From the NCBI GenBank assembly GCA_021463485.1, contig JAJTYJ010000003.1:88380-152379 (forward strand): DNA of 64,000 nucleotides. Direction: 5' to 3'. The stretch comes from a bacterium (GTDB taxonomy: Bacteria > Patescibacteriota > UBA1384 > 2-12-FULL-50-11). The position numbers and the translations under genes were made by a program. Numbering within the stretch: position 1 is the first letter of the stretch; every line of letters starts with the position of its first letter. This document shows positions 1-64,000 of the stretch, piece by piece. The notes below the pieces were generated by a model that made no database searches, was not told where the DNA came from, and saw only the letters and a list, made by a program, of their open reading frames with translations.

Positions 1-1513
1 CTTCGCGCAGTAAATTAACACCAATTAAAATATCAAAAGTGCCCTTACGTAATTCGCGCAAAATCTCAACCCGTTCCAACGTTTCGATATCACTGTGGAG
101 ATAGCGAACTTTATACTCTTTTTCTTGTAGGAAATCGGCTAGCTCTTCGGCCATCTTTTTTGTGAGCGTAGTCACTAATACTCGTTCTTGTTTCTCGACG
201 CGGTCTTTAATGTGTTCTAATAAGTCGTCGATCTGACCTTTGGCTGGACGAATTAACAGCTCTGGATCTAGAAGACCAGTTGGCCTAATAATTTGATCAA
301 CAACATTAGTAGACTTTGTTAGCTCGTATTGCGCGGGTGTTGCCGACGTATAGATAACTTGATTCACTTTTTGCTCGAATTCAGGGAATTTTAACGGTCG
401 ATTATCCCTGGCGGAAGGAAGTCTAAAACCGTGTTCAATAAGTACGTCCTTTCGAGCTCTATCGCCGTTGTACATCCCGTTTAATTGAGAGATCGTGACG
501 TGAGATTCGTCGATTACTGTTAAAAAGTCGTCAGGAAAGTAATCGAGCAAGGTGCTCGGCGTTCGACCGGGTTCGCCGCCGTCAAAATGTCGTGAGTAAT
601 TCTCGATACCGTTGCAATACCCAACCTCGCGGATCATCTCCATATCGTAAATTGTTCGTCGTCTTAAGCGCTCTGCCTCGAGCAACTTATCGTTGGCTTC
701 GAGGACTTTCAACCTATCTTTTAGCTCACTATCAATTGATTTGAGTGCGCGTTCGATTTGTTCTGGCGGAGTAACAAAGTGACGTGACGGGTAAATAACA
801 GCAACGCGTAAACTTATTAACTCGTGATTTGTGACTGGATCGATTTCAATAATATCCTCGATTGTATCGCCGAACATACTAATACGAATGATCCGTTGTA
901 AGTTAGCTGGCATAATCTCAATGTTTTCGCCGCGAACGCGGAAATTTCCTCTCGAAAGTTCGATGTCATTGCGCTGATATTGCAAGAAAATAAGCTTGTC
1001 TATTAAAACGTCACGGCTAACTGTCTCTCCTTTACGTACGACAATTGTTGCTTTTTGATACTCCTCAGCTGAGCCAAGGCCGTAGATACAAGAAACTGAA
1101 GCGACCACGATGACATCTTTTCGGCTTAATACCGCCTGAGTCGCAGCGTGACGAAGGCGATCAATCTCGTCGTTAATTTGCGCCTCCTTTTCGATGTATG
1201 TATCCGAGTTCGGCATGTATGCTTCTGGTTGATAGTAGTCGTAGTAGCTCACGAAGTACTCGACAGCGTTCTTGGGGAAAAAGTGACGAAATTCGCTAGT
1301 TAGTTGGGCGGCTAACGTTTTGTTATGGGCAATCACTAGTGTCGGTTTTTGAGTAGCGGCGATCACATTAGCAATGGTAAATGTTTTACCAGAACCCGTT
1401 ACACCAAGAAGCGTTTGGTGTTTTTCGCCCTTTTTTATGCCCGCACTAAGTGAAGCGATTGCTTTAGGCTGATCGCCGGCTGGTGTGACGTTACTGTTTA
1501 ACTCAAACTTCAT
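1..1513 (-). CDS. uvrB: Excinuclease ABC subunit B (UvrB), N-terminal ~500 aa; C-terminus lies beyond window start
   Basis: Reverse translation from ATG at 1513 gives [22 protein letters not shown]...[10 protein letters not shown] (Walker A) with helicase and UvrB motifs; open to position 1. Confidence 0.9.
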
Positions 1514-1668
1514 TAGTTAGTCGATTGTAACAACCCTGTTTTAACCTGTAAAACAACATATACCCTTGACAGGTTGTATTAGGGTATCTACCTTGAGCTA
1601 CAGGTAGCGACAGCAGTTACTACCGACAAATTAAGAAATAACACTGCGGGGAAGGAGGTGAACGAATA

Positions 1669-1869
1669 ATGGCATTTAGCACCGTTTCAAAAAAATCCGG
1701 CAAGACCTACTACCTCCATCACCGTAGCGTAACTCTACGAGGAGGTCGTCAGCAGACGATCTACTTCTTTGCTCAGGATGTCCGCGATGGCGCTCTTGAC
1801 GCAGTCCCCGCAGGATACATGGTAATGGAAAACGCACGAACTGGTCTTCCAATGTTGAAGAAGGCGTAA
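1669..1869 (+). CDS. Small hypothetical protein (66 aa)
   Basis: GGAAGGAGGTG Shine-Dalgarno 7 nt upstream of ATG; followed by a clean rho-independent terminator; no recognisable family. Confidence 0.4.
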   Translation: MAFSTVSKKSGKTYYLHHRSVTLRGGRQQTIYFFAQDVRDGALDAVPAGYMVMENARTGLPMLKKA

Positions 1870-1892
1870 GATTGTGAGTTCTCACGCAAAAA

Positions 1893-1919
1893 ATCCGCAG
1901 CTAACTGCGGATTTTTTGT
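1893..1919 (+). terminator. Rho-independent terminator
   Basis: 8-bp stem ATCCGCAG/CTGCGGAT with CTAA loop followed by TTTTTTG. Confidence 0.75.
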
Positions 1920-1940
1920 TGTAACGGGTATATACTACTA

Positions 1941-3308
1941 GTGTTAGGAATGAAAAAATTCAACCTATATTTTGCGGTACTCTCGGTGGTCGCAGACGCA
2001 ATCCTTCTCTGGGCAGCGATGTATATCGCGTATTATCAACGCGCCGATGGGCACGAAATTTATCTCTGGCCACTCTCTAGTTATTTCACATTCGTCTTAA
2101 AGTTTATCCCGATCTGGCTTCTAATGATGGCGTATCAAGGCCTGTACCGGCTCCGTAATCCACTAAAGGGCTGGACGGCGGTAGCACGAATTATTACCGC
2201 GATATTGTCTGGTTGGGGTGTGATACTCATTTATCTATATTTATCTCGATCTCCCGAGTCATTAGTTTTCCCGCGATTAATCATCGCTTACGGAGCGCTG
2301 TTAACAGTAACATTTGTCTTGATCGGTCGATCGTTACTCGATTCGTTTCGTAAGTTTCTACACCGATACGGATACGGATTTATACATACGGTTATTATCG
2401 CCAAATCGCCTCAAGATAGTTTCGTAATCGAAGTCCAGAAACCCATCCATAACAGGAAAGTAAGAGCAGTTGTTACTAGCGACTTTATTAACCAGCTAAA
2501 TAAGATCGAGCGTAAGGATCGGTTCGAAGAAGTGGTAGTTGCTTGGCCAGATCTTGACGAAAAAGAAGTTTTTAAGATTATCGATTGGGCTGAGTCCCAT
2601 TTCGTTAACTTTGCCCAAATACCGACTTTGCTTGATGTGAAGGCATCGAGGGTTGAGCCTGGTGTTTTAGCCGGTTCGCCGATTATTTACTTCCAATCAT
2701 CGCCGCTTGATGGGTGGGGGAGAGTGTTTAAACGTTTACTGGATTTACTAGTTGTCACTCCCGCACTGATTGTCGCTTTACCGTTGTTTGCAGTGCTTTC
2801 TCTCTTAGTACGAATGTCGTCACCCGGCCCGATAATCTATCGTGAACGGCGGATCGGTCAGGATGGAAGCGAGATAATGATCGGTAAATTTAGAAGTATG
2901 TACGCTGATTGGCGCGAACGATTCCCGCACGTTAAAGATTGGGCGGCCGATGAAAAAACCGATATTCGTATTACTCCGATCGGCCGAATATTACGCAAAA
3001 CTAACCTAGATGAAATCCCGCAACTTTGGGATGTTTTTGTTGGTCGGATGAGCTTAGTCGGACCGCGTCCCGAGCAGCCAAAATACGTTAAGCAATTTGC
3101 AGAAGAGGTGCCACAATACATTAAACGACACCACGTTAAGGTAGGCTTAACGGGTTGGGCGCAGATTAACGGCTTACGTGGCAACACTCCAATCCCTGAG
3201 CGAACGAAATACGATCTTTATTATATTCAGAATTGGTCAATTTGGTTCGACATTAGAATTATTCTTGGTACGTTACTGTACATGGGAAAACAGCTATTCA
3301 GCCGATGA
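1941..3308 (+). CDS. Polyprenyl-phosphate sugar phosphotransferase (bacterial sugar transferase, WbaP/EPS family)
   Basis: Multi-TM N-terminus; C-terminal bacterial sugar transferase domain motifs (PIIYRERRIG...KFRSM...LVGPRPE, DxxP...W). Confidence 0.75.
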   Translation: MLGMKKFNLYFAVLSVVADAILLWAAMYIAYYQRADGHEIYLWPLSSYFTFVLKFIPIWLLMMAYQGLYRLRNPLKGWTAVARIITAILSGWGVILIYLYLSRSPESLVFPRLIIAYGALLTVTFVLIGRSLLDSFRKFLHRYGYGFIHTVIIAKSPQDSFVIEVQKPIHNRKVRAVVTSDFINQLNKIERKDRFEEVVVAWPDLDEKEVFKIIDWAESHFVNFAQIPTLLDVKASRVEPGVLAGSPIIYFQSSPLDGWGRVFKRLLDLLVVTPALIVALPLFAVLSLLVRMSSPGPIIYRERRIGQDGSEIMIGKFRSMYADWRERFPHVKDWAADEKTDIRITPIGRILRKTNLDEIPQLWDVFVGRMSLVGPRPEQPKYVKQFAEEVPQYIKRHHVKVGLTGWAQINGLRGNTPIPERTKYDLYYIQNWSIWFDIRIILGTLLYMGKQLFSR

Positions 3309-4402
3309 AAGTAGCTCTCGTTCACGACTTTTTTACGCAGTGGGGCGGCGGTGAGCGCGTTTTGAAATACTTCAGCGACATTTATCCCGATGCGCCGATC
3401 TACTTGATTGCGAAAGACCAGAAGTTAATTGATGAGTTTTTGCCAGGGAGAACAATTATTCCGAGTTTTCTTCAAGATTATCCGGGCATGCCAGCTGCGT
3501 TTAAGTATTATCTGTCGTTAATGCCACGAGCGATCGAGTCGTTTGATCTTTCTAGCTACGACGTTGTGCTATCCGACTCCTCTGCTTACGCCAAGGGCGC
3601 GATTACCAAGCCGCCGACGAAGCATATCTGCTATCTTCACACACCGACACGATACCTAACCAGCGACAAAGAAGAGTATCTAGCTAATGCCCCAATTCCA
3701 CTACCTTTGATTGGTAGGCCGGTGGTACGAGCGATCACAAACTCATTGGCTAAATGGGATTTACAAGCCAGTAAGCGACCGGATTATTTAATCGCAAATT
3801 CTAATTACATCGCCGAAAGAACTAAAAAATACTACGGACGAGTACCAGATGAAGTGTTATTTCCGCCGGTTGACGTTGCAAGGTACAAAATTGCCGAACA
3901 GATCGGCGATTATTGGCTGATTTTAGGACGCAACGAGCCGTACAAACGCACCGATCTTGCGATAGTGGCTGCTAATAAACTAGGGCTAAAGCTAAAAGTT
4001 GTTGGCGGTGGAACAAAGATGCAAGAACTAAAATCGCTTGCTGGACCAACAGTCGAATTCACGGGTCGAGTCAGCGACGACGAACTAGTTGAACTTTACT
4101 CGCATGCAATCGGACTAATTTTTCCACCCAAAGAAGACGCGGGGATGACGCCGCTAGAAGCCATGGCGAGCGGCCGACCAGTTATCGCTTACGGTGAGGG
4201 CGGCGCCCTCGAGTCGATTGTGGCGGGAGTAACGGGCGAATTTTTTAACCAGCAATCGGTCGATTCGTTGTGCGAGGTTCTTAAAAATTTCGATATCTCT
4301 AAATACAATCCAGCAACAATCCGTGATCACGCAATGAAATTCGACGTCGAAAAATTTAAAAATCGCATTCGAGATATCGTTAGCGCTCAGTTATCTAGCT
4401 GA
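3305..4402 (+). CDS. Glycosyltransferase family 4 (GT-B, group 1)
   Basis: ATGA start/stop overlap with upstream gene; C-terminal EDAGMTPLEAMASGRPVIAYGEGGALE is the GT4 E-x7-E signature. Confidence 0.75.
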   Translation: MKVALVHDFFTQWGGGERVLKYFSDIYPDAPIYLIAKDQKLIDEFLPGRTIIPSFLQDYPGMPAAFKYYLSLMPRAIESFDLSSYDVVLSDSSAYAKGAITKPPTKHICYLHTPTRYLTSDKEEYLANAPIPLPLIGRPVVRAITNSLAKWDLQASKRPDYLIANSNYIAERTKKYYGRVPDEVLFPPVDVARYKIAEQIGDYWLILGRNEPYKRTDLAIVAANKLGLKLKVVGGGTKMQELKSLAGPTVEFTGRVSDDELVELYSHAIGLIFPPKEDAGMTPLEAMASGRPVIAYGEGGALESIVAGVTGEFFNQQSVDSLCEVLKNFDISKYNPATIRDHAMKFDVEKFKNRIRDIVSAQLSS

Positions 4403-4428
4403 CAGCTTGAAAATTCTTCTCTATAATT
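4399..4428 (+). promoter_or_regulatory. Putative sigma70-like promoter (CTGACA-18-TATAAT)
   Basis: Perfect -10 TATAAT, 5/6 -35, 18-nt spacer, about 35 nt upstream of the AGGTG RBS of the next gene. Confidence 0.45.
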
Positions 4429-4464
4429 CATTTACAACCTTACGGCACATAAGAGGTGTACATT

Positions 4465-4950
4465 ATGAACAATAAACGCAAACTTGTGGCAATTAGCCAC
4501 AACTACATCGGTGAGACGTTAGCCAAAAGTCTTCCAAACAAGCCGATCGAGCTTGAGCAGCGAGTGGTGATCCCCATCTCTGCCGAGCATCTTCTGGCTG
4601 CTCAACGGCCAAGAGCGGGTAGATTTGAGAACCGCGACTGGATGATTCAACAAGTTCGTGATCTGGAAATCGCCCTACAATCACCGGATCTGCTATTGCT
4701 CTATATTGGCAGATCACCGATGCTCGACGCTCTCAACTTCGCAACCCTGTTCGAGTCGGCAGAGATTCATTTGGTGTTAAACCGCGAACGTGACGTCGAG
4801 CTCAACTTCCAAGAGTCTTGGGATACTCGCCAATGGTCGTACTGGCCGATTCTGCACTTCGCTGAGACGACCGGCAACTGCACGATGGCGCGTCTGGTTG
4901 ATCAATTCATCAACGCCGGATTTATCCAGCCTGAACCGATTTGGTGGTAA
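4465..4950 (+). CDS. Hypothetical protein (162 aa)
   Basis: AAGAGGTG RBS 7 nt upstream of ATG 4465 (the ORF track's GTG at 4456 is less likely); no family recognised. Confidence 0.5.
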   Translation: MNNKRKLVAISHNYIGETLAKSLPNKPIELEQRVVIPISAEHLLAAQRPRAGRFENRDWMIQQVRDLEIALQSPDLLLLYIGRSPMLDALNFATLFESAEIHLVLNRERDVELNFQESWDTRQWSYWPILHFAETTGNCTMARLVDQFINAGFIQPEPIWW

Positions 4951-4954
4951 GCCC

Positions 4955-4978
4955 GCGGCGACTTGTTCGCCGCTTTTT
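4955..4978 (+). terminator. Rho-independent terminator
   Basis: 7-bp stem GCGGCGA/TCGCCGC with CTTGT loop followed by TTTTT. Confidence 0.7.
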
Positions 4979-5002
4979 ATTGCTTACAAACGGGTTGCCT
5001 AA

Positions 5003-6973
<1,971 letters not shown>

Positions 6974-7039
6974 ATGAGAAAAATAATGATATCTTTATGT
7001 CTTTTCTCAATACAAGATTTCGAAATAGATAATTAATTC

Positions 7040-9637
7040 ATGGACGAAGAACTACGAAACGATTCAGCTGAGCAACTACCACAAGAGCCGATCGAAGATA
7101 CGGTAGATTCTGATACTCCCGAAACACAACCAAACGTTGTGGAGCAGCCACGAGAAGTTGTAGAGGAAAACTCAACCGAAAAAACATCGTTCGGTTTAAT
7201 TAGAGCACGATCAATTAATAACGAGATGAGTGAGAGCTATCTCGATTACGCGATGAGCGTTATCGTCTCTCGTGCACTTCCTGACGTTCGCGACGGCTTG
7301 AAGCCGGTGCATCGCCGTATTCTTTACGCCATGCATGATATGGGATTAACGCCGGGCGCAAAACACCGAAAATCAGCCAAGATCAACGGTGAAGTTTTAG
7401 GTAACTACCACCCGCACGGCGAGTTAGCGGTCTACGACGCGATGGTTCGTATGGCTCAGTGGTGGAGTTTGCGCTTACCGTTAGTTAACGGTCAGGGAAA
7501 CTTTGGATCGATGGACGGCGACTCTCCGGCTGCATCGCGATACACCGAGGCGCGTCTTGCGCCGCCCGCCGAAGCGCTATTAGCTGATATCGAGAAAGAA
7601 ACTGTCGATTATCGTGACAACTACGACGGTACACGCCAAGAACCGGTAGTTCTACCCACGCGATTACCAAATCTGTTAATCAACGGCTCACAAGGGATCG
7701 CTGTCGGTATGGCAACCAATATACCGCCGCACAATCCTGCTGAAGTTATCGACGGTCTACTTGTTCTACAGAAAAATCCAACAGCCTCGTTAGAAGAGCT
7801 GATGGAAGCAGTAAAAGGACCAGATTTTCCAACCGGCGGTATTATTTATAACCAAAACGATATTAAAGAAGCGTTTGCAACTGGACGCGGACGGATATTA
7901 ATTCGCGGTCGAGCGGAGATCGTCGAAGATAAAAAAAGAGAACAAATCGTTGTTACAGAGCTACCGTATCAGACCAACAAAGCAACGTTTATCGTTCATA
8001 TCGCCGAATTGGTTAAAGCTAAAAAAATTGAGGGTATCCACGACATTCGCGACGAATCCGATCGCAAAGAAGGTGTCAGAGTAGTGATCGAGCTAAAAAC
8101 CGGCGCCGTTTCTTCTAAGATTTTAAACCAGTTATACGAGCTAACCGAATTACAAACGGTAATTCACTACAATATGGTGGCGCTTGTCGACGGTATTCAA
8201 CCGAAAGTTCTAACCCTAACCGAAGCCCTAACAGAATTCTTGGGCCACCGCACTGACGTTGTGACGCGCCGCACTAACTACGAGCTCAAAATCGCCAAGG
8301 CCAGAGCTCACATATTAGAAGGATTAAAAATCGCGCTTGATCATTTGGACGCGATTATTAAATTAATTCGCGAGTCTGCTAACCGAGATGCTGCTAAGGC
8401 GGCGCTTATGAATTCGTACAAATTAAGCGAGATTCAAGCCAACGCTATTCTTGACATGCGCCTCTCGCAGCTAGCGAACCTTGAGCGTCAAAAAATCTAC
8501 GACGAATACGACGCTGTGATGAAGCTAATCGCCGATCTCGAAGATATTTTGGCTAAGCCGGAGCGAGTTGAAGCGATTATTCGTGATGAACTCTTGGAAA
8601 TGAAGAAAAAGTACGGCGATGCGCGGCGAACAGAAATTCGCCCAGAAGCGCTTAACGCTATGACAGCACTCGACCTTATTCCAGAAGAAAACGTCTTAAT
8701 TACGCTTACCGCCAACAACTATGTTAAGCGCTTAACCCCAGACACGTATCGTAGCCAGTCACGTGGCGGTAAGGGTGTTATCGGGATGACGACGCGCGAA
8801 GACGACGTTGTAATGGATATGATTTTTGCTTCAACCCACGACGATATTCTTTTTTTCACCGACAAAGGTCGGGCGTTTAAGGTAAAAACCTACGAGATCC
8901 CAGCCGCAAGTCGCCAAAGCAAGGGAGTAGCGCTGCCGAATATTATCCGGATTCTACCTGATGAGAAAGTAACCGAGATCGTAAGCGTGAAAGCGAGCGA
9001 TCAATTCGAGTACTTCTTCTTCGCAACGCGCGAAGGTACTGTCAAACGAGTCGAGCGAAAAGCGTTCGATAACGTTCGTAAAAGCGGCGTTACAGCTGTT
9101 GGTCTAAAAGGTAAAGACCAACTCATCTGGGTAAAAAGAACCAGTGGTAACGATGAGATCGCTCAAATAACTAAAAACGCTCAGGTGATTGTATACAACG
9201 AATCGGAAGTTCGGGCGATGGGTCGTAGCGCCTCGGGTGTACGCGGTATTAAGCTAAAAAGCGGTGACATCGTGATCGAGACGACAGTTCTTAACGAAGC
9301 CTCGCAATCGATTTGTGTTATTAGTGAGCGTGGTATCGGAAAACGAGTGTTATTAAAAGAATTCCGAAACCAACACCGCGGCGGTAGCGGTATCAGAATC
9401 GCAAAAATCACAGAAAAAACTGGCAAACTCGCCGCTGGGGCAGTGATCGAAGAGGGAGTAAACGATTTAATAATCTCCAGCGTCGGTGGTCAAGTTATCC
9501 GTATTCCTGTTAACGACGTCAAACATCTTTCAAGGCAAGCATCCGGAGTGATCCTCATGCGAACAAACGCTGGCGATACAGTAAGTACGCTCGCTGTTGT
9601 TAACCAGGAACAAGAAACCGAGAAAGAGCCATCATAA
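7040..9637 (+). CDS. gyrA: DNA gyrase subunit A
   Basis: SYLDYAMSVIVSRALPDVRDGLKPVHRRILYAM and the C-terminal beta-pinwheel; acidic ~45-aa N-terminal extension upstream of the conserved core, so true start uncertain. Confidence 0.93.
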   Translation: MDEELRNDSAEQLPQEPIEDTVDSDTPETQPNVVEQPREVVEENSTEKTSFGLIRARSINNEMSESYLDYAMSVIVSRALPDVRDGLKPVHRRILYAMHDMGLTPGAKHRKSAKINGEVLGNYHPHGELAVYDAMVRMAQWWSLRLPLVNGQGNFGSMDGDSPAASRYTEARLAPPAEALLADIEKETVDYRDNYDGTRQEPVVLPTRLPNLLINGSQGIAVGMATNIPPHNPAEVIDGLLVLQKNPTASLEELMEAVKGPDFPTGGIIYNQNDIKEAFATGRGRILIRGRAEIVEDKKREQIVVTELPYQTNKATFIVHIAELVKAKKIEGIHDIRDESDRKEGVRVVIELKTGAVSSKILNQLYELTELQTVIHYNMVALVDGIQPKVLTLTEALTEFLGHRTDVVTRRTNYELKIAKARAHILEGLKIALDHLDAIIKLIRESANRDAAKAALMNSYKLSEIQANAILDMRLSQLANLERQKIYDEYDAVMKLIADLEDILAKPERVEAIIRDELLEMKKKYGDARRTEIRPEALNAMTALDLIPEENVLITLTANNYVKRLTPDTYRSQSRGGKGVIGMTTREDDVVMDMIFASTHDDILFFTDKGRAFKVKTYEIPAASRQSKGVALPNIIRILPDEKVTEIVSVKASDQFEYFFFATREGTVKRVERKAFDNVRKSGVTAVGLKGKDQLIWVKRTSGNDEIAQITKNAQVIVYNESEVRAMGRSASGVRGIKLKSGDIVIETTVLNEASQSICVISERGIGKRVLLKEFRNQHRGGSGIRIAKITEKTGKLAAGAVIEEGVNDLIISSVGGQVIRIPVNDVKHLSRQASGVILMRTNAGDTVSTLAVVNQEQETEKEPS

Positions 9638-11337
9638 TGACAGAAAAAAACACACTAGTATTACCCGAAGAAATTTCGGTTCGGACGCTCGCTAGCGCCA
9701 TGAAAGTTGACCCGACAGTCGTAATCGGGAAGCTAATTAGTAACGGCGTGATGGCAACCATTAACCAAACGCTCGATTACGAGACGGCAGCGCTACTAGC
9801 CGAACAGATGGGCTTTACTACTTCGCTTGAAGAAAAAACAGTCAAAATTAATAAATCTGCGCAAGGTAAAGACGCGGTCGAACGCGCCCCGATCGTTACA
9901 ATTATGGGTCACGTCGATCACGGCAAGACGTCGTTACTAGATTATATTCGCCGTTCGAACATCGCTGCTGGTGAGTCTGGCGGAATTACGCAACACATCA
10001 GCGCGTATCAAATTGAATTTACTACCAGCGAGAAGCAAAAACGCAAAATTACATTCGTCGATACCCCAGGTCATGAGGCCTTCTCGGCGCTACGAGAACA
10101 TGGCGCAACACTTACAGATATCGTCGTATTAGTAGTTGCGGCTGACGACGGTGTTAAACCGCAAACCCTGGAAGTTATTCAACACGCTAAGAAAGCCAAC
10201 GTACCGATGATTGTGGCAATTAATAAAGCTGATCTGCCTACTACTAATATCGATCGAGTTAAACAACAGCTCTCCGAAAACGACGTAACCCCAGAAGAAT
10301 GGGGCGGTTCGACAGTAATGTTACCGATCTCAGCCAAAACAGGACAGGGCGTACCCGAGCTTTTGGAGATGATCGCGTTAACTGCCGATCTACTAGAATT
10401 AAAAGCCGATCCTGACGCTGTGCCGGAAGGGATAGTGATTGAAGCAAACCTCGATAAACAAGTCGGCCCGGTCGCAACAGTACTAATGTATAACGGTACG
10501 CTTCATCCCGGCCAAGTACTGGTGATCGGTTCAACCTACGGCCGTATTCGTTCGTTAGAAGATGATCTTCGCAGTCGCATCAGTTCGGCTGGTCCTTCAA
10601 AACCCGCTATCATTACAGGCTTAAAAGACGTACCGAGCTTCGGGGAGCGAATTGAGGTAGTACCGAACGAGAAAGTTGCTCGTTCTATGACACAAAGTGA
10701 TGCTAAACATAAAAAACACGGCGCGAAAGAAGGCGCTAACACCTATAAAGTAGTGCTAAAGGCAGACGTTGGTGGAAGTTTGGCAGCCTTTGAAGACTCG
10801 TTATCTAAACTCTCATTTAAAGACGCGACAATCGAAGTTCTTTCCAGCGGCATCGGACAAGTTAATGAAAACGATATTAACTTAGCGAAAACTTCCGGCG
10901 CAACTGTCATTTCGTTTAGAAGCGCTCCGATTAAGCGCGTTGCTGATATCGCAGAAAAAGAGGGCGTAATTCTTAAAGAATATTGGATTATTTACGATGC
11001 TATCGAGTTTCTAAATAGTGAGCTGAAACGAATCGCTACACCTGTTTTCGTAACAGAAGAGGTGGCGCGCCTAAAGGTACTAGCAATTTTTAGCCGCAAA
11101 GCGAAAAACGCTATTGTTGGTGGTGAAGTAACACAGGGTGTTGTCGTACCAAATGCAGATGTTACTGTTCTACGCGAAAAAGAAGAGGTCGGTACCGCCA
11201 AACTTAAAGAAATAAAAATCGGTAAACTAACTGTCGAACGCGCCGAAACCGGTACCCAGTGTGGAGTCTCACTTGAAGAAGTTAGCGACATCGCCGAAGG
11301 GGATATGCTGGTGTTCTCAATTACGCGAGAAGAGTAA
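9637..11337 (+). CDS. infB: Translation initiation factor IF-2 (short form lacking N-terminal domains)
   Basis: TAATG overlap with gyrA stop; G-domain [21 protein letters not shown]; only 566 aa. Confidence 0.93.
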   Translation: MTEKNTLVLPEEISVRTLASAMKVDPTVVIGKLISNGVMATINQTLDYETAALLAEQMGFTTSLEEKTVKINKSAQGKDAVERAPIVTIMGHVDHGKTSLLDYIRRSNIAAGESGGITQHISAYQIEFTTSEKQKRKITFVDTPGHEAFSALREHGATLTDIVVLVVAADDGVKPQTLEVIQHAKKANVPMIVAINKADLPTTNIDRVKQQLSENDVTPEEWGGSTVMLPISAKTGQGVPELLEMIALTADLLELKADPDAVPEGIVIEANLDKQVGPVATVLMYNGTLHPGQVLVIGSTYGRIRSLEDDLRSRISSAGPSKPAIITGLKDVPSFGERIEVVPNEKVARSMTQSDAKHKKHGAKEGANTYKVVLKADVGGSLAAFEDSLSKLSFKDATIEVLSSGIGQVNENDINLAKTSGATVISFRSAPIKRVADIAEKEGVILKEYWIIYDAIEFLNSELKRIATPVFVTEEVARLKVLAIFSRKAKNAIVGGEVTQGVVVPNADVTVLREKEEVGTAKLKEIKIGKLTVERAETGTQCGVSLEEVSDIAEGDMLVFSITREE

Positions 11338-11454
11338 TATTGCGTCTTGACTAACTTGTAGCTAGTCTAAAAGTAACAGGAGGGGATTATCGATTTCTTA
11401 GAGCAGATCTGGTACGGCTACTTACAATCAAACTTAACCGATGGGTCACGACTG

Positions 11455-12921
11455 TTGGGGATGATTTTCGATGTAGTCATCGTCAGCTTACTCTCGTACG
11501 TTATTTTTAAAGTTATTAATTCCCAGAAAGGGCTACGTTTTTTTGGCTGGGTTGCAGCCGCTAGCGTTGTGCTAGTTGCGAGCAGTTACGTCGCTTTGCC
11601 GGCTCTACACCTACTTGCTCAAGCAGCGTTGGTCGTACTTCTAGTAAGTTTCCCGATATTATTTCACCAAGAGTGGCAAGCAGTACTAGATAAAAATACT
11701 CAAGCGCCACCAACCGTCCCGCTTTCGCCCGCAATTCGGATACTGCTAAGTATTGGCCTGGCTTTGCTATTTGTGGGGATGACAGTTGGTTCCTCGACGA
11801 AAGTTGGCCAACTCTCACAAGAGATACCGATAAAAGCTGTAAACGTGCCAGACGGAATGTCTGCACGTGTTAGTGGTGATCAACGCGTTACTATTTTAAT
11901 TTCTGCGCCAAGAGAAGATTGGCGTTCAGTTACTCCCGAAGCGTTCTCGGCTACCGTTGACGTCGCTAAGCAGTCTGAAGGAACGTACGATTTGGCTGTG
12001 ACCGTAACCTCGAAAGTCGCCAGCGTTAAGATACTAAAAATTAAGCCGTCGCGAGCTTTTGTTAGCGTCGAGCCAGTTATTCGCAAGACCGTGCCGGTAA
12101 CAGTCAAATACTCTGGAAAAGCTGGTGACGATTTGGTGCCGGGTGAAGCAAAAATTACCCCCGATAAAGTTGAGATATCTGGTGCTAAATCCTTAATCAA
12201 CGATTTAACACAAGCTGTTGTCGCCGTGAAACTAAACGGCGAAGTAAAACCGATTGAACAAAAAGCCACACTCCGCGTTGAGAACTCCTCAGGCGAAACT
12301 CTTGAAGGCGTTACCTTTACTCCGGCCGAGGTAGCGTTAACGATTCCGCTCGTTAAAGCCGGGAAAGTAAAAACTGTTGGTATCAAACCAGTGTTGAGTG
12401 GTCAGCCTGCTACCGGATTTTGGGTTAAGTCCGTTACTGTTTCTCCGTCAACTGTTTCTGTCACTGGTCCAGTCGAACAGCTGAGCCTTCTAACCGATGT
12501 ACCGACAGCGCCGCTGACGATCACCGGTATTTCAGAAAACACCGAGCAGCAACTGGTTCTAAACCTACCAAGCGGTATTACCGTCGCTGATACCGTCACT
12601 AAAGTTAAGGTGACCGTAACGCTGGCCAAAATCGAAACGACAAAATCAATTAATCCTGAGATAGTGTACGTTGGAATCGATCCGGCTTTGAAGGTAGCGA
12701 GTATCTCGCCAAACGCAATTACGGCAATAGTTTCCGGCGCCAGCGATATACTTAACGGTTTAACCGGCGCTCAGATAAAGCTCAATCTTGATCTTTCGGC
12801 GTACAAATCGGCTGGTACTTACTCGGTTAATATTAAAAACACAAATTTCACGCTGATTGACGGTGTTAGTTTAGTGAGCTTCCTTCCGTCAGCAATTGGT
12901 GTTACGTTAGAAAATAGATGA
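11455..12921 (+). CDS. YbbR-repeat (CdaR-like) protein with a CdaA-like 3-TM N-terminal module; no DAC domain
   Basis: N-terminal ~90 aa has three TM helices resembling the diadenylate cyclase CdaA membrane domain (…VIFKVINSQKG…ILFHQEWQAVL); the rest is ~4 YbbR-like beta repeats; start codon uncertain (TTG 11455 or ATG 11461, frame open back to 11377). Confidence 0.7.
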   Translation: MGMIFDVVIVSLLSYVIFKVINSQKGLRFFGWVAAASVVLVASSYVALPALHLLAQAALVVLLVSFPILFHQEWQAVLDKNTQAPPTVPLSPAIRILLSIGLALLFVGMTVGSSTKVGQLSQEIPIKAVNVPDGMSARVSGDQRVTILISAPREDWRSVTPEAFSATVDVAKQSEGTYDLAVTVTSKVASVKILKIKPSRAFVSVEPVIRKTVPVTVKYSGKAGDDLVPGEAKITPDKVEISGAKSLINDLTQAVVAVKLNGEVKPIEQKATLRVENSSGETLEGVTFTPAEVALTIPLVKAGKVKTVGIKPVLSGQPATGFWVKSVTVSPSTVSVTGPVEQLSLLTDVPTAPLTITGISENTEQQLVLNLPSGITVADTVTKVKVTVTLAKIETTKSINPEIVYVGIDPALKVASISPNAITAIVSGASDILNGLTGAQIKLNLDLSAYKSAGTYSVNIKNTNFTLIDGVSLVSFLPSAIGVTLENR

Positions 12922-13250
12922 AGCGGTTACGTTTCCTTGAGGGGATTAAGCATATTAAGTTAGCCAAAAGCGCTAGCTACGCTTTCTTAGGCGCACTCGT
13001 AGTGTTAATCGGTACGTTTGCTGCTTGGCAATTTACTAAGATCTTTTCGCCATCAACACTTATTAACAACAACGACCCGGTTGTTGTAATGAAAACGAGC
13101 GATCACGACGCGAGCGACAGACCGTTACCAAATAATATGATCGATACAACTGTCCCGGATTACGGTGATCAAGGTCTTGTACTTATGATCCCGATTATTA
13201 ACGGACAAGTACAGCTCCCAAGAATCCAGGGCGAGGTGACGTTTCGATGA
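12918..13250 (+). CDS. Small membrane-anchored hypothetical protein (110 aa)
   Basis: ATGA overlap with upstream gene; N-terminal TM helix. Confidence 0.5.
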   Translation: MKRLRFLEGIKHIKLAKSASYAFLGALVVLIGTFAAWQFTKIFSPSTLINNNDPVVVMKTSDHDASDRPLPNNMIDTTVPDYGDQGLVLMIPIINGQVQLPRIQGEVTFR

Positions 13251-14713
13251 AAAGAGTCTGGATGAGCGTTTTATTGCTCGGGGCCGCTATTTTGTTCGGG
13301 GCGCTAACACAAAAAACCAATACAGCGTCTGCCTATGCGCCGCCACCGGCTTCAAATTATTACGCGCTCCGCGGTGGTATGAACTTAAAATTAATTTTGC
13401 CACCGTTAGAGCTGGTTCGGCCGGCTGAGTTACGAATTGCAGGTGAACGTTTTACTTTTAACGCAAATACTGGTCAGTTTACACTTGCAACTCCACCGAG
13501 TGATCTAACAGTAAGCGCTTCAAGAAGAACTGTCTCGGGATACGCAAAACGTGATTACTATGAAGTTACAATTCGCGGTTTTGTGCTTGGCGGCGGTGGG
13601 TTAGCTAAGTCTATTTTTAATCTTCACAATTCCTATATGGCCAAGGCAAGCACACCACCGCCAGCTGGAACGGTCTGTGTCATCGCTGGTTGTGAGGCTG
13701 CGCCGTACCAACCATACGAATATAAAATAACCTTTGCGTCGCTCTCGCGAGCGGTCGCTAAAGATTACGGCGATTGGTTGCGAGCAAATGCCGGTGCTAA
13801 CGATGTTAACGCGATTTATCTTAGCGATCGCAACTGCGCGTCCATCAACGCGCTTAGTGGTACAACACTCTGTACAAAAACTACAGCTAGATTGTCAGTC
13901 CCTGGTTTCGGTCCAACGAATCATATTTTAATCCACGCTATTCCTGTCTTCGGCGGGATTTCGGTTGAAGGTAACGTCGCTGGCACAGGAACAGTCAGCG
14001 GCTTCGTCTTTGACGAGAATTCACCAAAAGCGATCGCGGTTGGTGGAGCAGTTAACTCAGGAGTTACTGGTGGTGCTGGTAATGTTCAGAATTACACTAA
14101 CAACTCTACGGTTTTGAAATGGGATCCACCGGGCACGGTCGGCGCTCAGATCGCAAGTATTTATAATAATGCAAGCTCAAAGGCAGCAGAAGCGACGAAT
14201 AACCCCCCTGATTTTAGCGGCGGTAACATCTATCTAAATGCAAGTAATCGTAACTTAAGGAACTCAGGCACGACTACTCTCAGTTCGCCACCGGAAGGGA
14301 AACTCTGGAAGATAAACGGTAACACAACGTTCACTAACGTCACGATCAACGGCTCGGGCACCATTATGGTTAACGGTAATGTAACCATAAACAACAGTTT
14401 GCGTTGCGCGACTGGAGCTCGGTTCGGTGTTATCGCCACTGGCACAATCACTATTAACCTGGCGGCAGGTACAGGAAAATTGGCTTGTGGCGCGTATGTT
14501 GCTCGGGGCGGCGATCTAATTTTCAGTGATGGGTTAAATAATCCCGATATCGCTTACGAGGCTCGAGGAATTTTTGTAACTCGAGGCAGTATTCAACTGC
14601 CGTCGATCGCTGACGACGTCGCATTCAAAGTCAAATACGACAGCGCGTTCGCGGCTGATCCAACTGTTCTGTTTAAAGAACTGCTCTCAATTATCTTCTC
14701 CACCGTCTCCTAG
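13247..14713 (+). CDS. Secreted hypothetical protein with Gly/Asn/Thr-rich beta-helix-like repeats (488 aa)
   Basis: ATGA overlap with upstream gene; signal peptide MKRVWMSVLLLGAAILFGA; repetitive NVTINGSGTIMVNGNVTINNS-type segments. Confidence 0.55.
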   Translation: MKRVWMSVLLLGAAILFGALTQKTNTASAYAPPPASNYYALRGGMNLKLILPPLELVRPAELRIAGERFTFNANTGQFTLATPPSDLTVSASRRTVSGYAKRDYYEVTIRGFVLGGGGLAKSIFNLHNSYMAKASTPPPAGTVCVIAGCEAAPYQPYEYKITFASLSRAVAKDYGDWLRANAGANDVNAIYLSDRNCASINALSGTTLCTKTTARLSVPGFGPTNHILIHAIPVFGGISVEGNVAGTGTVSGFVFDENSPKAIAVGGAVNSGVTGGAGNVQNYTNNSTVLKWDPPGTVGAQIASIYNNASSKAAEATNNPPDFSGGNIYLNASNRNLRNSGTTTLSSPPEGKLWKINGNTTFTNVTINGSGTIMVNGNVTINNSLRCATGARFGVIATGTITINLAAGTGKLACGAYVARGGDLIFSDGLNNPDIAYEARGIFVTRGSIQLPSIADDVAFKVKYDSAFAADPTVLFKELLSIIFSTVS

Positions 14714-14715
14714 CC

Positions 14716-14744
14716 TTATCAGCGCGGTTTATACCAAGTACAAT
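14716..14744 (+). promoter_or_regulatory. Putative promoter TTATCA-17-TACAAT positioned for a leaderless obg transcript
   Basis: -10 ends 7 nt before the obg ATG (14751); no SD in between. Confidence 0.4.
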
Positions 14745-14750
14745 AGTCGT

Positions 14751-15710
14751 ATGTTGATTGATAGCGTAGAGATTACAGTTCGTGCTGGTCGCGGCGGCAA
14801 CGGTATAATTGCCTGGCGAAGAGAAAAATATGTTCCGTTTGGCGGCCCGGACGGCGGAGACGGCGGTCGCGGCGGTAGCGTTTACTTTGTTGGGAGTAAT
14901 AACGTTGACACTCTTAGTTCCTTTCGATACCGAAAGGTGTTTCAGGCTGCCGATGGAGAAAACGGTCGTAGTAAGCGACAACACGGACGCGCTGCCGAAG
15001 ATTTAGAGCTGCTCGTACCGCAAGGCACGGTAGTGATCGACGACGAATCCGGTAAGATCTTAACAGATATTACCGAAGTCGGTCAGCGTTATCGGGTAGC
15101 CAAAGGCGGAGTTGGTGGTCTCGGTAACCCGCACTTTGCCACCGCTACCAACCAAAAACCCGAGGAGCAGACCGACGGCAAACCAGGTGAAGTAAAGAAA
15201 ATTAGGCTCGAGCTTCAGTTGATAGCTGACGCAGCCTTAGTCGGGAAGCCAAACGCCGGTAAATCCTCTATTATCTCCGTATTAACAGGAGTTGAAGCTC
15301 GAATTGGAGCTTACGCATTTTCCACTACCGAGCCAGTGCTCGGGGTAATGAGAAGTGGCGACGAGACGATCACACTCGTCGATTTACCTGGTTTGATCGA
15401 GGGTGCCCATCGCGGCAAAGGTCTTGGCGATAAGTTTCTCCAGCACTTGCGTCGAGTTAGTCAAATTATCCATGTTGTCGACGCAACCGAACCAGATATT
15501 AAAACTGCAATTTCCGAAATCGACACCGAGCTTAAGGAATACGACCCAATTCTATTGGAAAAACCAAAAATACTCGTTTTGAATAAAATAGACTTGCTAA
15601 ATCCCAAAGAACTCTCTAGCTTAAAAAAGAGCTTTTCGCAGGCGCTGTTTATTAGCGCCCAGGAGAAGATCAACCTCAACGATCTTCGCGAAGCTATCCA
15701 ATCCAATTAA
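14751..15710 (+). CDS. obg: GTPase Obg (short form without C-terminal OCT/TGS domain)
   Basis: Obg fold N-terminus IDSVEITVRAGRGGNGIIAWRREKYVPFGGPDGGDGGRGGSVYF plus G-domain GKPNAGKSS, DLPG, NKID. Confidence 0.9.
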   Translation: MLIDSVEITVRAGRGGNGIIAWRREKYVPFGGPDGGDGGRGGSVYFVGSNNVDTLSSFRYRKVFQAADGENGRSKRQHGRAAEDLELLVPQGTVVIDDESGKILTDITEVGQRYRVAKGGVGGLGNPHFATATNQKPEEQTDGKPGEVKKIRLELQLIADAALVGKPNAGKSSIISVLTGVEARIGAYAFSTTEPVLGVMRSGDETITLVDLPGLIEGAHRGKGLGDKFLQHLRRVSQIIHVVDATEPDIKTAISEIDTELKEYDPILLEKPKILVLNKIDLLNPKELSSLKKSFSQALFISAQEKINLNDLREAIQSN

Positions 15711-15825
15711 CCCTTGACAACAGGTATATATACCGAGTAGACTAACGATAAGTTAGTTGAGGTAATAAAGGAAGTGATAAATCGACAGAACAGTCGGCTA
15801 GTGATTTGCTCCGCTCGGAGTAATT

Positions 15826-18800
15826 TTGTCACATCTAATAATAATTAAGGCAAGGGAGGCCAAGCTGCGTACAAATTTTCGCCCACTAGAAACCAATAAT
15901 ACGTTATCGAACCTTATTGAGGTTCAGCTCAAAAGCTATAACTGGCTATTTGAAGAGGGGATCGGTGAGCTCTTAAACGAGATTTCACCAGTTGAAGACT
16001 TTACCGGTAAACTTTTCACTTTAGAATTTACCGATTACTCGCTCGATAAAGCTAAGTACGACGAGAAAACAGCACGGTCAAAAAACCTTACCTACAAAGC
16101 GCCGCTCCGTTGTCAGATTAAATTAACCAATAAACTCACCAAGAAGGTAAAAACTGCCGAAGTTTTTCTTGGCGATTATCCGCTCATGACCGAGCGCGGC
16201 ACGTTTATTATTAACGGCGTTGAGCGCGTTGTTGTTTCACAGATCGTTCGCTCGTTCGGTGTCTTATTTGCAGCCGAGGAGCTAAGCGGCCGCAAGTTAT
16301 TTGGTGCTAAAATCATCCCAAACCGCGGTGCTTGGTTAGAGTTTGAAACCAACTCGCGCGATGTTATTAGTGTGAAAGTCGATCGTAAGCGTCGAATTCC
16401 AATTACAACCTTCCTCCGAGCTGTCGGCAAATTCGACGACGAACAAATTAAAAAGTTGTTCAAAGACGTCGATACTAACCACGATCATCCGTTTATCGAA
16501 TCAACGCTCGCACGCGACCCAGCTAAGACCTACGAAGAAGCAGTTGTCGAGGTTTATAAGCGAATTCGACCTGGTGATTTAGTAACACCAGAAACCGCTG
16601 AGACATTTATCCAGAATATCTTCTTTAACGCTAAGCGCTACGATTTAGGTCGCGTCGGACGCTATAAGATTAACCAACGTCTCGAAATGGATATTCCAAA
16701 CACCGCCAAGAACCGAGTTCTGCGCGTTGAGGATATCATCGAAACAATCAAAGAAGTTATCCGTTTGAATAACACTCCAAAAGCCGAGGGCGACGACGTC
16801 GATCACCTTAAAAATCGTCGTGTCCGCGCCGTAGGTGAGCTCGTTCAGAACCGTCTCCGCGTCGGATTACTCCGAATGGAGCGCATTATTAAAGACCGAA
16901 TGAGCCAAGTGGTTGATCCAGAAGACGTTAATCCAATTACGCTTATAAACAGCCGTCCGGTTGCTGCCGTATTGCAAGAATTCTTCGCCTCATCTCAGAT
17001 GAGTCAATTTATGAACCAAACCAACCCGCTGGCAGAGCTGGAACACAAGCGAACACTCTCAGCTACCGGCCCTGGTGGAATCTCACGCGAACACGCCGGT
17101 TTTGATGTTCGCGACGTTCACCGGTCGCACTACGGACGTATCTGCCCGATTACAACTCCAGAAGGTCAGAATATTGGTTTAGTCGGTTACTTAGCCGCTT
17201 CAGCTCGAGTAAATGAGTACGGCTTTATCGAAACCCCGTACCGTAAAGTTGAAGTTAAAAACGGTAAAGCAAAAATTACCAGCAAGATCGATTATCTTGA
17301 TGCCTATAACGAGGAGAAGTACACCCTAGCGCCGTTCTCAACCAAAGTCGATAAAAACGGTTACATTACTGGCAATAAAATCGTCGCGCGTCGCAACGGT
17401 GAGCCGGTTATCGAAGCTGTCACAAAAATTGATTACGTTGACATCTCACCGCAACAGGTCGTTTCGATCTCAACTGCCTTAATTCCGTTTGTCGAACACG
17501 ACGAAGCTGTCCGAGCCTCGATGGGATCGAACATGCAACGCCAAGCCGTACCACTTGTTAAGCCGCAAGCTCCAATTATTGGGACAGGCTTAGAAGGCGC
17601 AGTTAAAGATTCTGGACAACTAATGGTAGCCGATGCTGATGGCGTGGTTACTTACGTTGACGGTGAAAAAATTACAATAAAAACCAAAAATGGCGATAAA
17701 ACTTACGAACTCTTAAAGTTCGTTCGCTCTAACCAAAGCACTTGTATTAACCAGCGACCAGCGGTGGCGCTCGGCGATAAAGTAAAAGCCGGTCAGGTGA
17801 TCGCCGACTCAAGCGCATCTGACGACGGAGAATTAGCAATCGGTCAAAACGTCACCGTCGCTTACATGAGCTGGGGCGGTTACAACTACGAAGACGCTAT
17901 AATTATTTCCGAACGCCTTGTTAAGGAAGATCGTTTTACCTCGATTCACGTTGAGAAATATTCGTGTGAAGTCCGCGACACTAAACTCGGACCAGAGCTG
18001 GTAACGCGTGATATCCCGAACGTCGGTGATGAAGCGCTATCGAACCTTGATGAACAAGGCATCATTCGTATCGGTGCCGAAGTCGGTAGCGGTAGTATCT
18101 TAGTAGGAAAAATCACCCCACGCGGTGAGACGGAACTAACCGCCGAAGAGAAACTACTTCGAGCCATTTTCGGCGAGAAAGCTAAAGATGTTAAAGACAC
18201 CTCGCTTCGTTTGCCTCACGGTGAGCGCGGTAAGGTTGTTGAAGTAAAAGTTTTCTCCAAAGGCAACGGCGACGAACTACCAGCTGGTGTTTATCAGCAA
18301 ATTGAAGTTTCAGTAGCACAACTTCGAAAGATTACAGTTGGAGACAAGATGGCTGGCCGACACGGTAACAAAGGTGTTATCTCGCGAACTCTGCCGGAAG
18401 CCGACATGCCGTTCCTACCAGACGGTACACCAGTTGATATTATCCTCAACCCGCTCGGTGTTATCTCGCGTATGAACCTTGGACAAATTCTTGAAACCCA
18501 CCTAGGATGGGCTGCCGGAAAACTAAACTATAAAGTTGCCTCTCCAGCGTTCTACGGGACACCTGTTACCGAAATTGAAAAAGAACTTAAAAAAGCAGAA
18601 TTACCTGATGACGGTAAAATCCAACTTCGTGATGGCCGAACTGGCACGGAGTACGACCAAAGAACAACGGTCGGTACTAAATACATCCTTAAACTAATTC
18701 ACTTAGTTGATGATAAGATGCACGCTCGTTCAACCGGTCCGTACTCGATGGTTACGCAACAGCCGCTCGGTGGTAAGGCACAGTTCGGCGGTCAGCGATT

Positions 18801-19188
18801 CGGTGAAATGGAAGTGTGGGCGCTCGAAGCGTACGGCGCTGCTCACTCGCTCCAGGAAATCTTAACGATTAAATCCGACGACGTAATCGGACGCGCCAAA
18901 GCATACGAGGCGATTATTAAGGGCGAAGAAATTCAGAAACCTCAAATTCCAGCCTCGTTTGCAGTGTTAGTTCGCGAGCTTCAGAGTCTTTGCTTAAACG
19001 TCGAAGTAATCGAGACAGAAGACAAATTAAAAGAAATAGAAACAACTCGTTCGCTTCTCCAAAGCCAGAGTACTCCAGCCCAATCTATCGATGAGATCGT
19101 TAATGCTGAGGTACCAGAGGCAGCTGTAGAAACCGAAGAAGTTGAAGAACCAGCCGTTCAACCGGTTGCAGAGAAGGAGGACCAATAA
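15826..19188 (+). CDS. rpoB: DNA-directed RNA polymerase beta subunit
   Basis: 1120 aa; conserved beta motifs throughout (e.g. [33 protein letters not shown]). Confidence 0.97.
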
Positions 19189-22100
19189 TGGCCGAGTTAA
19201 AGATGAGCACCCGGACAGATAAGCCAGAGTTTAGTCTTCTAAACTTCGAAGGATTGCGTGTTCGCGTTGCCAGCCCGTTAGACATCGAGAAATGGAGCTA
19301 CGGCGAAGTTCTCAAACCTGAAACAATCAACTACCGAACCCAGAAACCAGAACGCGACGGTCTTTTTGACGAACGCATTTTTGGTCCGACCAAAGATTGG
19401 GAGTGTTACTGCGGTAAATACAAGCGAATCCGCTACAAAGGCGTTATCTGTGATAAGTGTGGCGTTGAAGTTACGCGCTCAAGCGTTCGACGCGAACGAA
19501 TGGGTCACATCGACTTAGCAGTTCCAGTTGCGCATATTTGGTATGTCCGCGGCGTTCCGTACTGTATTAGCACACTTCTCGACATCTCAGTAACGGATAT
19601 CGAAAAAGTTGTCTACTTTGCCAGCTTTGTCATTCTCTCAGTTAATGAAGAGTTAAAAACAGAAGCGCTACAACAGTTGGATGGCGAATTTAAGAATGCT
19701 AAAGAGCAGCTTAAAGACTCTCCAGAGCGCCTCGAGCAATTGGAAGCGAATTATAAAGCTACCAAATCTGAGTTAAACTCGCTCGAAGCTAACGCAGTTA
19801 TTAGCGAAGGTAAGTACCACGAGCTATCGCTTCGCTTCGGTAACATTATTAAAGTTGGTATTGGCGCCGAGGCTATCCTCGAGTTATTGAAAAAAGTTGA
19901 TCTCGACGAACAGATCTCGATTGTTAAGCAAGAACTATTAGTTGCCGCACCAAACGCAATTCGCCGCTTAACCAAGCGCTTGAGAATGTTAACCGATCTT
20001 AAACTCGCTGGTTTACGACCGGAGTGGTTTATCATCAACAAACTTCCAGTTCTGCCACCAGATCTTCGCCCGATGGTCCAGCTCGACGGCGGCCGATTTG
20101 CCTCGTCAGACTTAAACGATCTTTACCGACGAGTTATCAACCGAAACAATCGACTAAAGCGCCTAATGAACCAAAGCGCGCCGGATGTTATCGCTCGAAA
20201 CGAAAAGCGGATGCTACAAGAAGCGGTAGACGCCTTAATCGACAACTCTGCACGAAAAACCCAAGCTACAACAGTTGGACGTCAGCCACGATCGCTCTCA
20301 GACATGCTTCGCGGTAAACAGGGACGATTCCGACAAAACCTCTTAGGTAAGCGCGTCGACTATTCCGGTCGATCGGTTATCGTTGTCGGTCCAAATCTTA
20401 AGCTCGATCAATGCGGCCTGCCAAAAGTGATGGCGCTCGAGCTTTTCAAACCGTTTGTTATCTCACGACTTATTAACGAGCAATACGTGCACAACGTTAA
20501 AAACGCTGCTCGATTGATCGAACGCGGTACTCCAGAAGTTTGGGAGATTCTCGAAGAAGTTACGAAGGATTCGTACGTGCTGTTAAACCGTGCTCCAACG
20601 CTCCACCGTTTAGGAATCCAAGCTTTCAAGCCGATTCTTATCGAAGGAAAAGCGATCCAGTTACACCCGCTCGTCTGTGCGGCTTACAACGCCGACTTTG
20701 ATGGCGACCAAATGGCTGTACACGTTCCGCTCTCCGCGATGGCTCGTTACGAGGCACGCGAGTTAATGAACGCCAAGAACAACCTACTTAAACCTTCTTC
20801 AGGAGAACCGCTCGTTTCGCCGCGACTTGATATTGTTTTTGGCCTCTTCTACCTCACTAACGCCAAAAAAGGTGTTGCTGGCGAAGGTAAATTCTTCGCA
20901 TCGTTTGACGAAGTGGAGCAATCGTACGCTCGCGGTGATCTTCACCCACAAGCCGAGATCAAAGTCCGTACCGCTAGCGGTGAGCGTCTTGAGACGACCG
21001 TCGGTCGGGTTATGGTCAACAACGTCTTCCCAGAAGGCTACAAGTTTGTGAATGAGCCGCTCGATACCAAGAAAATCAAATCTGTCATGCGTGAGATCTA
21101 CAAACTTCACGGTCGCGACGCTACCTCAAAATTAGCAGACGACTTAATGCAACTCGGTTTCCGATTCTCTGAGAAATCAGGTATGACGATGTCTATTTTC
21201 GACATCAATATCCCAGAAGTTAAAGAAGCGATGATCAAACAAGGTGAAGACGCGATCGAAGAGATCACCAAGCGTTACCGACGCGGTCTTATTACCGACG
21301 AAGAGCGCAAAAAACTCTCAATCGAAAAATGGACTGAAATCCGTAACAAGATGGAGAAGGAAGTTAAGGAGTCGTTCGACAAGAACTCGTCAATTTGGAC
21401 GATGGTTACTTCCGGTGCCCGTGGCTCTTCAAACCAGTTAGTGCAGCTGGCTGGCATGAAAGGACTTGTAGTTAACCCATCTGGATCGATTATTGACGTT
21501 CCGATTACCTCTAACTATAAAGAAGGTCTTTCTGTCCTTGAGTACTTCATCTCCACTCACGGTTCACGTAAGGGTAAATCCGACACCTCGCTTAAAACTG
21601 CAGACGCTGGGTATCTAACACGTCGACTAGTCGACGTCTCACAAGACCTAGTAATTACCACCGAAGATTGTGGCACTACTAATGGTATTACTGTTGTCCA
21701 GTCTGAATCTGCTGAGTACGGCGAAACGTACGAAGAACGCCTAGTTGGTCGAGTTACTTTGGACGCTATTAAAGGTAAAAACGGCAAAGCGATCCTTAAA
21801 GCCGGAGAGCTAATTACCGAAGATCACATCGCCGAGATCATCGAAAACGGCGTTACTGAAGTTCGAGTCCGATCGGTGCTCCACTGTAAAGCCGAATGGG
21901 GTATTTGCCAGAACTGTTACGGTCGAGACTTGTCGACTGCTGAAATGGTCACACAAGGATCTGCTGTTGGTATTCTTGCTGCGCAAGCGATCGGTGAGCC
22001 AGGTACACAGCTGACGATGAAAACCTTCCACATGGGAGGCGTTTCGGTCGGCGACATTACTTCTGGTTTGCCACGCGTAGAAGAGATCTTCGAAGCCCGA

Positions 22101-23039
22101 CCGCCGCACGGCGCCGCTGTATTATCTGAAATCGCCGGTAAAGTCGTTATCCACGAAACCAAAGAGCGCTTGTATATCGACGTTGTTTCAGCCGATATTC
22201 CAACAGAGGAATTCGAGCTAATCGAAGATTACACCGCTTCTGTAAAAGACAAAGATATCATCAAAGCCAAGCAAGCCATCGCAACCGCACCAGATAAAAA
22301 AGCGATGCGCGCTTCGATCGGTGGACGAGTCGATATTAAGGGTAAGAAGATTACCGTTACTTCGCTCGAACCAACCAAGGCAAGTTACTTGGTTTCAGGT
22401 GATGTTGGTCTTAAAGTTAAAAACGGCGATACCGTTGAAGTCGGTCAGCAGCTCACCGAGGGTCACGTCGATCCGAACCAGTCGCTCGATCTGCGCGGCG
22501 TTAGTAAAACTCAGGACTATATTATTAAAGAAGTCCAGAATATCTACTCCTCGCACGGTGCAGGCGTTAACGAAAAACACATCGAGATTATCGCTCGTTG
22601 TATGTTCTCGCGTGTTCGATTAATCGACGGCGGCGACTCAACGCTTCTTCGCGGACAAGTTGTCAGCAAGCTCGAAATCGATCGAATGAACGAGAAACTT
22701 GCCAAAGAAGGCAAGCGACAAATTCAGTACGAACAGATTATCTTGGGTATTACCCGCGCCTCGTTACAAACAAATAGCTTCCTATCAGCCGCTTCATTCC
22801 AAGAAACAACCCGCGTTTTGATCGAAGCAGCTATTCAAGGCGCTGTCGATCCGCTTCGAGGTCTAAAAGAGAACGTTATCATCGGTAAGCTTATCCCAGC
22901 CGGTACTGGATTTATGGATGAAGCCGATGTTCGTGTCATCAACGACGCTTACCAGGCCACAATTCCACAGCCGTTACCAGTTGGCATCGACACTACCGCC
23001 GAGGAGCAAACGGTTGAGCCAAAGAAGGAAAAAGAGTAA
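19188..23039 (+). CDS. rpoC: DNA-directed RNA polymerase beta-prime subunit
   Basis: TAATG overlap with rpoB; zinc finger [20 protein letters not shown]; NADFDGD catalytic motif. Confidence 0.97.
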
Positions 23040-23050
23040 ACTATCAACTA

Positions 23051-23464
23051 ATGCCAACAATCAATCAGTTAATTAGGCGCCCACGAAAACAGGTTAAGGT
23101 GAAGTCAAAATCACCAGCAATGCATCGTGGATTCAATAGTCTCAAAAACCGACCGGTCGAAATTACAAAAGGCCGGCCGTTCCTACGTGGTGTTTGTACA
23201 AAAGTTACCACCACAACTCCTAAAAAGCCGAACTCAGCCTTGCGAAAAATTGCTCGTGTTCGCTTAACTAGTGGCCAAGAAGTTACGGCTTACATCCCAG
23301 GAATCAAGCACAACCTTCAAGAGCACTCGTTGGTACTAATTCGTGGTGGTCGCGTTAAGGACTTACCTGGTGTGAAATACCATATCGTTCGCGGTGTCTT
23401 AAACGCCGAAGGCGTTGAAAACCGCAAACAAGGTCGCAGTAAGTACGGAGCTAAGAAAAAGTAA
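23051..23464 (+). CDS. rpsL: 30S ribosomal protein S12
   Basis: [13 protein letters not shown]...[10 protein letters not shown]. Confidence 0.97.
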
Positions 23465-23937
23465 TGCGTGGACGAAGTAAAATCAAAAAACCAGCCCTAG
23501 TTCTTGATCCAAAATATCAAGATGTCTTGATCTCAAAACTCATAAATAAAGTGATGTGGGGCGGCAAAAAGACTACAGCTCAAGGTATTGTTTACAGCGC
23601 CCTAGAGCGATTAGCCGAAGAACAGCAAACCGAACCACGCACTGTGCTGCGAGATATTATCGATAAAGCCGCTCCAATTTTGGAAGTTCGTTCTCGTCGT
23701 GTTGGCGGCGCAACCTACCAGGTTCCAGTTGAAGTTAAGCCAAGCCGTAAAAATGTGTTGGTAATCCGCTGGCTGCTAGAAGTTGCTCGTAAACAACAAG
23801 GCAAATCGATGGAAGAGCTGTTATATCAAGAGATGAAAAACATTCTGGAGAATACCGGCTCAGTTATGAAGAAGCGCGAAGATCTACACAAGATGGCCGA
23901 AGCCAACCGAGCATTCGCTCACTTCGCCCGCTACTAA
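23464..23937 (+). CDS. rpsG: 30S ribosomal protein S7
   Basis: TAATG overlap with rpsL; S7 family sequence. Confidence 0.95.
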   Translation: MRGRSKIKKPALVLDPKYQDVLISKLINKVMWGGKKTTAQGIVYSALERLAEEQQTEPRTVLRDIIDKAAPILEVRSRRVGGATYQVPVEVKPSRKNVLVIRWLLEVARKQQGKSMEELLYQEMKNILENTGSVMKKREDLHKMAEANRAFAHFARY

Positions 23938-24102
23938 ATGAAACTGAAAACGATCTCCGCCATTTTGTTGCTGCTTGTGGAGTTTATGCTCTTCTTCATC
24001 ACCGTTGAACCGCTTTGGGCAAAGGTAGTTGCAATAATCCTGCTTGGGATAGTCATCTTCCTAGCCGTCACCGACAAAAGCGAAAATAAGTTAAATCAGT
24101 AA
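23938..24102 (+). CDS. Small two-TM membrane protein (54 aa), not in ORF track
   Basis: ATG directly abuts the rpsG stop (TAAATG); MKLKTISAILLLLVEFMLFFITVEPLWAKVVAIILLGIVIFLAVTDKSENKLNQ; ends 9 nt before the fusA RBS. Confidence 0.45.
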   Translation: MKLKTISAILLLLVEFMLFFITVEPLWAKVVAIILLGIVIFLAVTDKSENKLNQ

Positions 24103-24111
24103 GGGAGATAC

Positions 24112-26202
24112 ATGGCACGACAATACCCACTCGAGCGCGTCCGAAATATCGGTATCATCGCTCACATCGACGCAGGTAAAACAACAGTTTCAGAACGTAT
24201 TCTGTTTTACACCGGTAAAAACTACAAAATCGGCGAAGTGCACGAGGGTGCGGCTACGATGGACTGGATGGAACAAGAACAAGAGCGCGGCATTACCATT
24301 ACCGCCGCGGCTACTACTTGTTTTTGGAAAGATAACTCGATTAACATTATCGACACACCAGGTCACATAGACTTTACTATCGAAGTTCAGCGCTCACTAC
24401 GCGTGTTAGATGGTGCTGTTACCGTTTTCGACGGCGTTGCGGGTGTAGAAGCGCAAAGCGAAACTGTTTGGCGACAAGCCGACAAGTACAAAGTTCCGCG
24501 AATTTGCTTTGTTAATAAGCTCGATCGTATCGGCGCCGATTTTAAATTTGTCGTTAAAACGATCCAAGATCGTTTAGGCGCTAAAACTGCCGTTATTCAA
24601 CTACCTATCGGTCAAGAAGACCAACTTAAGGGAGTGGTTGATTTACTCGAAAATAAAGCCGTTGTCTGGAAAGACGATTTAGGTAAGGATCCGATCGTCG
24701 AAGACATCCCGGCGGATATGAAAGACGAAGTCGAGGAGTATCGCAGTAAGCTCATCGAGCAGATCGCCGAAACCGACGAAGCATTACTAGAAAAGTACTT
24801 CGCCGGCGAAGAGCTAACGGTAGCCGAGTTAAAGGCGGCGCTGCGAAAAGCCGTTATTGCTGTTCAAGTTTTCCCAGTTTTAGCTGGTTCGGCGCTTAAA
24901 AACAAAGGTGTTCAAACGATGCTTGATGCCGTCATCGACTTTTTACCAAGTCCGCTCGACGTTCCGGCGCCGCACGGTACCGACGTTAAAGACCCAGAGA
25001 AAGTCATTGAGCGAAAAGTTGACGACTCCGAGCCGTTCACAGCCCTGGCGTTTAAAGTTGCAACCGACCCGTTTGTTGGCTCGCTAACATTCTTCCGCGT
25101 TTACGCTGGCAAGATTACCGCCGGTTCGTATGTATTAAATAGTTCAAAAGGCGAAAAAGAGCGCGTTGGTCGCATTGTTCGTCTTCACGCTAACTCCCGC
25201 GAAGACGTAACCGAAGTTTACGCCGGTGAGATCGCGGCTGCTGTTGGTTTGAAGAACTCAACAACCGGTGACACGCTTTGCGCCGAGAACGCTCCGATTA
25301 TTCTCGAGCGAATTAACGTTCCGGAACCAGTTATTAAAATGTCGATCGAGCCAAAAACCAAAGCCGATCAAGAAAAAATGGGCGTGGCGCTACAACGCTT
25401 AGCTGCCGAGGACCCGACTCTTCGCTTAAGCCAAGACGAGACAACTAACCAAACCTTGATCGAAGGTATGGGCGAGCTTCACTTAGATATTATTGTCGAT
25501 CGCATGCGACGCGAGTTTAGTGTTGAAGCTACGAAGGGCCAGCCGCAGGTTGCCTTTAAAGAAGCAATTACCCGAGCCGTTAAACAAGAAGGTAAATACG
25601 TTAAACAAACTGGTGGTCGCGGTCAGTACGGCCACGTCTGGCTCGAAATCGAACCGCAAGAACGCGGTAAGGGGTTTGAGTTTGTTAATAAAGTTGTCGG
25701 TGGTGCGATCCCACGCGAGTTTATTTCTTCTGTCGAAAAAGGAGTTAAAGACTCTGTTTCCAAGGGTGTTATCGCCGGGTATCCGCTCGTTGACGTTAAA
25801 GTTACCGTTTACGACGGTTCGTACCACGACGTCGACTCTTCAGACGTCGCGTTCCAAATCGCTGCTTCGATGGCGATGAAAGACGGCGTCAAAGCCGCTG
25901 GCCCGGTTCTACTCGAACCAGTTATGAAAGTCGAAGTTACAACTCCAGAAGAGTTCTTTGGCTCGATAGTCGGCGATCTTAATAGTCGCCGTGGCCGCAT
26001 TATGGGCTCCGAAGACCGCGGCAATTCTCGAGTAGTTGATGCGATGATTCCGCTCGCTGAGATGTTTGGTTACATTACCGACCTACGCGGCATGAGCCAA
26101 GGCCGAGCCAGCTTCACAATGGAATTCGACCATTACGAAGAGGTTCCACGCAACATCGCCGAGGGAATAATTGGCAAATCTGGTGCTAAAGCCGCCGCGT
26201 AA
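24112..26202 (+). CDS. fusA: Elongation factor G
   Basis: [22 protein letters not shown]; 696 aa. Confidence 0.97.
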
Positions 26203-26211
26203 CCACTGCCC

Positions 26212-26241
26212 TTGACCGGGATATGGTTTAAGCAGTAAAAT
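26212..26241 (+). promoter_or_regulatory. Putative tuf promoter (TTGACC-18-TAAAAT)
   Basis: Lies in the fusA-tuf spacer; -10 is ~60 nt upstream of the tuf ATG, ahead of the AAAGGAG RBS. Confidence 0.4.
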
Positions 26242-26301
26242 GTATCAGAAACTAACTAATAATAAAAACATAAATATAAGGTTTAAGTAAAAGGAGTACG
26301 C

Positions 26302-27483
26302 ATGGCAGCAACATTCGAACGCACAAAGCCGCACGTCAACGTTGGTACCATCGGTCACGTCGACCACGGTAAAACTACGTTAACGGCAGCTATCACAAAC
26401 ACACTCGCCGACAAGGGTTGGGCAGAGAAAAAGGCCGTTGATCAGATCGACAACGCCCCAGAAGAAAAACAGCGCGGTATTACTATCGCGACGTATCACG
26501 TTGAGTACGAGTCGGAGAAGCGACACTACGCTCACGTCGACTGTCCAGGACACGCCGACTACGTTAAGAACATGATTACCGGTGCCGCTCAAATGGACGC
26601 CGCTATTCTCGTGGTCTCTGCTCCAGACGGTCCGATGCCACAAACTCGTGAGCACATTCTGCTTGCGAAGCAGGTTGGTGTTCCGTACATCGTCGTCTTC
26701 TTAAACAAGTGCGACCAAGTTTCTGATCCAGATCTTCTCGAGCTCGTTGAAGAAGAAGTTCGCGATCTTTTAAACAAGTACGAGTACCCAGGTAAAGACA
26801 CACCGATCATTAAGGGCTCAGCTCTTAAGGCTATCGAAGGCGACGCTGACGCTAAGAAAGCAATCTTCGATCTTATTGAAGCGCTCGATTCTTACGTCCC
26901 AGAGCCAGTTCGTGAAACTGACAAACCTTTCTTGATGCCAGTAGAAGACGTCTTCTCAATCAAAGGCCGTGGTACGGTTGTTACCGGTCGTGTTGAGCGC
27001 GGTACCGTTAAGGTTGGTGAAGAAGTTGAAGTTGTCGGATTGAATGACACTAAGAAAACAGTTGTTACCGGAGTAGAAATGTTCCGCAAGCAGCTCGATT
27101 CTGGTCAAGCTGGCGATAACGTTGGTCTTCTTGTTCGTGGCTTAGAGCGCACAGATGTTGAGCGCGGCCAGGTTCTTTGTAAGCCAGGTTCGATTACTCC
27201 ACACACCGAGTTCGAAGCTGAGTGTTACATCCTTAAAAAAGAAGAAGGCGGACGACACACCCCATTCACCAAGGGTTACAAGCCTCAATTCTACTTCCGA
27301 ACCACTGATGTGACCGGAGAAGTTGAGCTTCCAGGCGACGCCGAGATGGTTGTCCCAGGCGACACTACAACCTTCAAAGTTAAACTCATCCAGCCAATCG
27401 CGATGGAAGAGAAACTCCGCTTCGCTATCCGCGAAGGTGGTAAGACGGTTGGTGCCGGTATCGTTACCAAAATTATCAAATAA
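26302..27483 (+). CDS. tuf: Elongation factor Tu
   Basis: [27 protein letters not shown]. Confidence 0.98.
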
Positions 27484-27504
27484 TAGGGAAGGAATTGTAC
27501 ATTA

Positions 27505-27837
27505 ATGGCCCAAAAGACCGCTCGCGAAGCTGCCAAATCCAGCATCCGCATCAAGCTTAAAGCGTACGATTACCGAGTAATCGATCGTTCCGCCAAGAAA
27601 ATTATCGAGGCGGCCGAGCGGACAGGGGCTATTATTGCCGGACCTATCCCGTTACCAACTGAGAAATCATTAGTAACGGTCAATCGCTCCACGTTCGTCC
27701 ACAAAGACGCACGCGAGCAGTTCGAAATTCGTATTCACAAGCGCATTATCGATGTCTTGGATCCAAATCCAAAAACCCTTGATGCCTTGATGAATCTCGA
27801 TCTCCCAGCCGGAGTGGATATTGAGATAAAAACGTAA
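27505..27837 (+). CDS. rpsJ: 30S ribosomal protein S10
   Basis: S10 family; GGAAGG RBS. Confidence 0.96.
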
Positions 27838-27863
27838 GAGTCTCACATTGAAACGCAAAAAGT

Positions 27864-27886
27864 CCGCTCACAAGAGCGGGTTTTTT
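27864..27886 (+). terminator. Rho-independent terminator immediately after rpsJ
   Basis: CCGCTC-ACAA-GAGCGG hairpin followed by GTTTTTTG. Confidence 0.75.
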
Positions 27887-27895
27887 GTAGAATTA

Positions 27896-27924
27896 TTGTC
27901 TAAAATAATTTTTCAGAGTATTAT
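27896..27924 (+). promoter_or_regulatory. Putative promoter TTGTCT-17-TATTAT for the GC-rich small-ORF unit
   Basis: 17-nt spacer; predicted TSS falls at the base of a CCTGGC-UUCG-GCCAGG tetraloop hairpin (27934-27949) that precedes a GGAGG RBS. Confidence 0.4.
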
Positions 27925-27973
27925 TTCCGTGTCCTGGCTTCGGCCAGGCGAATCCTACATGGAGGCACAAAAG

Positions 27974-28189
27974 ATGAATGGTTCGAACGTTCTTGAACGC
28001 ACTCACGCTGAGCCTAGCTCTTCGCTGGTGCGAGACATCAATTCGATTCAACCCGGGTCGACGGAACTGCTCAACGAGGGGCAGGCCCGAAAGCGACTCA
28101 CCGACACCCATACGATGCGAGCCCGAGAGCTCTGCCCTGCCCAGGGCAAGCGAGCGGCCGGTGGATTCCTCCAGCGAATCTTCGGCTAA
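27974..28189 (+). CDS. Small hypothetical protein (71 aa) in a GC-rich segment
   Basis: GGAGG RBS with 8-nt spacer to ATG; ~58% GC against ~45% in the surroundings; low-complexity composition, so coding status uncertain. Confidence 0.35.
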   Translation: MNGSNVLERTHAEPSSSLVRDINSIQPGSTELLNEGQARKRLTDTHTMRARELCPAQGKRAAGGFLQRIFG

Positions 28190-28262
28190 CGGGCGACCAA
28201 CGACGTGGGAGTTGTTCGTCGCTTTGAAGCGACAGTTCGAGAGACCGAAGAAACGTTTCCCG

Positions 28263-28532
28263 ATGAATTTTCCGTGGGTTTGTGGATGTGGCAAAGCCGG
28301 CTTCCCCGGCTGTAAAGACCGCGAGCACTTCTGCGAGCGCGTCTATCTAGCACTACTCGACTACCACCAACATCAGGAAACGAAATCCCGGAATCTCTGC
28401 TACTTCGTTGACGGCGGCGAACAACTTCTACGTGTCGACCAATTCAGTGCCAGGCGTATACAGCTACTCGAGGCAGACCTCGAGAAAGCTGAGACGATCT
28501 TGCGCAGAATGCTATCCGACAACCCCGCTTAA
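28263..28532 (+). CDS. Small Cys-rich hypothetical protein (89 aa from ATG; frame open upstream to GTG 28161/TTG 28212)
   Basis: WVCGCGKAGFPGCKDREHFCERV then a helical-looking C-terminal half; stop codon sits inside the terminator hairpin. Confidence 0.35.
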   Translation: MNFPWVCGCGKAGFPGCKDREHFCERVYLALLDYHQHQETKSRNLCYFVDGGEQLLRVDQFSARRIQLLEADLEKAETILRRMLSDNPA

Positions 28533-28551
28533 CCACAGCGGGGCTTTTCTT
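28523..28551 (+). terminator. Rho-independent terminator
   Basis: 7-bp stem CCCCGCT/AGCGGGG with 7-nt loop followed by CTTTTCTT. Confidence 0.7.
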
Positions 28552-28601
28552 GACAATAGAGCCTAAAGCACGTTGACTGTATAAAAATGGGTGGAGGGAG
28601 A

Positions 28602-29435
28602 ATGCACGAACAAATTAGGCCGCAGGCACACGTAGCGACGTGGGCGATTTCGGTGTTGATGGTGATACTAGCGGCGACGCTTGGTACAACTAACGATATT
28701 ACAAACGCAACTGAAGTCTACACAGCTCCGGACGGTACGAAGAAATACTTTACGTACGAGGGGAGCGGCGGGTTTAAGGCGCCAGACGCTTGTTTAAAAC
28801 CGACGGCAGAGCAGCAGGTGCAAATTGATCAAATTACAGTACTCAAAAAAGAGTTATTGGTGTTACAAGAGAAAGATACTTCGCAATTTACAGCTGAAGA
28901 AAAGGCTGCACACGAAGCTAAAATCCAAGAGTTATTAACTAAAATTAAAACAGCAGCTGGTACGGTGTCGACAGTAAAACCAGGGCCAACCGCAGAATGT
29001 AAGGCAGCGGTGGTGGCCGGCAATATTAAACTAATGACTGCACAGCTAGAACAAACAAAATCAAAACTAATTGTGAGCGTGGACAACGTAAGCGCCAAAA
29101 TAATAAAGGTTGAAGATGCAATTGCAAACATTAAGCCGACAACCGAGAATCAACCAATTCTAACTGCAATTACCGCTGATATTAACGCCGCAAAGCTTAA
29201 CCTAGCCATCCTTTCCGACTTTCTAACCAAGACACAATCTCAAATGGAATCGTTTTTAACGCTTTCAAAAACCGATCCTAACAAAGCGTACGATTCAATT
29301 AGAACCTTTAGGGTTGGCGGAGATAATCTGAAAGCTACAAAGGCAAGTGAAGGTATAATTAGCGCGTTTACGAGCCTGAAAGCCAATATCGAGCGCTTAA
29401 TCGAACTTACGGAGGGTAGTAATGGAAATATCTAA
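28602..29435 (+). CDS. Membrane-anchored coiled-coil hypothetical protein (277 aa)
   Basis: GGAGG 4 nt before ATG 28602 (the track's ATG 28587 lies inside the RBS); N-terminal TM VATWAISVLMVILAATLG; the remainder is alpha-helical and Lys/Ala/Thr-rich. Confidence 0.55.
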   Translation: MHEQIRPQAHVATWAISVLMVILAATLGTTNDITNATEVYTAPDGTKKYFTYEGSGGFKAPDACLKPTAEQQVQIDQITVLKKELLVLQEKDTSQFTAEEKAAHEAKIQELLTKIKTAAGTVSTVKPGPTAECKAAVVAGNIKLMTAQLEQTKSKLIVSVDNVSAKIIKVEDAIANIKPTTENQPILTAITADINAAKLNLAILSDFLTKTQSQMESFLTLSKTDPNKAYDSIRTFRVGGDNLKATKASEGIISAFTSLKANIERLIELTEGSNGNI

Positions 29436-29703
29436 TTCACCAGTACCGGCATCGCAGCCGCACTCAAAAGTCTGGTTAATGGTGACGCTCGTAGTAGCAG
29501 TAGTTGCAGCAGGTTTAATTTGGTATTTCTTGTATCCGAAGACAGAGGATTCAAGCACGCAGACCCCCGAGTCCCAAAAAACCGTCAAAAATGCAGTTGA
29601 TGAGACGCTAGTTGCAGCAAAAAACGATCTGAATACCGTTAATGTCGAGGAGTTAAAAGTTGCGGTCGACGAGTTAAAATCCACCCTTGACGCTTTTGAA
29701 TAA
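29422..29703 (+). CDS. Small membrane-anchored hypothetical protein (93 aa)
   Basis: GGAGGG RBS; overlaps the end of the upstream gene; single TM plus an acidic helical tail. Confidence 0.5.
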   Translation: MEISNSPVPASQPHSKVWLMVTLVVAVVAAGLIWYFLYPKTEDSSTQTPESQKTVKNAVDETLVAAKNDLNTVNVEELKVAVDELKSTLDAFE

Positions 29704-29709
29704 TAAAAT

Positions 29710-29727
29710 GCCCCGACGGTGCGGGGC
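29710..29727 (-). terminator. Hairpin terminator serving the minus-strand gene 29728..30189 (bidirectional context)
   Basis: GCCCCG-ACGGTG-CGGGGC; U-rich only on the minus strand (complement of TAATAAAAT). Confidence 0.6.
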
Positions 29728-30189
29728 TTAGAGATCGGCGTAGATCTCGGGTGGGACAACGAGGTCGAGCTTGTTTCGTTCGATCGCTTCAGCGATAACT
29801 TGCTCTCGGGTCATCTTGTAAACAACCATTCTTGTTGCAATCCAGCGGCAGATCGTCATGGCCGGTGAGAGACCGAGACTGATCATTACAACGGCGCTAG
29901 CTGCAAGGAGTTTTACGATCTCGCCGTGGTTAATCGAACGTAACTCGATTAAAAGATCGCCCACTGTCTTATAGAGCGCCATCGTCTCGTGCTCGATACA
30001 AAACCGGCAAGCTGTGTGCCCGTGTGGCTGAAAGATCATATGCGGTTGCGAATGAATAGGGCAATAAATACCTTGTTCGAGCGCGCATGATACACACGAG
30101 AACGGCGATTGCGAGAGATCAACTTGCTCGCAGAGTTCGGGAATCGTAACGACGATATCTGGTTCTTTCTGACAATACCGACAAACCAT
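29728..30189 (-). CDS. Zinc-ribbon (3x CxxC) membrane-associated hypothetical protein
   Basis: GGAG RBS 7 nt upstream of internal ATG 30189 (MVCRYCQ…); CRYC, CVSC and CRFC motifs; hydrophobic C-terminal segment; the track's start at 30276 lies inside a hairpin. Confidence 0.5.
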   Translation of the reverse strand: MVCRYCQKEPDIVVTIPELCEQVDLSQSPFSCVSCALEQGIYCPIHSQPHMIFQPHGHTACRFCIEHETMALYKTVGDLLIELRSINHGEIVKLLAASAVVMISLGLSPAMTICRWIATRMVVYKMTREQVIAEAIERNKLDLVVPPEIYADL

Positions 30190-30385
30190 AATGTAACTCC
30201 AAGGTGCTTTGCGTATTCTATCGAAAATGACCCGTAAAATATAGACAGATATGGATAAAAACCCTCCCGTCAGCATGATCGGGAGGTTGGAGATGAGAAG
30301 GGGTAACCTCTCGAGTTGAGTATACGCTCAAATATTAACCTCGTTTAGAGCTTGATTATTTCTGGGTAATTATTAAGGTGAAGTT

Positions 30386-30784
30386 ATGAACGGTTACGTA
30401 GAGAATGTCGAACTTGAGACACAACAGAATACCAACTTTCGCAAAGTAGTTTATACCGGCAAGCACTCGCAGTTGGTGCTGATGAGTCTGTTACCTGGTG
30501 AGGAAATTGGAGAAGAAGTTCACGAGGACGGCGATCAATTTTTCCGTGTTGATGACGGCGTCGGCAAGGTTGTAATTGATGGTGTAGAAACGGAGCTGAC
30601 TGACGGGAGTGCTGTGGTTGTTCCGGCTGGTGCTACTCATAACGTTATCAACACTTCGGAAACCGAGCCATTGAAGCTGTATACGATATACAGCCCTCCG
30701 CACCACCGCGAAGGAGTTGTCCACGCGACTAAAAACGACGCCGAAAACGATAACGAAGAGTTCGACGGTATAACTACGGAATAA
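30386..30784 (+). CDS. Cupin-domain protein (132 aa)
   Basis: Cupin-2 barrel motifs (G-x5-HxH-like: EEVHEDGDQFF; VVVPAGATHNVIN). Confidence 0.65.
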   Translation: MNGYVENVELETQQNTNFRKVVYTGKHSQLVLMSLLPGEEIGEEVHEDGDQFFRVDDGVGKVVIDGVETELTDGSAVVVPAGATHNVINTSETEPLKLYTIYSPPHHREGVVHATKNDAENDNEEFDGITTE

Positions 30785-30789
30785 AAAAA

Positions 30790-30807
30790 CCCGACCTTTC
30801 GGTCGGG
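30790..30807 (-). terminator. Terminator hairpin for the minus-strand gene 30833..31366
   Basis: 7-bp stem CCCGACC/GGTCGGG with UUUC loop; A7 tract on the plus strand gives a U7 tract on the minus transcript. Confidence 0.7.
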
Positions 30808-30832
30808 CGCGGCATTGCCGCAGGTTGTACTC

Positions 30833-31366
30833 CTAATTGGAGCTGGGTGCCGGCTCTTCGGCCGGTTTTGGGGAATCGCCCTCGCTTCTTCGTCGCCTCA
30901 ACTCGTCGAGGTCGATCTCAACCAGGTCGCCCATGCCGCCAAGTAATGCGCCGAGCAGACCGCGGCCGCGCTCTCTGCGCATGGCATCGCGGAATCGCTG
31001 GCGATCGGTGGTGACGACGTGGTAGCCGACACCGTTACAGTTGCACTCTTCGACTTCCCACTTGCCGTCGACGGCGAGCATCTCGGTCAGTTTCTCGCGA
31101 CCGACTTGGAAGTGGAGGAAATGGACGACTGAATCAGCGATTTGGTAGTCCTTCGCTTTGTCGGACGAAAAGATGCCGGCCTTGAGAACCATGTCGCAGA
31201 TTCCCTGACGGTGATCTTCGGGGATGTGCTCGTGCTTGCGTGCCTCCAGGCTTGCTGAAACCTGATTGATAGCATCTTGACTTGGCTCGTCTGAAACAAA
31301 AGTGTTCAGAGCGTTGCGGAACAGTTCCCACCCTGGGGTGGTTGGTGCAGCGAATGTGTTTTCCAT
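30833..31366 (-). CDS. Hypothetical protein (177 aa), apparently strongly expressed
   Basis: AGGGGGAG RBS ~10 nt upstream of ATG 31366 (MENTFAAP…); the track's TTG start at 31444 lies in the promoter; charged C-terminal tail; no family recognised. Confidence 0.55.
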   Translation of the reverse strand: MENTFAAPTTPGWELFRNALNTFVSDEPSQDAINQVSASLEARKHEHIPEDHRQGICDMVLKAGIFSSDKAKDYQIADSVVHFLHFQVGREKLTEMLAVDGKWEVEECNCNGVGYHVVTTDRQRFRDAMRRERGRGLLGALLGGMGDLVEIDLDELRRRRSEGDSPKPAEEPAPSSN

Positions 31367-31415
31367 AATGTTAGCTGGTACTCCCCCTGTGAAAGTATTC
31401 ACAAGTTGCCGAAAA

Positions 31416-31444
31416 ATTATAGTACGGACTCGGTTTATTGTCAA
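31416..31444 (-). promoter_or_regulatory. Perfect-consensus sigma70 promoter TTGACA-17-TATAAT on the minus strand
   Basis: Minus strand reads TTGACA ATAAACCGAGTCCGTAC TATAAT; positioned ~45 nt upstream of the RBS of gene 30833..31366. Confidence 0.7.
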
Positions 31445-31451
31445 GGTATTA

Positions 31452-31478
31452 ATAATAAAAACCCGCCGTGAGGCGGGG
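31452..31478 (-). terminator. Rho-independent terminator after the ketosynthase gene
   Basis: CCCGCC-GTGA-GGCGGG hairpin followed on the minus strand by a U tract. Confidence 0.65.
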
Positions 31479-31483
31479 AGGTC

Positions 31484-32584
31484 TTACGGCCAACGATAGG
31501 CGATGAAGTTGTAAACGACACCGCCACCGAATGTGGCGAAGATAAGTTGGTCGTTTCGTTGGAAGTGGCCGAGCTCGGCGTAATGCGCGAGCGTACTAAA
31601 CACCGAAGCAGAAGATTGGTTACCGCGCTCAGCGATCCGATTAAGCACCCGCTCGGGCGGTATGCCGATAGCTTCGCCGAGTCGTCGAACCATTCTCCAA
31701 TTGCCGTTGTGTGGTAGTAGGAACGTTCGTTCGTCGACAGAAATACGCGAGTCAACTATGAATTGCTTGAGTTTTTGAGCGATCGGTCCGATTACCCACT
31801 GGTAGATCTCCGTACCCCTACCTTCCATTGAAGCGTTCAATGCTGGAAAACGACGGTGGTCTGGGTGGACGCCGATCCCGCGACTGCGAGTGGTGCCAGA
31901 TAGGCTGCCATCAGCTCGAGAGATGAAATCTTGTACACCGAAGTTTCTGTTATCGGAGAAACCGGCATATACAACAACTGCGCTACCGCCGTCGCCCCAA
32001 AGCAGAGCGTTCTCGTCCATATGGTCGTTGCAACGCGAACCGATCGTCTCGCCGACTGCAACCAAAGCGTACATATCGCAGCCAGTTTGGAGTGCTCGAA
32101 CAGTTTCGATGAACGCTTGTGTGCCAGAACAGCAAGCTGCTGAAACATCGAACGCTTCAGCATCAGGGATGTTAAGCAAGTGTTGCAACTTGGCAGCGCA
32201 GCTTGGATAGAGATCGTCTGGTGTAGAACCGCCACTAACAATGAGGTGGATTTTCTCTCTCGAGAAGTTCGGGTTATTACGCTCAGCTACAGCGATCGCT
32301 CGTTCAGCTGCTTGTCGGGCTAGTTCTGTTGAATCGGCTTCAGGTATGTATTGTCTGGTGACGATCCCGAGTTTTTTGGTAACGGATTCGGTAGTATGAG
32401 CTCGAACTTTTTCAAGCTCAAGCCTGTACCTCTCGCGCTCGTGCTCGGATTGTTGAGAACCGACAACTAATGGTTCGAGCTTGCGCTCGATTGCCCGCAA
32501 AACGGTCGGGTTGTCGACAGAAAAACGATCTTCGGTTGGAGTATCGCCCCAGCCGATGATCTGGATTGGGTGGGAAAGTCGCAT
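31484..32584 (-). CDS. FabH-like 3-oxoacyl-ACP synthase III family ketosynthase (366 aa)
   Basis: AAGGAGAAG RBS; Cys-His-Asn triad context (FDVSAACCSG, LPHNGN, RGNQSSASV); thiolase fold. Confidence 0.75.
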   Translation of the reverse strand: MRLSHPIQIIGWGDTPTEDRFSVDNPTVLRAIERKLEPLVVGSQQSEHERERYRLELEKVRAHTTESVTKKLGIVTRQYIPEADSTELARQAAERAIAVAERNNPNFSREKIHLIVSGGSTPDDLYPSCAAKLQHLLNIPDAEAFDVSAACCSGTQAFIETVRALQTGCDMYALVAVGETIGSRCNDHMDENALLWGDGGSAVVVYAGFSDNRNFGVQDFISRADGSLSGTTRSRGIGVHPDHRRFPALNASMEGRGTEIYQWVIGPIAQKLKQFIVDSRISVDERTFLLPHNGNWRMVRRLGEAIGIPPERVLNRIAERGNQSSASVFSTLAHYAELGHFQRNDQLIFATFGGGVVYNFIAYRWP

Positions 32585-32795
32585 GAGGCTTCTCCTTATT
32601 GTTCAGGTTCAAACCTGTAGTGCAATTTTGGCACGATCTTCAAAAGATATCCAGGTATTGCAACAGATAAAAAAATTCAGTATTTTTCCAAAACGGTCGC
32701 CAGGACCGTCAAGTGGGCCAAGAGCGGCTGCTTGGCAGAGTTGCCACTTGCTCCGGCGGGTTGCGGCGCCACAATCGCCGCGCCCGCTTATTTTC

Positions 32796-32824
32796 TTGAC
32801 TTACTCTCGAAAAAGCCTCATAAT
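32796..32824 (+). promoter_or_regulatory. Near-consensus promoter TTGACT-17-CATAAT driving rplC and the downstream ribosomal operon
   Basis: 17-nt spacer; ~50 nt upstream of the rplC ATG. Confidence 0.65.
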
Positions 32825-32876
32825 TGGTAAGCATATTCAACCTGTTACGAGTTGAGTGTTAAATATTTAATTCTAA

Positions 32877-33458
32877 ATGAAAATTCTTTTAGGACAGAAA
32901 ATTGGTATGACACAGCTTTGGGATAACAAGGGCAAGCTTGTTGCGGCCACTGTTATTCAGGCACAGCCAAATAAAGTTCTACGACACGGCGAAAGCCGCG
33001 TTTTTGTTGCGGCTAACGTTCGTGGCAAAGTTAATAAACCACAACAAAAATTAGCTAAAGAAGCCGGCATCACCGACGGCATGTGGTTAAAAAGCGTTAC
33101 TGATGTTGAAGGCGAAACGCTCGATGTAACACAGTTTGAAATCGGTGACGTTGTGACAGTTAGTGGTACCACTAAAGGTAAGGGTTTTAGCGGTACGATT
33201 AAACGTCATAACTTCCACCGCGGACCGATGACTCACGGTGGTGATAACCATCGCGGACCGGGTTCGATCGGTGCACAACGACCGCAGCGCGTACCGAAAG
33301 GTCAGAAAATGGCCGGTCATCTCGGTAACGTTCAGTTTACTTCTCGCGGAAACAAGGTTATCGCCGTCGAGCCAGCTGAGAACTTATTAGTGATCGCTGG
33401 TGCAGTGCCAGGACCAAAAAAATCTAACGTTATCGTCCGATTACAGGAGAATAAATAA
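32877..33458 (+). CDS. rplC: 50S ribosomal protein L3
   Basis: L3 family motifs. Confidence 0.95.
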   Translation: MKILLGQKIGMTQLWDNKGKLVAATVIQAQPNKVLRHGESRVFVAANVRGKVNKPQQKLAKEAGITDGMWLKSVTDVEGETLDVTQFEIGDVVTVSGTTKGKGFSGTIKRHNFHRGPMTHGGDNHRGPGSIGAQRPQRVPKGQKMAGHLGNVQFTSRGNKVIAVEPAENLLVIAGAVPGPKKSNVIVRLQENK

Positions 33459-34069
33459 TGGCCAAGGCAAAACTAAACGTATCGCTGATTAAACAAGCCT
33501 TGCGCACCAAGCAAGCGAATACTCGGCAGGCAACGTCGCACGTTAAAACACGCGGCGAGGTTTCTGGTGGCGGTAAAAAGCCGTGGAAGCAGAAAGGTAC
33601 TGGTCGTGCCCGTGCTGGCTCAAGCCGAAGTCCGATTTGGGTTGGCGGCGGAATTGTGTTCGGCCCAAGCCGAGAGCGCAATTACAAACTCAATTTACCG
33701 AAAAAAATGAATCGAGCAGCGATTACTCAGCTGCTTCGGTACCAATTGGAAAACGGTGCACTAAAAATCGTTGACAAACTAGCACTCAAAGAGCCAAAAA
33801 CCAAATTAGCGCTCAAATTACTAGAAGAGCATGGCGCCCAGAGCACGGTAACAATTATTACAAAAGAAGTGCAGCCAGAGTTACTAGCCGGCACTAACAA
33901 TTTAAAAACTGTTTCAGTTGTTTTAGCAGATAACGTATCAGTATTAGATATCGCTCATGCAAAGACCATCCTTGTCGACAAAGCCTCGGCCGAGCAGTTC
34001 GGATTAGTCGAGAAGGTAGCTGAATCGAAACCAAAACCAAAAAGCAAAATAACAGCTAAAAAGAAATAA
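33458..34069 (+). CDS. rplD: 50S ribosomal protein L4
   Basis: L4 family. Confidence 0.95.
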   Translation: MAKAKLNVSLIKQALRTKQANTRQATSHVKTRGEVSGGGKKPWKQKGTGRARAGSSRSPIWVGGGIVFGPSRERNYKLNLPKKMNRAAITQLLRYQLENGALKIVDKLALKEPKTKLALKLLEEHGAQSTVTIITKEVQPELLAGTNNLKTVSVVLADNVSVLDIAHAKTILVDKASAEQFGLVEKVAESKPKPKSKITAKKK

Positions 34070-34386
34070 TGAGCTCAATTATCGCCCCAGTTTTAACAGA
34101 AAAATCGGCAAGCAATTTTGATAACGGCTTATACGTGTTTGCTGTAGCTAAATACGCGACAAAAAACTCGATCGCGGCAGAGCTAAAACACCTCTACGAT
34201 GTTGATGTAACGTCGGTTCGAATCGTTAATTTACCAGCTAAGACAGTTAATTTTAAACGAAAACCCGGGGTACGCAGCGTTCGACGTAAGGCTTACATTC
34301 AACTTGCTCCGAAGCAAAAAATCGCGGGCTTTGAAGTTCAAAAAGAAGCAAAAGAAAAAGAAGAGAAAGTAGAGGAGACTAAGTAA
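34069..34386 (+). CDS. rplW: 50S ribosomal protein L23
   Basis: L23 family. Confidence 0.9.
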   Translation: MSSIIAPVLTEKSASNFDNGLYVFAVAKYATKNSIAAELKHLYDVDVTSVRIVNLPAKTVNFKRKPGVRSVRRKAYIQLAPKQKIAGFEVQKEAKEKEEKVEETK

Positions 34387-35219
34387 TGCCACGCGCTATT
34401 AAACCGACCAGTCCGGCGATTCGCCACATGAGTTACGGCGATTTTAGTACTCTTACTAAAAAACGACCAGAAAAGTCGCTAACGTTTCGTTTGAAAAAGC
34501 ACGGCGGACGCGATAATAAAGGTATAATTTCCGTCCGTCACCAGGGCGGCGGCTCTAAAAAGCTTTACCGAGCTGTAGATTTTAAGTTTTTACCGTTTGA
34601 AGGTAAGGCAGTTGTAACAGCAATCGAGTACGACCCAAACCGCTCGGCGTTTATCGCGTTAATCGAAGTCGGTGAGGCGAAGACAAAAAATTACATCATC
34701 GCTGCAGAAGGTTTGAAAGTTGGCGATACCGTTACCTCAGGACCGGCTAAGAAGTTTACAGTCGGATCTCGTATGAAACTAGCTGATCTACCGGTCGGTA
34801 CGGTTATTCATAATATCGAGCTTAACCCGGGACAAGGCGGTAAAATCGTGCGTTCAGCCGGTTCGAGCGCGGTACTAGCTGCCAAGGAAGGTAAGTTTGC
34901 GTATATCAAGATGCCTTCTTCAGAAATGCGTAAAGTCCTGTTAGAATGTATGGCGTCAGTCGGTGCGGTATCTAACCCAACTCATAACCGCGTTCGCATT
35001 GCAAAAGCCGGTCGTATGCGCCATATGGGCGTTCGTCCATCTGTTCGTGGTAAGGCGATGTCGCCGAACTCTCACCCACACGGTGGAGGAGAAGGATTGA
35101 GCCCGATTGGTATGAAACATCCGAAAACTCCATGGGGTAAACCGGCGCTTGGGTACCGAACGCGTCGTAACAAACGTACCCAGAAGTATATTATTAGCCG
35201 CCGAAAGGCCAAGAGGTAA
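34386..35219 (+). CDS. rplB: 50S ribosomal protein L2
   Basis: L2 family. Confidence 0.97.
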   Translation: MPRAIKPTSPAIRHMSYGDFSTLTKKRPEKSLTFRLKKHGGRDNKGIISVRHQGGGSKKLYRAVDFKFLPFEGKAVVTAIEYDPNRSAFIALIEVGEAKTKNYIIAAEGLKVGDTVTSGPAKKFTVGSRMKLADLPVGTVIHNIELNPGQGGKIVRSAGSSAVLAAKEGKFAYIKMPSSEMRKVLLECMASVGAVSNPTHNRVRIAKAGRMRHMGVRPSVRGKAMSPNSHPHGGGEGLSPIGMKHPKTPWGKPALGYRTRRNKRTQKYIISRRKAKR

Positions 35220-35224
35220 AGTAG

Positions 35225-35524
35225 ATGAGTCGATCACTGAAAAAGGGTCCGTATTGCGATCCGAAACTACTCAAAAAAATTCAGAATATGCCAGCCGGCT
35301 CACGCACGGTAATTAAAACGTGGTCGCGTTCGTCGACGATCTTTCCAGAGATGGTTGGGTTTACGTTCGGTGTTCACAACGGTAAAACTCATCAAGCAGT
35401 AACTGTTGTGGAAGAGATGGTCGGTCATAAACTTGGTGAGTTTGCGCCAACCCGGAAATTCCGTAGTCACGGCGGTAAAATGGCAAAAGAACAAGGCGCC
35501 GCCCCAGCTGGAGGTAAGAAATAA
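35225..35524 (+). CDS. rpsS: 30S ribosomal protein S19
   Basis: S19 family. Confidence 0.95.
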
Positions 35525-35526
35525 CC

Positions 35527-35931
35527 ATGGCTGTAACTGTTAAATTACGCTACATCAGACATTCAGCTAAAAAATTGCGTCCGTACGCACGACTTTTTGT
35601 TGGTAAGCCTCTTCAGGGCTCGATTAACAAAAGTATGCTGATGCCACAGGATTCCGCTCAATTTATTTATAAAGCATTGCTAATGGCGCGCGCAGCAGCA
35701 GAGTCTAAAGAGTTTAAACCAGAAGAGATGATCGTCTCGATGATAATGGCCGACGAAGGTCCACGGATTAAGCGAATGCGACCGAACGCTCGTGGTCGCT
35801 CGAACCGCTACCAAAAACACTTGGCTCACCTAACCCTTAGTGTTGATGTGCCAAAAATTGAGCCAAAGAAAATCGAAGAAAAACCAAAGACCGCTAAAAA
35901 AGCCGTCGCCAAGAAAGGTGAGAAAAAGTAA
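35527..35931 (+). CDS. rplV: 50S ribosomal protein L22
   Basis: L22 family. Confidence 0.92.
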   Translation: MAVTVKLRYIRHSAKKLRPYARLFVGKPLQGSINKSMLMPQDSAQFIYKALLMARAAAESKEFKPEEMIVSMIMADEGPRIKRMRPNARGRSNRYQKHLAHLTLSVDVPKIEPKKIEEKPKTAKKAVAKKGEKK

Positions 35932-35933
35932 TC

Positions 35934-36596
35934 ATGGGTCAGAAAATTAATCCTATCAGCAATCGACTTCCGATCACCGCTAACTGGCAGAGTAAGTGGT
36001 TCGCTAAGGGTGACTTTAAAAAATACTTAGTCGCCGATTTTAAAATTCGTGATTACATTAAAGCTAAGCTCTCAAACGCAGGCTTACGCCGAGTTGAAAT
36101 TATTCGCTCACGAGATCGACTAACAATTCAATTGGCGACGAGTAAACCTGGTCTTGTGATCGGTCGCGGCGGCCAAGGTATTTCTACTCTTAAAGACGAA
36201 CTTCAGAAAAAGTTTTACCCTGAAAACTTACCAGTAATTCGGTTAGAGATTGTTGAAGATCGTCATCCCGAACTATCAGCGACGTTGATCGGTCAGAATA
36301 TTGGTAATCAGATCGAACGTCGAATTCCGTATCGAAGAGCCTGTAAGCAAGCGATCGAGCGAACGATGAGTAACAAGGTTGCTAAAGGCATTAAGATTAT
36401 TGTTTCCGGTCGTTTGAACGGCGCCGAAATTGCGCGGGACGAAAAATTCCAAGACGGATCGATCCCACTTTCGCGTTACGAGTACGATATCGACTACGAC
36501 GTTTACCACGCTCGTACCACTTATGGGGTAATCGGCGTTAAGGTTTGGGTTAATCGCGGTAAATTTGTCGACCAAGAGCAGGAGGAGAAGAACTAA
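35934..36596 (+). CDS. rpsC: 30S ribosomal protein S3
   Basis: S3 family with KH domain. Confidence 0.96.
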
Positions 36597-37009
36597 TGCT
36601 TTTGCCAAAGAAGCTCAAGCACCGAAAAGTCTTTAAGGGAACCTACGCTGGCCCAGCCACGCGTGGCTTTACCGTAAGTTTCGGAACCTACGGCTTAAAG
36701 GCTATGGATCGTGCCTGGTTATCTTCAAGACAGCTTGAAGCCGGTCGTCGAGCGATGACTCGCTATATTAAGCGTGGTGGTAAAATCTGGATTCGTGTCT
36801 TTCCTCACAAACCTGTTACATCAAAGCCAGCCGAAGTCGGCATGGGCGGCGGTAAGGGCGCGCTTGATCATTTTGTTGCTGTAGTTAAGCCCGGTACTAT
36901 TCTTTACGAAATGTCAGGTGTTGATGAAGCGACGGCAGCTGAGGCGATGCGTTTGGCGGCCAATAAACTACCAGTTAAAACTAAGTTCATTAAGGCGGAC
37001 TCCAAATGA
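36596..37009 (+). CDS. rplP: 50S ribosomal protein L16
   Basis: L16 family. Confidence 0.96.
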
Positions 37010-37221
37010 AGCGACGAGATTTATTATCAGACATTAGAGGCTTATCAACAGAGAAGCTATCTGGTAAAATAGCCGAGAGCCAGAAAAAGTTAGTGCTCTT
37101 ACAGCAGGATAAATTATTAGGAAAGCTCAAAAACGTCCGAGAGCTCTCTGTATTAAAAACCGATATCGCTCGGATGAAGACCGTTCTCGACGAAAAGATT
37201 ACCGAAGGATTAAGTAAATAA
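37006..37221 (+). CDS. rpmC: 50S ribosomal protein L29
   Basis: Size, position and helical L29-like sequence. Confidence 0.85.
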
Positions 37222-37222
37222 G

Positions 37223-37462
37223 ATGAAAAAAACCCAGGTTGGCACCGTTGTTTCCGACAAAATGCAGAATACTGCTGTTGTTGAGGTTGCTCTCTGGAAG
37301 ATTCATCGGATTATCAAAAAGCGCTATAAGCGTCATCAACGATTTATGGCCCATAACCCGGAAAACACGTACAAGGTGGGGGATAAAGTAGAGATCGTTG
37401 AGACCAAGCCGCTGAGCAAGAATAAGCGTTGGGAGATCACCCGAAAGGTTGAGGTTAAGTAA
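37223..37462 (+). CDS. rpsQ: 30S ribosomal protein S17
   Basis: S17 family. Confidence 0.93.
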
Positions 37463-37830
37463 TGTTACAGCTTATGAGTCGCGTAAAAGTTGCGGACAAT
37501 TCCGGCGCTAAGTGGGTCGGAGTAATTAAAGTTGTCGGTCAGGGTATCCACGACGGCGCCGAGCTCGGTGATATCGTAGTTGCCTCTGTTAAATCTGCGA
37601 TGCCGCGAGGTAACGTTAAAGCTAAAGAAGTTGTTCGAGCGGTGATCGTTCGACAGAGTAAACCGTATCGTCGCAAAGACGGTTCGACGATTCGCTTTGA
37701 CGATAACGCTGTTGTAATTATTAACCCCGACGGAACGCCGCGAGGAACCCGAATTTTTGGTCCGATTGCCAGAGAGATTCGTGATCGTGGATACGCGAAG
37801 ATCGTTTCGCTAGCGCCGGAGGTACTCTAA
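37462..37830 (+). CDS. rplN: 50S ribosomal protein L14
   Basis: L14 family. Confidence 0.96.
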
Positions 37831-38159
37831 TGGCTAGAATTCTAAAAGGCGACAAAGTACTAATTATTGCCGGCAAGGACCGAAACAAGGTTGGCGTGGT
37901 TGAAAAAGTTTTCCCTACCGAGCAAAAAGTTGTTGTGGCAGGAATAAATATTGTTAAAAAACACTTAAAAAAGTCGATGCAAAATCCGCAAGGCGGCGTT
38001 ATTGAGAAAACTGCACCGATGCATATCTCAAATGTTATGTTGCTTGATCCGGCAAAGAATAAACCAACCCGAATTGGTTATATCGTAACGCCAAAAGATA
38101 AAAACCGTGTCACGAAGCTTAGTAATGAAGTTGTTCGACAGACTAAAGAGAAGAAATAA
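37830..38159 (+). CDS. rplX: 50S ribosomal protein L24
   Basis: L24 family (KOW motif). Confidence 0.93.
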   Translation: MARILKGDKVLIIAGKDRNKVGVVEKVFPTEQKVVVAGINIVKKHLKKSMQNPQGGVIEKTAPMHISNVMLLDPAKNKPTRIGYIVTPKDKNRVTKLSNEVVRQTKEKK

Positions 38160-38704
38160 TGTCTATTATTAACGTCAAAGAAAATTATCAGGCAAACGTC
38201 AAAGAACTTCAGCAGAAGCTAGAGGTACCGAACGTGTGGGCGCTGCCTAGAATTACGAAGGTTAGCGTCAACGTCGGACTTGGCCAGCACCGGGCTAATA
38301 AAGAGATGGTTAGTTATATTCAAGATACGCTCACAATTATTACCGGTCAGAAAGCTGTGCCAACAAAAGCCAAGAAAGCGATCGCTGGTTTCAAAATCCG
38401 AGCCGGAGATGTTGTTGGTATGCGAGTAACGCTTCGCGGCGCAAAGATGAACGATTTTCTCAACCGTTTAATTAATATCAGTCTTCCACGAATTCGTGAT
38501 TTTAAAGGAATTGAAAAGAAATGTTTGGATAAACAAGGCAATCTAACGATCGGTCTACGCGATCAAGTTCCGTTTGCCGAACTCGGTCACGACGCAATGG
38601 AGAAGCAGTTCGGTTTAACAATCAGTGTCTCGATAAAAAATTCGGATCCAGAAAAGAGTTTCGTTATGCTTCAGACTCTTGGTTTTCCGATGAGAATCCA
38701 GTAA
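38159..38704 (+). CDS. rplE: 50S ribosomal protein L5
   Basis: L5 family. Confidence 0.95.
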
Positions 38705-38717
38705 AATTGAATCTGTT

Positions 38718-38897
38718 ATGGCAAGTAAACGATATACAACCGGCAAAGTTCCAAAATTCAAAACCCGCATCGTTAATCGTTGCGCACTTTGTGGACGTAA
38801 CCGCGGCTATCTGCGTAAGTTTGGGATTTGCCGAATTTGTTTTCGTGAACGAGCTAGTAGCGGTGAGATTCCAGGTATTAGAAAGGCATCGTGGTAA
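38718..38897 (+). CDS. rpsZ: 30S ribosomal protein S14 type Z (59 aa), missed by the ORF track
   Basis: Hand translation: [59 protein letters not shown] with the CxxC…CxxC zinc motif; the track's 38707 ORF is the wrong frame. Confidence 0.93.
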
Positions 38898-38958
38898 ATA
38901 AATATGTACTATCACTTCGCTCAGAAACCATCGCAGAAAACCATGAATATTTTTAGAG

Positions 38959-39336
38959 GTGCTCATGTATAACGACACTGTTAGCGATTTCTTAACTCGA
39001 CTCCGCAACAGCTCACTCTCCGGCAAGAAGGTGGCGAAAGTTCGTTATAGCAAAATGGTTACTGATATCGCTGAGATTCTTAAAAAAGAAGGTTTTATTA
39101 TTTCGATCGATCGCGACGGTAACGAGATGGATATCGTATTAAATAGCGAGACTCCGTTTACTCACATTAAGCGTATCAGTAAGCCTGGCATCCGACGTTA
39201 CGTTAAATCAAGCGAAATTCCAACACCACGTAGCGGTTTTGGTATGGTAATCATTTCAACGCCAAAAGGTGTCTTAACTGGTCAGCAAGCAAAAAAACAA
39301 AAAGTCGGCGGCGAATTAGTTTGTGAGGTCTGGTAA
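38959..39336 (+). CDS. rpsH: 30S ribosomal protein S8
   Basis: S8 family. Confidence 0.94.
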   Translation: MLMYNDTVSDFLTRLRNSSLSGKKVAKVRYSKMVTDIAEILKKEGFIISIDRDGNEMDIVLNSETPFTHIKRISKPGIRRYVKSSEIPTPRSGFGMVIISTPKGVLTGQQAKKQKVGGELVCEVW

Positions 39337-39878
39337 TGTCACGAATCGGAATTAAACCAGTTGTAGTTAACGACGGCGTCACAGTTACGGTTGAGCCAAC
39401 GAGTATTACCGCAAAGGGCCCGCTTGGCGAACTTTCGATCGCGTTGCCGCACGGAATTTCTGTAACTCAGAAAGATAACAAAATGACCGTTGCTCGTTTG
39501 AGCGATGCAAAACAGTATCGGGCGTTGCACGGTACGGTTCGCAACCTTCTTCACAACATTATTACAGGTGTTTCAACTGGGTTTACTAAAAAATTAGAAT
39601 TGGTTGGTATTGGCTATAGAGCAGCGATCGAAGGGAACGACTTAGTATTACAAGTCGGGTATACTCACCCAGTCCGAATGACGATTCCCGAAGGACTTCA
39701 AGCTAAAGTTGAGAAGAACGTGATTACAGTTACAGGCGCCGATAAACAACGTCTCGGTCAGTTCTGCGCAGAGGTCCGTCAAGTCCGCAAGCCTGAACCG
39801 TACAAGGGCAAGGGTATCCGCTACCAAGGTGAGCACGTTCGTATGAAACAAGGTAAGGCGATGAAGGCAGCGGCGTAA
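39336..39878 (+). CDS. rplF: 50S ribosomal protein L6
   Basis: L6 family. Confidence 0.94.
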   Translation: MSRIGIKPVVVNDGVTVTVEPTSITAKGPLGELSIALPHGISVTQKDNKMTVARLSDAKQYRALHGTVRNLLHNIITGVSTGFTKKLELVGIGYRAAIEGNDLVLQVGYTHPVRMTIPEGLQAKVEKNVITVTGADKQRLGQFCAEVRQVRKPEPYKGKGIRYQGEHVRMKQGKAMKAAA

Positions 39879-39880
39879 AA

Positions 39881-40207
39881 ATGATAAATAGAAATAAAAT
39901 TCACACTAAATTGCGGTTCAAAGTTTCTGGCACAGCCAGCCGCCCTCGTTTAGCAGTCTATCGAAGCTTGCAAAATGTTTTTGCGCAGTTGATCGACGAC
40001 GAGAATGGTGTCACACTTGCCAGTGCTTCTTCACTTAAAGAAAAAGGATCACTAACACAGAAAGCCAAGATCGTCGGTGGAGCAATCGCTAAGGCTGCGG
40101 CTGAGAAAAAGATAAAGACGGCTGTATACGATCGCGGCGGATTTGCGTACAAAGGCGCGGTTAAGACGCTTTGCGAAGCAGCACGAGAGAACGGATTAAC
40201 GATATAA
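39881..40207 (+). CDS. rplR: 50S ribosomal protein L18
   Basis: L18 family. Confidence 0.92.
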   Translation: MINRNKIHTKLRFKVSGTASRPRLAVYRSLQNVFAQLIDDENGVTLASASSLKEKGSLTQKAKIVGGAIAKAAAEKKIKTAVYDRGGFAYKGAVKTLCEAARENGLTI

Positions 40208-40208
40208 A

Positions 40209-40709
40209 ATGGTACGAGATAAAAACGATATTAGCGAAGAGATAATTATCACCGAAGCACCAGAGATGTTGGAGCGCGTAGTTGGAGTTGATCGAATTTC
40301 GCGAACCGTTAAAGGTGGTCGTCGGATCCGTTTCAGAGCGCTGATTATTATTGGCGATCGTAACGGTAAGGTTGGTATGGGAGTTGCGAAGGCAAACGAC
40401 GTACAGACCGCAATCGCTAAAGCTAAAAACAAAGCAAATAAATCGATGATTGAAGTGCCGATCGTTAACGACAGTATCGCTCACGAGGTGATGCAGGTAT
40501 TCGGAACGACTCGCGTAATCTTAAAACCAGCACCGAAGGGTCACTCAATTATCGCTGGTGGAGCTGTTCGCTCGGTCGTTGAGCTTTGCGGAATTAAAAA
40601 TATCGTTAGTAAATCACTCGGTAGTTCCAACGCGATCAATAACGCAACTGCGACGTTTCTAGCATTACAACAATTAAAAGTTAATCCTGTTAAGCGAGGT
40701 CAAAAATGA
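40209..40709 (+). CDS. rpsE: 30S ribosomal protein S5
   Basis: S5 family; followed directly by rplO with no L30 gene. Confidence 0.95.
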
Positions 40710-41119
40710 GCGTAACGAAGCTATTTAAAGACATGCGCGACACCAAATCTCGACGACTCGGTCGTGGTATCGGCTCGACTAAAGGTAAAACTGCCGGTCG
40801 CGGTACGAAGGGTCAGAAATCTCGAGCCGGAGCTAGTCGAAAAATTAAGCCGTGGTTTGAAGGTGGACAGACCCCGCTATTTCGAAAGTTAGCTAAAAAG
40901 CGCGGATTTTCTCTCGATAAAGTTGAGAAAGTAACTATTACAACTACAGTTCTTAACGCTTTTTATAAATCGGGTGAAACTGTTTCGCCACAAACCCTGC
41001 TTGAGAAAAAGCTAATTCGCGCTAATAAACTTAAATCACGAATAAAAATTGTTGTTCGGGCACCGCTGGCGCACAAGCTCACGTTTGAAGGCGTACAAAC
41101 CTCAGCAACCCTAAAATAA
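40706..41119 (+). CDS. rplO: 50S ribosomal protein L15
   Basis: L15 family. Confidence 0.93.
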
Positions 41120-41122
41120 TTG

Positions 41123-42391
41123 ATGTGGTCTTATTTGCTCCAAGTTTGGCAGTCAAAAGACCTCAGAACAAAGATTCTCTTCACAGTGGGGATTCTCTTA
41201 TTTGTTCGTATCGTTGCCCATATCCCGTTACCAGCAATCGATCGAGATCAGCTTGCAGCGTTTCTTGGACAACAAGAGAACCAAGTATTCGGTTTTCTTA
41301 GCTTGTTTACCGGAGGCTCACTTAGCCGTCTCTCTATCGATTTACTCGGCGTCGGACCGTATATTACCGCTTCTATCATCGTCCAGATTCTCACTAAAGC
41401 AATTCCGAAATGGGATGAGATTAGTAAAGAAGGCAACAGCGGTCGCGAGAAGCTTAACCAATACACCCGATACCTCAGCGTGCCGCTTGCGCTAATTCAG
41501 GGTTACGCCACAATCACCCTCCTTAAAAGTCAGAATATTCTAACCCTGTTGACGACTGAAGATATTATTAAGATTCTTATCACCATCACTGCATCGAGTA
41601 TCTTCGTGATGTGGCTCGGCGAGCTTATCTCGGAGAAAGGTATCGGTAACGGAATCTCGTTAATTATTGCTCTTGGTATCGTCGCAGGCTTACCGCAACA
41701 AATTAGCAACACCGCCAATATTATTGAGTCGGGTAATCTAATGAGTCTTCTAATATTCGGCGCAATCGGATTATTGGTTATTGCGGTAATAATTATGGTT
41801 AATGAGGCGGAGCGAAAAGTACCGATTCAGTATGCACGTCGAACGATCGGTTCCGGTCGAGCCGTTGATAGTCACTTGCCGCTCCGGGTAAATACTGCCG
41901 GAGTTGTTCCGATTATTTTCGCGTTAAGTTTCTTAACGTTCCCGACGCTAATTGCTCGATTTCTGTCTACGGCAAAATCAGACAAGATCGTCGAATTTGC
42001 TAATAAAGTTACCGAGCTATCTTCGAATAATTTGTATTACGGATTATCGTACTTCCTTTTGGTATTTGGATTTACATACTTTTATACTTACATCGTTTTT
42101 CAACCAAATCAGGTAGCGGAGAATTTGCAGAAACAGGGTAGTTTTATTCCGGGTATCCGTCCAGGCAGCGAAACAGCGGCGTTTTTAAAGTATACAATCG
42201 GTCGCATCACCTTTATCGGTGCCACGTTCTTATCGGCGATCGCTGTTTTACCGATTGTCGTTCAGTCGATAACCGATATCTCAACGCTGGTACTCGGCGG
42301 CACAAGCTTGCTAATCGTTGTGTCGGTAGTAATAGAAACCAGCCGACAACTCTCCAGTCAGTTGATAATGAGAAAGTACGATACTGTTTAG
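41123..42391 (+). CDS. secY: Preprotein translocase subunit SecY
   Basis: 10-TM SecY family; ATG 41123 preferred over the track's TTG 41120. Confidence 0.95.
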   Translation: MWSYLLQVWQSKDLRTKILFTVGILLFVRIVAHIPLPAIDRDQLAAFLGQQENQVFGFLSLFTGGSLSRLSIDLLGVGPYITASIIVQILTKAIPKWDEISKEGNSGREKLNQYTRYLSVPLALIQGYATITLLKSQNILTLLTTEDIIKILITITASSIFVMWLGELISEKGIGNGISLIIALGIVAGLPQQISNTANIIESGNLMSLLIFGAIGLLVIAVIIMVNEAERKVPIQYARRTIGSGRAVDSHLPLRVNTAGVVPIIFALSFLTFPTLIARFLSTAKSDKIVEFANKVTELSSNNLYYGLSYFLLVFGFTYFYTYIVFQPNQVAENLQKQGSFIPGIRPGSETAAFLKYTIGRITFIGATFLSAIAVLPIVVQSITDISTLVLGGTSLLIVVSVVIETSRQLSSQLIMRKYDTV

Positions 42392-42428
42392 CAAGCGTTG
42401 GCTGTAAAACCGTGTTAGGATTTAATAG

Positions 42429-43118
42429 ATGAATATTCCAACAAGTGCGTTAATCGTTACTGTTTTACTTTTTGGCTTTTTAACTGGATCAACGTTGTTT
42501 TTCTACAACAAAACCAGGGTGGAGAAAACTCAGAAAACTGAGCAAGTTAACTCGTTTAACGCTGAGCTACCGAAAAGTGTCGACGCTAACACTCCTGACG
42601 AAGTTGATGCCGCTACCAAACCGGCTGAGCCAAAGGGGCGACCGTCGTACCCAGCTAATGTCTACACCGTTAGTCCGAAAGAAACGCTCTTTGCAATCGG
42701 CAATAAATTTAATATGCCCTGGACGCTAATTGTCGAGGCTAACGGCTTAAGCGACGCCAACGTTATTCAAGCTAACTTTCCGTTAGTCATTCCAAAATAC
42801 AACAAGAATACTGATTATTTTCGGGTTAACTTCGTTTTGAATGAAGATAAATTAACAGAAATGAATCGCGAACTCCGTGACGCTAAAGAGAGTGAGTATT
42901 ATGATCCGATCAAAGTCGCTAAAAAGCACGCCGTGCCGTACTTTGCCGTTAACGAACAAGATAGTTTCTCGCTGATTGAAGAGGATAGAAGTAAAGGAAC
43001 GGCATTAGTTGAGGCAAAATCTGAGCGCCAAACCAATGTCATTGGGCTGATACAGCCGAAAACCAAAGGCGAAAAAGGTCTCTGGGTAGTTTTATACGTT
43101 GAAAGACATGAACAGTAA
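42429..43118 (+). CDS. LysM-domain membrane-anchored protein (229 aa)
   Basis: N-terminal TM; LysM motif YTVSPKETLFAIGNKFNMPWTLIVEANGL. Confidence 0.65.
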   Translation: MNIPTSALIVTVLLFGFLTGSTLFFYNKTRVEKTQKTEQVNSFNAELPKSVDANTPDEVDAATKPAEPKGRPSYPANVYTVSPKETLFAIGNKFNMPWTLIVEANGLSDANVIQANFPLVIPKYNKNTDYFRVNFVLNEDKLTEMNRELRDAKESEYYDPIKVAKKHAVPYFAVNEQDSFSLIEEDRSKGTALVEAKSERQTNVIGLIQPKTKGEKGLWVVLYVERHEQ

Positions 43119-43698
43119 TATTCCAGTGTATCTTGTCTTTGGTCCGCAAGGTTCGGGCAAAAGTACTCAAGCCGAGTTATTGAGCGAGAAACTCTCTATC
43201 CCGTATTTCGACGCTGGTAACGAATTGCGACGCTTTGTTGAAACAGATTCAGACGAGGCAAATATTGTTCGCTCCAAGATGCAAAACGGTCAGTTAGTCA
43301 GTAATGATATACTGCGTCGGCTATTTTCTCAGTTTATGGAAACGCATAACTGTAGTAACGGGATAGTGGCAGATGGATTTCCAAGAAATATCACTCAGGT
43401 TGAGTTACTCACAGAATTGGCCGAGCAACACCGATGGCAGGTAATTGGCCTATTTATTGATATTTCTGATGAGATCGCTAAGGAACGACTTTCGAAGCGC
43501 TTTTCAGTTGTTGACGGCAAGAAGGTAGTTCGAAGCGATGATCAGCCCGCTATTGTTGAAAAGCGTTTACAAGTATTCAAGCGAGAGACTTTGCCGGTTT
43601 TAGAATATCTTAAACAGCATTTTACCCTGCATGATATCGACGGTACGCCGTCTATTGAAGAAGTACATAAGCAAGTGCTAACTGCTATTAATGGATAA
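43108..43698 (+). CDS. adk: Adenylate kinase
   Basis: P-loop VFGPQGSGKSTQ; ATG 43108 preferred over TTG 43099. Confidence 0.93.
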   Translation: MNSNIPVYLVFGPQGSGKSTQAELLSEKLSIPYFDAGNELRRFVETDSDEANIVRSKMQNGQLVSNDILRRLFSQFMETHNCSNGIVADGFPRNITQVELLTELAEQHRWQVIGLFIDISDEIAKERLSKRFSVVDGKKVVRSDDQPAIVEKRLQVFKRETLPVLEYLKQHFTLHDIDGTPSIEEVHKQVLTAING

Positions 43699-44422
43699 AT
43701 TTAAACGAGACTTGCTGACGCAAGCCGGCAAATTAGCTGCCGCCATCCATCGCGAAGTCGCAAAAAAAATTCAGCCTGGCTTGAATCTTCTGGAGATAGA
43801 GCAGTATGTTGATGAACGAATTAGAAAAAGCGGAATGCTGCCAGCTTTTTACGGGTATAAAGGCTACAAATTCGCGACGTGTTTATCGGTAAACGAAGAG
43901 ATTGTCCACGGGCTACCGCACGACTACACCTTAGCAGCGGGTGACATTATTTCCGTTGATCTAGGGGTTAGCTGTAACGGCTGGATGGTTGATACAGCTC
44001 GAACGCACGCGGTTGGTAAAATTACGCCAAAACTACAACAGCTGTTAGCTAGTACAAACCAAGCACTCTCGGTAGCAATTAATGAAGCAAAAGTCGGTAA
44101 TACTGTCGGTGATATCGGCGCAGTTGTTGAGAAAACTGTTAAAGATGCCGGATTTTTCGTGGTTAAGGAATTGACTGGTCACGGTGTCGGGAAAACGCTC
44201 CAGGAACCGCCGACGGTGCCAAATTTCGGTCGCAAGGGGAGCGGAACGCAATTAAAAGTAGGTATGGTGATCGCAATTGAACCCATTACCTCTGTTGATC
44301 AAACTGATATCGCTGTCTTGTCAGACGGTTGGACAATCATCGCTCGCAACGGTTCGCCGTGCGCTCATTTTGAAGATACGGTTCTAATTACCGAAGACGG
44401 ACCCGTTGTCTTGACTGCATAA
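43691..44422 (+). CDS. map: Methionine aminopeptidase type I
   Basis: MetAP metal-binding motifs (HG…D…D…H…E…E). Confidence 0.93.
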   Translation: MDKFKRDLLTQAGKLAAAIHREVAKKIQPGLNLLEIEQYVDERIRKSGMLPAFYGYKGYKFATCLSVNEEIVHGLPHDYTLAAGDIISVDLGVSCNGWMVDTARTHAVGKITPKLQQLLASTNQALSVAINEAKVGNTVGDIGAVVEKTVKDAGFFVVKELTGHGVGKTLQEPPTVPNFGRKGSGTQLKVGMVIAIEPITSVDQTDIAVLSDGWTIIARNGSPCAHFEDTVLITEDGPVVLTA

Positions 44423-44449
44423 GGGTAAATTAGGTATAATTTTTCCCAG

Positions 44450-44671
44450 ATGTCGGAAAAAGAAGGAGTAATTGCGCTTGATGGTCTCGTTGACGAGGCG
44501 CTGCCAAATACTCAGTTTCGCATCATACTCGATAACGGGCAGACCGTTACTGGTTACGTCTCGGGGAAAATTCGAAAACACAGGATTAAAATTTTACCCG
44601 GCGACAGAGTAACCGTAGAGTTAAGCCCGTACGATTTAGAAAAAGGAAGGATCACCAAGCGACTTACCTAA
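44450..44671 (+). CDS. infA: Translation initiation factor IF-1
   Basis: S1-like OB fold; conserved IF-1 sequence. Confidence 0.95.
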
Positions 44672-44693
44672 CTGGTAAATCGCAGACAATATC

Positions 44694-44807
44694 ATGAAAG
44701 TGCACGCAGGTGCGAAAAAGAGATGTCTCAAGTGTCGAATTGTCCGCCGCAAGGGGGTCGTTCGGGTGATCTGCGAAAATCCACGACATAAACAACGACA
44801 AGGATAA
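44694..44807 (+). CDS. rpmJ: 50S ribosomal protein L36 (37 aa), missed by the ORF track
   Basis: Hand translation [37 protein letters not shown] with the C-x2-C…C-x4-H zinc ribbon. Confidence 0.93.
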
Positions 44808-44808
44808 T

Positions 44809-45195
44809 ATGCCAAGAATTGCCGGAGTAAATATACCAGACCATAAACGAGTCGAGATTGGCTTAACGTATGTTTTTGGAGTTGGTCCGAGTAATGTGAT
44901 GAATATTCTTGCGAAAGTTAAGGTAACTGGTAACCCGAAGTTTTCTGAACTTTCTCAAGAAACCGTCGATGCGATTCGTAATATTGTCGAGAAAGAAATG
45001 ACAGTCGAGGGCGACTTACGTCAGGTTGTTAATCAGAACATCCGCCGCCTAAAAGAAATCGCTTCGTATCGTGGCACCCGCCACGCTCGTAACTTACCAG
45101 TACGTGGTCAGCGAACTAAAACTAACAGCCGTACCAAACGCGGTAAACGCGTTACTGTCGGATCTGGTCGTAAGAAATCAGCAGCAAAGACATAA
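44809..45195 (+). CDS. rpsM: 30S ribosomal protein S13
   Basis: S13 family. Confidence 0.96.
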   Translation: MPRIAGVNIPDHKRVEIGLTYVFGVGPSNVMNILAKVKVTGNPKFSELSQETVDAIRNIVEKEMTVEGDLRQVVNQNIRRLKEIASYRGTRHARNLPVRGQRTKTNSRTKRGKRVTVGSGRKKSAAKT

Positions 45196-45199
45196 ACTA

Positions 45200-45595
45200 A
45201 TGGCAAAATCAACCAACAAAGCAGTTAAGAGCAAGCAAATTCAGCCAGTATCAGATATTCGTATCTCGATTTACTCTTCATTTAATAACACAATCATTAC
45301 CGCTAGCGCTTACCACACCGGAGAAGTACTATCTTGGACATCCTCAGGCAAGGTTGGATTTAAGGGTACGAAAAAAGGGACGCCGTACGCTGCTACTACA
45401 GCCATGAAACAACTTCTTGAGCAATTAGCCCCTTACAAGCCCGAAAACGCGTATATGTTTGTTTCCGGCGCAGGTAACGGCCGCGACGCAGCGCTACGAG
45501 CTCTCTCAGGCTCAGGCTTAAAAGTTAGTAAGATACAAGATGTAACACCGTTACCACATAACGGTTGCCGACCTAAAAAAGCGAGGAGAGTATGA
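45200..45595 (+). CDS. rpsK: 30S ribosomal protein S11
   Basis: S11 family from MAKSTNK…; the track's ORF start at 45071 is an out-of-context N-terminal extension. Confidence 0.95.
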   Translation: MAKSTNKAVKSKQIQPVSDIRISIYSSFNNTIITASAYHTGEVLSWTSSGKVGFKGTKKGTPYAATTAMKQLLEQLAPYKPENAYMFVSGAGNGRDAALRALSGSGLKVSKIQDVTPLPHNGCRPKKARRV

Positions 45596-46095
45596 GTACA
45601 GCCGCAAAACCAACCCAACAAAAAGCCCGACAGAAAAAAATCACAGAGTACGGTCAGCAGCTCATTGAAAAGCAGAAAACCCGACGCGCTTACGGTTTGC
45701 GTGAAGCGCAGTTTCGTCGCTACTTTACAGCTGCCACAAAATTCCGCGGGCAAACTGGTGTTGTTTTACTACAAAGTTTAGAGCGACGACTTGATAACGT
45801 GTTATTCCGAGCTGGTTTAACAAAATCTCGAGCTCAGGCTCGTCAAACAGTTAGCCACCGTCATGTATTACTTAATCGTCATCGCGTTAGCGTCCCATCA
45901 CAACAGGTAAACGTTGGCGATGTAATCGAATTTTACAAAAAAGGCGAGGTTACGTTTTACCCAGAAATCCCACAAGCCGACTGGCTTAAAGTTGACAAGA
46001 AAACTGGTCGAATCACAGTTGAGCGTCTACCAGAAGCTGCCGACTTACCGATTGAGTTTGATACCCAGAAAATTATTGAGTTCTACTCACGATAA
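45592..46095 (+). CDS. rpsD: 30S ribosomal protein S4
   Basis: S4 family (S4 RNA-binding domain). Confidence 0.94.
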   Translation: MSTAAKPTQQKARQKKITEYGQQLIEKQKTRRAYGLREAQFRRYFTAATKFRGQTGVVLLQSLERRLDNVLFRAGLTKSRAQARQTVSHRHVLLNRHRVSVPSQQVNVGDVIEFYKKGEVTFYPEIPQADWLKVDKKTGRITVERLPEAADLPIEFDTQKIIEFYSR

Positions 46096-46164
46096 TAGGG
46101 TGTAGGGATTTGAACCATAAGATAAAAAACGATATAATAACTAGGCAAAATATTTGGAGGACGT

Positions 46165-46956
46165 ATGTCATATAAACTACCAGAAGTATCATTAATGCAG
46201 GTTAAACAAGAGCGCTCTGAAGGTAATTCAGCGACTTTTGTGATTGAACCGCTTTCCCCAGGCTTTGGCCTAACAATGGGTAACGCGCTTCGTCGTGTTT
46301 TGCTTTCGTCTCTCGAAGGCGCAGCGATCACTTCGATTCGGATAGACGGCGTAAGCCACGAATTCTCAACGATAAAAGGAGTTCGACAAGACGTTGTCGA
46401 CATTATCCTTAACCTTAAGCAAATCCGTTTACAACTTGACGGTGACGAACCTCAAGTTATTATTCTCGATGCCAAAGGATCCAAAAAAGTAAAAGCCGGC
46501 GATTTCAAATGCCCAACTGGCGTCAAAATTGTTAACAAAGATCTTGAAATTGCAGAGCTCACAGAAGGTGGCAAGATTTTACTTGAAGCAACTGTTGAAC
46601 GAGGTCGCGGATATCTCCCAACCGAACTTCGCAAAGAAGAAAAACTACCGATCGGCGTCATCGCCATCGATGCCGCGTTTTCTCCAGTTACACGAGTTAA
46701 TTTTCAAACAGAAAATACACGTGTTGGTAAGATGACGAACTTCGACAAACTCGTACTTGAGATTGATACTGACGGTACGATTACACCGCACCAAGCGCTC
46801 GAAAGCTCCTCAGCGATTTTAGTTGAGCATTTCTCAGTGGTTTCTGGTATTCCAGCTGCCGCTGTCGAACAAGCAGAGATCCCTGCAGAAGAAGTTAGCG
46901 CTGAGGAAGAAGAAAAACCAAAGGCGAAGCGCGCAACCAAAAAAGCCGCTAAGTAA
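46165..46956 (+). CDS. rpoA: DNA-directed RNA polymerase alpha subunit, N-terminal domain only (263 aa; no alpha-CTD)
   Basis: Alpha-NTD motifs (GFGLTMGNALRRVLLSSLEGAAITSIRIDGVSHEFS); ends in a short acidic/Lys-rich tail where the ~90-aa CTD would be. Confidence 0.9.
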   Translation: MSYKLPEVSLMQVKQERSEGNSATFVIEPLSPGFGLTMGNALRRVLLSSLEGAAITSIRIDGVSHEFSTIKGVRQDVVDIILNLKQIRLQLDGDEPQVIILDAKGSKKVKAGDFKCPTGVKIVNKDLEIAELTEGGKILLEATVERGRGYLPTELRKEEKLPIGVIAIDAAFSPVTRVNFQTENTRVGKMTNFDKLVLEIDTDGTITPHQALESSSAILVEHFSVVSGIPAAAVEQAEIPAEEVSAEEEEKPKAKRATKKAAK

Positions 46957-46958
46957 CT

Positions 46959-47372
46959 ATGAAACGAACGATCCGAGCACAAGCTGATTTCAAAAACACA
47001 CTGATGCGAAATCAGCTAACTTCGCTCGTATTGTTCGAATCTATTACCACCACAAAGGCCAAAGCCAAGGCAGTTCTACCGTTTATCAACTCTTTCTTCA
47101 ATAAGGTTCGCGTAGCTGATCTAACGGCTAAACGCCTGGCACATCAAACGTTGTTTGACAAAAATGCTGTTAAAAAAACTTTCGAGGAGATCTTACCTCG
47201 ATACAAGAAAGAAGAGACCACATTTGTTCGACCGTTCCGAATGATGCCACGTAAAGGTGACGCAGCTGAGATGGTTATGATCTCCTTAATCCGACCACTG
47301 GAAGTAAGGGCCGAGAAAGTAACAGCCACAAAAGCTAAAACAACGAAGGTAGCAACAAAGGAAGCTAAGTAA
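46959..47372 (+). CDS. rplQ: 50S ribosomal protein L17
   Basis: L17 family. Confidence 0.9.
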   Translation: MKRTIRAQADFKNTLMRNQLTSLVLFESITTTKAKAKAVLPFINSFFNKVRVADLTAKRLAHQTLFDKNAVKKTFEEILPRYKKEETTFVRPFRMMPRKGDAAEMVMISLIRPLEVRAEKVTATKAKTTKVATKEAK

Positions 47373-47743
47373 TGCAAAAAGTTGAACGAACGACACATCA
47401 GATCGACGCTTCAGGAAAAATTCTCGGACGCTTAGCGACAGAAATTGCTACATTGCTGCGCGGAAAAAACAAAGTTGGCTTCACATTTCACCAAGATCAC
47501 GGTGATCGTGTGGTTGTAGTTAACGCAGAAAAAATTCGCGTAACTGGTCGGAAAGAACAGCAAAAGATGTATTACCGTCACTCGACCTATCCAGGTGGAC
47601 TGCGAGAGATGAACTACGCCGAACTCAAGAAAACACACCCAGAGCGCATCATCGAATTGGCTGTAAGAACCATGCTGCCAGATAATCGACTACGCGATCA
47701 GTGGATGAAGCGTTTAACAGTAATTGTGGGAGAAAAGAAATAA
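47372..47743 (+). CDS. rplM: 50S ribosomal protein L13
   Basis: L13 family. Confidence 0.94.
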   Translation: MQKVERTTHQIDASGKILGRLATEIATLLRGKNKVGFTFHQDHGDRVVVVNAEKIRVTGRKEQQKMYYRHSTYPGGLREMNYAELKKTHPERIIELAVRTMLPDNRLRDQWMKRLTVIVGEKK

Positions 47744-48120
47744 TGGCAACAAAAACTAACTTTTTCGCCGGTGTTGGTCGCCGCAAGACCGCGGTTGCTC
47801 AAACTCGCTTAACTTCTGGTAACGGCACGTTTACTGTTAACGGTGTTGAGAAACCAGTTTTTCCGCAATTAGAGCGGTTACTCGAAACAGTTGATCGTAA
47901 GGGAAAAGTAAATATTTCGATCGTTGTCCGGGGTGGTGGTACCAGCGGCCAAACAGACGCGATCCTTCTAGGTGTCGCTCGAGCCTTGGTAGACCTTAAC
48001 GAAGACTTCCGATCTGGTCTACGAAAAGCTGGTTATCTAACCAGAGACGGTCGAATTAAAGAACGAAAGAAACCAGGCTTGAAAAAAGCACGTCGAGCTC
48101 CTCAGTGGGCAAAACGGTAA
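47743..48120 (+). CDS. rpsI: 30S ribosomal protein S9
   Basis: S9 family from MATKTNFF…; TAATG overlap with rplM. Confidence 0.94.
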   Translation: MATKTNFFAGVGRRKTAVAQTRLTSGNGTFTVNGVEKPVFPQLERLLETVDRKGKVNISIVVRGGGTSGQTDAILLGVARALVDLNEDFRSGLRKAGYLTRDGRIKERKKPGLKKARRAPQWAKR

Positions 48121-48124
48121 GAAA

Positions 48125-48148
48125 CTGCCCTTCGGGGCGGTTTTTTTT
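48125..48148 (+). terminator. Rho-independent terminator ending the ribosomal superoperon
   Basis: GCCC-UUCG-GGGC tetraloop hairpin followed by T8. Confidence 0.8.
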
Positions 48149-48175
48149 GTCTAAAAACTCAGATAGGATACAGGT

Positions 48176-48877
48176 ATGAGCGCACTAGTAATTGATATCG
48201 AAACAGCCGGTGAGCCTTGGGAGAACATCGACGAACAAACTAAGAAAATTTTAATTAAACGAGCTGAGTACCAGCTACCAAAATCTGAGACATCTGCAGA
48301 AGAGTACGCTGAAGAAATGCTCGGCATCTCGCCGTTGACCGGTGAAATCGTTGCCTTAGGCCTGATCGATACGTCAACCAGTAAAGGCGCAGTTTATTAC
48401 CAGACACCCGGCAAAAAAGTGCCTGACGGTGAATATAGAGGATTAAAGCTTCACAGTTGTACCGAGAAAGAGATGTTGGAGCGATTTTGGGAATTGAGCG
48501 ATCGCTACACTCATTTTGTTACATATAGCGGTCGTTCTTTTGATATCCCGTATTTAATGATCCGCTCTGCGATTCACGGAATTAAACCGAAAAAAGATTT
48601 GATGCGTGGCCGTTATATCTATCAACAGTCACCGAGCGCGATTCACGTCGATTTATACGATCAGCTCACTTTCTACGGAGCAATGCGACTCGGCGGGTTA
48701 CACACGGTTTGCCGAGCCTTCGGTATTGAAAGTCCAAAATCCGACGAGATTGACGGCTCAAAAGTCAGCGAGTACTTCCGCAGCGGAAAGTATAAGGAAA
48801 TTGCTGAGTATAACGCCAGTGATCTGTTTGCAACTAAGGATTTGTATAACAAGTGGAAAGAGTTATTGGTGTTTTAA
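48176..48877 (+). CDS. Predicted RNase H-like 3'-5' exonuclease (PolB-exo/DEDDy type)
   Basis: VIDIETAG (Exo I), HGIKP (Exo II-like), YNASDLFATKDLY (Exo III YxxxD). Confidence 0.55.
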   Translation: MSALVIDIETAGEPWENIDEQTKKILIKRAEYQLPKSETSAEEYAEEMLGISPLTGEIVALGLIDTSTSKGAVYYQTPGKKVPDGEYRGLKLHSCTEKEMLERFWELSDRYTHFVTYSGRSFDIPYLMIRSAIHGIKPKKDLMRGRYIYQQSPSAIHVDLYDQLTFYGAMRLGGLHTVCRAFGIESPKSDEIDGSKVSEYFRSGKYKEIAEYNASDLFATKDLYNKWKELLVF

Positions 48878-49188
48878 TGAAACGTGATATCGAACAGAAA
48901 AATCAGTCGTATAAAAAAGCCCTCGGCAAAGTACTATTAAAAGTTTTTCCTGGGGAGTCGTTAATTGTCACAGATGTTTTACTGGATCCGTCGATGAAAC
49001 ACGGCAAAGTGTGGATTAAGGGTTCAACAGAGGGGATCGAACAAATTAATAAGAAAAAAGGTGATATCTCACAGGAGTTAAAGCGCTACGTTAATACCCG
49101 CTATATGCCAAGTCTTGAGTTTGTTCTCGACGACCGTTATCTCGATCATATCGACGAATTATTTTCGGAGGTAATAGATGAAAAGTAA
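48877..49188 (+). CDS. rbfA: Ribosome-binding factor A
   Basis: KH-like RbfA pattern (…LIVTDVLLDPSMKHGKVWI…LKRYVNTRYMPSLEFVLD); TAATG coupled to the upstream gene. Confidence 0.65.
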   Translation: MKRDIEQKNQSYKKALGKVLLKVFPGESLIVTDVLLDPSMKHGKVWIKGSTEGIEQINKKKGDISQELKRYVNTRYMPSLEFVLDDRYLDHIDELFSEVIDEK

Positions 49189-49552
49189 AATACTACTTTT
49201 TAGTCTGTTTTCGGTGACGCTGTTCGCTTTAGCGACAACAATTACTTTAGTATTCAACACCGCACCCGATTCACCGAAACTAATCGTCGGATTCTTTGCT
49301 TCGGTATTAGTAACAGTTTTTGGGCTTATTTACTTACTTATTTACGGTTTGCAGTACTGGCGGTATCGTTCTGTCGCGCCGTGGCAAGCGACGCTACTAA
49401 ATCTCAGATTATCGTTTATTGGTGCGATGACGTTCGTTGCCTTGTTACTAATGAGTGCCTATGAGATAGTAACGCCGGCAACAGCAATAATCGTGTTAAT
49501 TATTGCCGTGCTAACAGAACTAGTTTGGCGAAGGAGAACTGCAAAGATATGA
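49178..49552 (+). CDS. Hypothetical 4-TM membrane protein (124 aa)
   Basis: Hydrophobic throughout; ATGA coupled to pheS. Confidence 0.5.
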   Translation: MKSKILLFSLFSVTLFALATTITLVFNTAPDSPKLIVGFFASVLVTVFGLIYLLIYGLQYWRYRSVAPWQATLLNLRLSFIGAMTFVALLLMSAYEIVTPATAIIVLIIAVLTELVWRRRTAKI

Positions 49553-50232
49553 CTGGGCATCTACATCCGCTAACCGTTGTAACCGAAAAGATTGTTGAGT
49601 ACTTTAGGCCGTACGGATTTGAGGTGATAACTGGTCCTGAGATAGTAACAACCGAAGAAAACTTCGATGGTTTGAATATCCCTGCCGACCATCCTGCTCG
49701 AGCAGAGTTCGACACGTTCTATTTAAACGACGGTCGTAGCCTACGAGCGCATATGACATCTTTATATTTACGTACGATGAAGGACCGCCAGCCGCCAGTC
49801 CGCCTTCTATTTCCTGGGCGCTGCTTTCGTAACGAAGCTACCGATGCTACCCATAATCATACGTTTCACCAAATTGACGGGTTAGTAATTGATACAGAAA
49901 CAAATTTAGGCAACCTCATAGCTTCGTTAGAGGGACTACTGAAAAATTTAGTAGGGGAGTCGATCGAATTTCGGGTTCGAAATAGCTACTTCCCGTTTAC
50001 CGAGCCAAGTATCGAATTAGATATTAAACGAGCCGGTGGCGATTGGTTAGAGATGTTGGGTGCCGGCATGGTTAACCCGAACGTTATACGATATTACGGA
50101 CTCGACCCGGCCGTCTATCAAGGTTACGCTTTCGGGATTGGTCTGGAACGAATATTGAATGTTGCCGGTGGTGTTGACGATGTAAGAAATAACCTTAGCG
50201 GCGATTATCGTTATATCGGGCAAGTGAAATGA
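49549..50232 (+). CDS. pheS: Phenylalanine-tRNA ligase alpha subunit, catalytic core only (227 aa)
   Basis: Class II motifs (FRNEATDATHNHTFHQIDG; GAGMVNP; GFGIGLERI); lacks the usual ~100-aa N-terminal region. Confidence 0.85.
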   Translation: MTGHLHPLTVVTEKIVEYFRPYGFEVITGPEIVTTEENFDGLNIPADHPARAEFDTFYLNDGRSLRAHMTSLYLRTMKDRQPPVRLLFPGRCFRNEATDATHNHTFHQIDGLVIDTETNLGNLIASLEGLLKNLVGESIEFRVRNSYFPFTEPSIELDIKRAGGDWLEMLGAGMVNPNVIRYYGLDPAVYQGYAFGIGLERILNVAGGVDDVRNNLSGDYRYIGQVK

Positions 50233-51416
50233 AATACAACTACTCTGAATTCCAACATGCAATTAAGAATTTACAGTGGAGTAAACAAGAGCTAGCAGAC
50301 CGCCTAAGTGTTATTGGACACGAAACGGAAGTAACGGGTGAAGAACTGGATGTTACCGTAACCAGCAACAGAAAAGATTGTCAGAATTTTCAGTATTTAG
50401 TTTTTGATTTATGCGGCGTTACGGAAGAGCTAGAGCAATCTAATCCGCCGAGCGGCTACTCACACTCCAACGTAATCCCCGTTTCGATCGAACAGGTAAA
50501 TAGATTACTAGGATCCAACCTAGAACCGTCGGTACTTAAGAAACTCAAAAAACTCGGCTTTATTGTCGAAACAAACGGCGTTCGACCGCCAGATTTTAGA
50601 ACTGGTATCGAAACGGTTGCTGATATTGCTGAAGAGGTTCTACGAGTTGTCGGTTTTGAGGCTATCTCGATCAAAGAACTGTCAAAGACCAACATCAAAG
50701 TATCGCCAGACTACGAAAAGCAGTTAGCGATTAAGCAAAAATTAGCTGATATCGGTCTATTTGAGACACGAACATATTCGTTTGAATCGAGCGGGGATGT
50801 AGAGTTGAAAAATCCGTTTAGCGCCACTACGCCGTTTTTGCGCACATCGTTGATACAGGGCTTGCTCGTCACTGCCAGCAAAAATCCGTTTATGAAACGA
50901 GTTAGTTGTTTTGAGATCGGTAACGTCTTTAACCCAGACGAGCAGACTGTTTTAGGGATTCTCTTAACTGGGCAAAAAAATTACGATCACGTAATACAGC
51001 AAATAAACAAAGTGCTCGGAGTTACTATTACTTTTCAGCCGGTTGAAGACACTCTGCTGACGGCTTCAGGCGTCAAACAACCCAACCCAGTATCGGCTCA
51101 GCTGCCGATCGACAAAATTACAGAAGTAAAACTAACGAACAGACCGGTGGATCTGCCGCAATTTCAGCCTGTAAGCAAGTTTCCGCCGCTCGTTCGTGAC
51201 GTTACGCTTATCGACACAGAATTCGACGCATCAACGGCAGCGAAAATTTTTCCTGAGCTACTTTTTGTTGAGGAAATTGACAACTACGTAAGCCCCGAAA
51301 CAAACAAACAATCTGTTACGTACCGATTTCTCTTTCAGAAGTTTGAAAGCAGTTTTGTAGATGAGGAGATTCGATCGATCGATCAAAGGCTACTTAAGCA
51401 TTTCAACAACGAGTAA
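50229..51416 (+). CDS. pheT: Phenylalanine-tRNA ligase beta subunit, minimal form (395 aa: B5 + core + FDX-ACB)
   Basis: ATGA coupled to pheS; B5-like LKKLGF segment; core LKNPFSATTPFLRTSLIQGLL…FEIGNVF; C-terminal SVTYRFLFQ…DEEIRSIDQRLLKH. Confidence 0.75.
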   Translation: MKYNYSEFQHAIKNLQWSKQELADRLSVIGHETEVTGEELDVTVTSNRKDCQNFQYLVFDLCGVTEELEQSNPPSGYSHSNVIPVSIEQVNRLLGSNLEPSVLKKLKKLGFIVETNGVRPPDFRTGIETVADIAEEVLRVVGFEAISIKELSKTNIKVSPDYEKQLAIKQKLADIGLFETRTYSFESSGDVELKNPFSATTPFLRTSLIQGLLVTASKNPFMKRVSCFEIGNVFNPDEQTVLGILLTGQKNYDHVIQQINKVLGVTITFQPVEDTLLTASGVKQPNPVSAQLPIDKITEVKLTNRPVDLPQFQPVSKFPPLVRDVTLIDTEFDASTAAKIFPELLFVEEIDNYVSPETNKQSVTYRFLFQKFESSFVDEEIRSIDQRLLKHFNNE

Positions 51417-51435
51417 TAACAGGTAAAATTTAGAC

Positions 51436-52809
51436 ATGGAACGAGCTCTAAGTAATCAAGTCAAAGACAAGGTCGGTCAAGTTGTAACGATTCGTGGCTG
51501 GGCAGAAACTGTGCGCAAACACGCAAAAGTTGTATTTATCGACGTTCGCGATCGAACTGGGTTAGTTCAGGTAGTTTGCACGGAAAAACTACTTGAGGTT
51601 GCGAACTCCATCTCTCCTGAATCGGTGGTTACAATTACCGGCACGGTTACCGAGCGCCCGCAATCACTGGTTAATGTTAACATCGTCAGCGGTACGGTCG
51701 AGCTTCAAGCAGACTCTATCACGGTTGAATCAGTCGCCAAAACGCTCCCGATGCCGTTAAACGATCGAGCTGTCAGCGAAGAAACACGATTAAAATACCG
51801 GTATTTAGACTTACGTTCGAAGAAAATGGCCGAAAATATCCGAATGCGTCATCAAATGAATCAGTTTTTGCGTGAGGAACTCACAAAACTTGATTTTGTT
51901 GAAGTGGAGACTCCGTATATCTCTAAGTCTACTCCAGAAGGGGCACGTGACTATCTTGTGCCAAGCCGGATTCAACCAGGCAATTTTTACGCGCTTCCGC
52001 AATCACCACAGCAATACAAACAGCTATTAATGGTCGCTGGGCTCGAGCGTTATTTCCAGATTGCCCGCTGTTTTCGCGACGAGGACGCACGTGGCGATCG
52101 CCAACCAGAATTCTCACAATTAGACCTCGAGCTAAGTTTTACTTCGCAAGAAGAGATTCTCCAAGTTACCGAGGACTTATTCTTAGGGCTTGTGAAAAAA
52201 TTCTTTCCGGAAAAAACCTTAACGTTCAACACGATACCGCGACTAACGTATAAAGAAGTAATGGAGAAGTACGGCACCGATAAGCCGGATTTGCGCCAAG
52301 ACAAAACAAATGACGACGAGCTAGCTTTCGCGTTTATTATTGATTTTCCGATGTTTGAGTGGAAGGAATCCGAAAAGCGTTTTGACGCAACGCACCACCC
52401 GTTCACAGCGCCAAAACCAGAATGGGAAGATAACTTTGAAAAACACCCAGAAGAAGCTTTAGCCCTCCAACACGACTTTGTTCTTAATGGGTCAGAGATT
52501 GCTGGCGGAAGCGTTCGAATTCACCGTGCTGACGTTTTGGAGCGTGTCTTCGAGTTCCTAGGACACAACAAAGAAAAGATTCGAGCTGATTTCGGGCATT
52601 TACTAGAAGCCTTCGAGTATGGAGTGCCGCCACACGGTGGTATCGCTCCCGGACTCGACCGAATTTACACAATCTTACTTAAAGAGAACTCTATCCGCGA
52701 CGTCATTGCATTTGCTAAAGCCGGCGATGGTCGCGATCTGATGATGAACGCACCGAGCCCAGTAGATGACGCACAACTAAAGGAACTTGGTCTAAAGAAA
52801 ATCGGTTAG
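51436..52809 (+). CDS. aspS: Aspartate-tRNA ligase, short form without GAD insertion (457 aa)
   Basis: QSPQQYKQLLMVAG; FRDEDARGDRQPEFSQLDLE (motif 2); GGSVRIH and GLDRI (motif 3); N-terminal OB fold. Confidence 0.85.
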   Translation: MERALSNQVKDKVGQVVTIRGWAETVRKHAKVVFIDVRDRTGLVQVVCTEKLLEVANSISPESVVTITGTVTERPQSLVNVNIVSGTVELQADSITVESVAKTLPMPLNDRAVSEETRLKYRYLDLRSKKMAENIRMRHQMNQFLREELTKLDFVEVETPYISKSTPEGARDYLVPSRIQPGNFYALPQSPQQYKQLLMVAGLERYFQIARCFRDEDARGDRQPEFSQLDLELSFTSQEEILQVTEDLFLGLVKKFFPEKTLTFNTIPRLTYKEVMEKYGTDKPDLRQDKTNDDELAFAFIIDFPMFEWKESEKRFDATHHPFTAPKPEWEDNFEKHPEEALALQHDFVLNGSEIAGGSVRIHRADVLERVFEFLGHNKEKIRADFGHLLEAFEYGVPPHGGIAPGLDRIYTILLKENSIRDVIAFAKAGDGRDLMMNAPSPVDDAQLKELGLKKIG

Positions 52810-52811
52810 CG

Positions 52812-53795
52812 ATGCTAACACCGGAAACGCAGTTCGGTCCAAAGAGAAAAAAGCGCTTACCACTCGTGCTTATTATTCTTATATCTCTATTTTTGGTGCC
52901 AGCAGCTACCAATAATATTGAAGCTACCACCGACACTACTACGTTGCCAGACATTTCTGTACAACTCTCCGATACAACTAGTTATCTCTCAGTTAAAGAT
53001 GGTGCTCGTAGACCACTTGTTTACGCAAAATCGGTGTTACTAATGAACGCTGAAACTGGAGAAGAGTTATGGTCTGATAACGCCGACGAAGTGGTGGCAG
53101 TCGCCTCAACAACCAAAATGACAACCGCATTAACTGCTCGCAAATTACTTAAACTAGATGAAGTTGTTACCGTCACACGATCGTCTGTGTTAGTCGCAGG
53201 ATCAAAAATACAACTCGCAGTTGGCGAACGGATTACGGTGGAGAACTTACTAAAAGGACTATTAATACAGTCCGGAAACGACACAGCGTTTGCGTTGGCC
53301 GAGCATTACGGCCAGAAGCACGGCGGTGATTATAAACTGTTTGTCGATGAAATGAATAAGTTTTCAGAACAAAATAATCTGACGCTCTCTAAATACAACG
53401 ACCCAGCAGGACTTGACGACGAAGTTGGTCGCTCGACTGCTCGGACACTTGCTCACACCGCTAGATTATTACTACGTGATTCGGTCTTATCTGAAATCGT
53501 GCGGACACCGACTGAGACAATCTATTCAGTCGATAACAAGTACTCACACGAGCTAAAAAACTCTAACCGCTTACTATTAGCCGACACACCGTATTACATG
53601 CCTGGTGCTATCGGTATAAAAACTGGCTTCACTCACGGCGCCGGTCACTGCTTGGTAGCTGGGTATAAAACATCGGTCGGTACCGTGATCGGCGTAGTAT
53701 TGAATACGAACGAATACACCATTACTGCCTCTGCTGCAGAGATGAAGAAACTCTTCCAATGGGCTGAGAACAATGTTCTTGAGAAAAACTACTAA
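52812..53795 (+). CDS. Serine-type D-Ala-D-Ala carboxypeptidase (peptidase S11, PBP5-like)
   Basis: SxxK (ASTTKMTT), SGN (QSGNDTA), KTG (GIKTGFT); N-terminal TM/signal. Confidence 0.8.
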   Translation: MLTPETQFGPKRKKRLPLVLIILISLFLVPAATNNIEATTDTTTLPDISVQLSDTTSYLSVKDGARRPLVYAKSVLLMNAETGEELWSDNADEVVAVASTTKMTTALTARKLLKLDEVVTVTRSSVLVAGSKIQLAVGERITVENLLKGLLIQSGNDTAFALAEHYGQKHGGDYKLFVDEMNKFSEQNNLTLSKYNDPAGLDDEVGRSTARTLAHTARLLLRDSVLSEIVRTPTETIYSVDNKYSHELKNSNRLLLADTPYYMPGAIGIKTGFTHGAGHCLVAGYKTSVGTVIGVVLNTNEYTITASAAEMKKLFQWAENNVLEKNY

Positions 53796-53808
53796 TCAAC
53801 CAAGGTAT

Positions 53809-53837
53809 TGACAATACTTAGAATGAGTATAGTAATA
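53809..53837 (+). promoter_or_regulatory. Putative promoter TTGACA-17-AGTAAT
   Basis: AT-rich spacer upstream of the AGGAAAGGAG RBS of gene 53898. Confidence 0.35.
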
Positions 53838-53870
53838 AGTGATTAGAAGTAATTACAAAAGTGTTAATAA

Positions 53871-54578
<708 letters not shown>

Positions 54579-54595
54579 ATAACTTAAAACTCAAC

Positions 54596-54622
54596 AAAAA
54601 AGACCCAACCGGGTCTTTTTTG
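54596..54622. terminator. Bidirectional rho-independent terminator
   Basis: A6-GACCC-AACC-GGGTC-T6 between convergent genes. Confidence 0.8.
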
Positions 54623-55336
54623 TTATTTATCAGCAATAAATTTTTGCCAAGCCGCGAGCGCGTTGGCGGCAGCGATCTGTTCGGCTCGTTGTTTTGAGGA
54701 GCCCTGTCCTTCAGCGATTAGTTTTGCCTTGGCGTAAACGCCAACGGTGAACGTTTTGTTATGGTCAGGACCTTCGTCTTTGATAACTCTATATTCGGGC
54801 GTAACGCTTAGTGCTTCCTGTGAAAGTTCCTGTAAATGCGATTTTGGATCGATGTATAATTTCTTCTCAATAATCTCTGGTAGTAGACTTATGAGATGCT
54901 CTTGAATGAACGTAGTAGCAGCTGTGTAGCCCCGGTCGAGGTAAATCGCTCCAATAATAGCTTCAACAGCGTTTGCGAGTATTAAATTACGTGCCCTGCC
55001 GCCGCTTTTTTCTTCGCCCTTGCTCATCCGCAGTATCGAACCAACACCGAGATCGATCGCAACTTTCGCTAGGACTTCGCCCTTAACGATTGCGCTACGC
55101 CAGTTTGTTAGTTCACCTTCAGGGTTTGGAAAGTTCTTGTAAAGGTATTCTGTTACAACCAATTCAAGCACGGCGTCGCCAAGAAATTCCAGCCGCTCGT
55201 TATGTTCTTGTGATTTATCGTTCGTTTCGTTTAAAAACGAACGGTGCGTCAGCGCAATTTGCAGTAACTGAGGGCTCTTAAAGCTGACGCCGATTTTCTT
55301 CTCGAATTCGGTGAGATCACTTAGCTTCTGGTTCAT
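54623..55336 (-). CDS. rnc: Ribonuclease III
   Basis: ERLEFLGDAVLELVVTEYLY RNase III signature plus a C-terminal dsRBD. Confidence 0.93.
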   Translation of the reverse strand: MNQKLSDLTEFEKKIGVSFKSPQLLQIALTHRSFLNETNDKSQEHNERLEFLGDAVLELVVTEYLYKNFPNPEGELTNWRSAIVKGEVLAKVAIDLGVGSILRMSKGEEKSGGRARNLILANAVEAIIGAIYLDRGYTAATTFIQEHLISLLPEIIEKKLYIDPKSHLQELSQEALSVTPEYRVIKDEGPDHNKTFTVGVYAKAKLIAEGQGSSKQRAEQIAAANALAAWQKFIADK

Positions 55337-55772
55337 CAGCGGGTTTTATTTCTTCTTCGACGTAGCGGTCGCTGTTGCGATAAAGTGTTCCCAGTACGCC
55401 GTTAATAAACTTCGACGAGTTCTCGCCACCAAACGTCTTTGCGATCTCAACTGCCTCGTTAATGGCAACTTTTGGCGGAATGTCCTCGTCTTTTAGTAGC
55501 TCATATGCCGCTAGGCGCAAAATACTTTTATCGATTATTGAGATTTGATCGAGCGGCCATTCGGGCGCTGCATCGGCAATAAGTTGATCGATCTCTTCTT
55601 TAAATTCAACCGTTCCCTCTACAACACGGTGAACGTAATCTACGTCCACGTCTTTTTTTACCGGCTCCATCACACGATCAGCAATTTCAACGATGGTTTG
55701 ATTCTGATGGAAGTCCCACTCGTAGAGCGACTGCATGGCAATCGTTCGCGATAGGTGGCGGTTTACCGACAT
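55317..55772 (-). CDS. nusB: Transcription antitermination factor NusB
   Basis: RTIAMQSLYEWD…ILRLAAYELL…KVAINEAVEIAKTFG. Confidence 0.85.
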   Translation of the reverse strand: MSVNRHLSRTIAMQSLYEWDFHQNQTIVEIADRVMEPVKKDVDVDYVHRVVEGTVEFKEEIDQLIADAAPEWPLDQISIIDKSILRLAAYELLKDEDIPPKVAINEAVEIAKTFGGENSSKFINGVLGTLYRNSDRYVEEEIKPADEPEAK

Positions 55773-55774
55773 CG

Positions 55775-55987
55775 TTATTTAGATTCTTGATCTAAGACGA
55801 TTCGCTTGGTTGGCGCGCTCTGAGTAACTGACTTACCGTTATAAAAACCGCAATGCGGGCAAACAACGTGAGGAAGCGTAGGTTTCTTGCAGTTAGTGCA
55901 AGTTGTTACTTCCAAATCAGTTGCCTTGTACTGGGCTCGACGTAAATTTGTTCGAGTTTTGGATAACTTTTTCTTTGGCTCTGCCAT
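55775..55987 (-). CDS. rpmF: 50S ribosomal protein L32
   Basis: MAEPKKKLSKTRTNLRRAQ…CTNCKKP…CPHCGFY zinc ribbon. Confidence 0.88.
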   Translation of the reverse strand: MAEPKKKLSKTRTNLRRAQYKATDLEVTTCTNCKKPTLPHVVCPHCGFYNGKSVTQSAPTKRIVLDQESK

Positions 55988-56011
55988 TGTTTATATAGTA
56001 TACAGCAGTTT

Positions 56012-58831
56012 CTACCCTGAAACAATGAGATTAAGCACTTCACCGGGCTTATAAATACGCTTAACAATGGGGCGATTGAGTAGCGTTTTCTCAACTTGAG
56101 GATCTTGTAGCGCGGCAGAAACTGCTGACTCTTCGTCATCAGCGGTAAGTTCAACAGTGGCAATAAACTTCTGGTTTATTAGCACTTTAATTGTTTCTAA
56201 GCGCTCAATAGTCGTTGCCTTTGGCCAGCTTGCCGCAAACACCGACCCCGGATAATTAGAACTAAACGATTTCTCCCAAAGTTCCTCCGCCAGAAACGGG
56301 TAGATAGGGGAGAGAGTAATAATAAATTTCTGGAAATCGCCGCGAGAAATAGTTTCCAACTTCTCCCAATTATTTATTAATTTCATCGCCTCGGCGACTA
56401 CTGTATTAAGCCTGAATTCAGCGATCATCGGTTCGATAGATGCTAAATAATTATTCAACTCATCGCTCGGCTTGGCTGAATCGGATACTTTTTCTACAAG
56501 TTTATACAGCCGAATCAGGAAACGATGAATGCCGCTGATGCCGCGCGGATTCCATTCGACGTCAATCTCCATCGGACCCATAAACAGCTCGTAACCACGC
56601 AGTGCGTCGGTACCGTAATGCTCAATAAGCGGATCTGGTGATACAACGTTCCCCTTGCTCTTACTCATCTTACTGCCGTGTAGGTTAACCATGCCGATGT
56701 TGTAGAGCTGCATGAACGGCTCGGTTATCTTTGCGTCGATGTAACCGTGCTTAGCCAAGAAACGAGTAACAAATCGCGCGTACAATAAATGAAGCGTCGC
56801 GTGCTCGATACCGCCGATATACAAATCGACTGGCAGCCAATCATTAACTGTTTTTTTATCAAACGCTTGCTTTTCGTCGGTAGGGGATAGGTATCGCAAA
56901 AAGTACCACGACGAGTCGACGAAGGTGTCTAGAGTGTCGGTGTCGAAATACCACCCCTTGCCGTAGAGCGTTTCGGCGCGTTCTTTATATTCTGCCGAGC
57001 GAGCAATAGGACTTTCGCCGCCTGGCAGAAAGTCGACGTCTTCAGGAAGTCTAAGCGGTAAATGCTCCTCCTTAACAGGGTGTGGCTGTCCCTGTGGATC
57101 GTAAACGATCGGAATCGGCGCACCCCAGTATCGCTGACGGCTGACTAACCAGTCCCTCAGACGATACGTTGTAACGGCTTTCCCAAGTTTTTTCTTTTCA
57201 AGATCTTTCGTTATTTTTTCTGATGCTTCGTCGCTGCTTAATCCGGAGTACGAACCAGAATCAGTCAAACGACCCTTGCCGGTGTAAATTTGCTTATTAA
57301 CCAGGAAGTGAAATGAGAGAATATGCGACTCGTCTACAATTAAACGCTCGACCTCAGATTTAGTTAGCCACTCGATCTTAAATTTATCGATCTCGTTGTC
57401 TTCTAATTTTGTTGGGTCTTGCTTTTTACTTTTTAACCTAAAGTGAAGCCCCGTAACGTCAATAATCCGATTAACACCCTTTGAGTAAGCGCGGTAATGG
57501 TGGTGTAGCGTGCCGGTCTGCCCGATTAGCTCTAAGTCAGTGTAACCAGTTTCTTCAGCAATTTCGCGCCGAGCTGTAATTTCCGCATCTTCATTATTAT
57601 CTCTACCACCCCCGATAAAAAGTTGACCTCCAAGCTCTTTGCCCCAATTAAGCGTTAAGAATTTGCCTGTAGTTGGGTCTTCGACGATCGCGATAATGCT
57701 TTCACGAAATTCCTCGTTATCTAATACTTCACCGGTTTCAGGCTCGATTACTGGTTTAATTGGTAGTTTGTGTGTAGTTGCGAACTGGTAATCTCGCTCA
57801 TCATGAGCCGGCACGCACATCACCGCCCCAGTGCCGTATTCTAACAACACGTAATCAGCTAGGTAAATTGGAATTTCTTTATTGGTTAGCGGGTGGATTG
57901 CGAAACTACCGGTTTCGTAGGCCGTTTTTTCCGACTCTTTAGCTTGGGCGCGATCAACGTTGGTTTTAGCAGATACCGTTTGTAGATACTCCTGAAAACC
58001 ACCGCTACGCTCTGGTACTACTAACTCTTTTGCCAACTGGTGTTCAGGCGCTAACACAATCGCGGTTACGCCAAAAATCGTATCGATCCGAGTAGTGAAT
58101 ACCGGTATCTCGCTTGCTGAATCTTTAATTTTAAAGGAGAGCTCAACACCAACGGACTTACCGATCCAATTGCGTTGCAGGCTTTTTACCCGCTCCGGCC
58201 ACTTCACCTGCTCCAACCCATCGATCAGTTCTTGTGAGTACTTGGAAGTTTTTAAATACCACTGCGAGAGCTCTTTCTTGGTTACCTTGGCGCCGCAGCG
58301 ATCACAACAGCCGTTAACTACCTGTTCGTTTGCTAATACAGTCTGGTCGTTCGGACACCAGTTCACGAGCGATTTTCGCTTTTCGGCCATACCGTGTTTG
58401 AAAAACTGCAAAAACAGCCATTGCGTCCAGCGGTAATACTCTGGATCAGACGTGACTACGCGCTTTGACCAGTCGAAACATGCACCGAGCTGATTAAGTT
58501 GTTTTGTAAACGACTCTATGGCGTTGTCGGTAAACTTTTTCGGATGTGACTTATGTTTGATTGCCGCATTTTCAGCCGGCAAACCGAAGGCATCGAAGCC
58601 CATCGGATGAAGTACAGTCTTCCCTTGTAACATCTGGTAGCGCGCGTAAAAATCGCTCATAACGTATCCGCGCCAGTGGCCAACGTGCAAACCGTCACCA
58701 GAAGGGTACGGGAACATGTCTAGACAATAATATTTATCTTTACTCGATAAATCGGCAGTAGAAAGTTTATTTTTTTCCCAAACATCTCGCCATTTCTGCT
58801 CGATTTTTTGATGATTATAGTGACGATCCAT
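56012..58831 (-). CDS. leuS: Leucine-tRNA ligase with an embedded Nudix hydrolase domain (939 aa)
   Basis: HIGH (PYPSGDGLHVGH) and KMSKS present; CP1 editing domain (TTRIDTIFGVT…GTGAVMCVPAHDERDYQFA); a ~140-aa insert with a textbook Nudix box GGRDNNEDAEITARREIAEETGY lies before RLRDWLVSRQRYWG. Confidence 0.95.
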   Translation of the reverse strand: MDRHYNHQKIEQKWRDVWEKNKLSTADLSSKDKYYCLDMFPYPSGDGLHVGHWRGYVMSDFYARYQMLQGKTVLHPMGFDAFGLPAENAAIKHKSHPKKFTDNAIESFTKQLNQLGACFDWSKRVVTSDPEYYRWTQWLFLQFFKHGMAEKRKSLVNWCPNDQTVLANEQVVNGCCDRCGAKVTKKELSQWYLKTSKYSQELIDGLEQVKWPERVKSLQRNWIGKSVGVELSFKIKDSASEIPVFTTRIDTIFGVTAIVLAPEHQLAKELVVPERSGGFQEYLQTVSAKTNVDRAQAKESEKTAYETGSFAIHPLTNKEIPIYLADYVLLEYGTGAVMCVPAHDERDYQFATTHKLPIKPVIEPETGEVLDNEEFRESIIAIVEDPTTGKFLTLNWGKELGGQLFIGGGRDNNEDAEITARREIAEETGYTDLELIGQTGTLHHHYRAYSKGVNRIIDVTGLHFRLKSKKQDPTKLEDNEIDKFKIEWLTKSEVERLIVDESHILSFHFLVNKQIYTGKGRLTDSGSYSGLSSDEASEKITKDLEKKKLGKAVTTYRLRDWLVSRQRYWGAPIPIVYDPQGQPHPVKEEHLPLRLPEDVDFLPGGESPIARSAEYKERAETLYGKGWYFDTDTLDTFVDSSWYFLRYLSPTDEKQAFDKKTVNDWLPVDLYIGGIEHATLHLLYARFVTRFLAKHGYIDAKITEPFMQLYNIGMVNLHGSKMSKSKGNVVSPDPLIEHYGTDALRGYELFMGPMEIDVEWNPRGISGIHRFLIRLYKLVEKVSDSAKPSDELNNYLASIEPMIAEFRLNTVVAEAMKLINNWEKLETISRGDFQKFIITLSPIYPFLAEELWEKSFSSNYPGSVFAASWPKATTIERLETIKVLINQKFIATVELTADDEESAVSAALQDPQVEKTLLNRPIVKRIYKPGEVLNLIVSG

Positions 58832-58914
58832 TACCTGTAAGTATATCTGTAACTAAAAAAACTGCCTAGCAGTTGCGAAGTTTTTAAACGAGGTTAAAGT
58901 AGGGGAGAGGAGTA

Positions 58915-59082
58915 ATGGAAAATATTAATCAATTTCTCGATTCACCGATGTTACGCTCGATAGCGGGCGGGGCAATAATTTTTATTATCGGATTAATTTT
59001 TCTTAAAAATCAAATTGTTAAGTTACTTATTCTTACGGTGTTAGTTGCCGCTGCGATTTTCTTCTACAACAACTATCGATGA
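58915..59082 (+). CDS. Small 2-TM membrane protein (55 aa), not in ORF track
   Basis: GGAGAGGAG RBS; ATGA coupled to the downstream ferric-reductase gene. Confidence 0.5.
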   Translation: MENINQFLDSPMLRSIAGGAIIFIIGLIFLKNQIVKLLILTVLVAAAIFFYNNYR

Positions 59083-60371
59083 GGAAAAATTGGGGTTGGG
59101 TTCTCGTAATTGTTACGGCGCTTTTTCCGATAATTCTTTGGATGTTGGCGGCTCCGATAAACACTAGATTCACCTCAGCGAGCGTTAGTATACTAAGCCT
59201 CTCTCAAATTTGTGCGCTTACCGGCGCGTCATTCTTTGCCTGGAACTTTATTTTAGCTGCGCGGTTACGGTGGTTGGAAAGTGGTTTCGGTGGATTAAAT
59301 AAAGTCTTTGTCGCTCACCACACGTTTGGCGGGGTTGCGTTTGTTCTACTGCTTCTGCACGCAATTCTTGTTATGGCGCAATATCTGCCGATTTCGATCT
59401 CGCTCACGGGAGAAATGTTGATTGACGTCTCTGATTTGTCAAAAAACCTCGGTCGCTTAACACTTGGCATTATTATGACGGTTCTAATTATCACTTATTA
59501 CTTTCCGCTCAAACACAACACCTGGAAGTGGACGCATCAGATTATCGGAGCAGCGTTATTTACGGGTTTTGCGCATGTTTTTATCGTCCCGAGCGACGTC
59601 GCGAACTACTTGCCGTTACGCTACTGGATGTTGGGAATACTGCTTTCTGGAATCATTGCGTATTGCTACCGGGTACTATTTGGTAGGTATCTGGTGTCGC
59701 GCTACAAATACACAGTTACCGATATTAAAAAGTTCCCAAACAATATTATGGAGATTGTACTAACGCCGACCGCCGACTCTATGCAGTACAGACCAGGGCA
59801 ATTTGTTTTTATTAGTTTTATCCAAAACGGAATCACTACCGAATTCCACCCATTTTCCATTACCTCCGATAGCAGCTCAAAACAACTCTCAATAGGAATT
59901 AAGCGGCTCGGCGACTACACTGAAACACTTTCTAGTTTGGAACGGGGCACAGAAGCAAAAATTGAAGGTCCGTTCGGTCGTTTTTACATACAAAAAAATC
60001 ATCACGCCGACCAAATCTGGGTCGCGGGCGGAATCGGTATTACGCCGTTTTTGAGTATGATTCGCAGCCAAAAAGTAATCGATGGCGGTAAAGTTTGGTT
60101 ATTCTACTCAGTTAACACCATCGACGAAGCGGTCTTTCTTCCAGAACTTATTGCCTACGCAAAAGAAAATGAAGATTTTATATTAATTCTTCACGAAACT
60201 AAGCGAAACGGTTACATTAGCGCCGAAATTATTTCTAAAAAAGTGGGGGAACTTACGAATAAAGAGATCTTCCTCTGCGGTCCGCCACCGATGATGAAGT
60301 CGCTTCGTGGACAATTTGTTTCAATTGGCGTTAACAACAATGTAATTCATTCAGAGGAGTTTACACTCTAA
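59079..60371 (+). CDS. NOX/ferric-reductase-like flavocytochrome (6-TM bis-heme domain + FAD + NAD(P)H-binding domains)
   Basis: TM His pairs (HHTFGGVAFVLLLLH…); FAD motif HPFSITS; NAD(P) motif GGIGITPF; C-terminal CGPPPM. Confidence 0.8.
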   Translation: MRKNWGWVLVIVTALFPIILWMLAAPINTRFTSASVSILSLSQICALTGASFFAWNFILAARLRWLESGFGGLNKVFVAHHTFGGVAFVLLLLHAILVMAQYLPISISLTGEMLIDVSDLSKNLGRLTLGIIMTVLIITYYFPLKHNTWKWTHQIIGAALFTGFAHVFIVPSDVANYLPLRYWMLGILLSGIIAYCYRVLFGRYLVSRYKYTVTDIKKFPNNIMEIVLTPTADSMQYRPGQFVFISFIQNGITTEFHPFSITSDSSSKQLSIGIKRLGDYTETLSSLERGTEAKIEGPFGRFYIQKNHHADQIWVAGGIGITPFLSMIRSQKVIDGGKVWLFYSVNTIDEAVFLPELIAYAKENEDFILILHETKRNGYISAEIISKKVGELTNKEIFLCGPPPMMKSLRGQFVSIGVNNNVIHSEEFTL

Positions 60372-60474
60372 TGTTACAACGAATTATCGATATTACCTTA
60401 GCAATCTATATATTGTTTACAATAATTTTTATTTTAATCGCAGTGCTGTAAATCTGTGGTTCACGACGGCAAAA

Positions 60475-60488
60475 GACCGAACCGGGTT
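60475..60488 (+). repeat. Degenerate direct repeat of the tRNA-Ala 3' end (GACCGAACCGGGTT vs GACCGTACCGGGTT)
   Basis: 13/14 identity, same orientation as the tRNA copy at 61708-61721, 1.2 kb from the tRNA 3' end; also part of a local hairpin, so it could be coincidental. Confidence 0.3.
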
Positions 60489-60754
60489 ACGTTCGGCGCT
60501 ATTCTTCTATGAGCCAGGAAGATGAGTTATTGGCACGAAGAATTGTTTTCTTAAAAGAACTTTACAATCAATTTGGTCAGGGAGAAGACGGTATTCCGTC
60601 CGCCAAGAAAAGAAAGCGAAGGAAGTGAACTACTACCAAATCATCTCAGCGATGGGGAAAGAAGCGGTCAAGCGAAAGAAAGCCGAAGATGAGATGGTGT
60701 TCCTAACGTCTTGCTTTATTGTGGATGTGACTTTTTGATGTATGGAGATGCATA

Positions 60755-61555
60755 TCAACCGCCCGTTTTGCCGAATGACTTTGAGAAAAGCTCCTTACGA
60801 ATGGCCTCAATCTCGGTCTTTGCTTGTAGTGCCAACTCTCCTTCCCACTCAGGCAGCGAAAGGGCTATCCTTGAGAAATAAGATACGCCCGTGACAAGTG
60901 CGTGCTCTACGGAAGTTTTTGACCAGCTTTCTAGTCTGTCCGTAAGTACGTAATGAATAACGCCATTGGGCGTAGGATGGTTCTGCTGATTCCCCGCCCT
61001 CCAAGACCACTTAATTAACTCCTTCTCACTATCTCGTTTTATCAAGCCGGATTTAGAAAGATCCTCTATCATTTGCATCATATTCACGGACCGCCAGGGG
61101 AGAAGTCGACCGCGGTCATCTACGCCGAGTCTCCTCTCGGCTACGGGCATTGTCTCGCAGAGCTTTTTCAGGAGATCCTGCTTTGGCTTCCGACCAGCTT
61201 TCTCTATTGTCGTTACTTCATCTTGGATTTCCTGCGCTTGGTAAAGCCAAAATTTCCTGGCATATTCCTTGGGATCAGTCAGCTTTACCCACTCGATTGT
61301 CACCGTATCTTCCAATAAGCCGCGCTGAAGATCAATGAGTGGGCCAGCGGTTATAACGTCTTCCTCTGTCTCAATCAACTTCACAATACAACGAAATGAG
61401 AAGTATGCTTTCCTGAACAGTCCTTCGATGAACTGCGAATAGTCCTCGTCGTCGGAATATTTAATGGGACCATTCACTAATGGTTCAACTGCTAGAAGTA
61501 GTCGCTGCGCTAATGATAAGATTCTATTTCTAATACCAGCTTCCATTTGGTTCAT
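60755..61555 (-). CDS. Hypothetical protein (266 aa) in a tRNA-adjacent islet
   Basis: Long ORF with no recognisable family; flanked by tRNA-Ala and a degraded intergenic stretch with short ORF remnants. Confidence 0.55.
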   Translation of the reverse strand: MNQMEAGIRNRILSLAQRLLLAVEPLVNGPIKYSDDEDYSQFIEGLFRKAYFSFRCIVKLIETEEDVITAGPLIDLQRGLLEDTVTIEWVKLTDPKEYARKFWLYQAQEIQDEVTTIEKAGRKPKQDLLKKLCETMPVAERRLGVDDRGRLLPWRSVNMMQMIEDLSKSGLIKRDSEKELIKWSWRAGNQQNHPTPNGVIHYVLTDRLESWSKTSVEHALVTGVSYFSRIALSLPEWEGELALQAKTEIEAIRKELFSKSFGKTGG

Positions 61556-61706
61556 TTAAACCCATACGGTGGTCTTGTCAAATTCTCCCGCCCTACTGAC
61601 GTGCGACGTCAAATGGTTCACCATTTACGTACTCAGTAATGACCATCAGACCCATAAATAGCATCACAAACCGTATGAAAAACGTTTCATGTACGAAACA
61701 AGTCTG

Positions 61707-61779
61707 TGGACCGTACCGGGTTCGAACCGGTGACCTCTTCCATGCCATGGAAGCGCGCTACCAGCTGCGCCAACGGCCC
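61707..61779 (-). tRNA. tRNA-Ala (anticodon GGC); CCA not encoded
   Basis: Cloverleaf GGGCCGT-T-G-GCGC-AGCTGGTA-GCGC-G-CTTCC-ATGGCAT-GGAAG-AGGTC-ACCGG-TTCGAAC-CCGGT-ACGGTCC-A; G3:U70 alanine identity pair; GGTTCGAA T-loop. Confidence 0.85.
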
Positions 61780-61806
61780 GATGTTGGAAATTATACCAGA
61801 GAAAGC

Positions 61807-63384
61807 TTACGGATTCACCGCTGCGGCCGGCTGTTGGACTGGAACAAGCAAAGTTTTTCCTGTCATCTCCGGCGATGGCGGTAACCCAAGAATATTTAGA
61901 ATAGTCGGCGCAACATCAGCCAAAGTACCGCCGTCACGTACTTGCAGACCAAGCGCCGCCTGACCGGTAATAAGAAACGGGACGGGGTTACTGGAATGCT
62001 CGGTGTCTGGTTCACCAGTTTTGGGATTAACCATCTGTTCGGCGTTGCCGTGATCGGCCGTAACGATAAGTAGGCCGTTAGTTTTTCTAATTTCCTCGTA
62101 AATTCTGGTAAGTCCGGCATCAACTGCTTCGCATGCTTTTATCGCTGCACGTAAATTGCCGGTGTGGCCAACCATATCTGGGCAGGCGTAATTAAGAATA
62201 ATAAAGTCGTAGTTATTGAGATTTTGCAGTACTGTGTCTGTAACCTCGACGCTTGCCATCTGCGGAATTTGGTCATAACTGGGTACTTTCGGCGACGGAA
62301 CAACGATCCGATCCTCGTTTTTATACGCTTCTTCGTGCCCGCCGTTAAAGAAGTAGGTAACGTGGGCGTATTTTTCCGACTCGGCGACGTGAAGCTGCTT
62401 TAAATTCGCAGTTGAGAGGATGTGTGAAAGCGGCTGGCTGACGTTTCGCGGTTTAAACGCGACTTCCATCGGTAGTCCTTCTTGATAATACGTAAAACCA
62501 ACGAAATAGAGGTTCTTACGCACAACTTTGCGGTTAAAGCCATCGAAATCTGGCTTAACAAATGTTTGGGTCAGCTCACGTGCTCGGTCGCCGCGGAAAT
62601 TAAAGAAGATAATTGAATCGCCATCTTGTATCGGCCGATAGCTGTTATTTGCGCCCTGGACAACCGTTGGCGGGATAAACTCGTCCGAATAACCGTCGCG
62701 ATAAGCAGCAGCCACCGCCGCTTCGGCCGTTGGCGCAACCGGACCAACACCTTCTGTCATAGCTCGGTAGGTTTTCTCGATGCGCTCCCAACGGTGATCG
62801 CGATCCATGGCATAGTACCGCCCAGAGACCGTGCAGATAGCCCCGAATCCAAGTTTAGATAAATACTCGTTAACTCTCGATAAATGACTCTCTGCGTCAA
62901 AGGGAGGGGTATCACGACCGTCGGTAATCGCGTGGATACAGACGTTTGGCATCTCCAACGTCTTTGCCATATTTAATAGGGCGTAGAGATGGTCGACGTG
63001 GCTATGAATACCGCCATCGCTCACTAAACCAACTATATGAACGTTTTTACCGTTCTTTTTTGCTTGGTTGAAAGCTGTAACAAGCGGCTCGCTTTTCAGA
63101 AACGAGCCGTCTTTAATTGCCGCCGTAATAACTGGTAGCGATTCTAAAACAATCTGTCCTGAACCTATATTCAAATGCCCAACCTCGGAGTTACCGCGCT
63201 CATTAACTGGTAGGCCTACCGCTTCACCAGAAGCCTGTAAGATTGTGTGAGGGTAAGATTTGGTTGCCATATTGAAAAACGGCGTCTTCGCTAACGAAAC
63301 CGCGTTGCCGCCCCAATTTGGAGCAACGCCCCATCCGTCGATCACGGCTAGTACGACTGGTTTCGGCCTACTGCTTTGCGGCAT
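61807..63384 (-). CDS. gpmI: 2,3-bisphosphoglycerate-independent phosphoglycerate mutase
   Basis: PVVLAVIDGWG…NAVSLAKTP…; iPGM metalloenzyme family; 525 aa. Confidence 0.93.
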   Translation of the reverse strand: MPQSSRPKPVVLAVIDGWGVAPNWGGNAVSLAKTPFFNMATKSYPHTILQASGEAVGLPVNERGNSEVGHLNIGSGQIVLESLPVITAAIKDGSFLKSEPLVTAFNQAKKNGKNVHIVGLVSDGGIHSHVDHLYALLNMAKTLEMPNVCIHAITDGRDTPPFDAESHLSRVNEYLSKLGFGAICTVSGRYYAMDRDHRWERIEKTYRAMTEGVGPVAPTAEAAVAAAYRDGYSDEFIPPTVVQGANNSYRPIQDGDSIIFFNFRGDRARELTQTFVKPDFDGFNRKVVRKNLYFVGFTYYQEGLPMEVAFKPRNVSQPLSHILSTANLKQLHVAESEKYAHVTYFFNGGHEEAYKNEDRIVVPSPKVPSYDQIPQMASVEVTDTVLQNLNNYDFIILNYACPDMVGHTGNLRAAIKACEAVDAGLTRIYEEIRKTNGLLIVTADHGNAEQMVNPKTGEPDTEHSSNPVPFLITGQAALGLQVRDGGTLADVAPTILNILGLPPSPEMTGKTLLVPVQQPAAAVNP

Positions 63385-64000
63385 TGCCAGACAATTCTCG
63401 TTCTATCACTAATAACCTGCGATATTTACTCATTCGTTCCGGGTGAGAATCGTTCGGCGCCCCTGTTTTTATAAATTGAGCCCCAACTCCAACGGCAAAA
63501 TCTGCAATAAAATCATCGAGCGTCTCGCCGGAGCGGTGAGAGATAATATTGATGTAGCCGGCTTGGCGGGCGATATCAACAACTTCCATCGTCTCGGTGA
63601 CACTACCAATTTGATTAAGCTTAACTAATATAGCGTTAGCTGCGTTGGACTCGATACCTTTTTTGAGTCGATCCGGATTGGTAGCAAATACGTCGTCGCC
63701 AACAAGCATTAGTTTTTTCGTGCTCGGGTTTGATTGCTCCATCTCTTTATAAAACTCAGCCCACGAAGCCCAGTCGTCCTCCGGAAACGGATCTTCGATC
63801 GATAGAACTGGAAAATCTCTCAAAATGCCCAAGTACCGTTTTGGAGAAATCTCAAAAGTTGGCGGCAAACTCGAAGCAGCTACATCAAGCGCTAGCGATA
63901 CCTCATCCCAAGGCTTATACCCAGATTCTTTAATGGCTTTAACTAAGTAATCAAATGCCATCTCGTTTGTGTCTAAATTCGGTGCGTAACCGCCTTCGTC
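63368..64000 (-). CDS. eno: Enolase, C-terminal part (gene start beyond window end)
   Basis: SHRSGETLDDFIADFAVGVGAQFIKTGAP…; overlaps the gpmI start by 17 nt. Confidence 0.92.
   Translation of the reverse strand, partial: DEGGYAPNLDTNEMAFDYLVKAIKESGYKPWDEVSLALDVAASSLPPTFEISPKRYLGILRDFPVLSIEDPFPEDDWASWAEFYKEMEQSNPSTKKLMLVGDDVFATNPDRLKKGIESNAANAILVKLNQIGSVTETMEVVDIARQAGYINIISHRSGETLDDFIADFAVGVGAQFIKTGAPNDSHPERMSKYRRLLVIERELSGNAAKQ

Follow-up and report, generated by a model that had tools for sequence, protein, structure and literature searches.

The interval between rpsJ and rplC is likely to be a cassette-swapping hotspot of the flexible genome, that is, a mosaic and lineage-restricted accessory region between two conserved ribosomal protein genes. 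Its contents differed in every lineage sampled (11 different contents in 11 lineages), and the cargo that related strains carry in the same gap consists mostly of anti-phage defence systems. In the window (the whole 64-kb stretch of DNA analysed), 5,039 nt separate the two genes and hold seven ORFs on both strands (Table 1), in agreement with the ~5 kb and seven or so genes of a first-pass annotation of this DNA.

Table 1. Features of the rpsJ-rplC interval and its flanks (window coordinates; promoters, terminators and hairpins are predictions)
Feature	Position	Strand	Description
rpsJ	27505..27837	+	ribosomal protein S10; left conserved flank of the hotspot
Intrinsic terminator after rpsJ	27855..27889	+	symmetric A-run, hairpin, U-run; dG -18.8 kcal/mol, z -6.2
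Empty insertion slot	27889..27915	.	27 nt, directly after the rpsJ terminator; breakpoints versus L093 and L087
A184 promoter	27896..27924	+	TTGTCT-17-TATTAT
A184 5′ leader hairpin	27925..27964	+	UUCG-capped stem; dG -19 kcal/mol, z -2.8
A184	27978..28532	+	ORF; orphan protein
Terminator-like hairpin, A184 end	28523..28543	+	z -3.7
B282	28587..29435	+	N-terminal transmembrane helix and long helical/coiled region
C93	29422..29703	+	small single-pass membrane protein; overlaps B282 end
Terminator after D153	29710..29727	-	hairpin
D153	29728..30189	-	Zn-ribbon and helical-bundle protein; widespread uncharacterised family
Cupin	30386..30784	+	single domain, BH2720 family (PDB 2oa2); Pfam Cupin_2, 8.5e-17
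F177 cassette	30788..31456	-	self-contained unit: promoter, gene, terminator
F177 terminator	30808-30789	-	hairpin
F177 gene	31366-30833	-	177 aa; within the cassette
F177 promoter	31444-31416	-	TTGACA-17-TATAAT; perfect sigma-70-type (12/12 positions match)
Terminator after FabH-like gene	31462..31477	-	hairpin
FabH-like gene	31484..32584	-	KAS III-type condensing enzyme; Pfam ACP_syn_III and ACP_syn_III_C
GC-rich hairpin, then UUAUUUU	32755..32787	+	abuts the rplC -35 upstream; dG -24.1 kcal/mol, z -2.2
rplC operon promoter	32796..32824	+	TTGACT-17-CATAAT
rplC	32877..33458	+	L3; first gene of the rplC-rplD-rplW-rplB... operon; right conserved flank

The rpsJ gene starts only 21 nt after tuf in the window and closes an extended rpsL-rpsG-fusA-tuf-rpsJ (str) unit. 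The junction with rplC had been described as one of the most conserved operon junctions in bacteria, which does not hold for the CPR: in CPR-labelled genomes the median gap is short between tuf and rpsJ (87 nt) and long between rpsJ and rplC (201 nt, i.e. about 200 nt), whereas the order is reversed in Bacillota (512 and 42 nt, respectively). Among the 80 species genomes best matching rpsJ, the rpsJ-rplC gap measured 16-776 nt in 78 and 4.7 kb in one genome of the Saccharimonadales; in the closest relative, L001, no rplC was found within 10 kb of rpsJ. Because of these CPR spacer lengths, together with the terminator and promoter signals, the split between rpsJ and rplC appears to fall at a pre-existing operon boundary of this Patescibacteria (CPR) clade. 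That is, rpsJ would end the str unit at its intrinsic terminator, and the rplC-led operon would fire from its own conserved promoter.

Both of these signals had been proposed from the window and both were borne out. A terminator follows rpsJ in every relative compared, with the same or an equivalent hairpin 3′ of the gene in L001, L083, L084, L085, L093 and L103. The -35 hexamer of the predicted rplC promoter is invariant in five lineages (the window, L093, L083, L089 and L085) and the -10 is kept as nATAAT (AAAAT in L085), while rplC itself is just 60% identical among the same five. The GC-rich hairpin immediately upstream is retained in L083 and L093 and may keep plus-strand transcripts from running on into the rplC operon. 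On the left side, the putative A184 promoter is conserved in L087, L093 and L103 (TTGCCx/TTGTCT, 17-nt spacing, TATTAT) with different letters in the spacer. It is followed by a leader in whose predicted fold some of the GGAGG ribosome-binding site is paired. L103 retains the stem, a single G-C pair having become G-U; any function of this leader hairpin is putative. Terminator-like sites within the interval numbered 14 (8.3 +/- 2.8 in shuffled controls) and promoter-like sites 13 (6.2 +/- 2.5), a modest excess of only about twofold. Taken together, the predicted signals fit the independent transcription units suggested earlier, the actual transcript ends being presumed from sequence.

The FabH-like gene, transcribed divergently from rplC, is the only gene of the interval common to the whole clade and, judging by gene order, its conserved anchor. 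It adjoins rplC in L083-L085, L087, L089, L093, L103-L107 and L110, while in L109 (64% FabH-like identity) an NT5C gene lies between the two. The first-pass annotation had held that common carriage of the same genes by close relatives would speak against an acquired island, and such sharing was found in part: relatives with 50-98% FabH-like identity have the gene divergent from rplC, and those with at least 77% identity also have the cupin and the Zn-ribbon protein D153. In L085 the gene stands alongside two unrelated small genes, and in distant relatives it occupies a different locus, without cupin or D153. The protein shares both thiolase-fold halves and the Cys-His-Asn triad with FabH/KAS III enzymes such as Vibrio cholerae FabH2 (PDB 4wzu, the best PDB match, 3e-27), and the residues C151, H292 and N322 do not vary across 18 family members. 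It differs from solved FabH proteins in being only ~30% identical, in an N-terminal extension of ~50 residues and in having no fatty-acid synthesis neighbours, and with 159 bits it scores below the NCBIfam cut-off of 249. The cupin matches the structural-genomics protein BH2720 over its full length, with the same single cupin barrel (1.5e-27 against 2oa2), and keeps 95% amino-acid identity in L083 although dS is saturated. The catalytically intact FabH-like gene beside rplC, joined in closer relatives by the BH2720-type cupin and D153, would thus make up a first, old and vertically inherited layer of the interval. For D153, a 182-aa ORF was rejected, the true start being the ATG at 30189.

A second layer would consist of swappable promoter-to-terminator cassettes. 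In sister strains, msrA and a 148-aa gene stand in place of F177, with sharp breakpoints at 30787/31457, and the 148-aa protein shows no similarity to F177. Likewise, A184-B282-C93 would be exchanged for a methyltransferase/DUF3467 block. The third layer would be the slot 3′ of the rpsJ terminator (sharp breakpoints at 27838/27916), which is empty here and which in relatives holds 3.7 to >9 kb of defence genes, among them type I and type II restriction-modification, OLD/Gabija-like ATPase, Shedu and Panacea genes. PADLOC recognised in the slot type I R-M, type II R-M, an Old/Gabija-like ATPase and a type III-like REase helicase, and Pfam gave SduA_C, RE_EcoO109I and SocA_Panacea in the relatives' cargo. 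Up to 10 kb of flank was covered per locus; the loci of L087, L109 and L110 stop short of rpsJ and that of L001 short of rplC, and rpsJ was not detected in L089, so that in these five the cargo is placed in the interval by adjacency only. The hotspot nature of the interval is not visible from the window by itself and needs other genomes.

How the cargo is exchanged can be approached from the rpsJ flank. Compared with L093, the 5′ 200 nt of rpsJ are 97% identical and the 3′ 133 nt only 80% identical (1-5 mismatches per 100 nt in the 5′ two-thirds against ~19 in the last 130 nt), while the encoded protein is identical. This breakpoint in mismatch density inside the L093 gene suggests homologous recombination on conserved flanks. 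Moreover, the FabH-like allele of L087 shows a dS of 0.49 against 0.05-0.25 in its neighbouring genes. Mainly from this one clear breakpoint and one divergent allele, we infer that homologous recombination is the most likely route, in which the highly conserved tuf-rpsJ and FabH-like/rplC flanks would serve as arms. Many islands target tRNA or tmRNA genes, and integration into the 3′ end of a gene typically leaves a copy of that end as its scar. The cargo could likewise come by site-specific integration of mobile elements at the 3′ end of rpsJ, the window being an unoccupied or cured attachment site. Every insertion does begin directly 3′ of the rpsJ terminator, and in L093 the last ~45 nt of rpsJ and the terminator recur in degenerate form 134 nt downstream of the intact gene, a second copy that could be such a scar. 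However, the copy precedes the R-M genes and is not found at the cargo's far end, the insert is not flanked by direct repeats, right-hand boundaries vary among variants, and the graded mismatch density in rpsJ matches a homologous recombination tract. Furthermore, a domain search found no integrase or transposase in the island, as already noted from the window, and no integrase, recombinase or transposase domain was present in any relative's listed cargo within the flank covered. We therefore regard site-specific integration as unlikely.

It had also been proposed that a single island was acquired horizontally, inserted at a highly conserved junction and retained as a unit, possibly as a small biosynthetic or envelope-modifying module. 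Retention itself is well founded: dN/dS, computed against strain or species variants, is 0.04-0.24 for all seven ORFs (0.04 for B282, 0.20 for C93, 0.24 for F177), and the genes are under purifying selection and selectively maintained. A184 has a conserved Cys/His-rich C-terminal domain (FPxxFxWxCxC...RVYLALLDYHQ) and a fast-evolving N-terminal half (omega 0.05 and 0.44, respectively), with 10 of 13 substitutions at codon position 3. It has no match in Pfam, NCBIfam, PADLOC or PHROG and homologues in only 3 clusters among 5.8 billion proteins; F177, likewise an orphan, has homologues in only 2 clusters and a poor AF2 model (pLDDT 61). For B282, an alternative start (ATG 28602, with a GGAGG site) would give 277 aa. 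Functional assignments for A184, B282, C93, D153, F177 and the FabH-like enzyme are tentative throughout.

The compositional mosaic on which the acquisition had been argued is real, but it was overstated: 27900-28550 and 30830-32860, put at ~58% GC, reach 55.0% and 52.6%, against 46.0% in the remainder of the island and a window mean of 46.3%. The only 400-nt windows of at least 55% GC in the 64 kb fall at 27901-28500 and 30601-31300 (peak 60.5%). By GC3, only A184 (0.64, z 3.4) and F177 (0.62, z 3.1) are outliers, the other genes being typical, so that some cassettes were probably of outside-lineage origin. Compared with L093, dS is 0.11-0.19 for the island genes and 0.19-0.22 for fusA and tuf, a similarity that points to vertical descent and not to recent transfer; the island was not gained in a single recent event. 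In favour of a module one can point to the two GC-rich patches, unique within the 64 kb, the KAS III-type enzyme with its intact triad, the cupin's distant match (1e-10) to PDB chains named tetracenomycin polyketide synthesis cupins, and a SAM methyltransferase within the interval in L083 and L084. Nevertheless, the genes lie on both strands in separate units that have their own predicted terminators, the FabH-like gene alone is kept clade-wide, and the B282/C93 membrane pair is missing from L103-L107 and L083-L085. Together with core-like dS and atypical GC3 in two genes only, this makes the single module distinctly unlikely. Although the DNA comes from a metagenome assembly, an artefact of assembly or binning that joined unrelated contigs at repeated ribosomal genes deserves practically no credence. 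Independent assemblies of different runs agree at 100% identity over this 21-kb stretch (the island in six), other projects (JGI, Logan) contain related but non-identical versions between the same flanks, and rpsJ and rplC are single copy in the window.

The rpsJ-rplC hotspot has counterparts in known systems. Core genes flank hotspots of horizontal transfer and defence islands in the pangenomes of E. coli and Pseudomonas aeruginosa. Such regions share with the present interval one core-flanked position, differing cargo rich in R-M and defence genes, some empty strains, and no need for dedicated mobility genes if exchange uses flanking homology. Unlike them, the interval described here is flanked by the most conserved translation genes, tuf-rpsJ and rplC, inside the ribosomal super-cluster, has an old vertically inherited FabH-like anchor and belongs to a reduced-genome CPR bacterium. 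In cyanobacteria, plastids and archaea, str operons include rpsJ and rplC heads a separate cluster. As here, S10 directly follows the EF-Tu gene, apart from the L3-L4-L23-L2 cluster; there, however, a long distance usually separates the two clusters in the genome, whereas here they are still neighbours with a variable spacer. Multigene insertions between operons have been described for the concatenated rpoBC-str-S10-spc-alpha operons, such as bfd, bfr and hopD between str and S10 in Salmonella (Brandis, Cao and Hughes 2019, PMC6735719). In both cases small sets of non-mobility genes lie between operons that each keep their own signals, but Gammaproteobacteria break the tufA/rpsJ junction (PMC6735719), whereas in the window tuf and rpsJ remain together and rplC is split off from rpsJ. 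Strain-level turnover of cargo and defence genes, seen here, is not described in that work (PMC6735719). The rpsJ-rplC interval would be a new case of a flexible or defence hotspot between core genes.

In the window, which comes from a Patescibacteria (CPR) contig, rpsJ ends at position 27837 and rplC starts at position 32877, leaving 5,039 nt between the two genes with seven ORFs on both strands (see table), much as in the first-pass annotation, which had described a split by about 5 kb and about seven genes. The same DNA was found at 100% identity in independent assemblies, and the arrangement is therefore not an assembly artefact. Among the 80 species genomes best matching in S10, 78 have an rpsJ-rplC gap of 16-776 nt, indicating that such a split is rare; a Saccharimonadales genome from this set has a 4.7-kb gap in which RNase H and an MgsA-type ATPase are encoded along with unknowns. 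S10 identity to the window is 95% in the closest species-level genome ('Patescibacteria group bacterium', L001) and 76% in Berkelbacteria. In L001, no rplC was found within 10 kb of rpsJ.

The junction had been taken to be one of the most conserved in bacteria, a premise that does not carry over to this phylum. The median spacers in CPR-labelled loci (n = 15) are 87 nt for tuf-rpsJ and about 200 nt for rpsJ-rplC, compared with 512 nt and 42 nt, respectively, in loci from Bacillota and others (n = 58). The tuf-rpsJ spacer of the window is 21 nt, and the terminator 3′ of rpsJ is seen again in the relatives compared. This spacer pattern and the recurring terminator suggest that rpsJ is part of an extended str unit while rplC heads its own operon, so that the rpsJ-rplC junction appears to be an operon boundary in this phylum, and annotation should not presume tight conservation there. 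In cyanobacteria and archaea, rpsJ likewise lies 3′ of tuf. Gammaproteobacteria are known to carry multigene insertions between super-cluster operons, though the boundary concerned there is that of tufA and rpsJ (PMC6735719). Within the str unit, the rpsG-fusA spacer is a second small indel site: it measures 171 nt in the window (23938-24108), and L093 has an additional gene there. In L089 (GCA_964408575.1), fusA was called in fragments, and the stretch from tuf to the accessory genes yielded no rpsJ, which reflects either a poor assembly or the loss or relocation of rpsJ.

Features of the rpsJ-rplC interval and accessory genes at related loci. L087, L109 and L110 stop short of rpsJ and L001 short of rplC; their genes are placed by adjacency.
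Locus	Feature	Position	Strand	Remarks
Window	A184	27978-28532	+	
Window	72-codon ORF	27974-28189	+	well-placed GGAGG; overlaps A184 N-terminal half in another frame
Window	B282	28587 or 28602 to 29435	+	transmembrane and coiled protein
Window	C93	29422-29703	+	transmembrane protein
Window	D153	29728-30189	-	
Window	Cupin_2 protein	30386-30784	+	
Window	F177	30833-31366	-	start ATG 31366
Window	FabH-like protein	31484-32584	-	
Window	164-aa ORF	4456-4950	+	between glycosyltransferase gene and gyrB; no Pfam match
L093, L096, L098	172-aa gene, Eco47II-type R-M pair, PDDEXK_1, 149-aa gene			between rpsJ terminator and A184 promoter; identical S10
L103-L107	type I-like R-M, HNH, HTH-Panacea pair, PDDEXK_1, trypsin-like protease			without B282, C93
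L087	AAA_15/SMC ATPase, ResIII helicase, PDDEXK_1, protease			
L110	SduA_C (Shedu), EcoO109I R-M pair, LexA-like protein			without A184
L001	complete type I R-M, OLD/Gabija-like ATPase			
L083, L084	methyltransferase, with or without DUF3467			
L085	two small unknown genes			
L109	heliorhodopsin, GH18/CBM5_12, large GT2, serine hydrolase, cupin, type I HsdR	3107-12981		FabH-like 64%
L085	about 340 nt of additional GC-rich DNA	~9440-9870	-	in FabH-like/rplC spacer
L108	A184-like gene (39%)	5000-5518		
L090, L092	FabH-like gene (36-49%)	10001-11146		
L089	tuf to accessory genes	13810-15196		
L093	136-aa gene	6187-6603		between rpsG and fusA; no Pfam match

The composition of the interval had been described as mosaic, with GC-rich patches, and as consistent with horizontal acquisition. 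Two patches do stand out: the only 400-nt windows with at least 55% GC in the 64 kb fall within 27900-28550 (55.0% GC) and 30830-32860 (52.6%), although the 58% first estimated for them was too high, and the whole island has 49.6% GC against 46.3% for the window. At the level of codon use, however, the sole GC3 outliers of the island among 65 ORFs are A184 (0.64, z 3.4) and F177 (0.62, z 3.1), B282, D153, the cupin and the FabH-like gene being within 1.5 SD, so that atypical composition does not extend across the whole island. A third GC3 outlier, the 164-aa ORF (0.59, z 2.6), lies elsewhere in the window.

As first noted, no integrase or transposase is encoded in the island, where the Pfam scan found no mobility domains either, and no flanking direct repeats or att sites were seen at the junctions compared. 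A phage or plasmid origin was rejected, as the search of phage DNA gave no match to the island and the cupin was its sole match both in plasmid DNA (68.5%) and among PHROGs; viral contigs held no relatives of A184 or F177. The plasmids matched by the cupin DNA, over 348 nt, are from Chelativorans and Sphingobium and carry cupin genes there, and the protein match is to phage family phrog_13536 (3.5e-29), this being an unusually conserved small protein.

The relatives also argue against a single recent island. FabH-like homologues form a graded series from 98% to 36% identity, and the gene is divergently oriented from rplC in every locus between 98% and 50% (L110, L087, L093, L103-L107, L083, L084, L085 and L089), with one NT5C gene separating the two in L109. 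It is thus kept beside rplC, not absent, in close relatives. At 49% and 36% identity, the FabH-like gene is found elsewhere, between rplJL and His_Phos_1/TGT. The A184-like gene of L108 and the FabH-like genes of L090 and L092 share this slot, and the two families therefore recur beside ribosomal protein operons at another junction. The cupin and D153 are kept where FabH-like identity is at least 77%. Furthermore, dS values against L093 are 0.11-0.19 for the island genes, 0.215 for fusA and 0.185 for tuf, indicating that the core of the interval has co-diverged with the genome. All seven ORFs are under purifying selection (dN/dS 0.04-0.24 against strain or species variants), which agrees with the selective retention first proposed. 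With island dS like that of fusA and tuf, anchor genes kept in relatives and only two GC3 outliers, the interval is not a single recent island: relatives do carry the same FabH-like, cupin and D153 genes, but the remaining content differs. In L085, the additional spacer DNA has no Rfam match, and its fold is no better than shuffles (z -1.26).

Between tuf-rpsJ and FabH-like/rplC, eleven lineages carry eleven different contents. The synteny comparison delimits a lineage-restricted region, but one whose content changes from lineage to lineage; the cassettes A184-B282-C93 and F177 are themselves present in some relatives and missing in others. In the relatives, this cargo is enriched in recognised defence systems: type I R-M systems occur in L001, L103-L107 and L109 and type II systems in L093 and L110, along with an Old/Gabija-like ATPase (L001), SduA_C (L110) and a Panacea antitoxin domain (L103). 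PADLOC likewise assigns the R-M and Old genes of the relatives to these classes. A defence role for the window's own island genes was rejected, as PADLOC gave no meaningful match to their proteins. Relative to L093, the window shows two sharp breakpoints: one at 27838/27916, where L093 has 3.9 kb of additional DNA, and one at 30787/31457, where the 669-nt promoter-gene-terminator unit of F177 is swapped for msrA and a 148-aa gene. These breakpoints indicate that the slot next to rpsJ (27889-27915) is empty in the window. F177 and the 148-aa protein replacing it are not related, no similarity being found.

We conclude that the locus is a core-flanked flexible or defence hotspot. What makes it unusual among known hotspots of this kind is its place within the ribosomal super-cluster, in a CPR lineage, and the old FabH-like gene that serves as its anchor. 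We found no paper on a defence hotspot at the rpsJ-rplC junction, and scanning JGI metagenome contigs with the FabH-like protein gave no matches. A Cas4-like PDDEXK_1 nuclease is common to four otherwise different defence cargos (L087, L093, L103-L107 and L110), beside A184 or B282. In three of the four it is joined by a 420-aa trypsin-like protease with a protease domain similar to ones that PADLOC has in fusion with defence proteins. Neither gene is in the window; together they may be a conserved module.

As to how the cargo turns over, cassettes would be exchanged by homologous recombination on the very conserved flanks. Several observations fit such an exchange. The S10 proteins of L093 and the window are identical, and their rpsJ genes differ by 1-5 mismatches per 100 nt over the first two-thirds and by about 19 per 100 nt over the last 130 nt (97% versus 80% identity), a pattern resembling a recombination tract whose end lies within rpsJ. 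A degenerate second copy of the rpsJ 3′ end and terminator is also present in L093, 134 nt downstream. The L087 FabH-like allele has a dS of 0.49, its neighbours 0.05-0.25. Moreover, the tuf-rpsJ DNA (26559-27888) is 92% identical to that of L083, compared with about 80% for the ribosomal protein operon; this identity may come from very strong constraint on codons or from recombination between lineages at the flank. A minority alternative to exchange by homologous recombination is site-specific integration, with the rpsJ 3′ end as its target; no integrase or transposase domain occurs in any relative's listed cargo.

Predicted terminators (hairpin and U-tract) lie 3′ of rpsJ (27855-27889, z -6.2), A184, D153, F177 and the FabH-like gene, and a -24 kcal/mol hairpin lies directly upstream of the rplC promoter. 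In the latter (predicted TTGACT-17-CATAAT), the -35 is invariant and the -10 is kept across five lineages, although L3 is only about 60% identical. For the A184 promoter, the predicted hexamers and 17-nt spacing are kept in four variants despite differing spacers; that of F177 is predicted as a perfect TTGACA-17-TATAAT (31444-31416) upstream of the start codon. Since promoter- and terminator-like signals are only about twice as numerous as in shuffled controls, their conservation is the stronger argument. It fits the insulation first proposed from the rpsJ terminator and rplC promoter, and the island genes, with such signals of their own, are predicted to be independent transcription units. 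An Rfam search of the interval gave no matches at gathering thresholds; a structured RNA at 27900-28550 was rejected, that patch yielding terminator look-alikes only (E up to 5).

The same GC-rich patch is treated here as coding, 10 of 13 substitutions falling at third positions of the A184 frame. Constraint on A184 is weak in the N-terminal half (omega 0.44) and strong in the C-terminal half (0.05). Where A184 overlaps the 72-codon ORF, the two frames each have an omega of about 0.43-0.44, so this stretch may code in both, or the A184 start may be set wrongly. A184 and F177 are near-orphans: among 5.8 billion proteins, A184 has three homologous clusters and F177 has two. Homology and structure searches, as first suggested, placed the FabH-like protein and the cupin (BH2720 family, 2oa2), but A184, B282, C93 and F177 had no informative match in Pfam, NCBIfam, PADLOC, PHROGs, phage or plasmid DNA, or viral contigs. 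The AF2 model of F177, from a 3-sequence alignment, is too poor for a fold search (pLDDT 61). D153 starts at ATG 30189, as the alignments with about 100 homologous families begin at residue 1; its family is widespread, with five invariant Cys/His positions and four more kept in at least 90% of members. The predicted model is confident (pLDDT 95.2), with no fold match in the PDB and no Pfam family, making these Zn-binding proteins worth pursuing.

The FabH-like protein contains KAS III domains (PF08545, 4.6e-7; PF08541, 2.3e-17) and aligns full length to FabH structures. Residues C151, H292 and N322 align with the catalytic motifs of 4wzu and do not vary across an alignment of 18 family members, ordinary FabH proteins included. 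While sharing these domains and the Cys-His-Asn triad with FabH, it differs in its N-terminal extension, in scoring below the curated thresholds (159 bits for NF006829, whose cut-off is 249, and 131.8 for TIGR00747, whose cut-off is 292.1) and in having no fab neighbours: neither the scanned ORFs of the window nor the listed related loci include a fab or acp gene. We read it as a probable active condensing enzyme or acyltransferase. The CPR group is generally regarded as unable to make fatty acids, and an enzyme of this type kept in such a group is worth pursuing; we found no paper on FabH in CPR. Nothing links the island genes into one pathway, leaving the suggested biosynthetic or envelope module without evidence. 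In sum, the observation made in the first-pass annotation is confirmed and its interpretation partly supported.

One could go further and suppose that the spacer is the clade's main docking site for defence cassettes, that near-invariant flanks let these move between species by homologous recombination without mobile-element machinery, and that A184-B282-C93, the PDDEXK_1/trypsin pair of the relatives and the strongly promoted orphan F177, as uncharacterised neighbours of R-M systems at this site, are new defence or phage-sensing genes; we consider this improbable. CPR/Patescibacteria have tiny genomes with few recognisable mobile elements, which raises the question of how accessory and defence genes come and go in them. 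The locus is a concrete, easily found example of such turnover. As universal markers (tuf, rpsJ and rplC) flank content that differs in 11 of 11 lineages, it is a practical site for surveying gene flow, and the turnover of defence genes, in uncultured lineages.

Follow-up and report, generated by a model that had tools for sequence, protein, structure and literature searches.

A self-contained operon in a Patescibacteria genome with two overlapping small-protein genes of undescribed families, possibly served by one Shine-Dalgarno sequence

In Thermus, rpmH (L34) is nested out of frame in rnpA, and the starts of the two genes lie in the motif AUGGAUG behind a single GGAGG (Feltens et al. 2003, via PMC9841429). 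Translation of both frames was shown experimentally (PMC9841429). In E. coli, pqiA, tamA and narQ carry ambiguous initiation sites of the form AUGUG or GUGUG (PMC9841429). We analysed a locus in a genome of the Patescibacteria (CPR) with a related layout: two AUGs in different frames follow one GGAGG, and the short frame of one gene, ORF-A, lies inside the long frame of another, ORF-B (Table 1; the window is the whole stretch of DNA that was analysed, 64,000 nucleotides). As read from its sequence, the locus is a small self-contained operon for two conserved, uncharacterised small proteins whose frames overlap, and ORF-A and ORF-B are two previously undescribed families.

Homology to the relative L001 (83% amino acid identity) begins near 27894 and fades past 28551, which places the borders of the unit at 27894-28551, as the preliminary description had them. 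That description had proposed an autonomous transcription unit, and we found its promoter, 5' stem-loop, Shine-Dalgarno (SD) sequence and terminator; all listed features are in the sequence, although some of their coordinates were slightly off. The GC content of about 58% was reproduced (0.583 for 28000-28399, against 0.45-0.49 in the flanks), and GC3 in the unit is 0.63-0.66 compared with 0.45-0.54 in rpoB, fusA, tuf and rpsJ. Within the window's clade the unit occupies a syntenic chromosomal place. The orphan cassette is located within a ribosomal-protein gene cluster.

We compared 14 lineages, all drawn from metagenomes or CPR genomes; ORF-A adjoins ORF-B, with ORF-B in the +1 frame, in every lineage examined (14/14). 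For locus finding the ORF-B alignment was trimmed, the full version being too diverse. ORF-B representatives form 21 clusters among 1.84e9 proteins, and no relatives turned up among plasmids, phages and viral contigs. The constant +1 overlap of the two frames leads databases to join them as a single protein of 184 residues, which is how the locus is publicly annotated (19 clustered entries of 184 aa named 'hypothetical protein'); its real content is two new small-protein families. ORF-A is almost never called in public databases. An antisense ORF at 27893-28294 was rejected as a further gene: it is not conserved and meets stops in L001 and other lineages.

Table 1. Features of the unit, in window coordinates
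Feature	Position	Strand	Basis or remark
Sigma-70-type promoter (predicted)	27896..27924	+	consensus scan; hexamers kept in L001
Stem-loop CCUGGC-UUCG-GCCAGG, predicted transcript 5' end	27933..27948	+	sequence; MFE and centroid folds
Shine-Dalgarno GGAGG	27961..27965	+	8 nt before ATG 27974, 12 nt before ATG 27978
ORF-A, 71 aa	27974..28189	+	codon position-3 substitutions, omega 0.22, homologues in 14 lineages
184-aa +1-frame ORF, candidate long form of ORF-B	27978..28532	+	ORF list; database entries
GTG, +1 frame, alternative ORF-B start (123-aa form)	28161..28163	+	26 nt before ORF-A stop
ORF-A stop TAA	28187..28189	+	selection switches from frame 0 to +1 here
ORF-B conserved domain, 113 aa	28191..28529	+	omega 0.05, 44/68 position-3 substitutions, AF2
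21-bp long-range mRNA helix, 5' arm	28203..28223	+	pairs with 28413-28433; MFE and centroid folds
Putative zinc site: W29, C31, C33, GFPG, C41, H46	28275..28328	+	alignment, AF2
21-bp long-range mRNA helix, 3' arm	28413..28433	+	pairs with 28203-28223
Intrinsic terminator, stem CCCCGCU / AGCGGGG + U-run	28523..28551	+	scan

The predicted promoter consists of a -35 TTGTCT (27896-27901), a 17-nt spacer and a -10 TATTAT (27919-27924). Sites with 9 of 12 promoter matches are common by chance (8 per 3 kb, 3.1 expected), but L001 keeps both hexamers (TTGCCT and TATTAT) despite differences at 9 of the 17 spacer bases, in agreement with the promoter first described. Transcription is predicted to start near 27931, about 7 nt past TATTAT, so the UUCG hairpin would stand at the 5' end of the mRNA and protect it. 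The hairpin is perfect, as had been noted, but one base upstream of the positions reported for it (27934-27949). In L001 it reads CCUGGC-CUUG-GUCAGG, with one G-C pair turned into G-U and an altered loop, and at the equivalent place of the 5' UTR L015 (CCGUCC-UAGG-GGACGG), L018 and L005 have hairpins of unrelated sequence. Stem-loops at the 5' end stabilise bacterial mRNAs, for example in the ompA 5' UTR. The hairpin shares with these a GC-rich tetraloop stem a few nucleotides from the predicted 5' end, upstream of the SD; by this analogy it is probably an mRNA-stabilising element, conserved in position but not in sequence, at a transcript start that is itself predicted.

The ribosome-binding site reported before ORF-A was recovered, and a GGAGG or AGGAG occurs 5-11 nt before the ORF-A ATG in 9 of the 14 lineages, a weaker 4-nt match in four and none in one. 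The scan likewise recovered the strong terminator (stem 28523-28543, T-run to 28551), whose loop contains the ORF-B stop TAA. Most lineages have a terminator-like hairpin 3' of ORF-B, and the homology to L001 ends at the window's terminator.

Is the unit a gene for proteins or for an RNA? Between the window and L001, 16 of 26 substitutions before 28187 fall on position 3 of the ORF-A frame; past that point, 44 of 68 fall on position 3 of the +1 frame. The last change that is synonymous in frame 0 lies at 28183 and the first that is synonymous in +1 at 28202. Omega is 0.22 for ORF-A and 0.05 for ORF-B, and exceeds 1 in the wrong frames. By these substitution patterns both ORF-A and the ORF-B domain are demonstrably under purifying selection. 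The two short reading frames first proposed are thus real coding sequence, and the unit is protein-coding rather than an RNA gene.

The preliminary description had also considered a structured RNA instead of, or in addition to, coding. The reading that the unit is primarily a structured non-coding or dual-function RNA with incidental ORFs can draw on its folding: the whole-unit MFE of -248.8 kcal/mol is unusually low (z=-5.6 relative to dinucleotide shuffles and -3.9 relative to synonymous ones), a 21-bp helix contains a compensatory change, and L001 keeps 29 fold pairs and breaks 21, where 23.5 and 30.6 are expected (P about 0.01). It is contradicted by the strong codon periodicity and low omega of both ORFs, and by proteins that remain ~35-50% identical across lineages with differing RNA folds. 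Folding z-scores vary even among close relatives (-3.1 in L013, -1.65 in L008, +0.1 in L019), and the internal hairpins that had been singled out are by-products of codons. Comparison of homologous loci revealed no family-wide fold. The proposed covariance-model scan gave no relevant Rfam match (window at gathering threshold; 27800-28650 by E-value), the best E-value of 0.36 falling on the rpsJ terminator. On these comparisons the RNA-gene reading is already disfavoured, and we judge it very improbable.

In the folds compared, the 5' hairpin, the terminator and a 21-bp helix specific to one clade are the only conserved RNA structures. When scored against synonymous shuffles, 13 of 14 lineages have negative folding z-scores (mean -1.8). 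All 21 pairs of the helix are kept in L001 and L007: the pair 28212/28424 changes from U-A to U-G (L007) and C-G (L001), three more changes are wobble-compatible, and the two arms form a duplex of -34.7 kcal/mol in the window and of -32.1 kcal/mol in L001. The helix is not general across the family, and a family-wide long-range duplex joining the 5' end to mid-ORF-B was discarded, being significant only in the window's clade and L011. Both internal hairpins named earlier (GUCGCU-UUGA-AGCGAC and GCCGG-CUUCC-CCGGC) are present, but the second is largely dictated by the codons for A-G-F-P-G. A selected hairpin over the GFPGC codons found insufficient support by synonymous resampling (combined P=0.07), as did one just before the ORF-A stop, which was no better than synonymous resampling (P=0.14 and 0.37).

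ORF-A, found as the 71-aa frame reported earlier, has the conserved core I..IQPGSTELL.EG..R.L.DTHTMRAR.LC..QG..AA.GFL. and homologues (HMM E=1.9e-30) directly upstream of ORF-B in 14/14 lineages. Related lineages show the same stop architecture with TAA, TAG or TGA. AF2 predicts no fold for ORF-A alone (pLDDT 54.8), its sequence profile has no match in the PDB, and it contains no recognisable DNA-binding domain.

The ORF-B product consists of a P/S/T-rich linker followed by a helical domain. AF2 models the domain confidently (pLDDT 93.5, pTM 0.85), and Foldseek of this model against PDB and BFVD returned nothing at E<0.001 and no hit below E=0.3. Its sequence profile has no PDB match either; Pfam and NCBIfam searches of the window ORFs were empty, as were Pfam, PHROGs and PADLOC searches of 13 conceptual A+B sequences. 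The family shares the motif W-x-C-x-C-x3-5-GFPGC-x4-(H/C)-F-x2-RVxLAxxD(Y/F/W)HQ. Four conserved Cys/His candidate ligands, a treble-clef-like set, occupy the loop 23-43 and the beginning of helix 44-66 of the AF2 model (numbering of the 113-aa domain; codons: C31, 28281-3; C33, 28287-9; C41, 28311-3; H46, 28326-8). In alignment A3, every sequence has C41, C31 and C33 reach at least 90% conservation, and at position 46, 15 of the 22 sequences have His and 7 have Cys. The zinc binding suggested earlier for the Cys-rich product fits these three invariant or near-invariant Cys and the alternating His/Cys position, and we infer that ORF-B looks zinc-binding.

How is ORF-B translated? The Cys-rich frame is the +1 frame and ends, as described earlier, with a stop at 28530-28532; it is open from ATG 27978, not just from 28161. 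The first ~71 codons of this long frame overlap ORF-A out of frame, and its start is the second AUG of AUGAAUGG. Across lineages ORF-B has no conserved start codon. GTG 28161 is kept in L001, the same aligned position holds ATG in L016 and GTG in L015, and one JGI record (P0036) begins there. Starts further downstream, before the first helix (TTG 28212; GTG in L013 and L010; ATG in L009), were rejected as conserved starts because sister lineages carry CTG or CTC at those positions.

Our best explanation, though a tentative one, is that two overlapping protein genes share one mRNA and one SD that drives a double start, with ORF-A nested out of frame in ORF-B. An mRNA of ~620 nt, monocistronic in appearance, would carry both genes. 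Its single strong GGAGG would serve two starts 4 nt apart in different frames (AUGAAUGG), and it is this pair of starts behind one SD that would nest ORF-A within ORF-B: AUG 27974, at 8-nt spacing, would give abundant ORF-A, and AUG 27978, at 12-nt spacing, less of the 184-aa long ORF-B, made of ~70 S/T/P/R-rich residues (the +1 read of ORF-A), the P/S/T linker and the putative zinc-binding helical domain. Lineages with +1 stops inside ORF-A would start ORF-B at lineage-specific ATG or GTG codons 17-110 nt before the ORF-A stop.

Three features make translation from AUG 27978 a candidate: (i) the +1 frame is fully open across ORF-A in 9 of 14 lineages. Of 11 independent lineages, 6 have no +1 stop at all, where family codon usage predicts 1.4 (summed by hand) and the codon usage of ORF-A alone, the most conservative null, predicts 2.95 (P=0.036). 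(ii) An ATG or GTG stands at +4/+7 (4-7 nt after the ORF-A ATG) in 8 of the 9 open-frame lineages and in none of the five with +1 stops; counted by clade, 5/6 versus 0/5 (hand-calculated Fisher P about 0.013). In L014 it is the sole canonical start in ~106 open codons. (iii) Synonymous divergence in ORF-A is about half that of ORF-B and lower in every pair compared (pS.27 vs.64 for window/L001, P=4e-5;.18 vs.49 for L008/L013, P=1e-4). Since frame-0 third positions are +1 second positions, low synonymous divergence in ORF-A is expected under dual coding. Codon bias was dismissed as its cause, GC3 being equal in both ORFs, and mRNA structure could be the source of part of the suppression, given the 13/14 negative folding z-scores. 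In the overlap the +1-frame omega is 1.26 and the N-terminal extension lacks sequence-level purifying selection; its composition equals that of synonymous resampling, with no selection signal. SD-to-start spacings of 11-15 nt are longer than optimal, and L009 has an open +1 frame yet no start before +37. As 5 of 14 lineages cannot use the shared start, the mechanism is not universal.

Two other routes to ORF-B have to be weighed against the shared start. Ribosomes terminating ORF-A could initiate the 123-aa ORF-B at GTG 28161, the openness of the upstream +1 frame being accidental. Local re-scanning or unfolding of structure is the step that such coupled initiation would involve. Phage MS2 lysis and similar cases are established examples of reinitiation near a stop codon, which gives this route a precedent. 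Besides the aligned +1 starts at 28161 in L001, L015 and L016 and the public record that begins there, it is favoured by starts at -17 in L015 and L017, -38 in L011 and -35 in L009, by L016 and L017, where an internal start is the only one available, and by the 5' arm of the conserved 21-bp helix, which begins 14 nt past the ORF-A stop in a compatible layout. GTG 28161, however, has no SD, and its position is not conserved: the nearest internal starts of the sisters L008, L013 and L019 lie at -68, -137 and -107, none of them shared, L014 has no internal start, and L010 lacks one from -119 to +25. Chance alone (about 5% per codon) would account for a start somewhere within 70 nt, and coupled initiation explains neither why synonymous change is suppressed over all of ORF-A nor why +4/+7 starts go with an open +1 frame. 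We regard it as possible but somewhat unlikely.

ORF-B might instead never be initiated on its own, and a programmed +1 frameshift or short hop at the ORF-A stop (GGC-UAA-C), made by a fraction of the ribosomes, would give a 185-aa fusion beside free ORF-A. The 0/+1 pair found in 14/14 lineages agrees with this, as does the ORF-A stop, always 6-19 codons before the first ORF-B helix. Conserved +1 residues with synonymous changes start at the stop, ahead of any start codon (KPPSTAELY in L008, RSPSTARVY in L013 and NGLPSTAELY in L019, with an in-frame 3-nt indel). The junction encodes a P/S/T-rich stretch typical of interdomain linkers. The lack of a conserved ORF-B start and of a predicted fold for ORF-A alone points the same way. 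Known +1 frameshifts at stop codons include those of prfB in bacteria (CUU-UGA-C, preceded by an SD) and of antizyme in eukaryotes (UCC-UGA-U, plus a pseudoknot). Our locus resembles them in its conserved 0/+1 pair and in a 0-frame stop where the +1 coding signal begins, but it lacks a conserved slippery codon, stop identity and stimulator, has no in-frame orthologues and offers canonical +1 starts. No shift site is conserved, with three stop codons, a variable following base and last sense codons (GGC, GGA, GUC, GCC, CGC, CAG, GCU, UUC, AAG) none of which re-pairs in +1. The pre-stop hairpin is not under selection, as given above, SD-like elements are inconsistent, and neither the 21 ORF-B clusters nor the 8 ORF-A matches include an in-frame A-B fusion. 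The open +1 frame upstream would be unneeded, and since every lineage has at least one canonical +1 start, recoding is not required. A slippery-site-free, family-wide +1 shift producing a Patescibacteria-specific ORF-A-linker-ORF-B fusion appears quite unlikely; if true, bacteria would have a +1 frameshift signal of a new class, which might be tied to the reduced CPR ribosome. A literature search on frameshifting or recoding in Patescibacteria/CPR found no papers.

What might the pair do? Our best guess is a toxin/antitoxin-like or a regulator/partner pair. We would tentatively have ORF-A and ORF-B act together as a complex, and two subunits of a zinc-protein complex are a guess held with low confidence. 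In this picture, equally tentative, ORF-B would provide a folded core with zinc, ORF-A would be its partner and fold only when bound, and the shared start site would set a fixed ratio of their co-expression. The idea is supported by the contrast between ORF-B, which folds alone (pLDDT 93.5), and ORF-A, which does not (54.8), and by the constant co-occurrence of the pair.

A more specific function would be a type II toxin-antitoxin-like addiction or defence module, with ORF-A as labile antitoxin in excess and ORF-B as toxin. This reading concerns function and is compatible with any translation model. In size, order, overlap, own promoter and terminator, and island context, the two small overlapping genes of this one autonomous operon are like type II toxin-antitoxin operons. 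Taken alone, the upstream product is predicted to be disordered, and the model of the downstream one is compact; the unit belongs to a variable island, with R-M and Panacea-type TA genes adjoining it in a relative, and its distribution is patchy and rare with GC3 unlike that of host genes. Yet the locus differs from such operons in having no known toxin or antitoxin homology, DNA-binding fold or mobile-element occurrence. Toxin, antitoxin and defence models in Pfam, NCBIfam, PHROGs and PADLOC (13 lineages) gave no match, nor did the PDB by sequence or fold; no DNA-binding domain can be recognised in ORF-A, collections of plasmids, phages and viruses contain no member of the family, and the chromosomal place of the unit is syntenic within the window's clade. 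We consider the toxin-antitoxin function unlikely.

Because CPR genomes are tiny, a conserved, strongly signalled orphan cassette in a ribosomal-protein cluster is likely functionally relevant. One of the two families has a confident model that matches nothing in PDB or BFVD. The 14 lineages are natural variants of an obligatory 0/+1 overlap in which the shared-SD double start alternates with short overlaps, and a shared-SD double start of this kind has been described experimentally only for Thermus rnpA/rpmH. The family thus offers a comparative system for how initiation is partitioned between frames or, with lower probability, for +1 recoding of a new type.

The locus resembles Thermus rnpA/rpmH in that a small ORF is wholly enclosed, out of frame, by the 5' part of a longer one, and in two AUGs 4 nt apart behind one GGAGG, written AUGGAUG in Thermus and AUGAAUG here. 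Relatives of Thermus, in which rpmH and rnpA are adjacent or overlap briefly, find their match in lineages L015-L017. Unlike in Thermus, dual translation here is inferred from sequence and the proteins are unrelated, belonging to two orphan families; the arrangement also recurs in several divergent clades, alternating with internal starts. With E. coli pqiA, tamA and narQ the locus shares one ribosome-binding region that would split initiation between overlapping frames. In E. coli the starts share one base and most of the alternative ORFs are short, whereas here the starts lie 4-7 nt apart and both proteins are conserved.

All elements listed in the preliminary description (promoter, 5′ hairpin, RBS, two short ORFs and terminator) were found in the sequence. 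The promoter's consensus match is by itself at chance level. When the window was compared with L001, a relative with 83% amino-acid identity, homology began at the −35 box and ended after the terminator; both promoter hexamers were retained, with 9 of 17 spacer bases changed, and the 5′ hairpin persisted with one G-C pair turned G-U. Given these borders, and because hexamers and hairpin are kept in that relative (loci L001–L004) despite different genes to the left, 27894–28551 constitutes a discrete conserved unit. This cassette carries its own strong expression signals and has 58% GC, against 45–49% in its flanks, with GC3 above that of host core genes. The terminator is conserved, as is the position of the 5′ hairpin, where L015, L018 and L005 have hairpins of unrelated sequence. 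In L008, L013, L009, L010 and the window, a small GC hairpin holds the ORF-B stop codon either in its loop or at its foot (CCUCC-UAGCU-GGAGG in L008, CCCCGCU-UAACCAC-AGCGGGG in the window), followed in some lineages by a second, true terminator.

Coordinates of the cassette and of surrounding features in the window
Feature	Position	Strand	Remarks
rpoB, rpoC, rpsL, rpsG			
fusA	24112-26202
tuf	26302-27483
rpsJ	27505-27837
rpsJ terminator hairpin	~27865-27886		readable on both strands
Promoter	27896-27924		−35 TTGTCT, 17-nt spacer, −10 TATTAT
5′ hairpin	27933-27948		perfect CCUGGC-UUCG-GCCAGG; one base off the preliminary coordinates
RBS	27961-27965		GGAGG
ORF-A	27974-28189	+	71 aa
Cys-rich frame (ORF-B)	end at 28532	+
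Terminator	28523-28551
Two orphan genes	28587-29703	+	282 aa and 93 aa, 14-nt overlap
Orphan ORF	29728-30276	−	182 aa; several CxxC pairs (CRYC, CVSC, CPIH, CRFC)
Cupin gene	30386-30784	+	small
Orphan ORF	30833-31444	−	203 aa; ~60% GC
FabH/KASIII-like ketosynthase	31484-32584	−	NF006829, E=1.4e-46, below family cutoff
rplC	start at 32877
tRNA-Ala(GGC)	61706-61779	−	sole RNA gene detected in the 64-kb window (Rfam, ARAGORN)

The cassette is the left edge of an insertion of ~5 kb (27838–32876) with seven non-ribosomal genes that interrupts the S10 operon between rpsJ and rplC, and it lies immediately 3′ of the terminator hairpin of rpsJ. The same DNA is carried by BOKZ01000001.1 ("Patescibacteria group bacterium BroJett034"), with 99% identity across the cassette. 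At the same site before rplC, L001–L004 keep the cassette, the cupin and the KASIII gene, add PMSR, and have upstream an R-M system, HNH, HTH+SocA/Panacea, PDDEXK and trypsin-like protease genes. The insertion thus looks like a variable island within the ribosomal gene cluster; the genomic contexts of the cassette also differ among lineages. Cupin and KASIII would form a lipid or polyketide-type pair, odd in a CPR genome. A family search with the 182-aa ORF returned nothing beyond weak zinc-ribbon noise, and L001–L004 have at its relative position a (−)-strand gene of 153–207 aa, matched by position and strand. The 203-aa ORF, the island's second GC-rich orphan, had no Pfam or NCBIfam match. 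The overlapping 282-aa and 93-aa genes, of predicted membrane-anchor or coiled-coil character, occur in the window only and are absent from L001. Two distant lineages have a histidine-phosphatase (His_Phos_1) gene shortly 3′ of the cassette (L005 5567–6085, L018 3883–4404) and a ~360-aa orphan 5′ of it, possibly a recurrent neighbourhood; L018 also has a TrwB-like coupling protein.

Is the cassette coding or a structured RNA? Against L001, third codon positions in the 71-aa frame take 16 of 26 substitutions over 27974–28186, and third positions in the +1 frame take 44 of 68 over 28190–28529. Omega (Nei-Gojobori, window versus L001) was 0.22 for ORF-A in its own frame and 0.05 for the ORF-B domain; the ORF-A nucleotides read in the frame of the 184-aa database protein gave 1.26. 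The selected frame switches at the ORF-A stop codon (28187–28189), the change being bracketed by 28183 and 28202. Thus, both short ORFs are real coding sequence, as had been proposed: substitutions are codon-periodic, and the alternative of a structured ncRNA rather than a coding unit is rejected by the position-3 bias in both ORFs and by an Rfam covariance-model scan that returned nothing for the cassette.

The predicted fold of the mRNA is more stable than that of dinucleotide shuffles (z=−5.6) and, in 13/14 lineages, than that of synonymous-codon shuffles (mean z −1.8, five ≤ −3), with folds unlike one another even among close relatives. A 21-bp long-range helix (28203–28223 with 28413–28433) is conserved within the window's clade: all 21 pairs are kept in L001 and L007, one changing U-A to U-G to C-G and three others wobble-compatible. 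Of the varying pairs in the complete predicted fold, L001 retains 29 (23.5 expected) and disrupts 21 (30.6 expected; P~0.01). The hairpins proposed inside ORF-B were discarded as selected RNA elements, since the peptide they encode largely sets them (GFPGC test, P=0.07). With conserved parts limited and the named hairpins dictated by peptide, the RNA structure is an accessory of the mRNA and not an RNA gene. One may speculate that the 21-bp duplex, long enough for RNase III, is its substrate or a player in coupling.

The preliminary description missed that the Cys-rich frame lies in +1 relative to ORF-A and is open from ATG 27978, 4 nt after the ORF-A ATG; gene callers therefore give one 184-aa protein, whose first 70 residues are, from the substitution pattern, an out-of-frame read of ORF-A. 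All public records list it as a "hypothetical protein" (P0001, 19 members, 27978–28532); a JGI entry of 123 aa begins at GTG 28161. Within P0001, population variants alter the +1 N-terminal part at ORF-A-synonymous sites (e.g., I22T, AAT to AAC in ORF-A); none introduces a +1 stop. ORF-B lies in the +1 frame of ORF-A in 14/14 lineages. The ORF-A stop (TAA, TAG or TGA) precedes the first ORF-B helix by 6–19 codons, with a P/S/T-rich stretch between, and +1-frame residues are conserved, with synonymous changes, beginning at that stop. From there, sister lineages L008, L013 and L019 read (K/R/N)..PSTA(E/R)(L/V)YEALK, L019 with an in-frame 3-nt indel. Across the 14 lineages no ORF-B start codon is conserved: counted in nt from the ORF-A stop, candidates lie at −26 (window, L001, L016), −17 (L015, L017), −35 or −38 (L009, L011), −68 (L005, L008), −107 (L019), −137 or +22 (L013), +25 (L010) and −233 only (L014). 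Apparent starts just before the first ORF-B helix (TTG 28212 in the window) were dismissed, as sister lineages have CTG/CTC there, merely hydrophobic residues.

Both families are rare and so far occur in CPR-type metagenomic contigs only, with no match in Pfam, NCBIfam, PHROGs, PADLOC or PDB sequences and none in the viral, phage or plasmid collections searched. A full HMMER scan for the ORF-B domain yielded 21 clusters among 1.84e9 representative proteins, sharing W-x-C-x-C-x3-5-GFPGC-x4-(H/C)-F-x2-RVxLAxxD(Y/F/W)HQ. One position alternates between His and Cys, as is typical of a metal ligand; together with the conserved Cys motif, this favours the earlier suggestion of a zinc protein. The AF2 model of ORF-B is confident (pLDDT 93.5, pTM 0.85), with a CxC...C loop leading into a long helix that begins with His, plus two helices and a β-hairpin; Foldseek found no match below E=0.3 in PDB and BFVD. 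ORF-A homologues are almost never annotated (8 proteins of 75–91 aa among 5.8e9), and tblastn located one immediately 5′ of ORF-B in 14/14 lineages, every locus for which DNA was obtained. The N-terminal third varies among them, and the core is conserved as I..I.PG..EL..EG..R.L.DTHTMRAR.LC..QG..AA.GFL; ORF-A alone modelled poorly (pLDDT 54.8). By these results ORF-B looks like a compact protein of zinc type, and ORF-A is predicted not to fold alone.

What is the mechanism of ORF-B translation? Of three possibilities ranked, we tentatively place first a shared start, in which ORF-B would initiate at an ATG/GTG 4 or 7 nt past the ORF-A ATG, behind a common SD. Several sequence features point to it: (i) in 9/14 lineages no stop interrupts the +1 frame from the ORF-A ATG onward, and eight of these have such an ATG or GTG behind the same SD (AUGAAUGG in the window, L001, L010 and L018; ATG at +7 in L014; GTG at +4 or +7 in L008, L013 and L019), as do none of the five lineages with +1 stops (by clade, 5/6 versus 0/5; Fisher P~0.013, hand calculation); (ii) conditional on the ORF-A proteins, 6/11 independent lineages are stop-free in +1 versus 1.4 expected from family codon usage (hand sum) or 2.95 from ORF-A-only usage, a conservative null (P=0.036); and (iii) synonymous divergence is lower in ORF-A than in ORF-B in every pair tested (pS 0.27 versus 0.64 for window/L001, P 4e-5; 0.18 versus 0.49 for L008/L013, P 1e-4), with the same GC3 in both. 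Slow synonymous change in ORF-A is what dual coding predicts, since third positions of frame 0 are second positions of +1.

A short overlap with coupled ORF-B initiation at GTG 28161 is a less probable account: it suits lineages whose single start is at −17 or −26, but L014, L010 and the L008/L013/L019 trio do not fit, and the synonymous constraint along the whole of ORF-A is left unexplained. Least probable, and a finding of greater interest if true, is +1 frameshifting at the ORF-A stop codon, which would suit 14/14 lineages and the linker-like junction. However, the shift site is not conserved (the last codon takes nine forms, none of which could re-pair in +1), a selected hairpin or SD-like stimulator is absent, no relative has an in-frame fusion, and frameshifting does not explain why the +1 frame stays open upstream.

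Homology assigned no function to either product. The two always co-occur, and linkage of their expression is enforced; as a working model, the products would form a complex of two subunits with a stoichiometry fixed at initiation. A role like that of a toxin-antitoxin or regulator-partner pair is possible, at low probability. The novelty lies in the nested +1 architecture, which is conserved, and in the misannotation that follows from it; the kind of gene arrangement, known but with very few documented cases, here houses two orphan protein families. The arrangement copies that of Thermus rpmH within rnpA, with AUGGAUG behind one GGAGG, according to a 2022 source the only described bacterial example besides AUGUG sites (PMC9841429).
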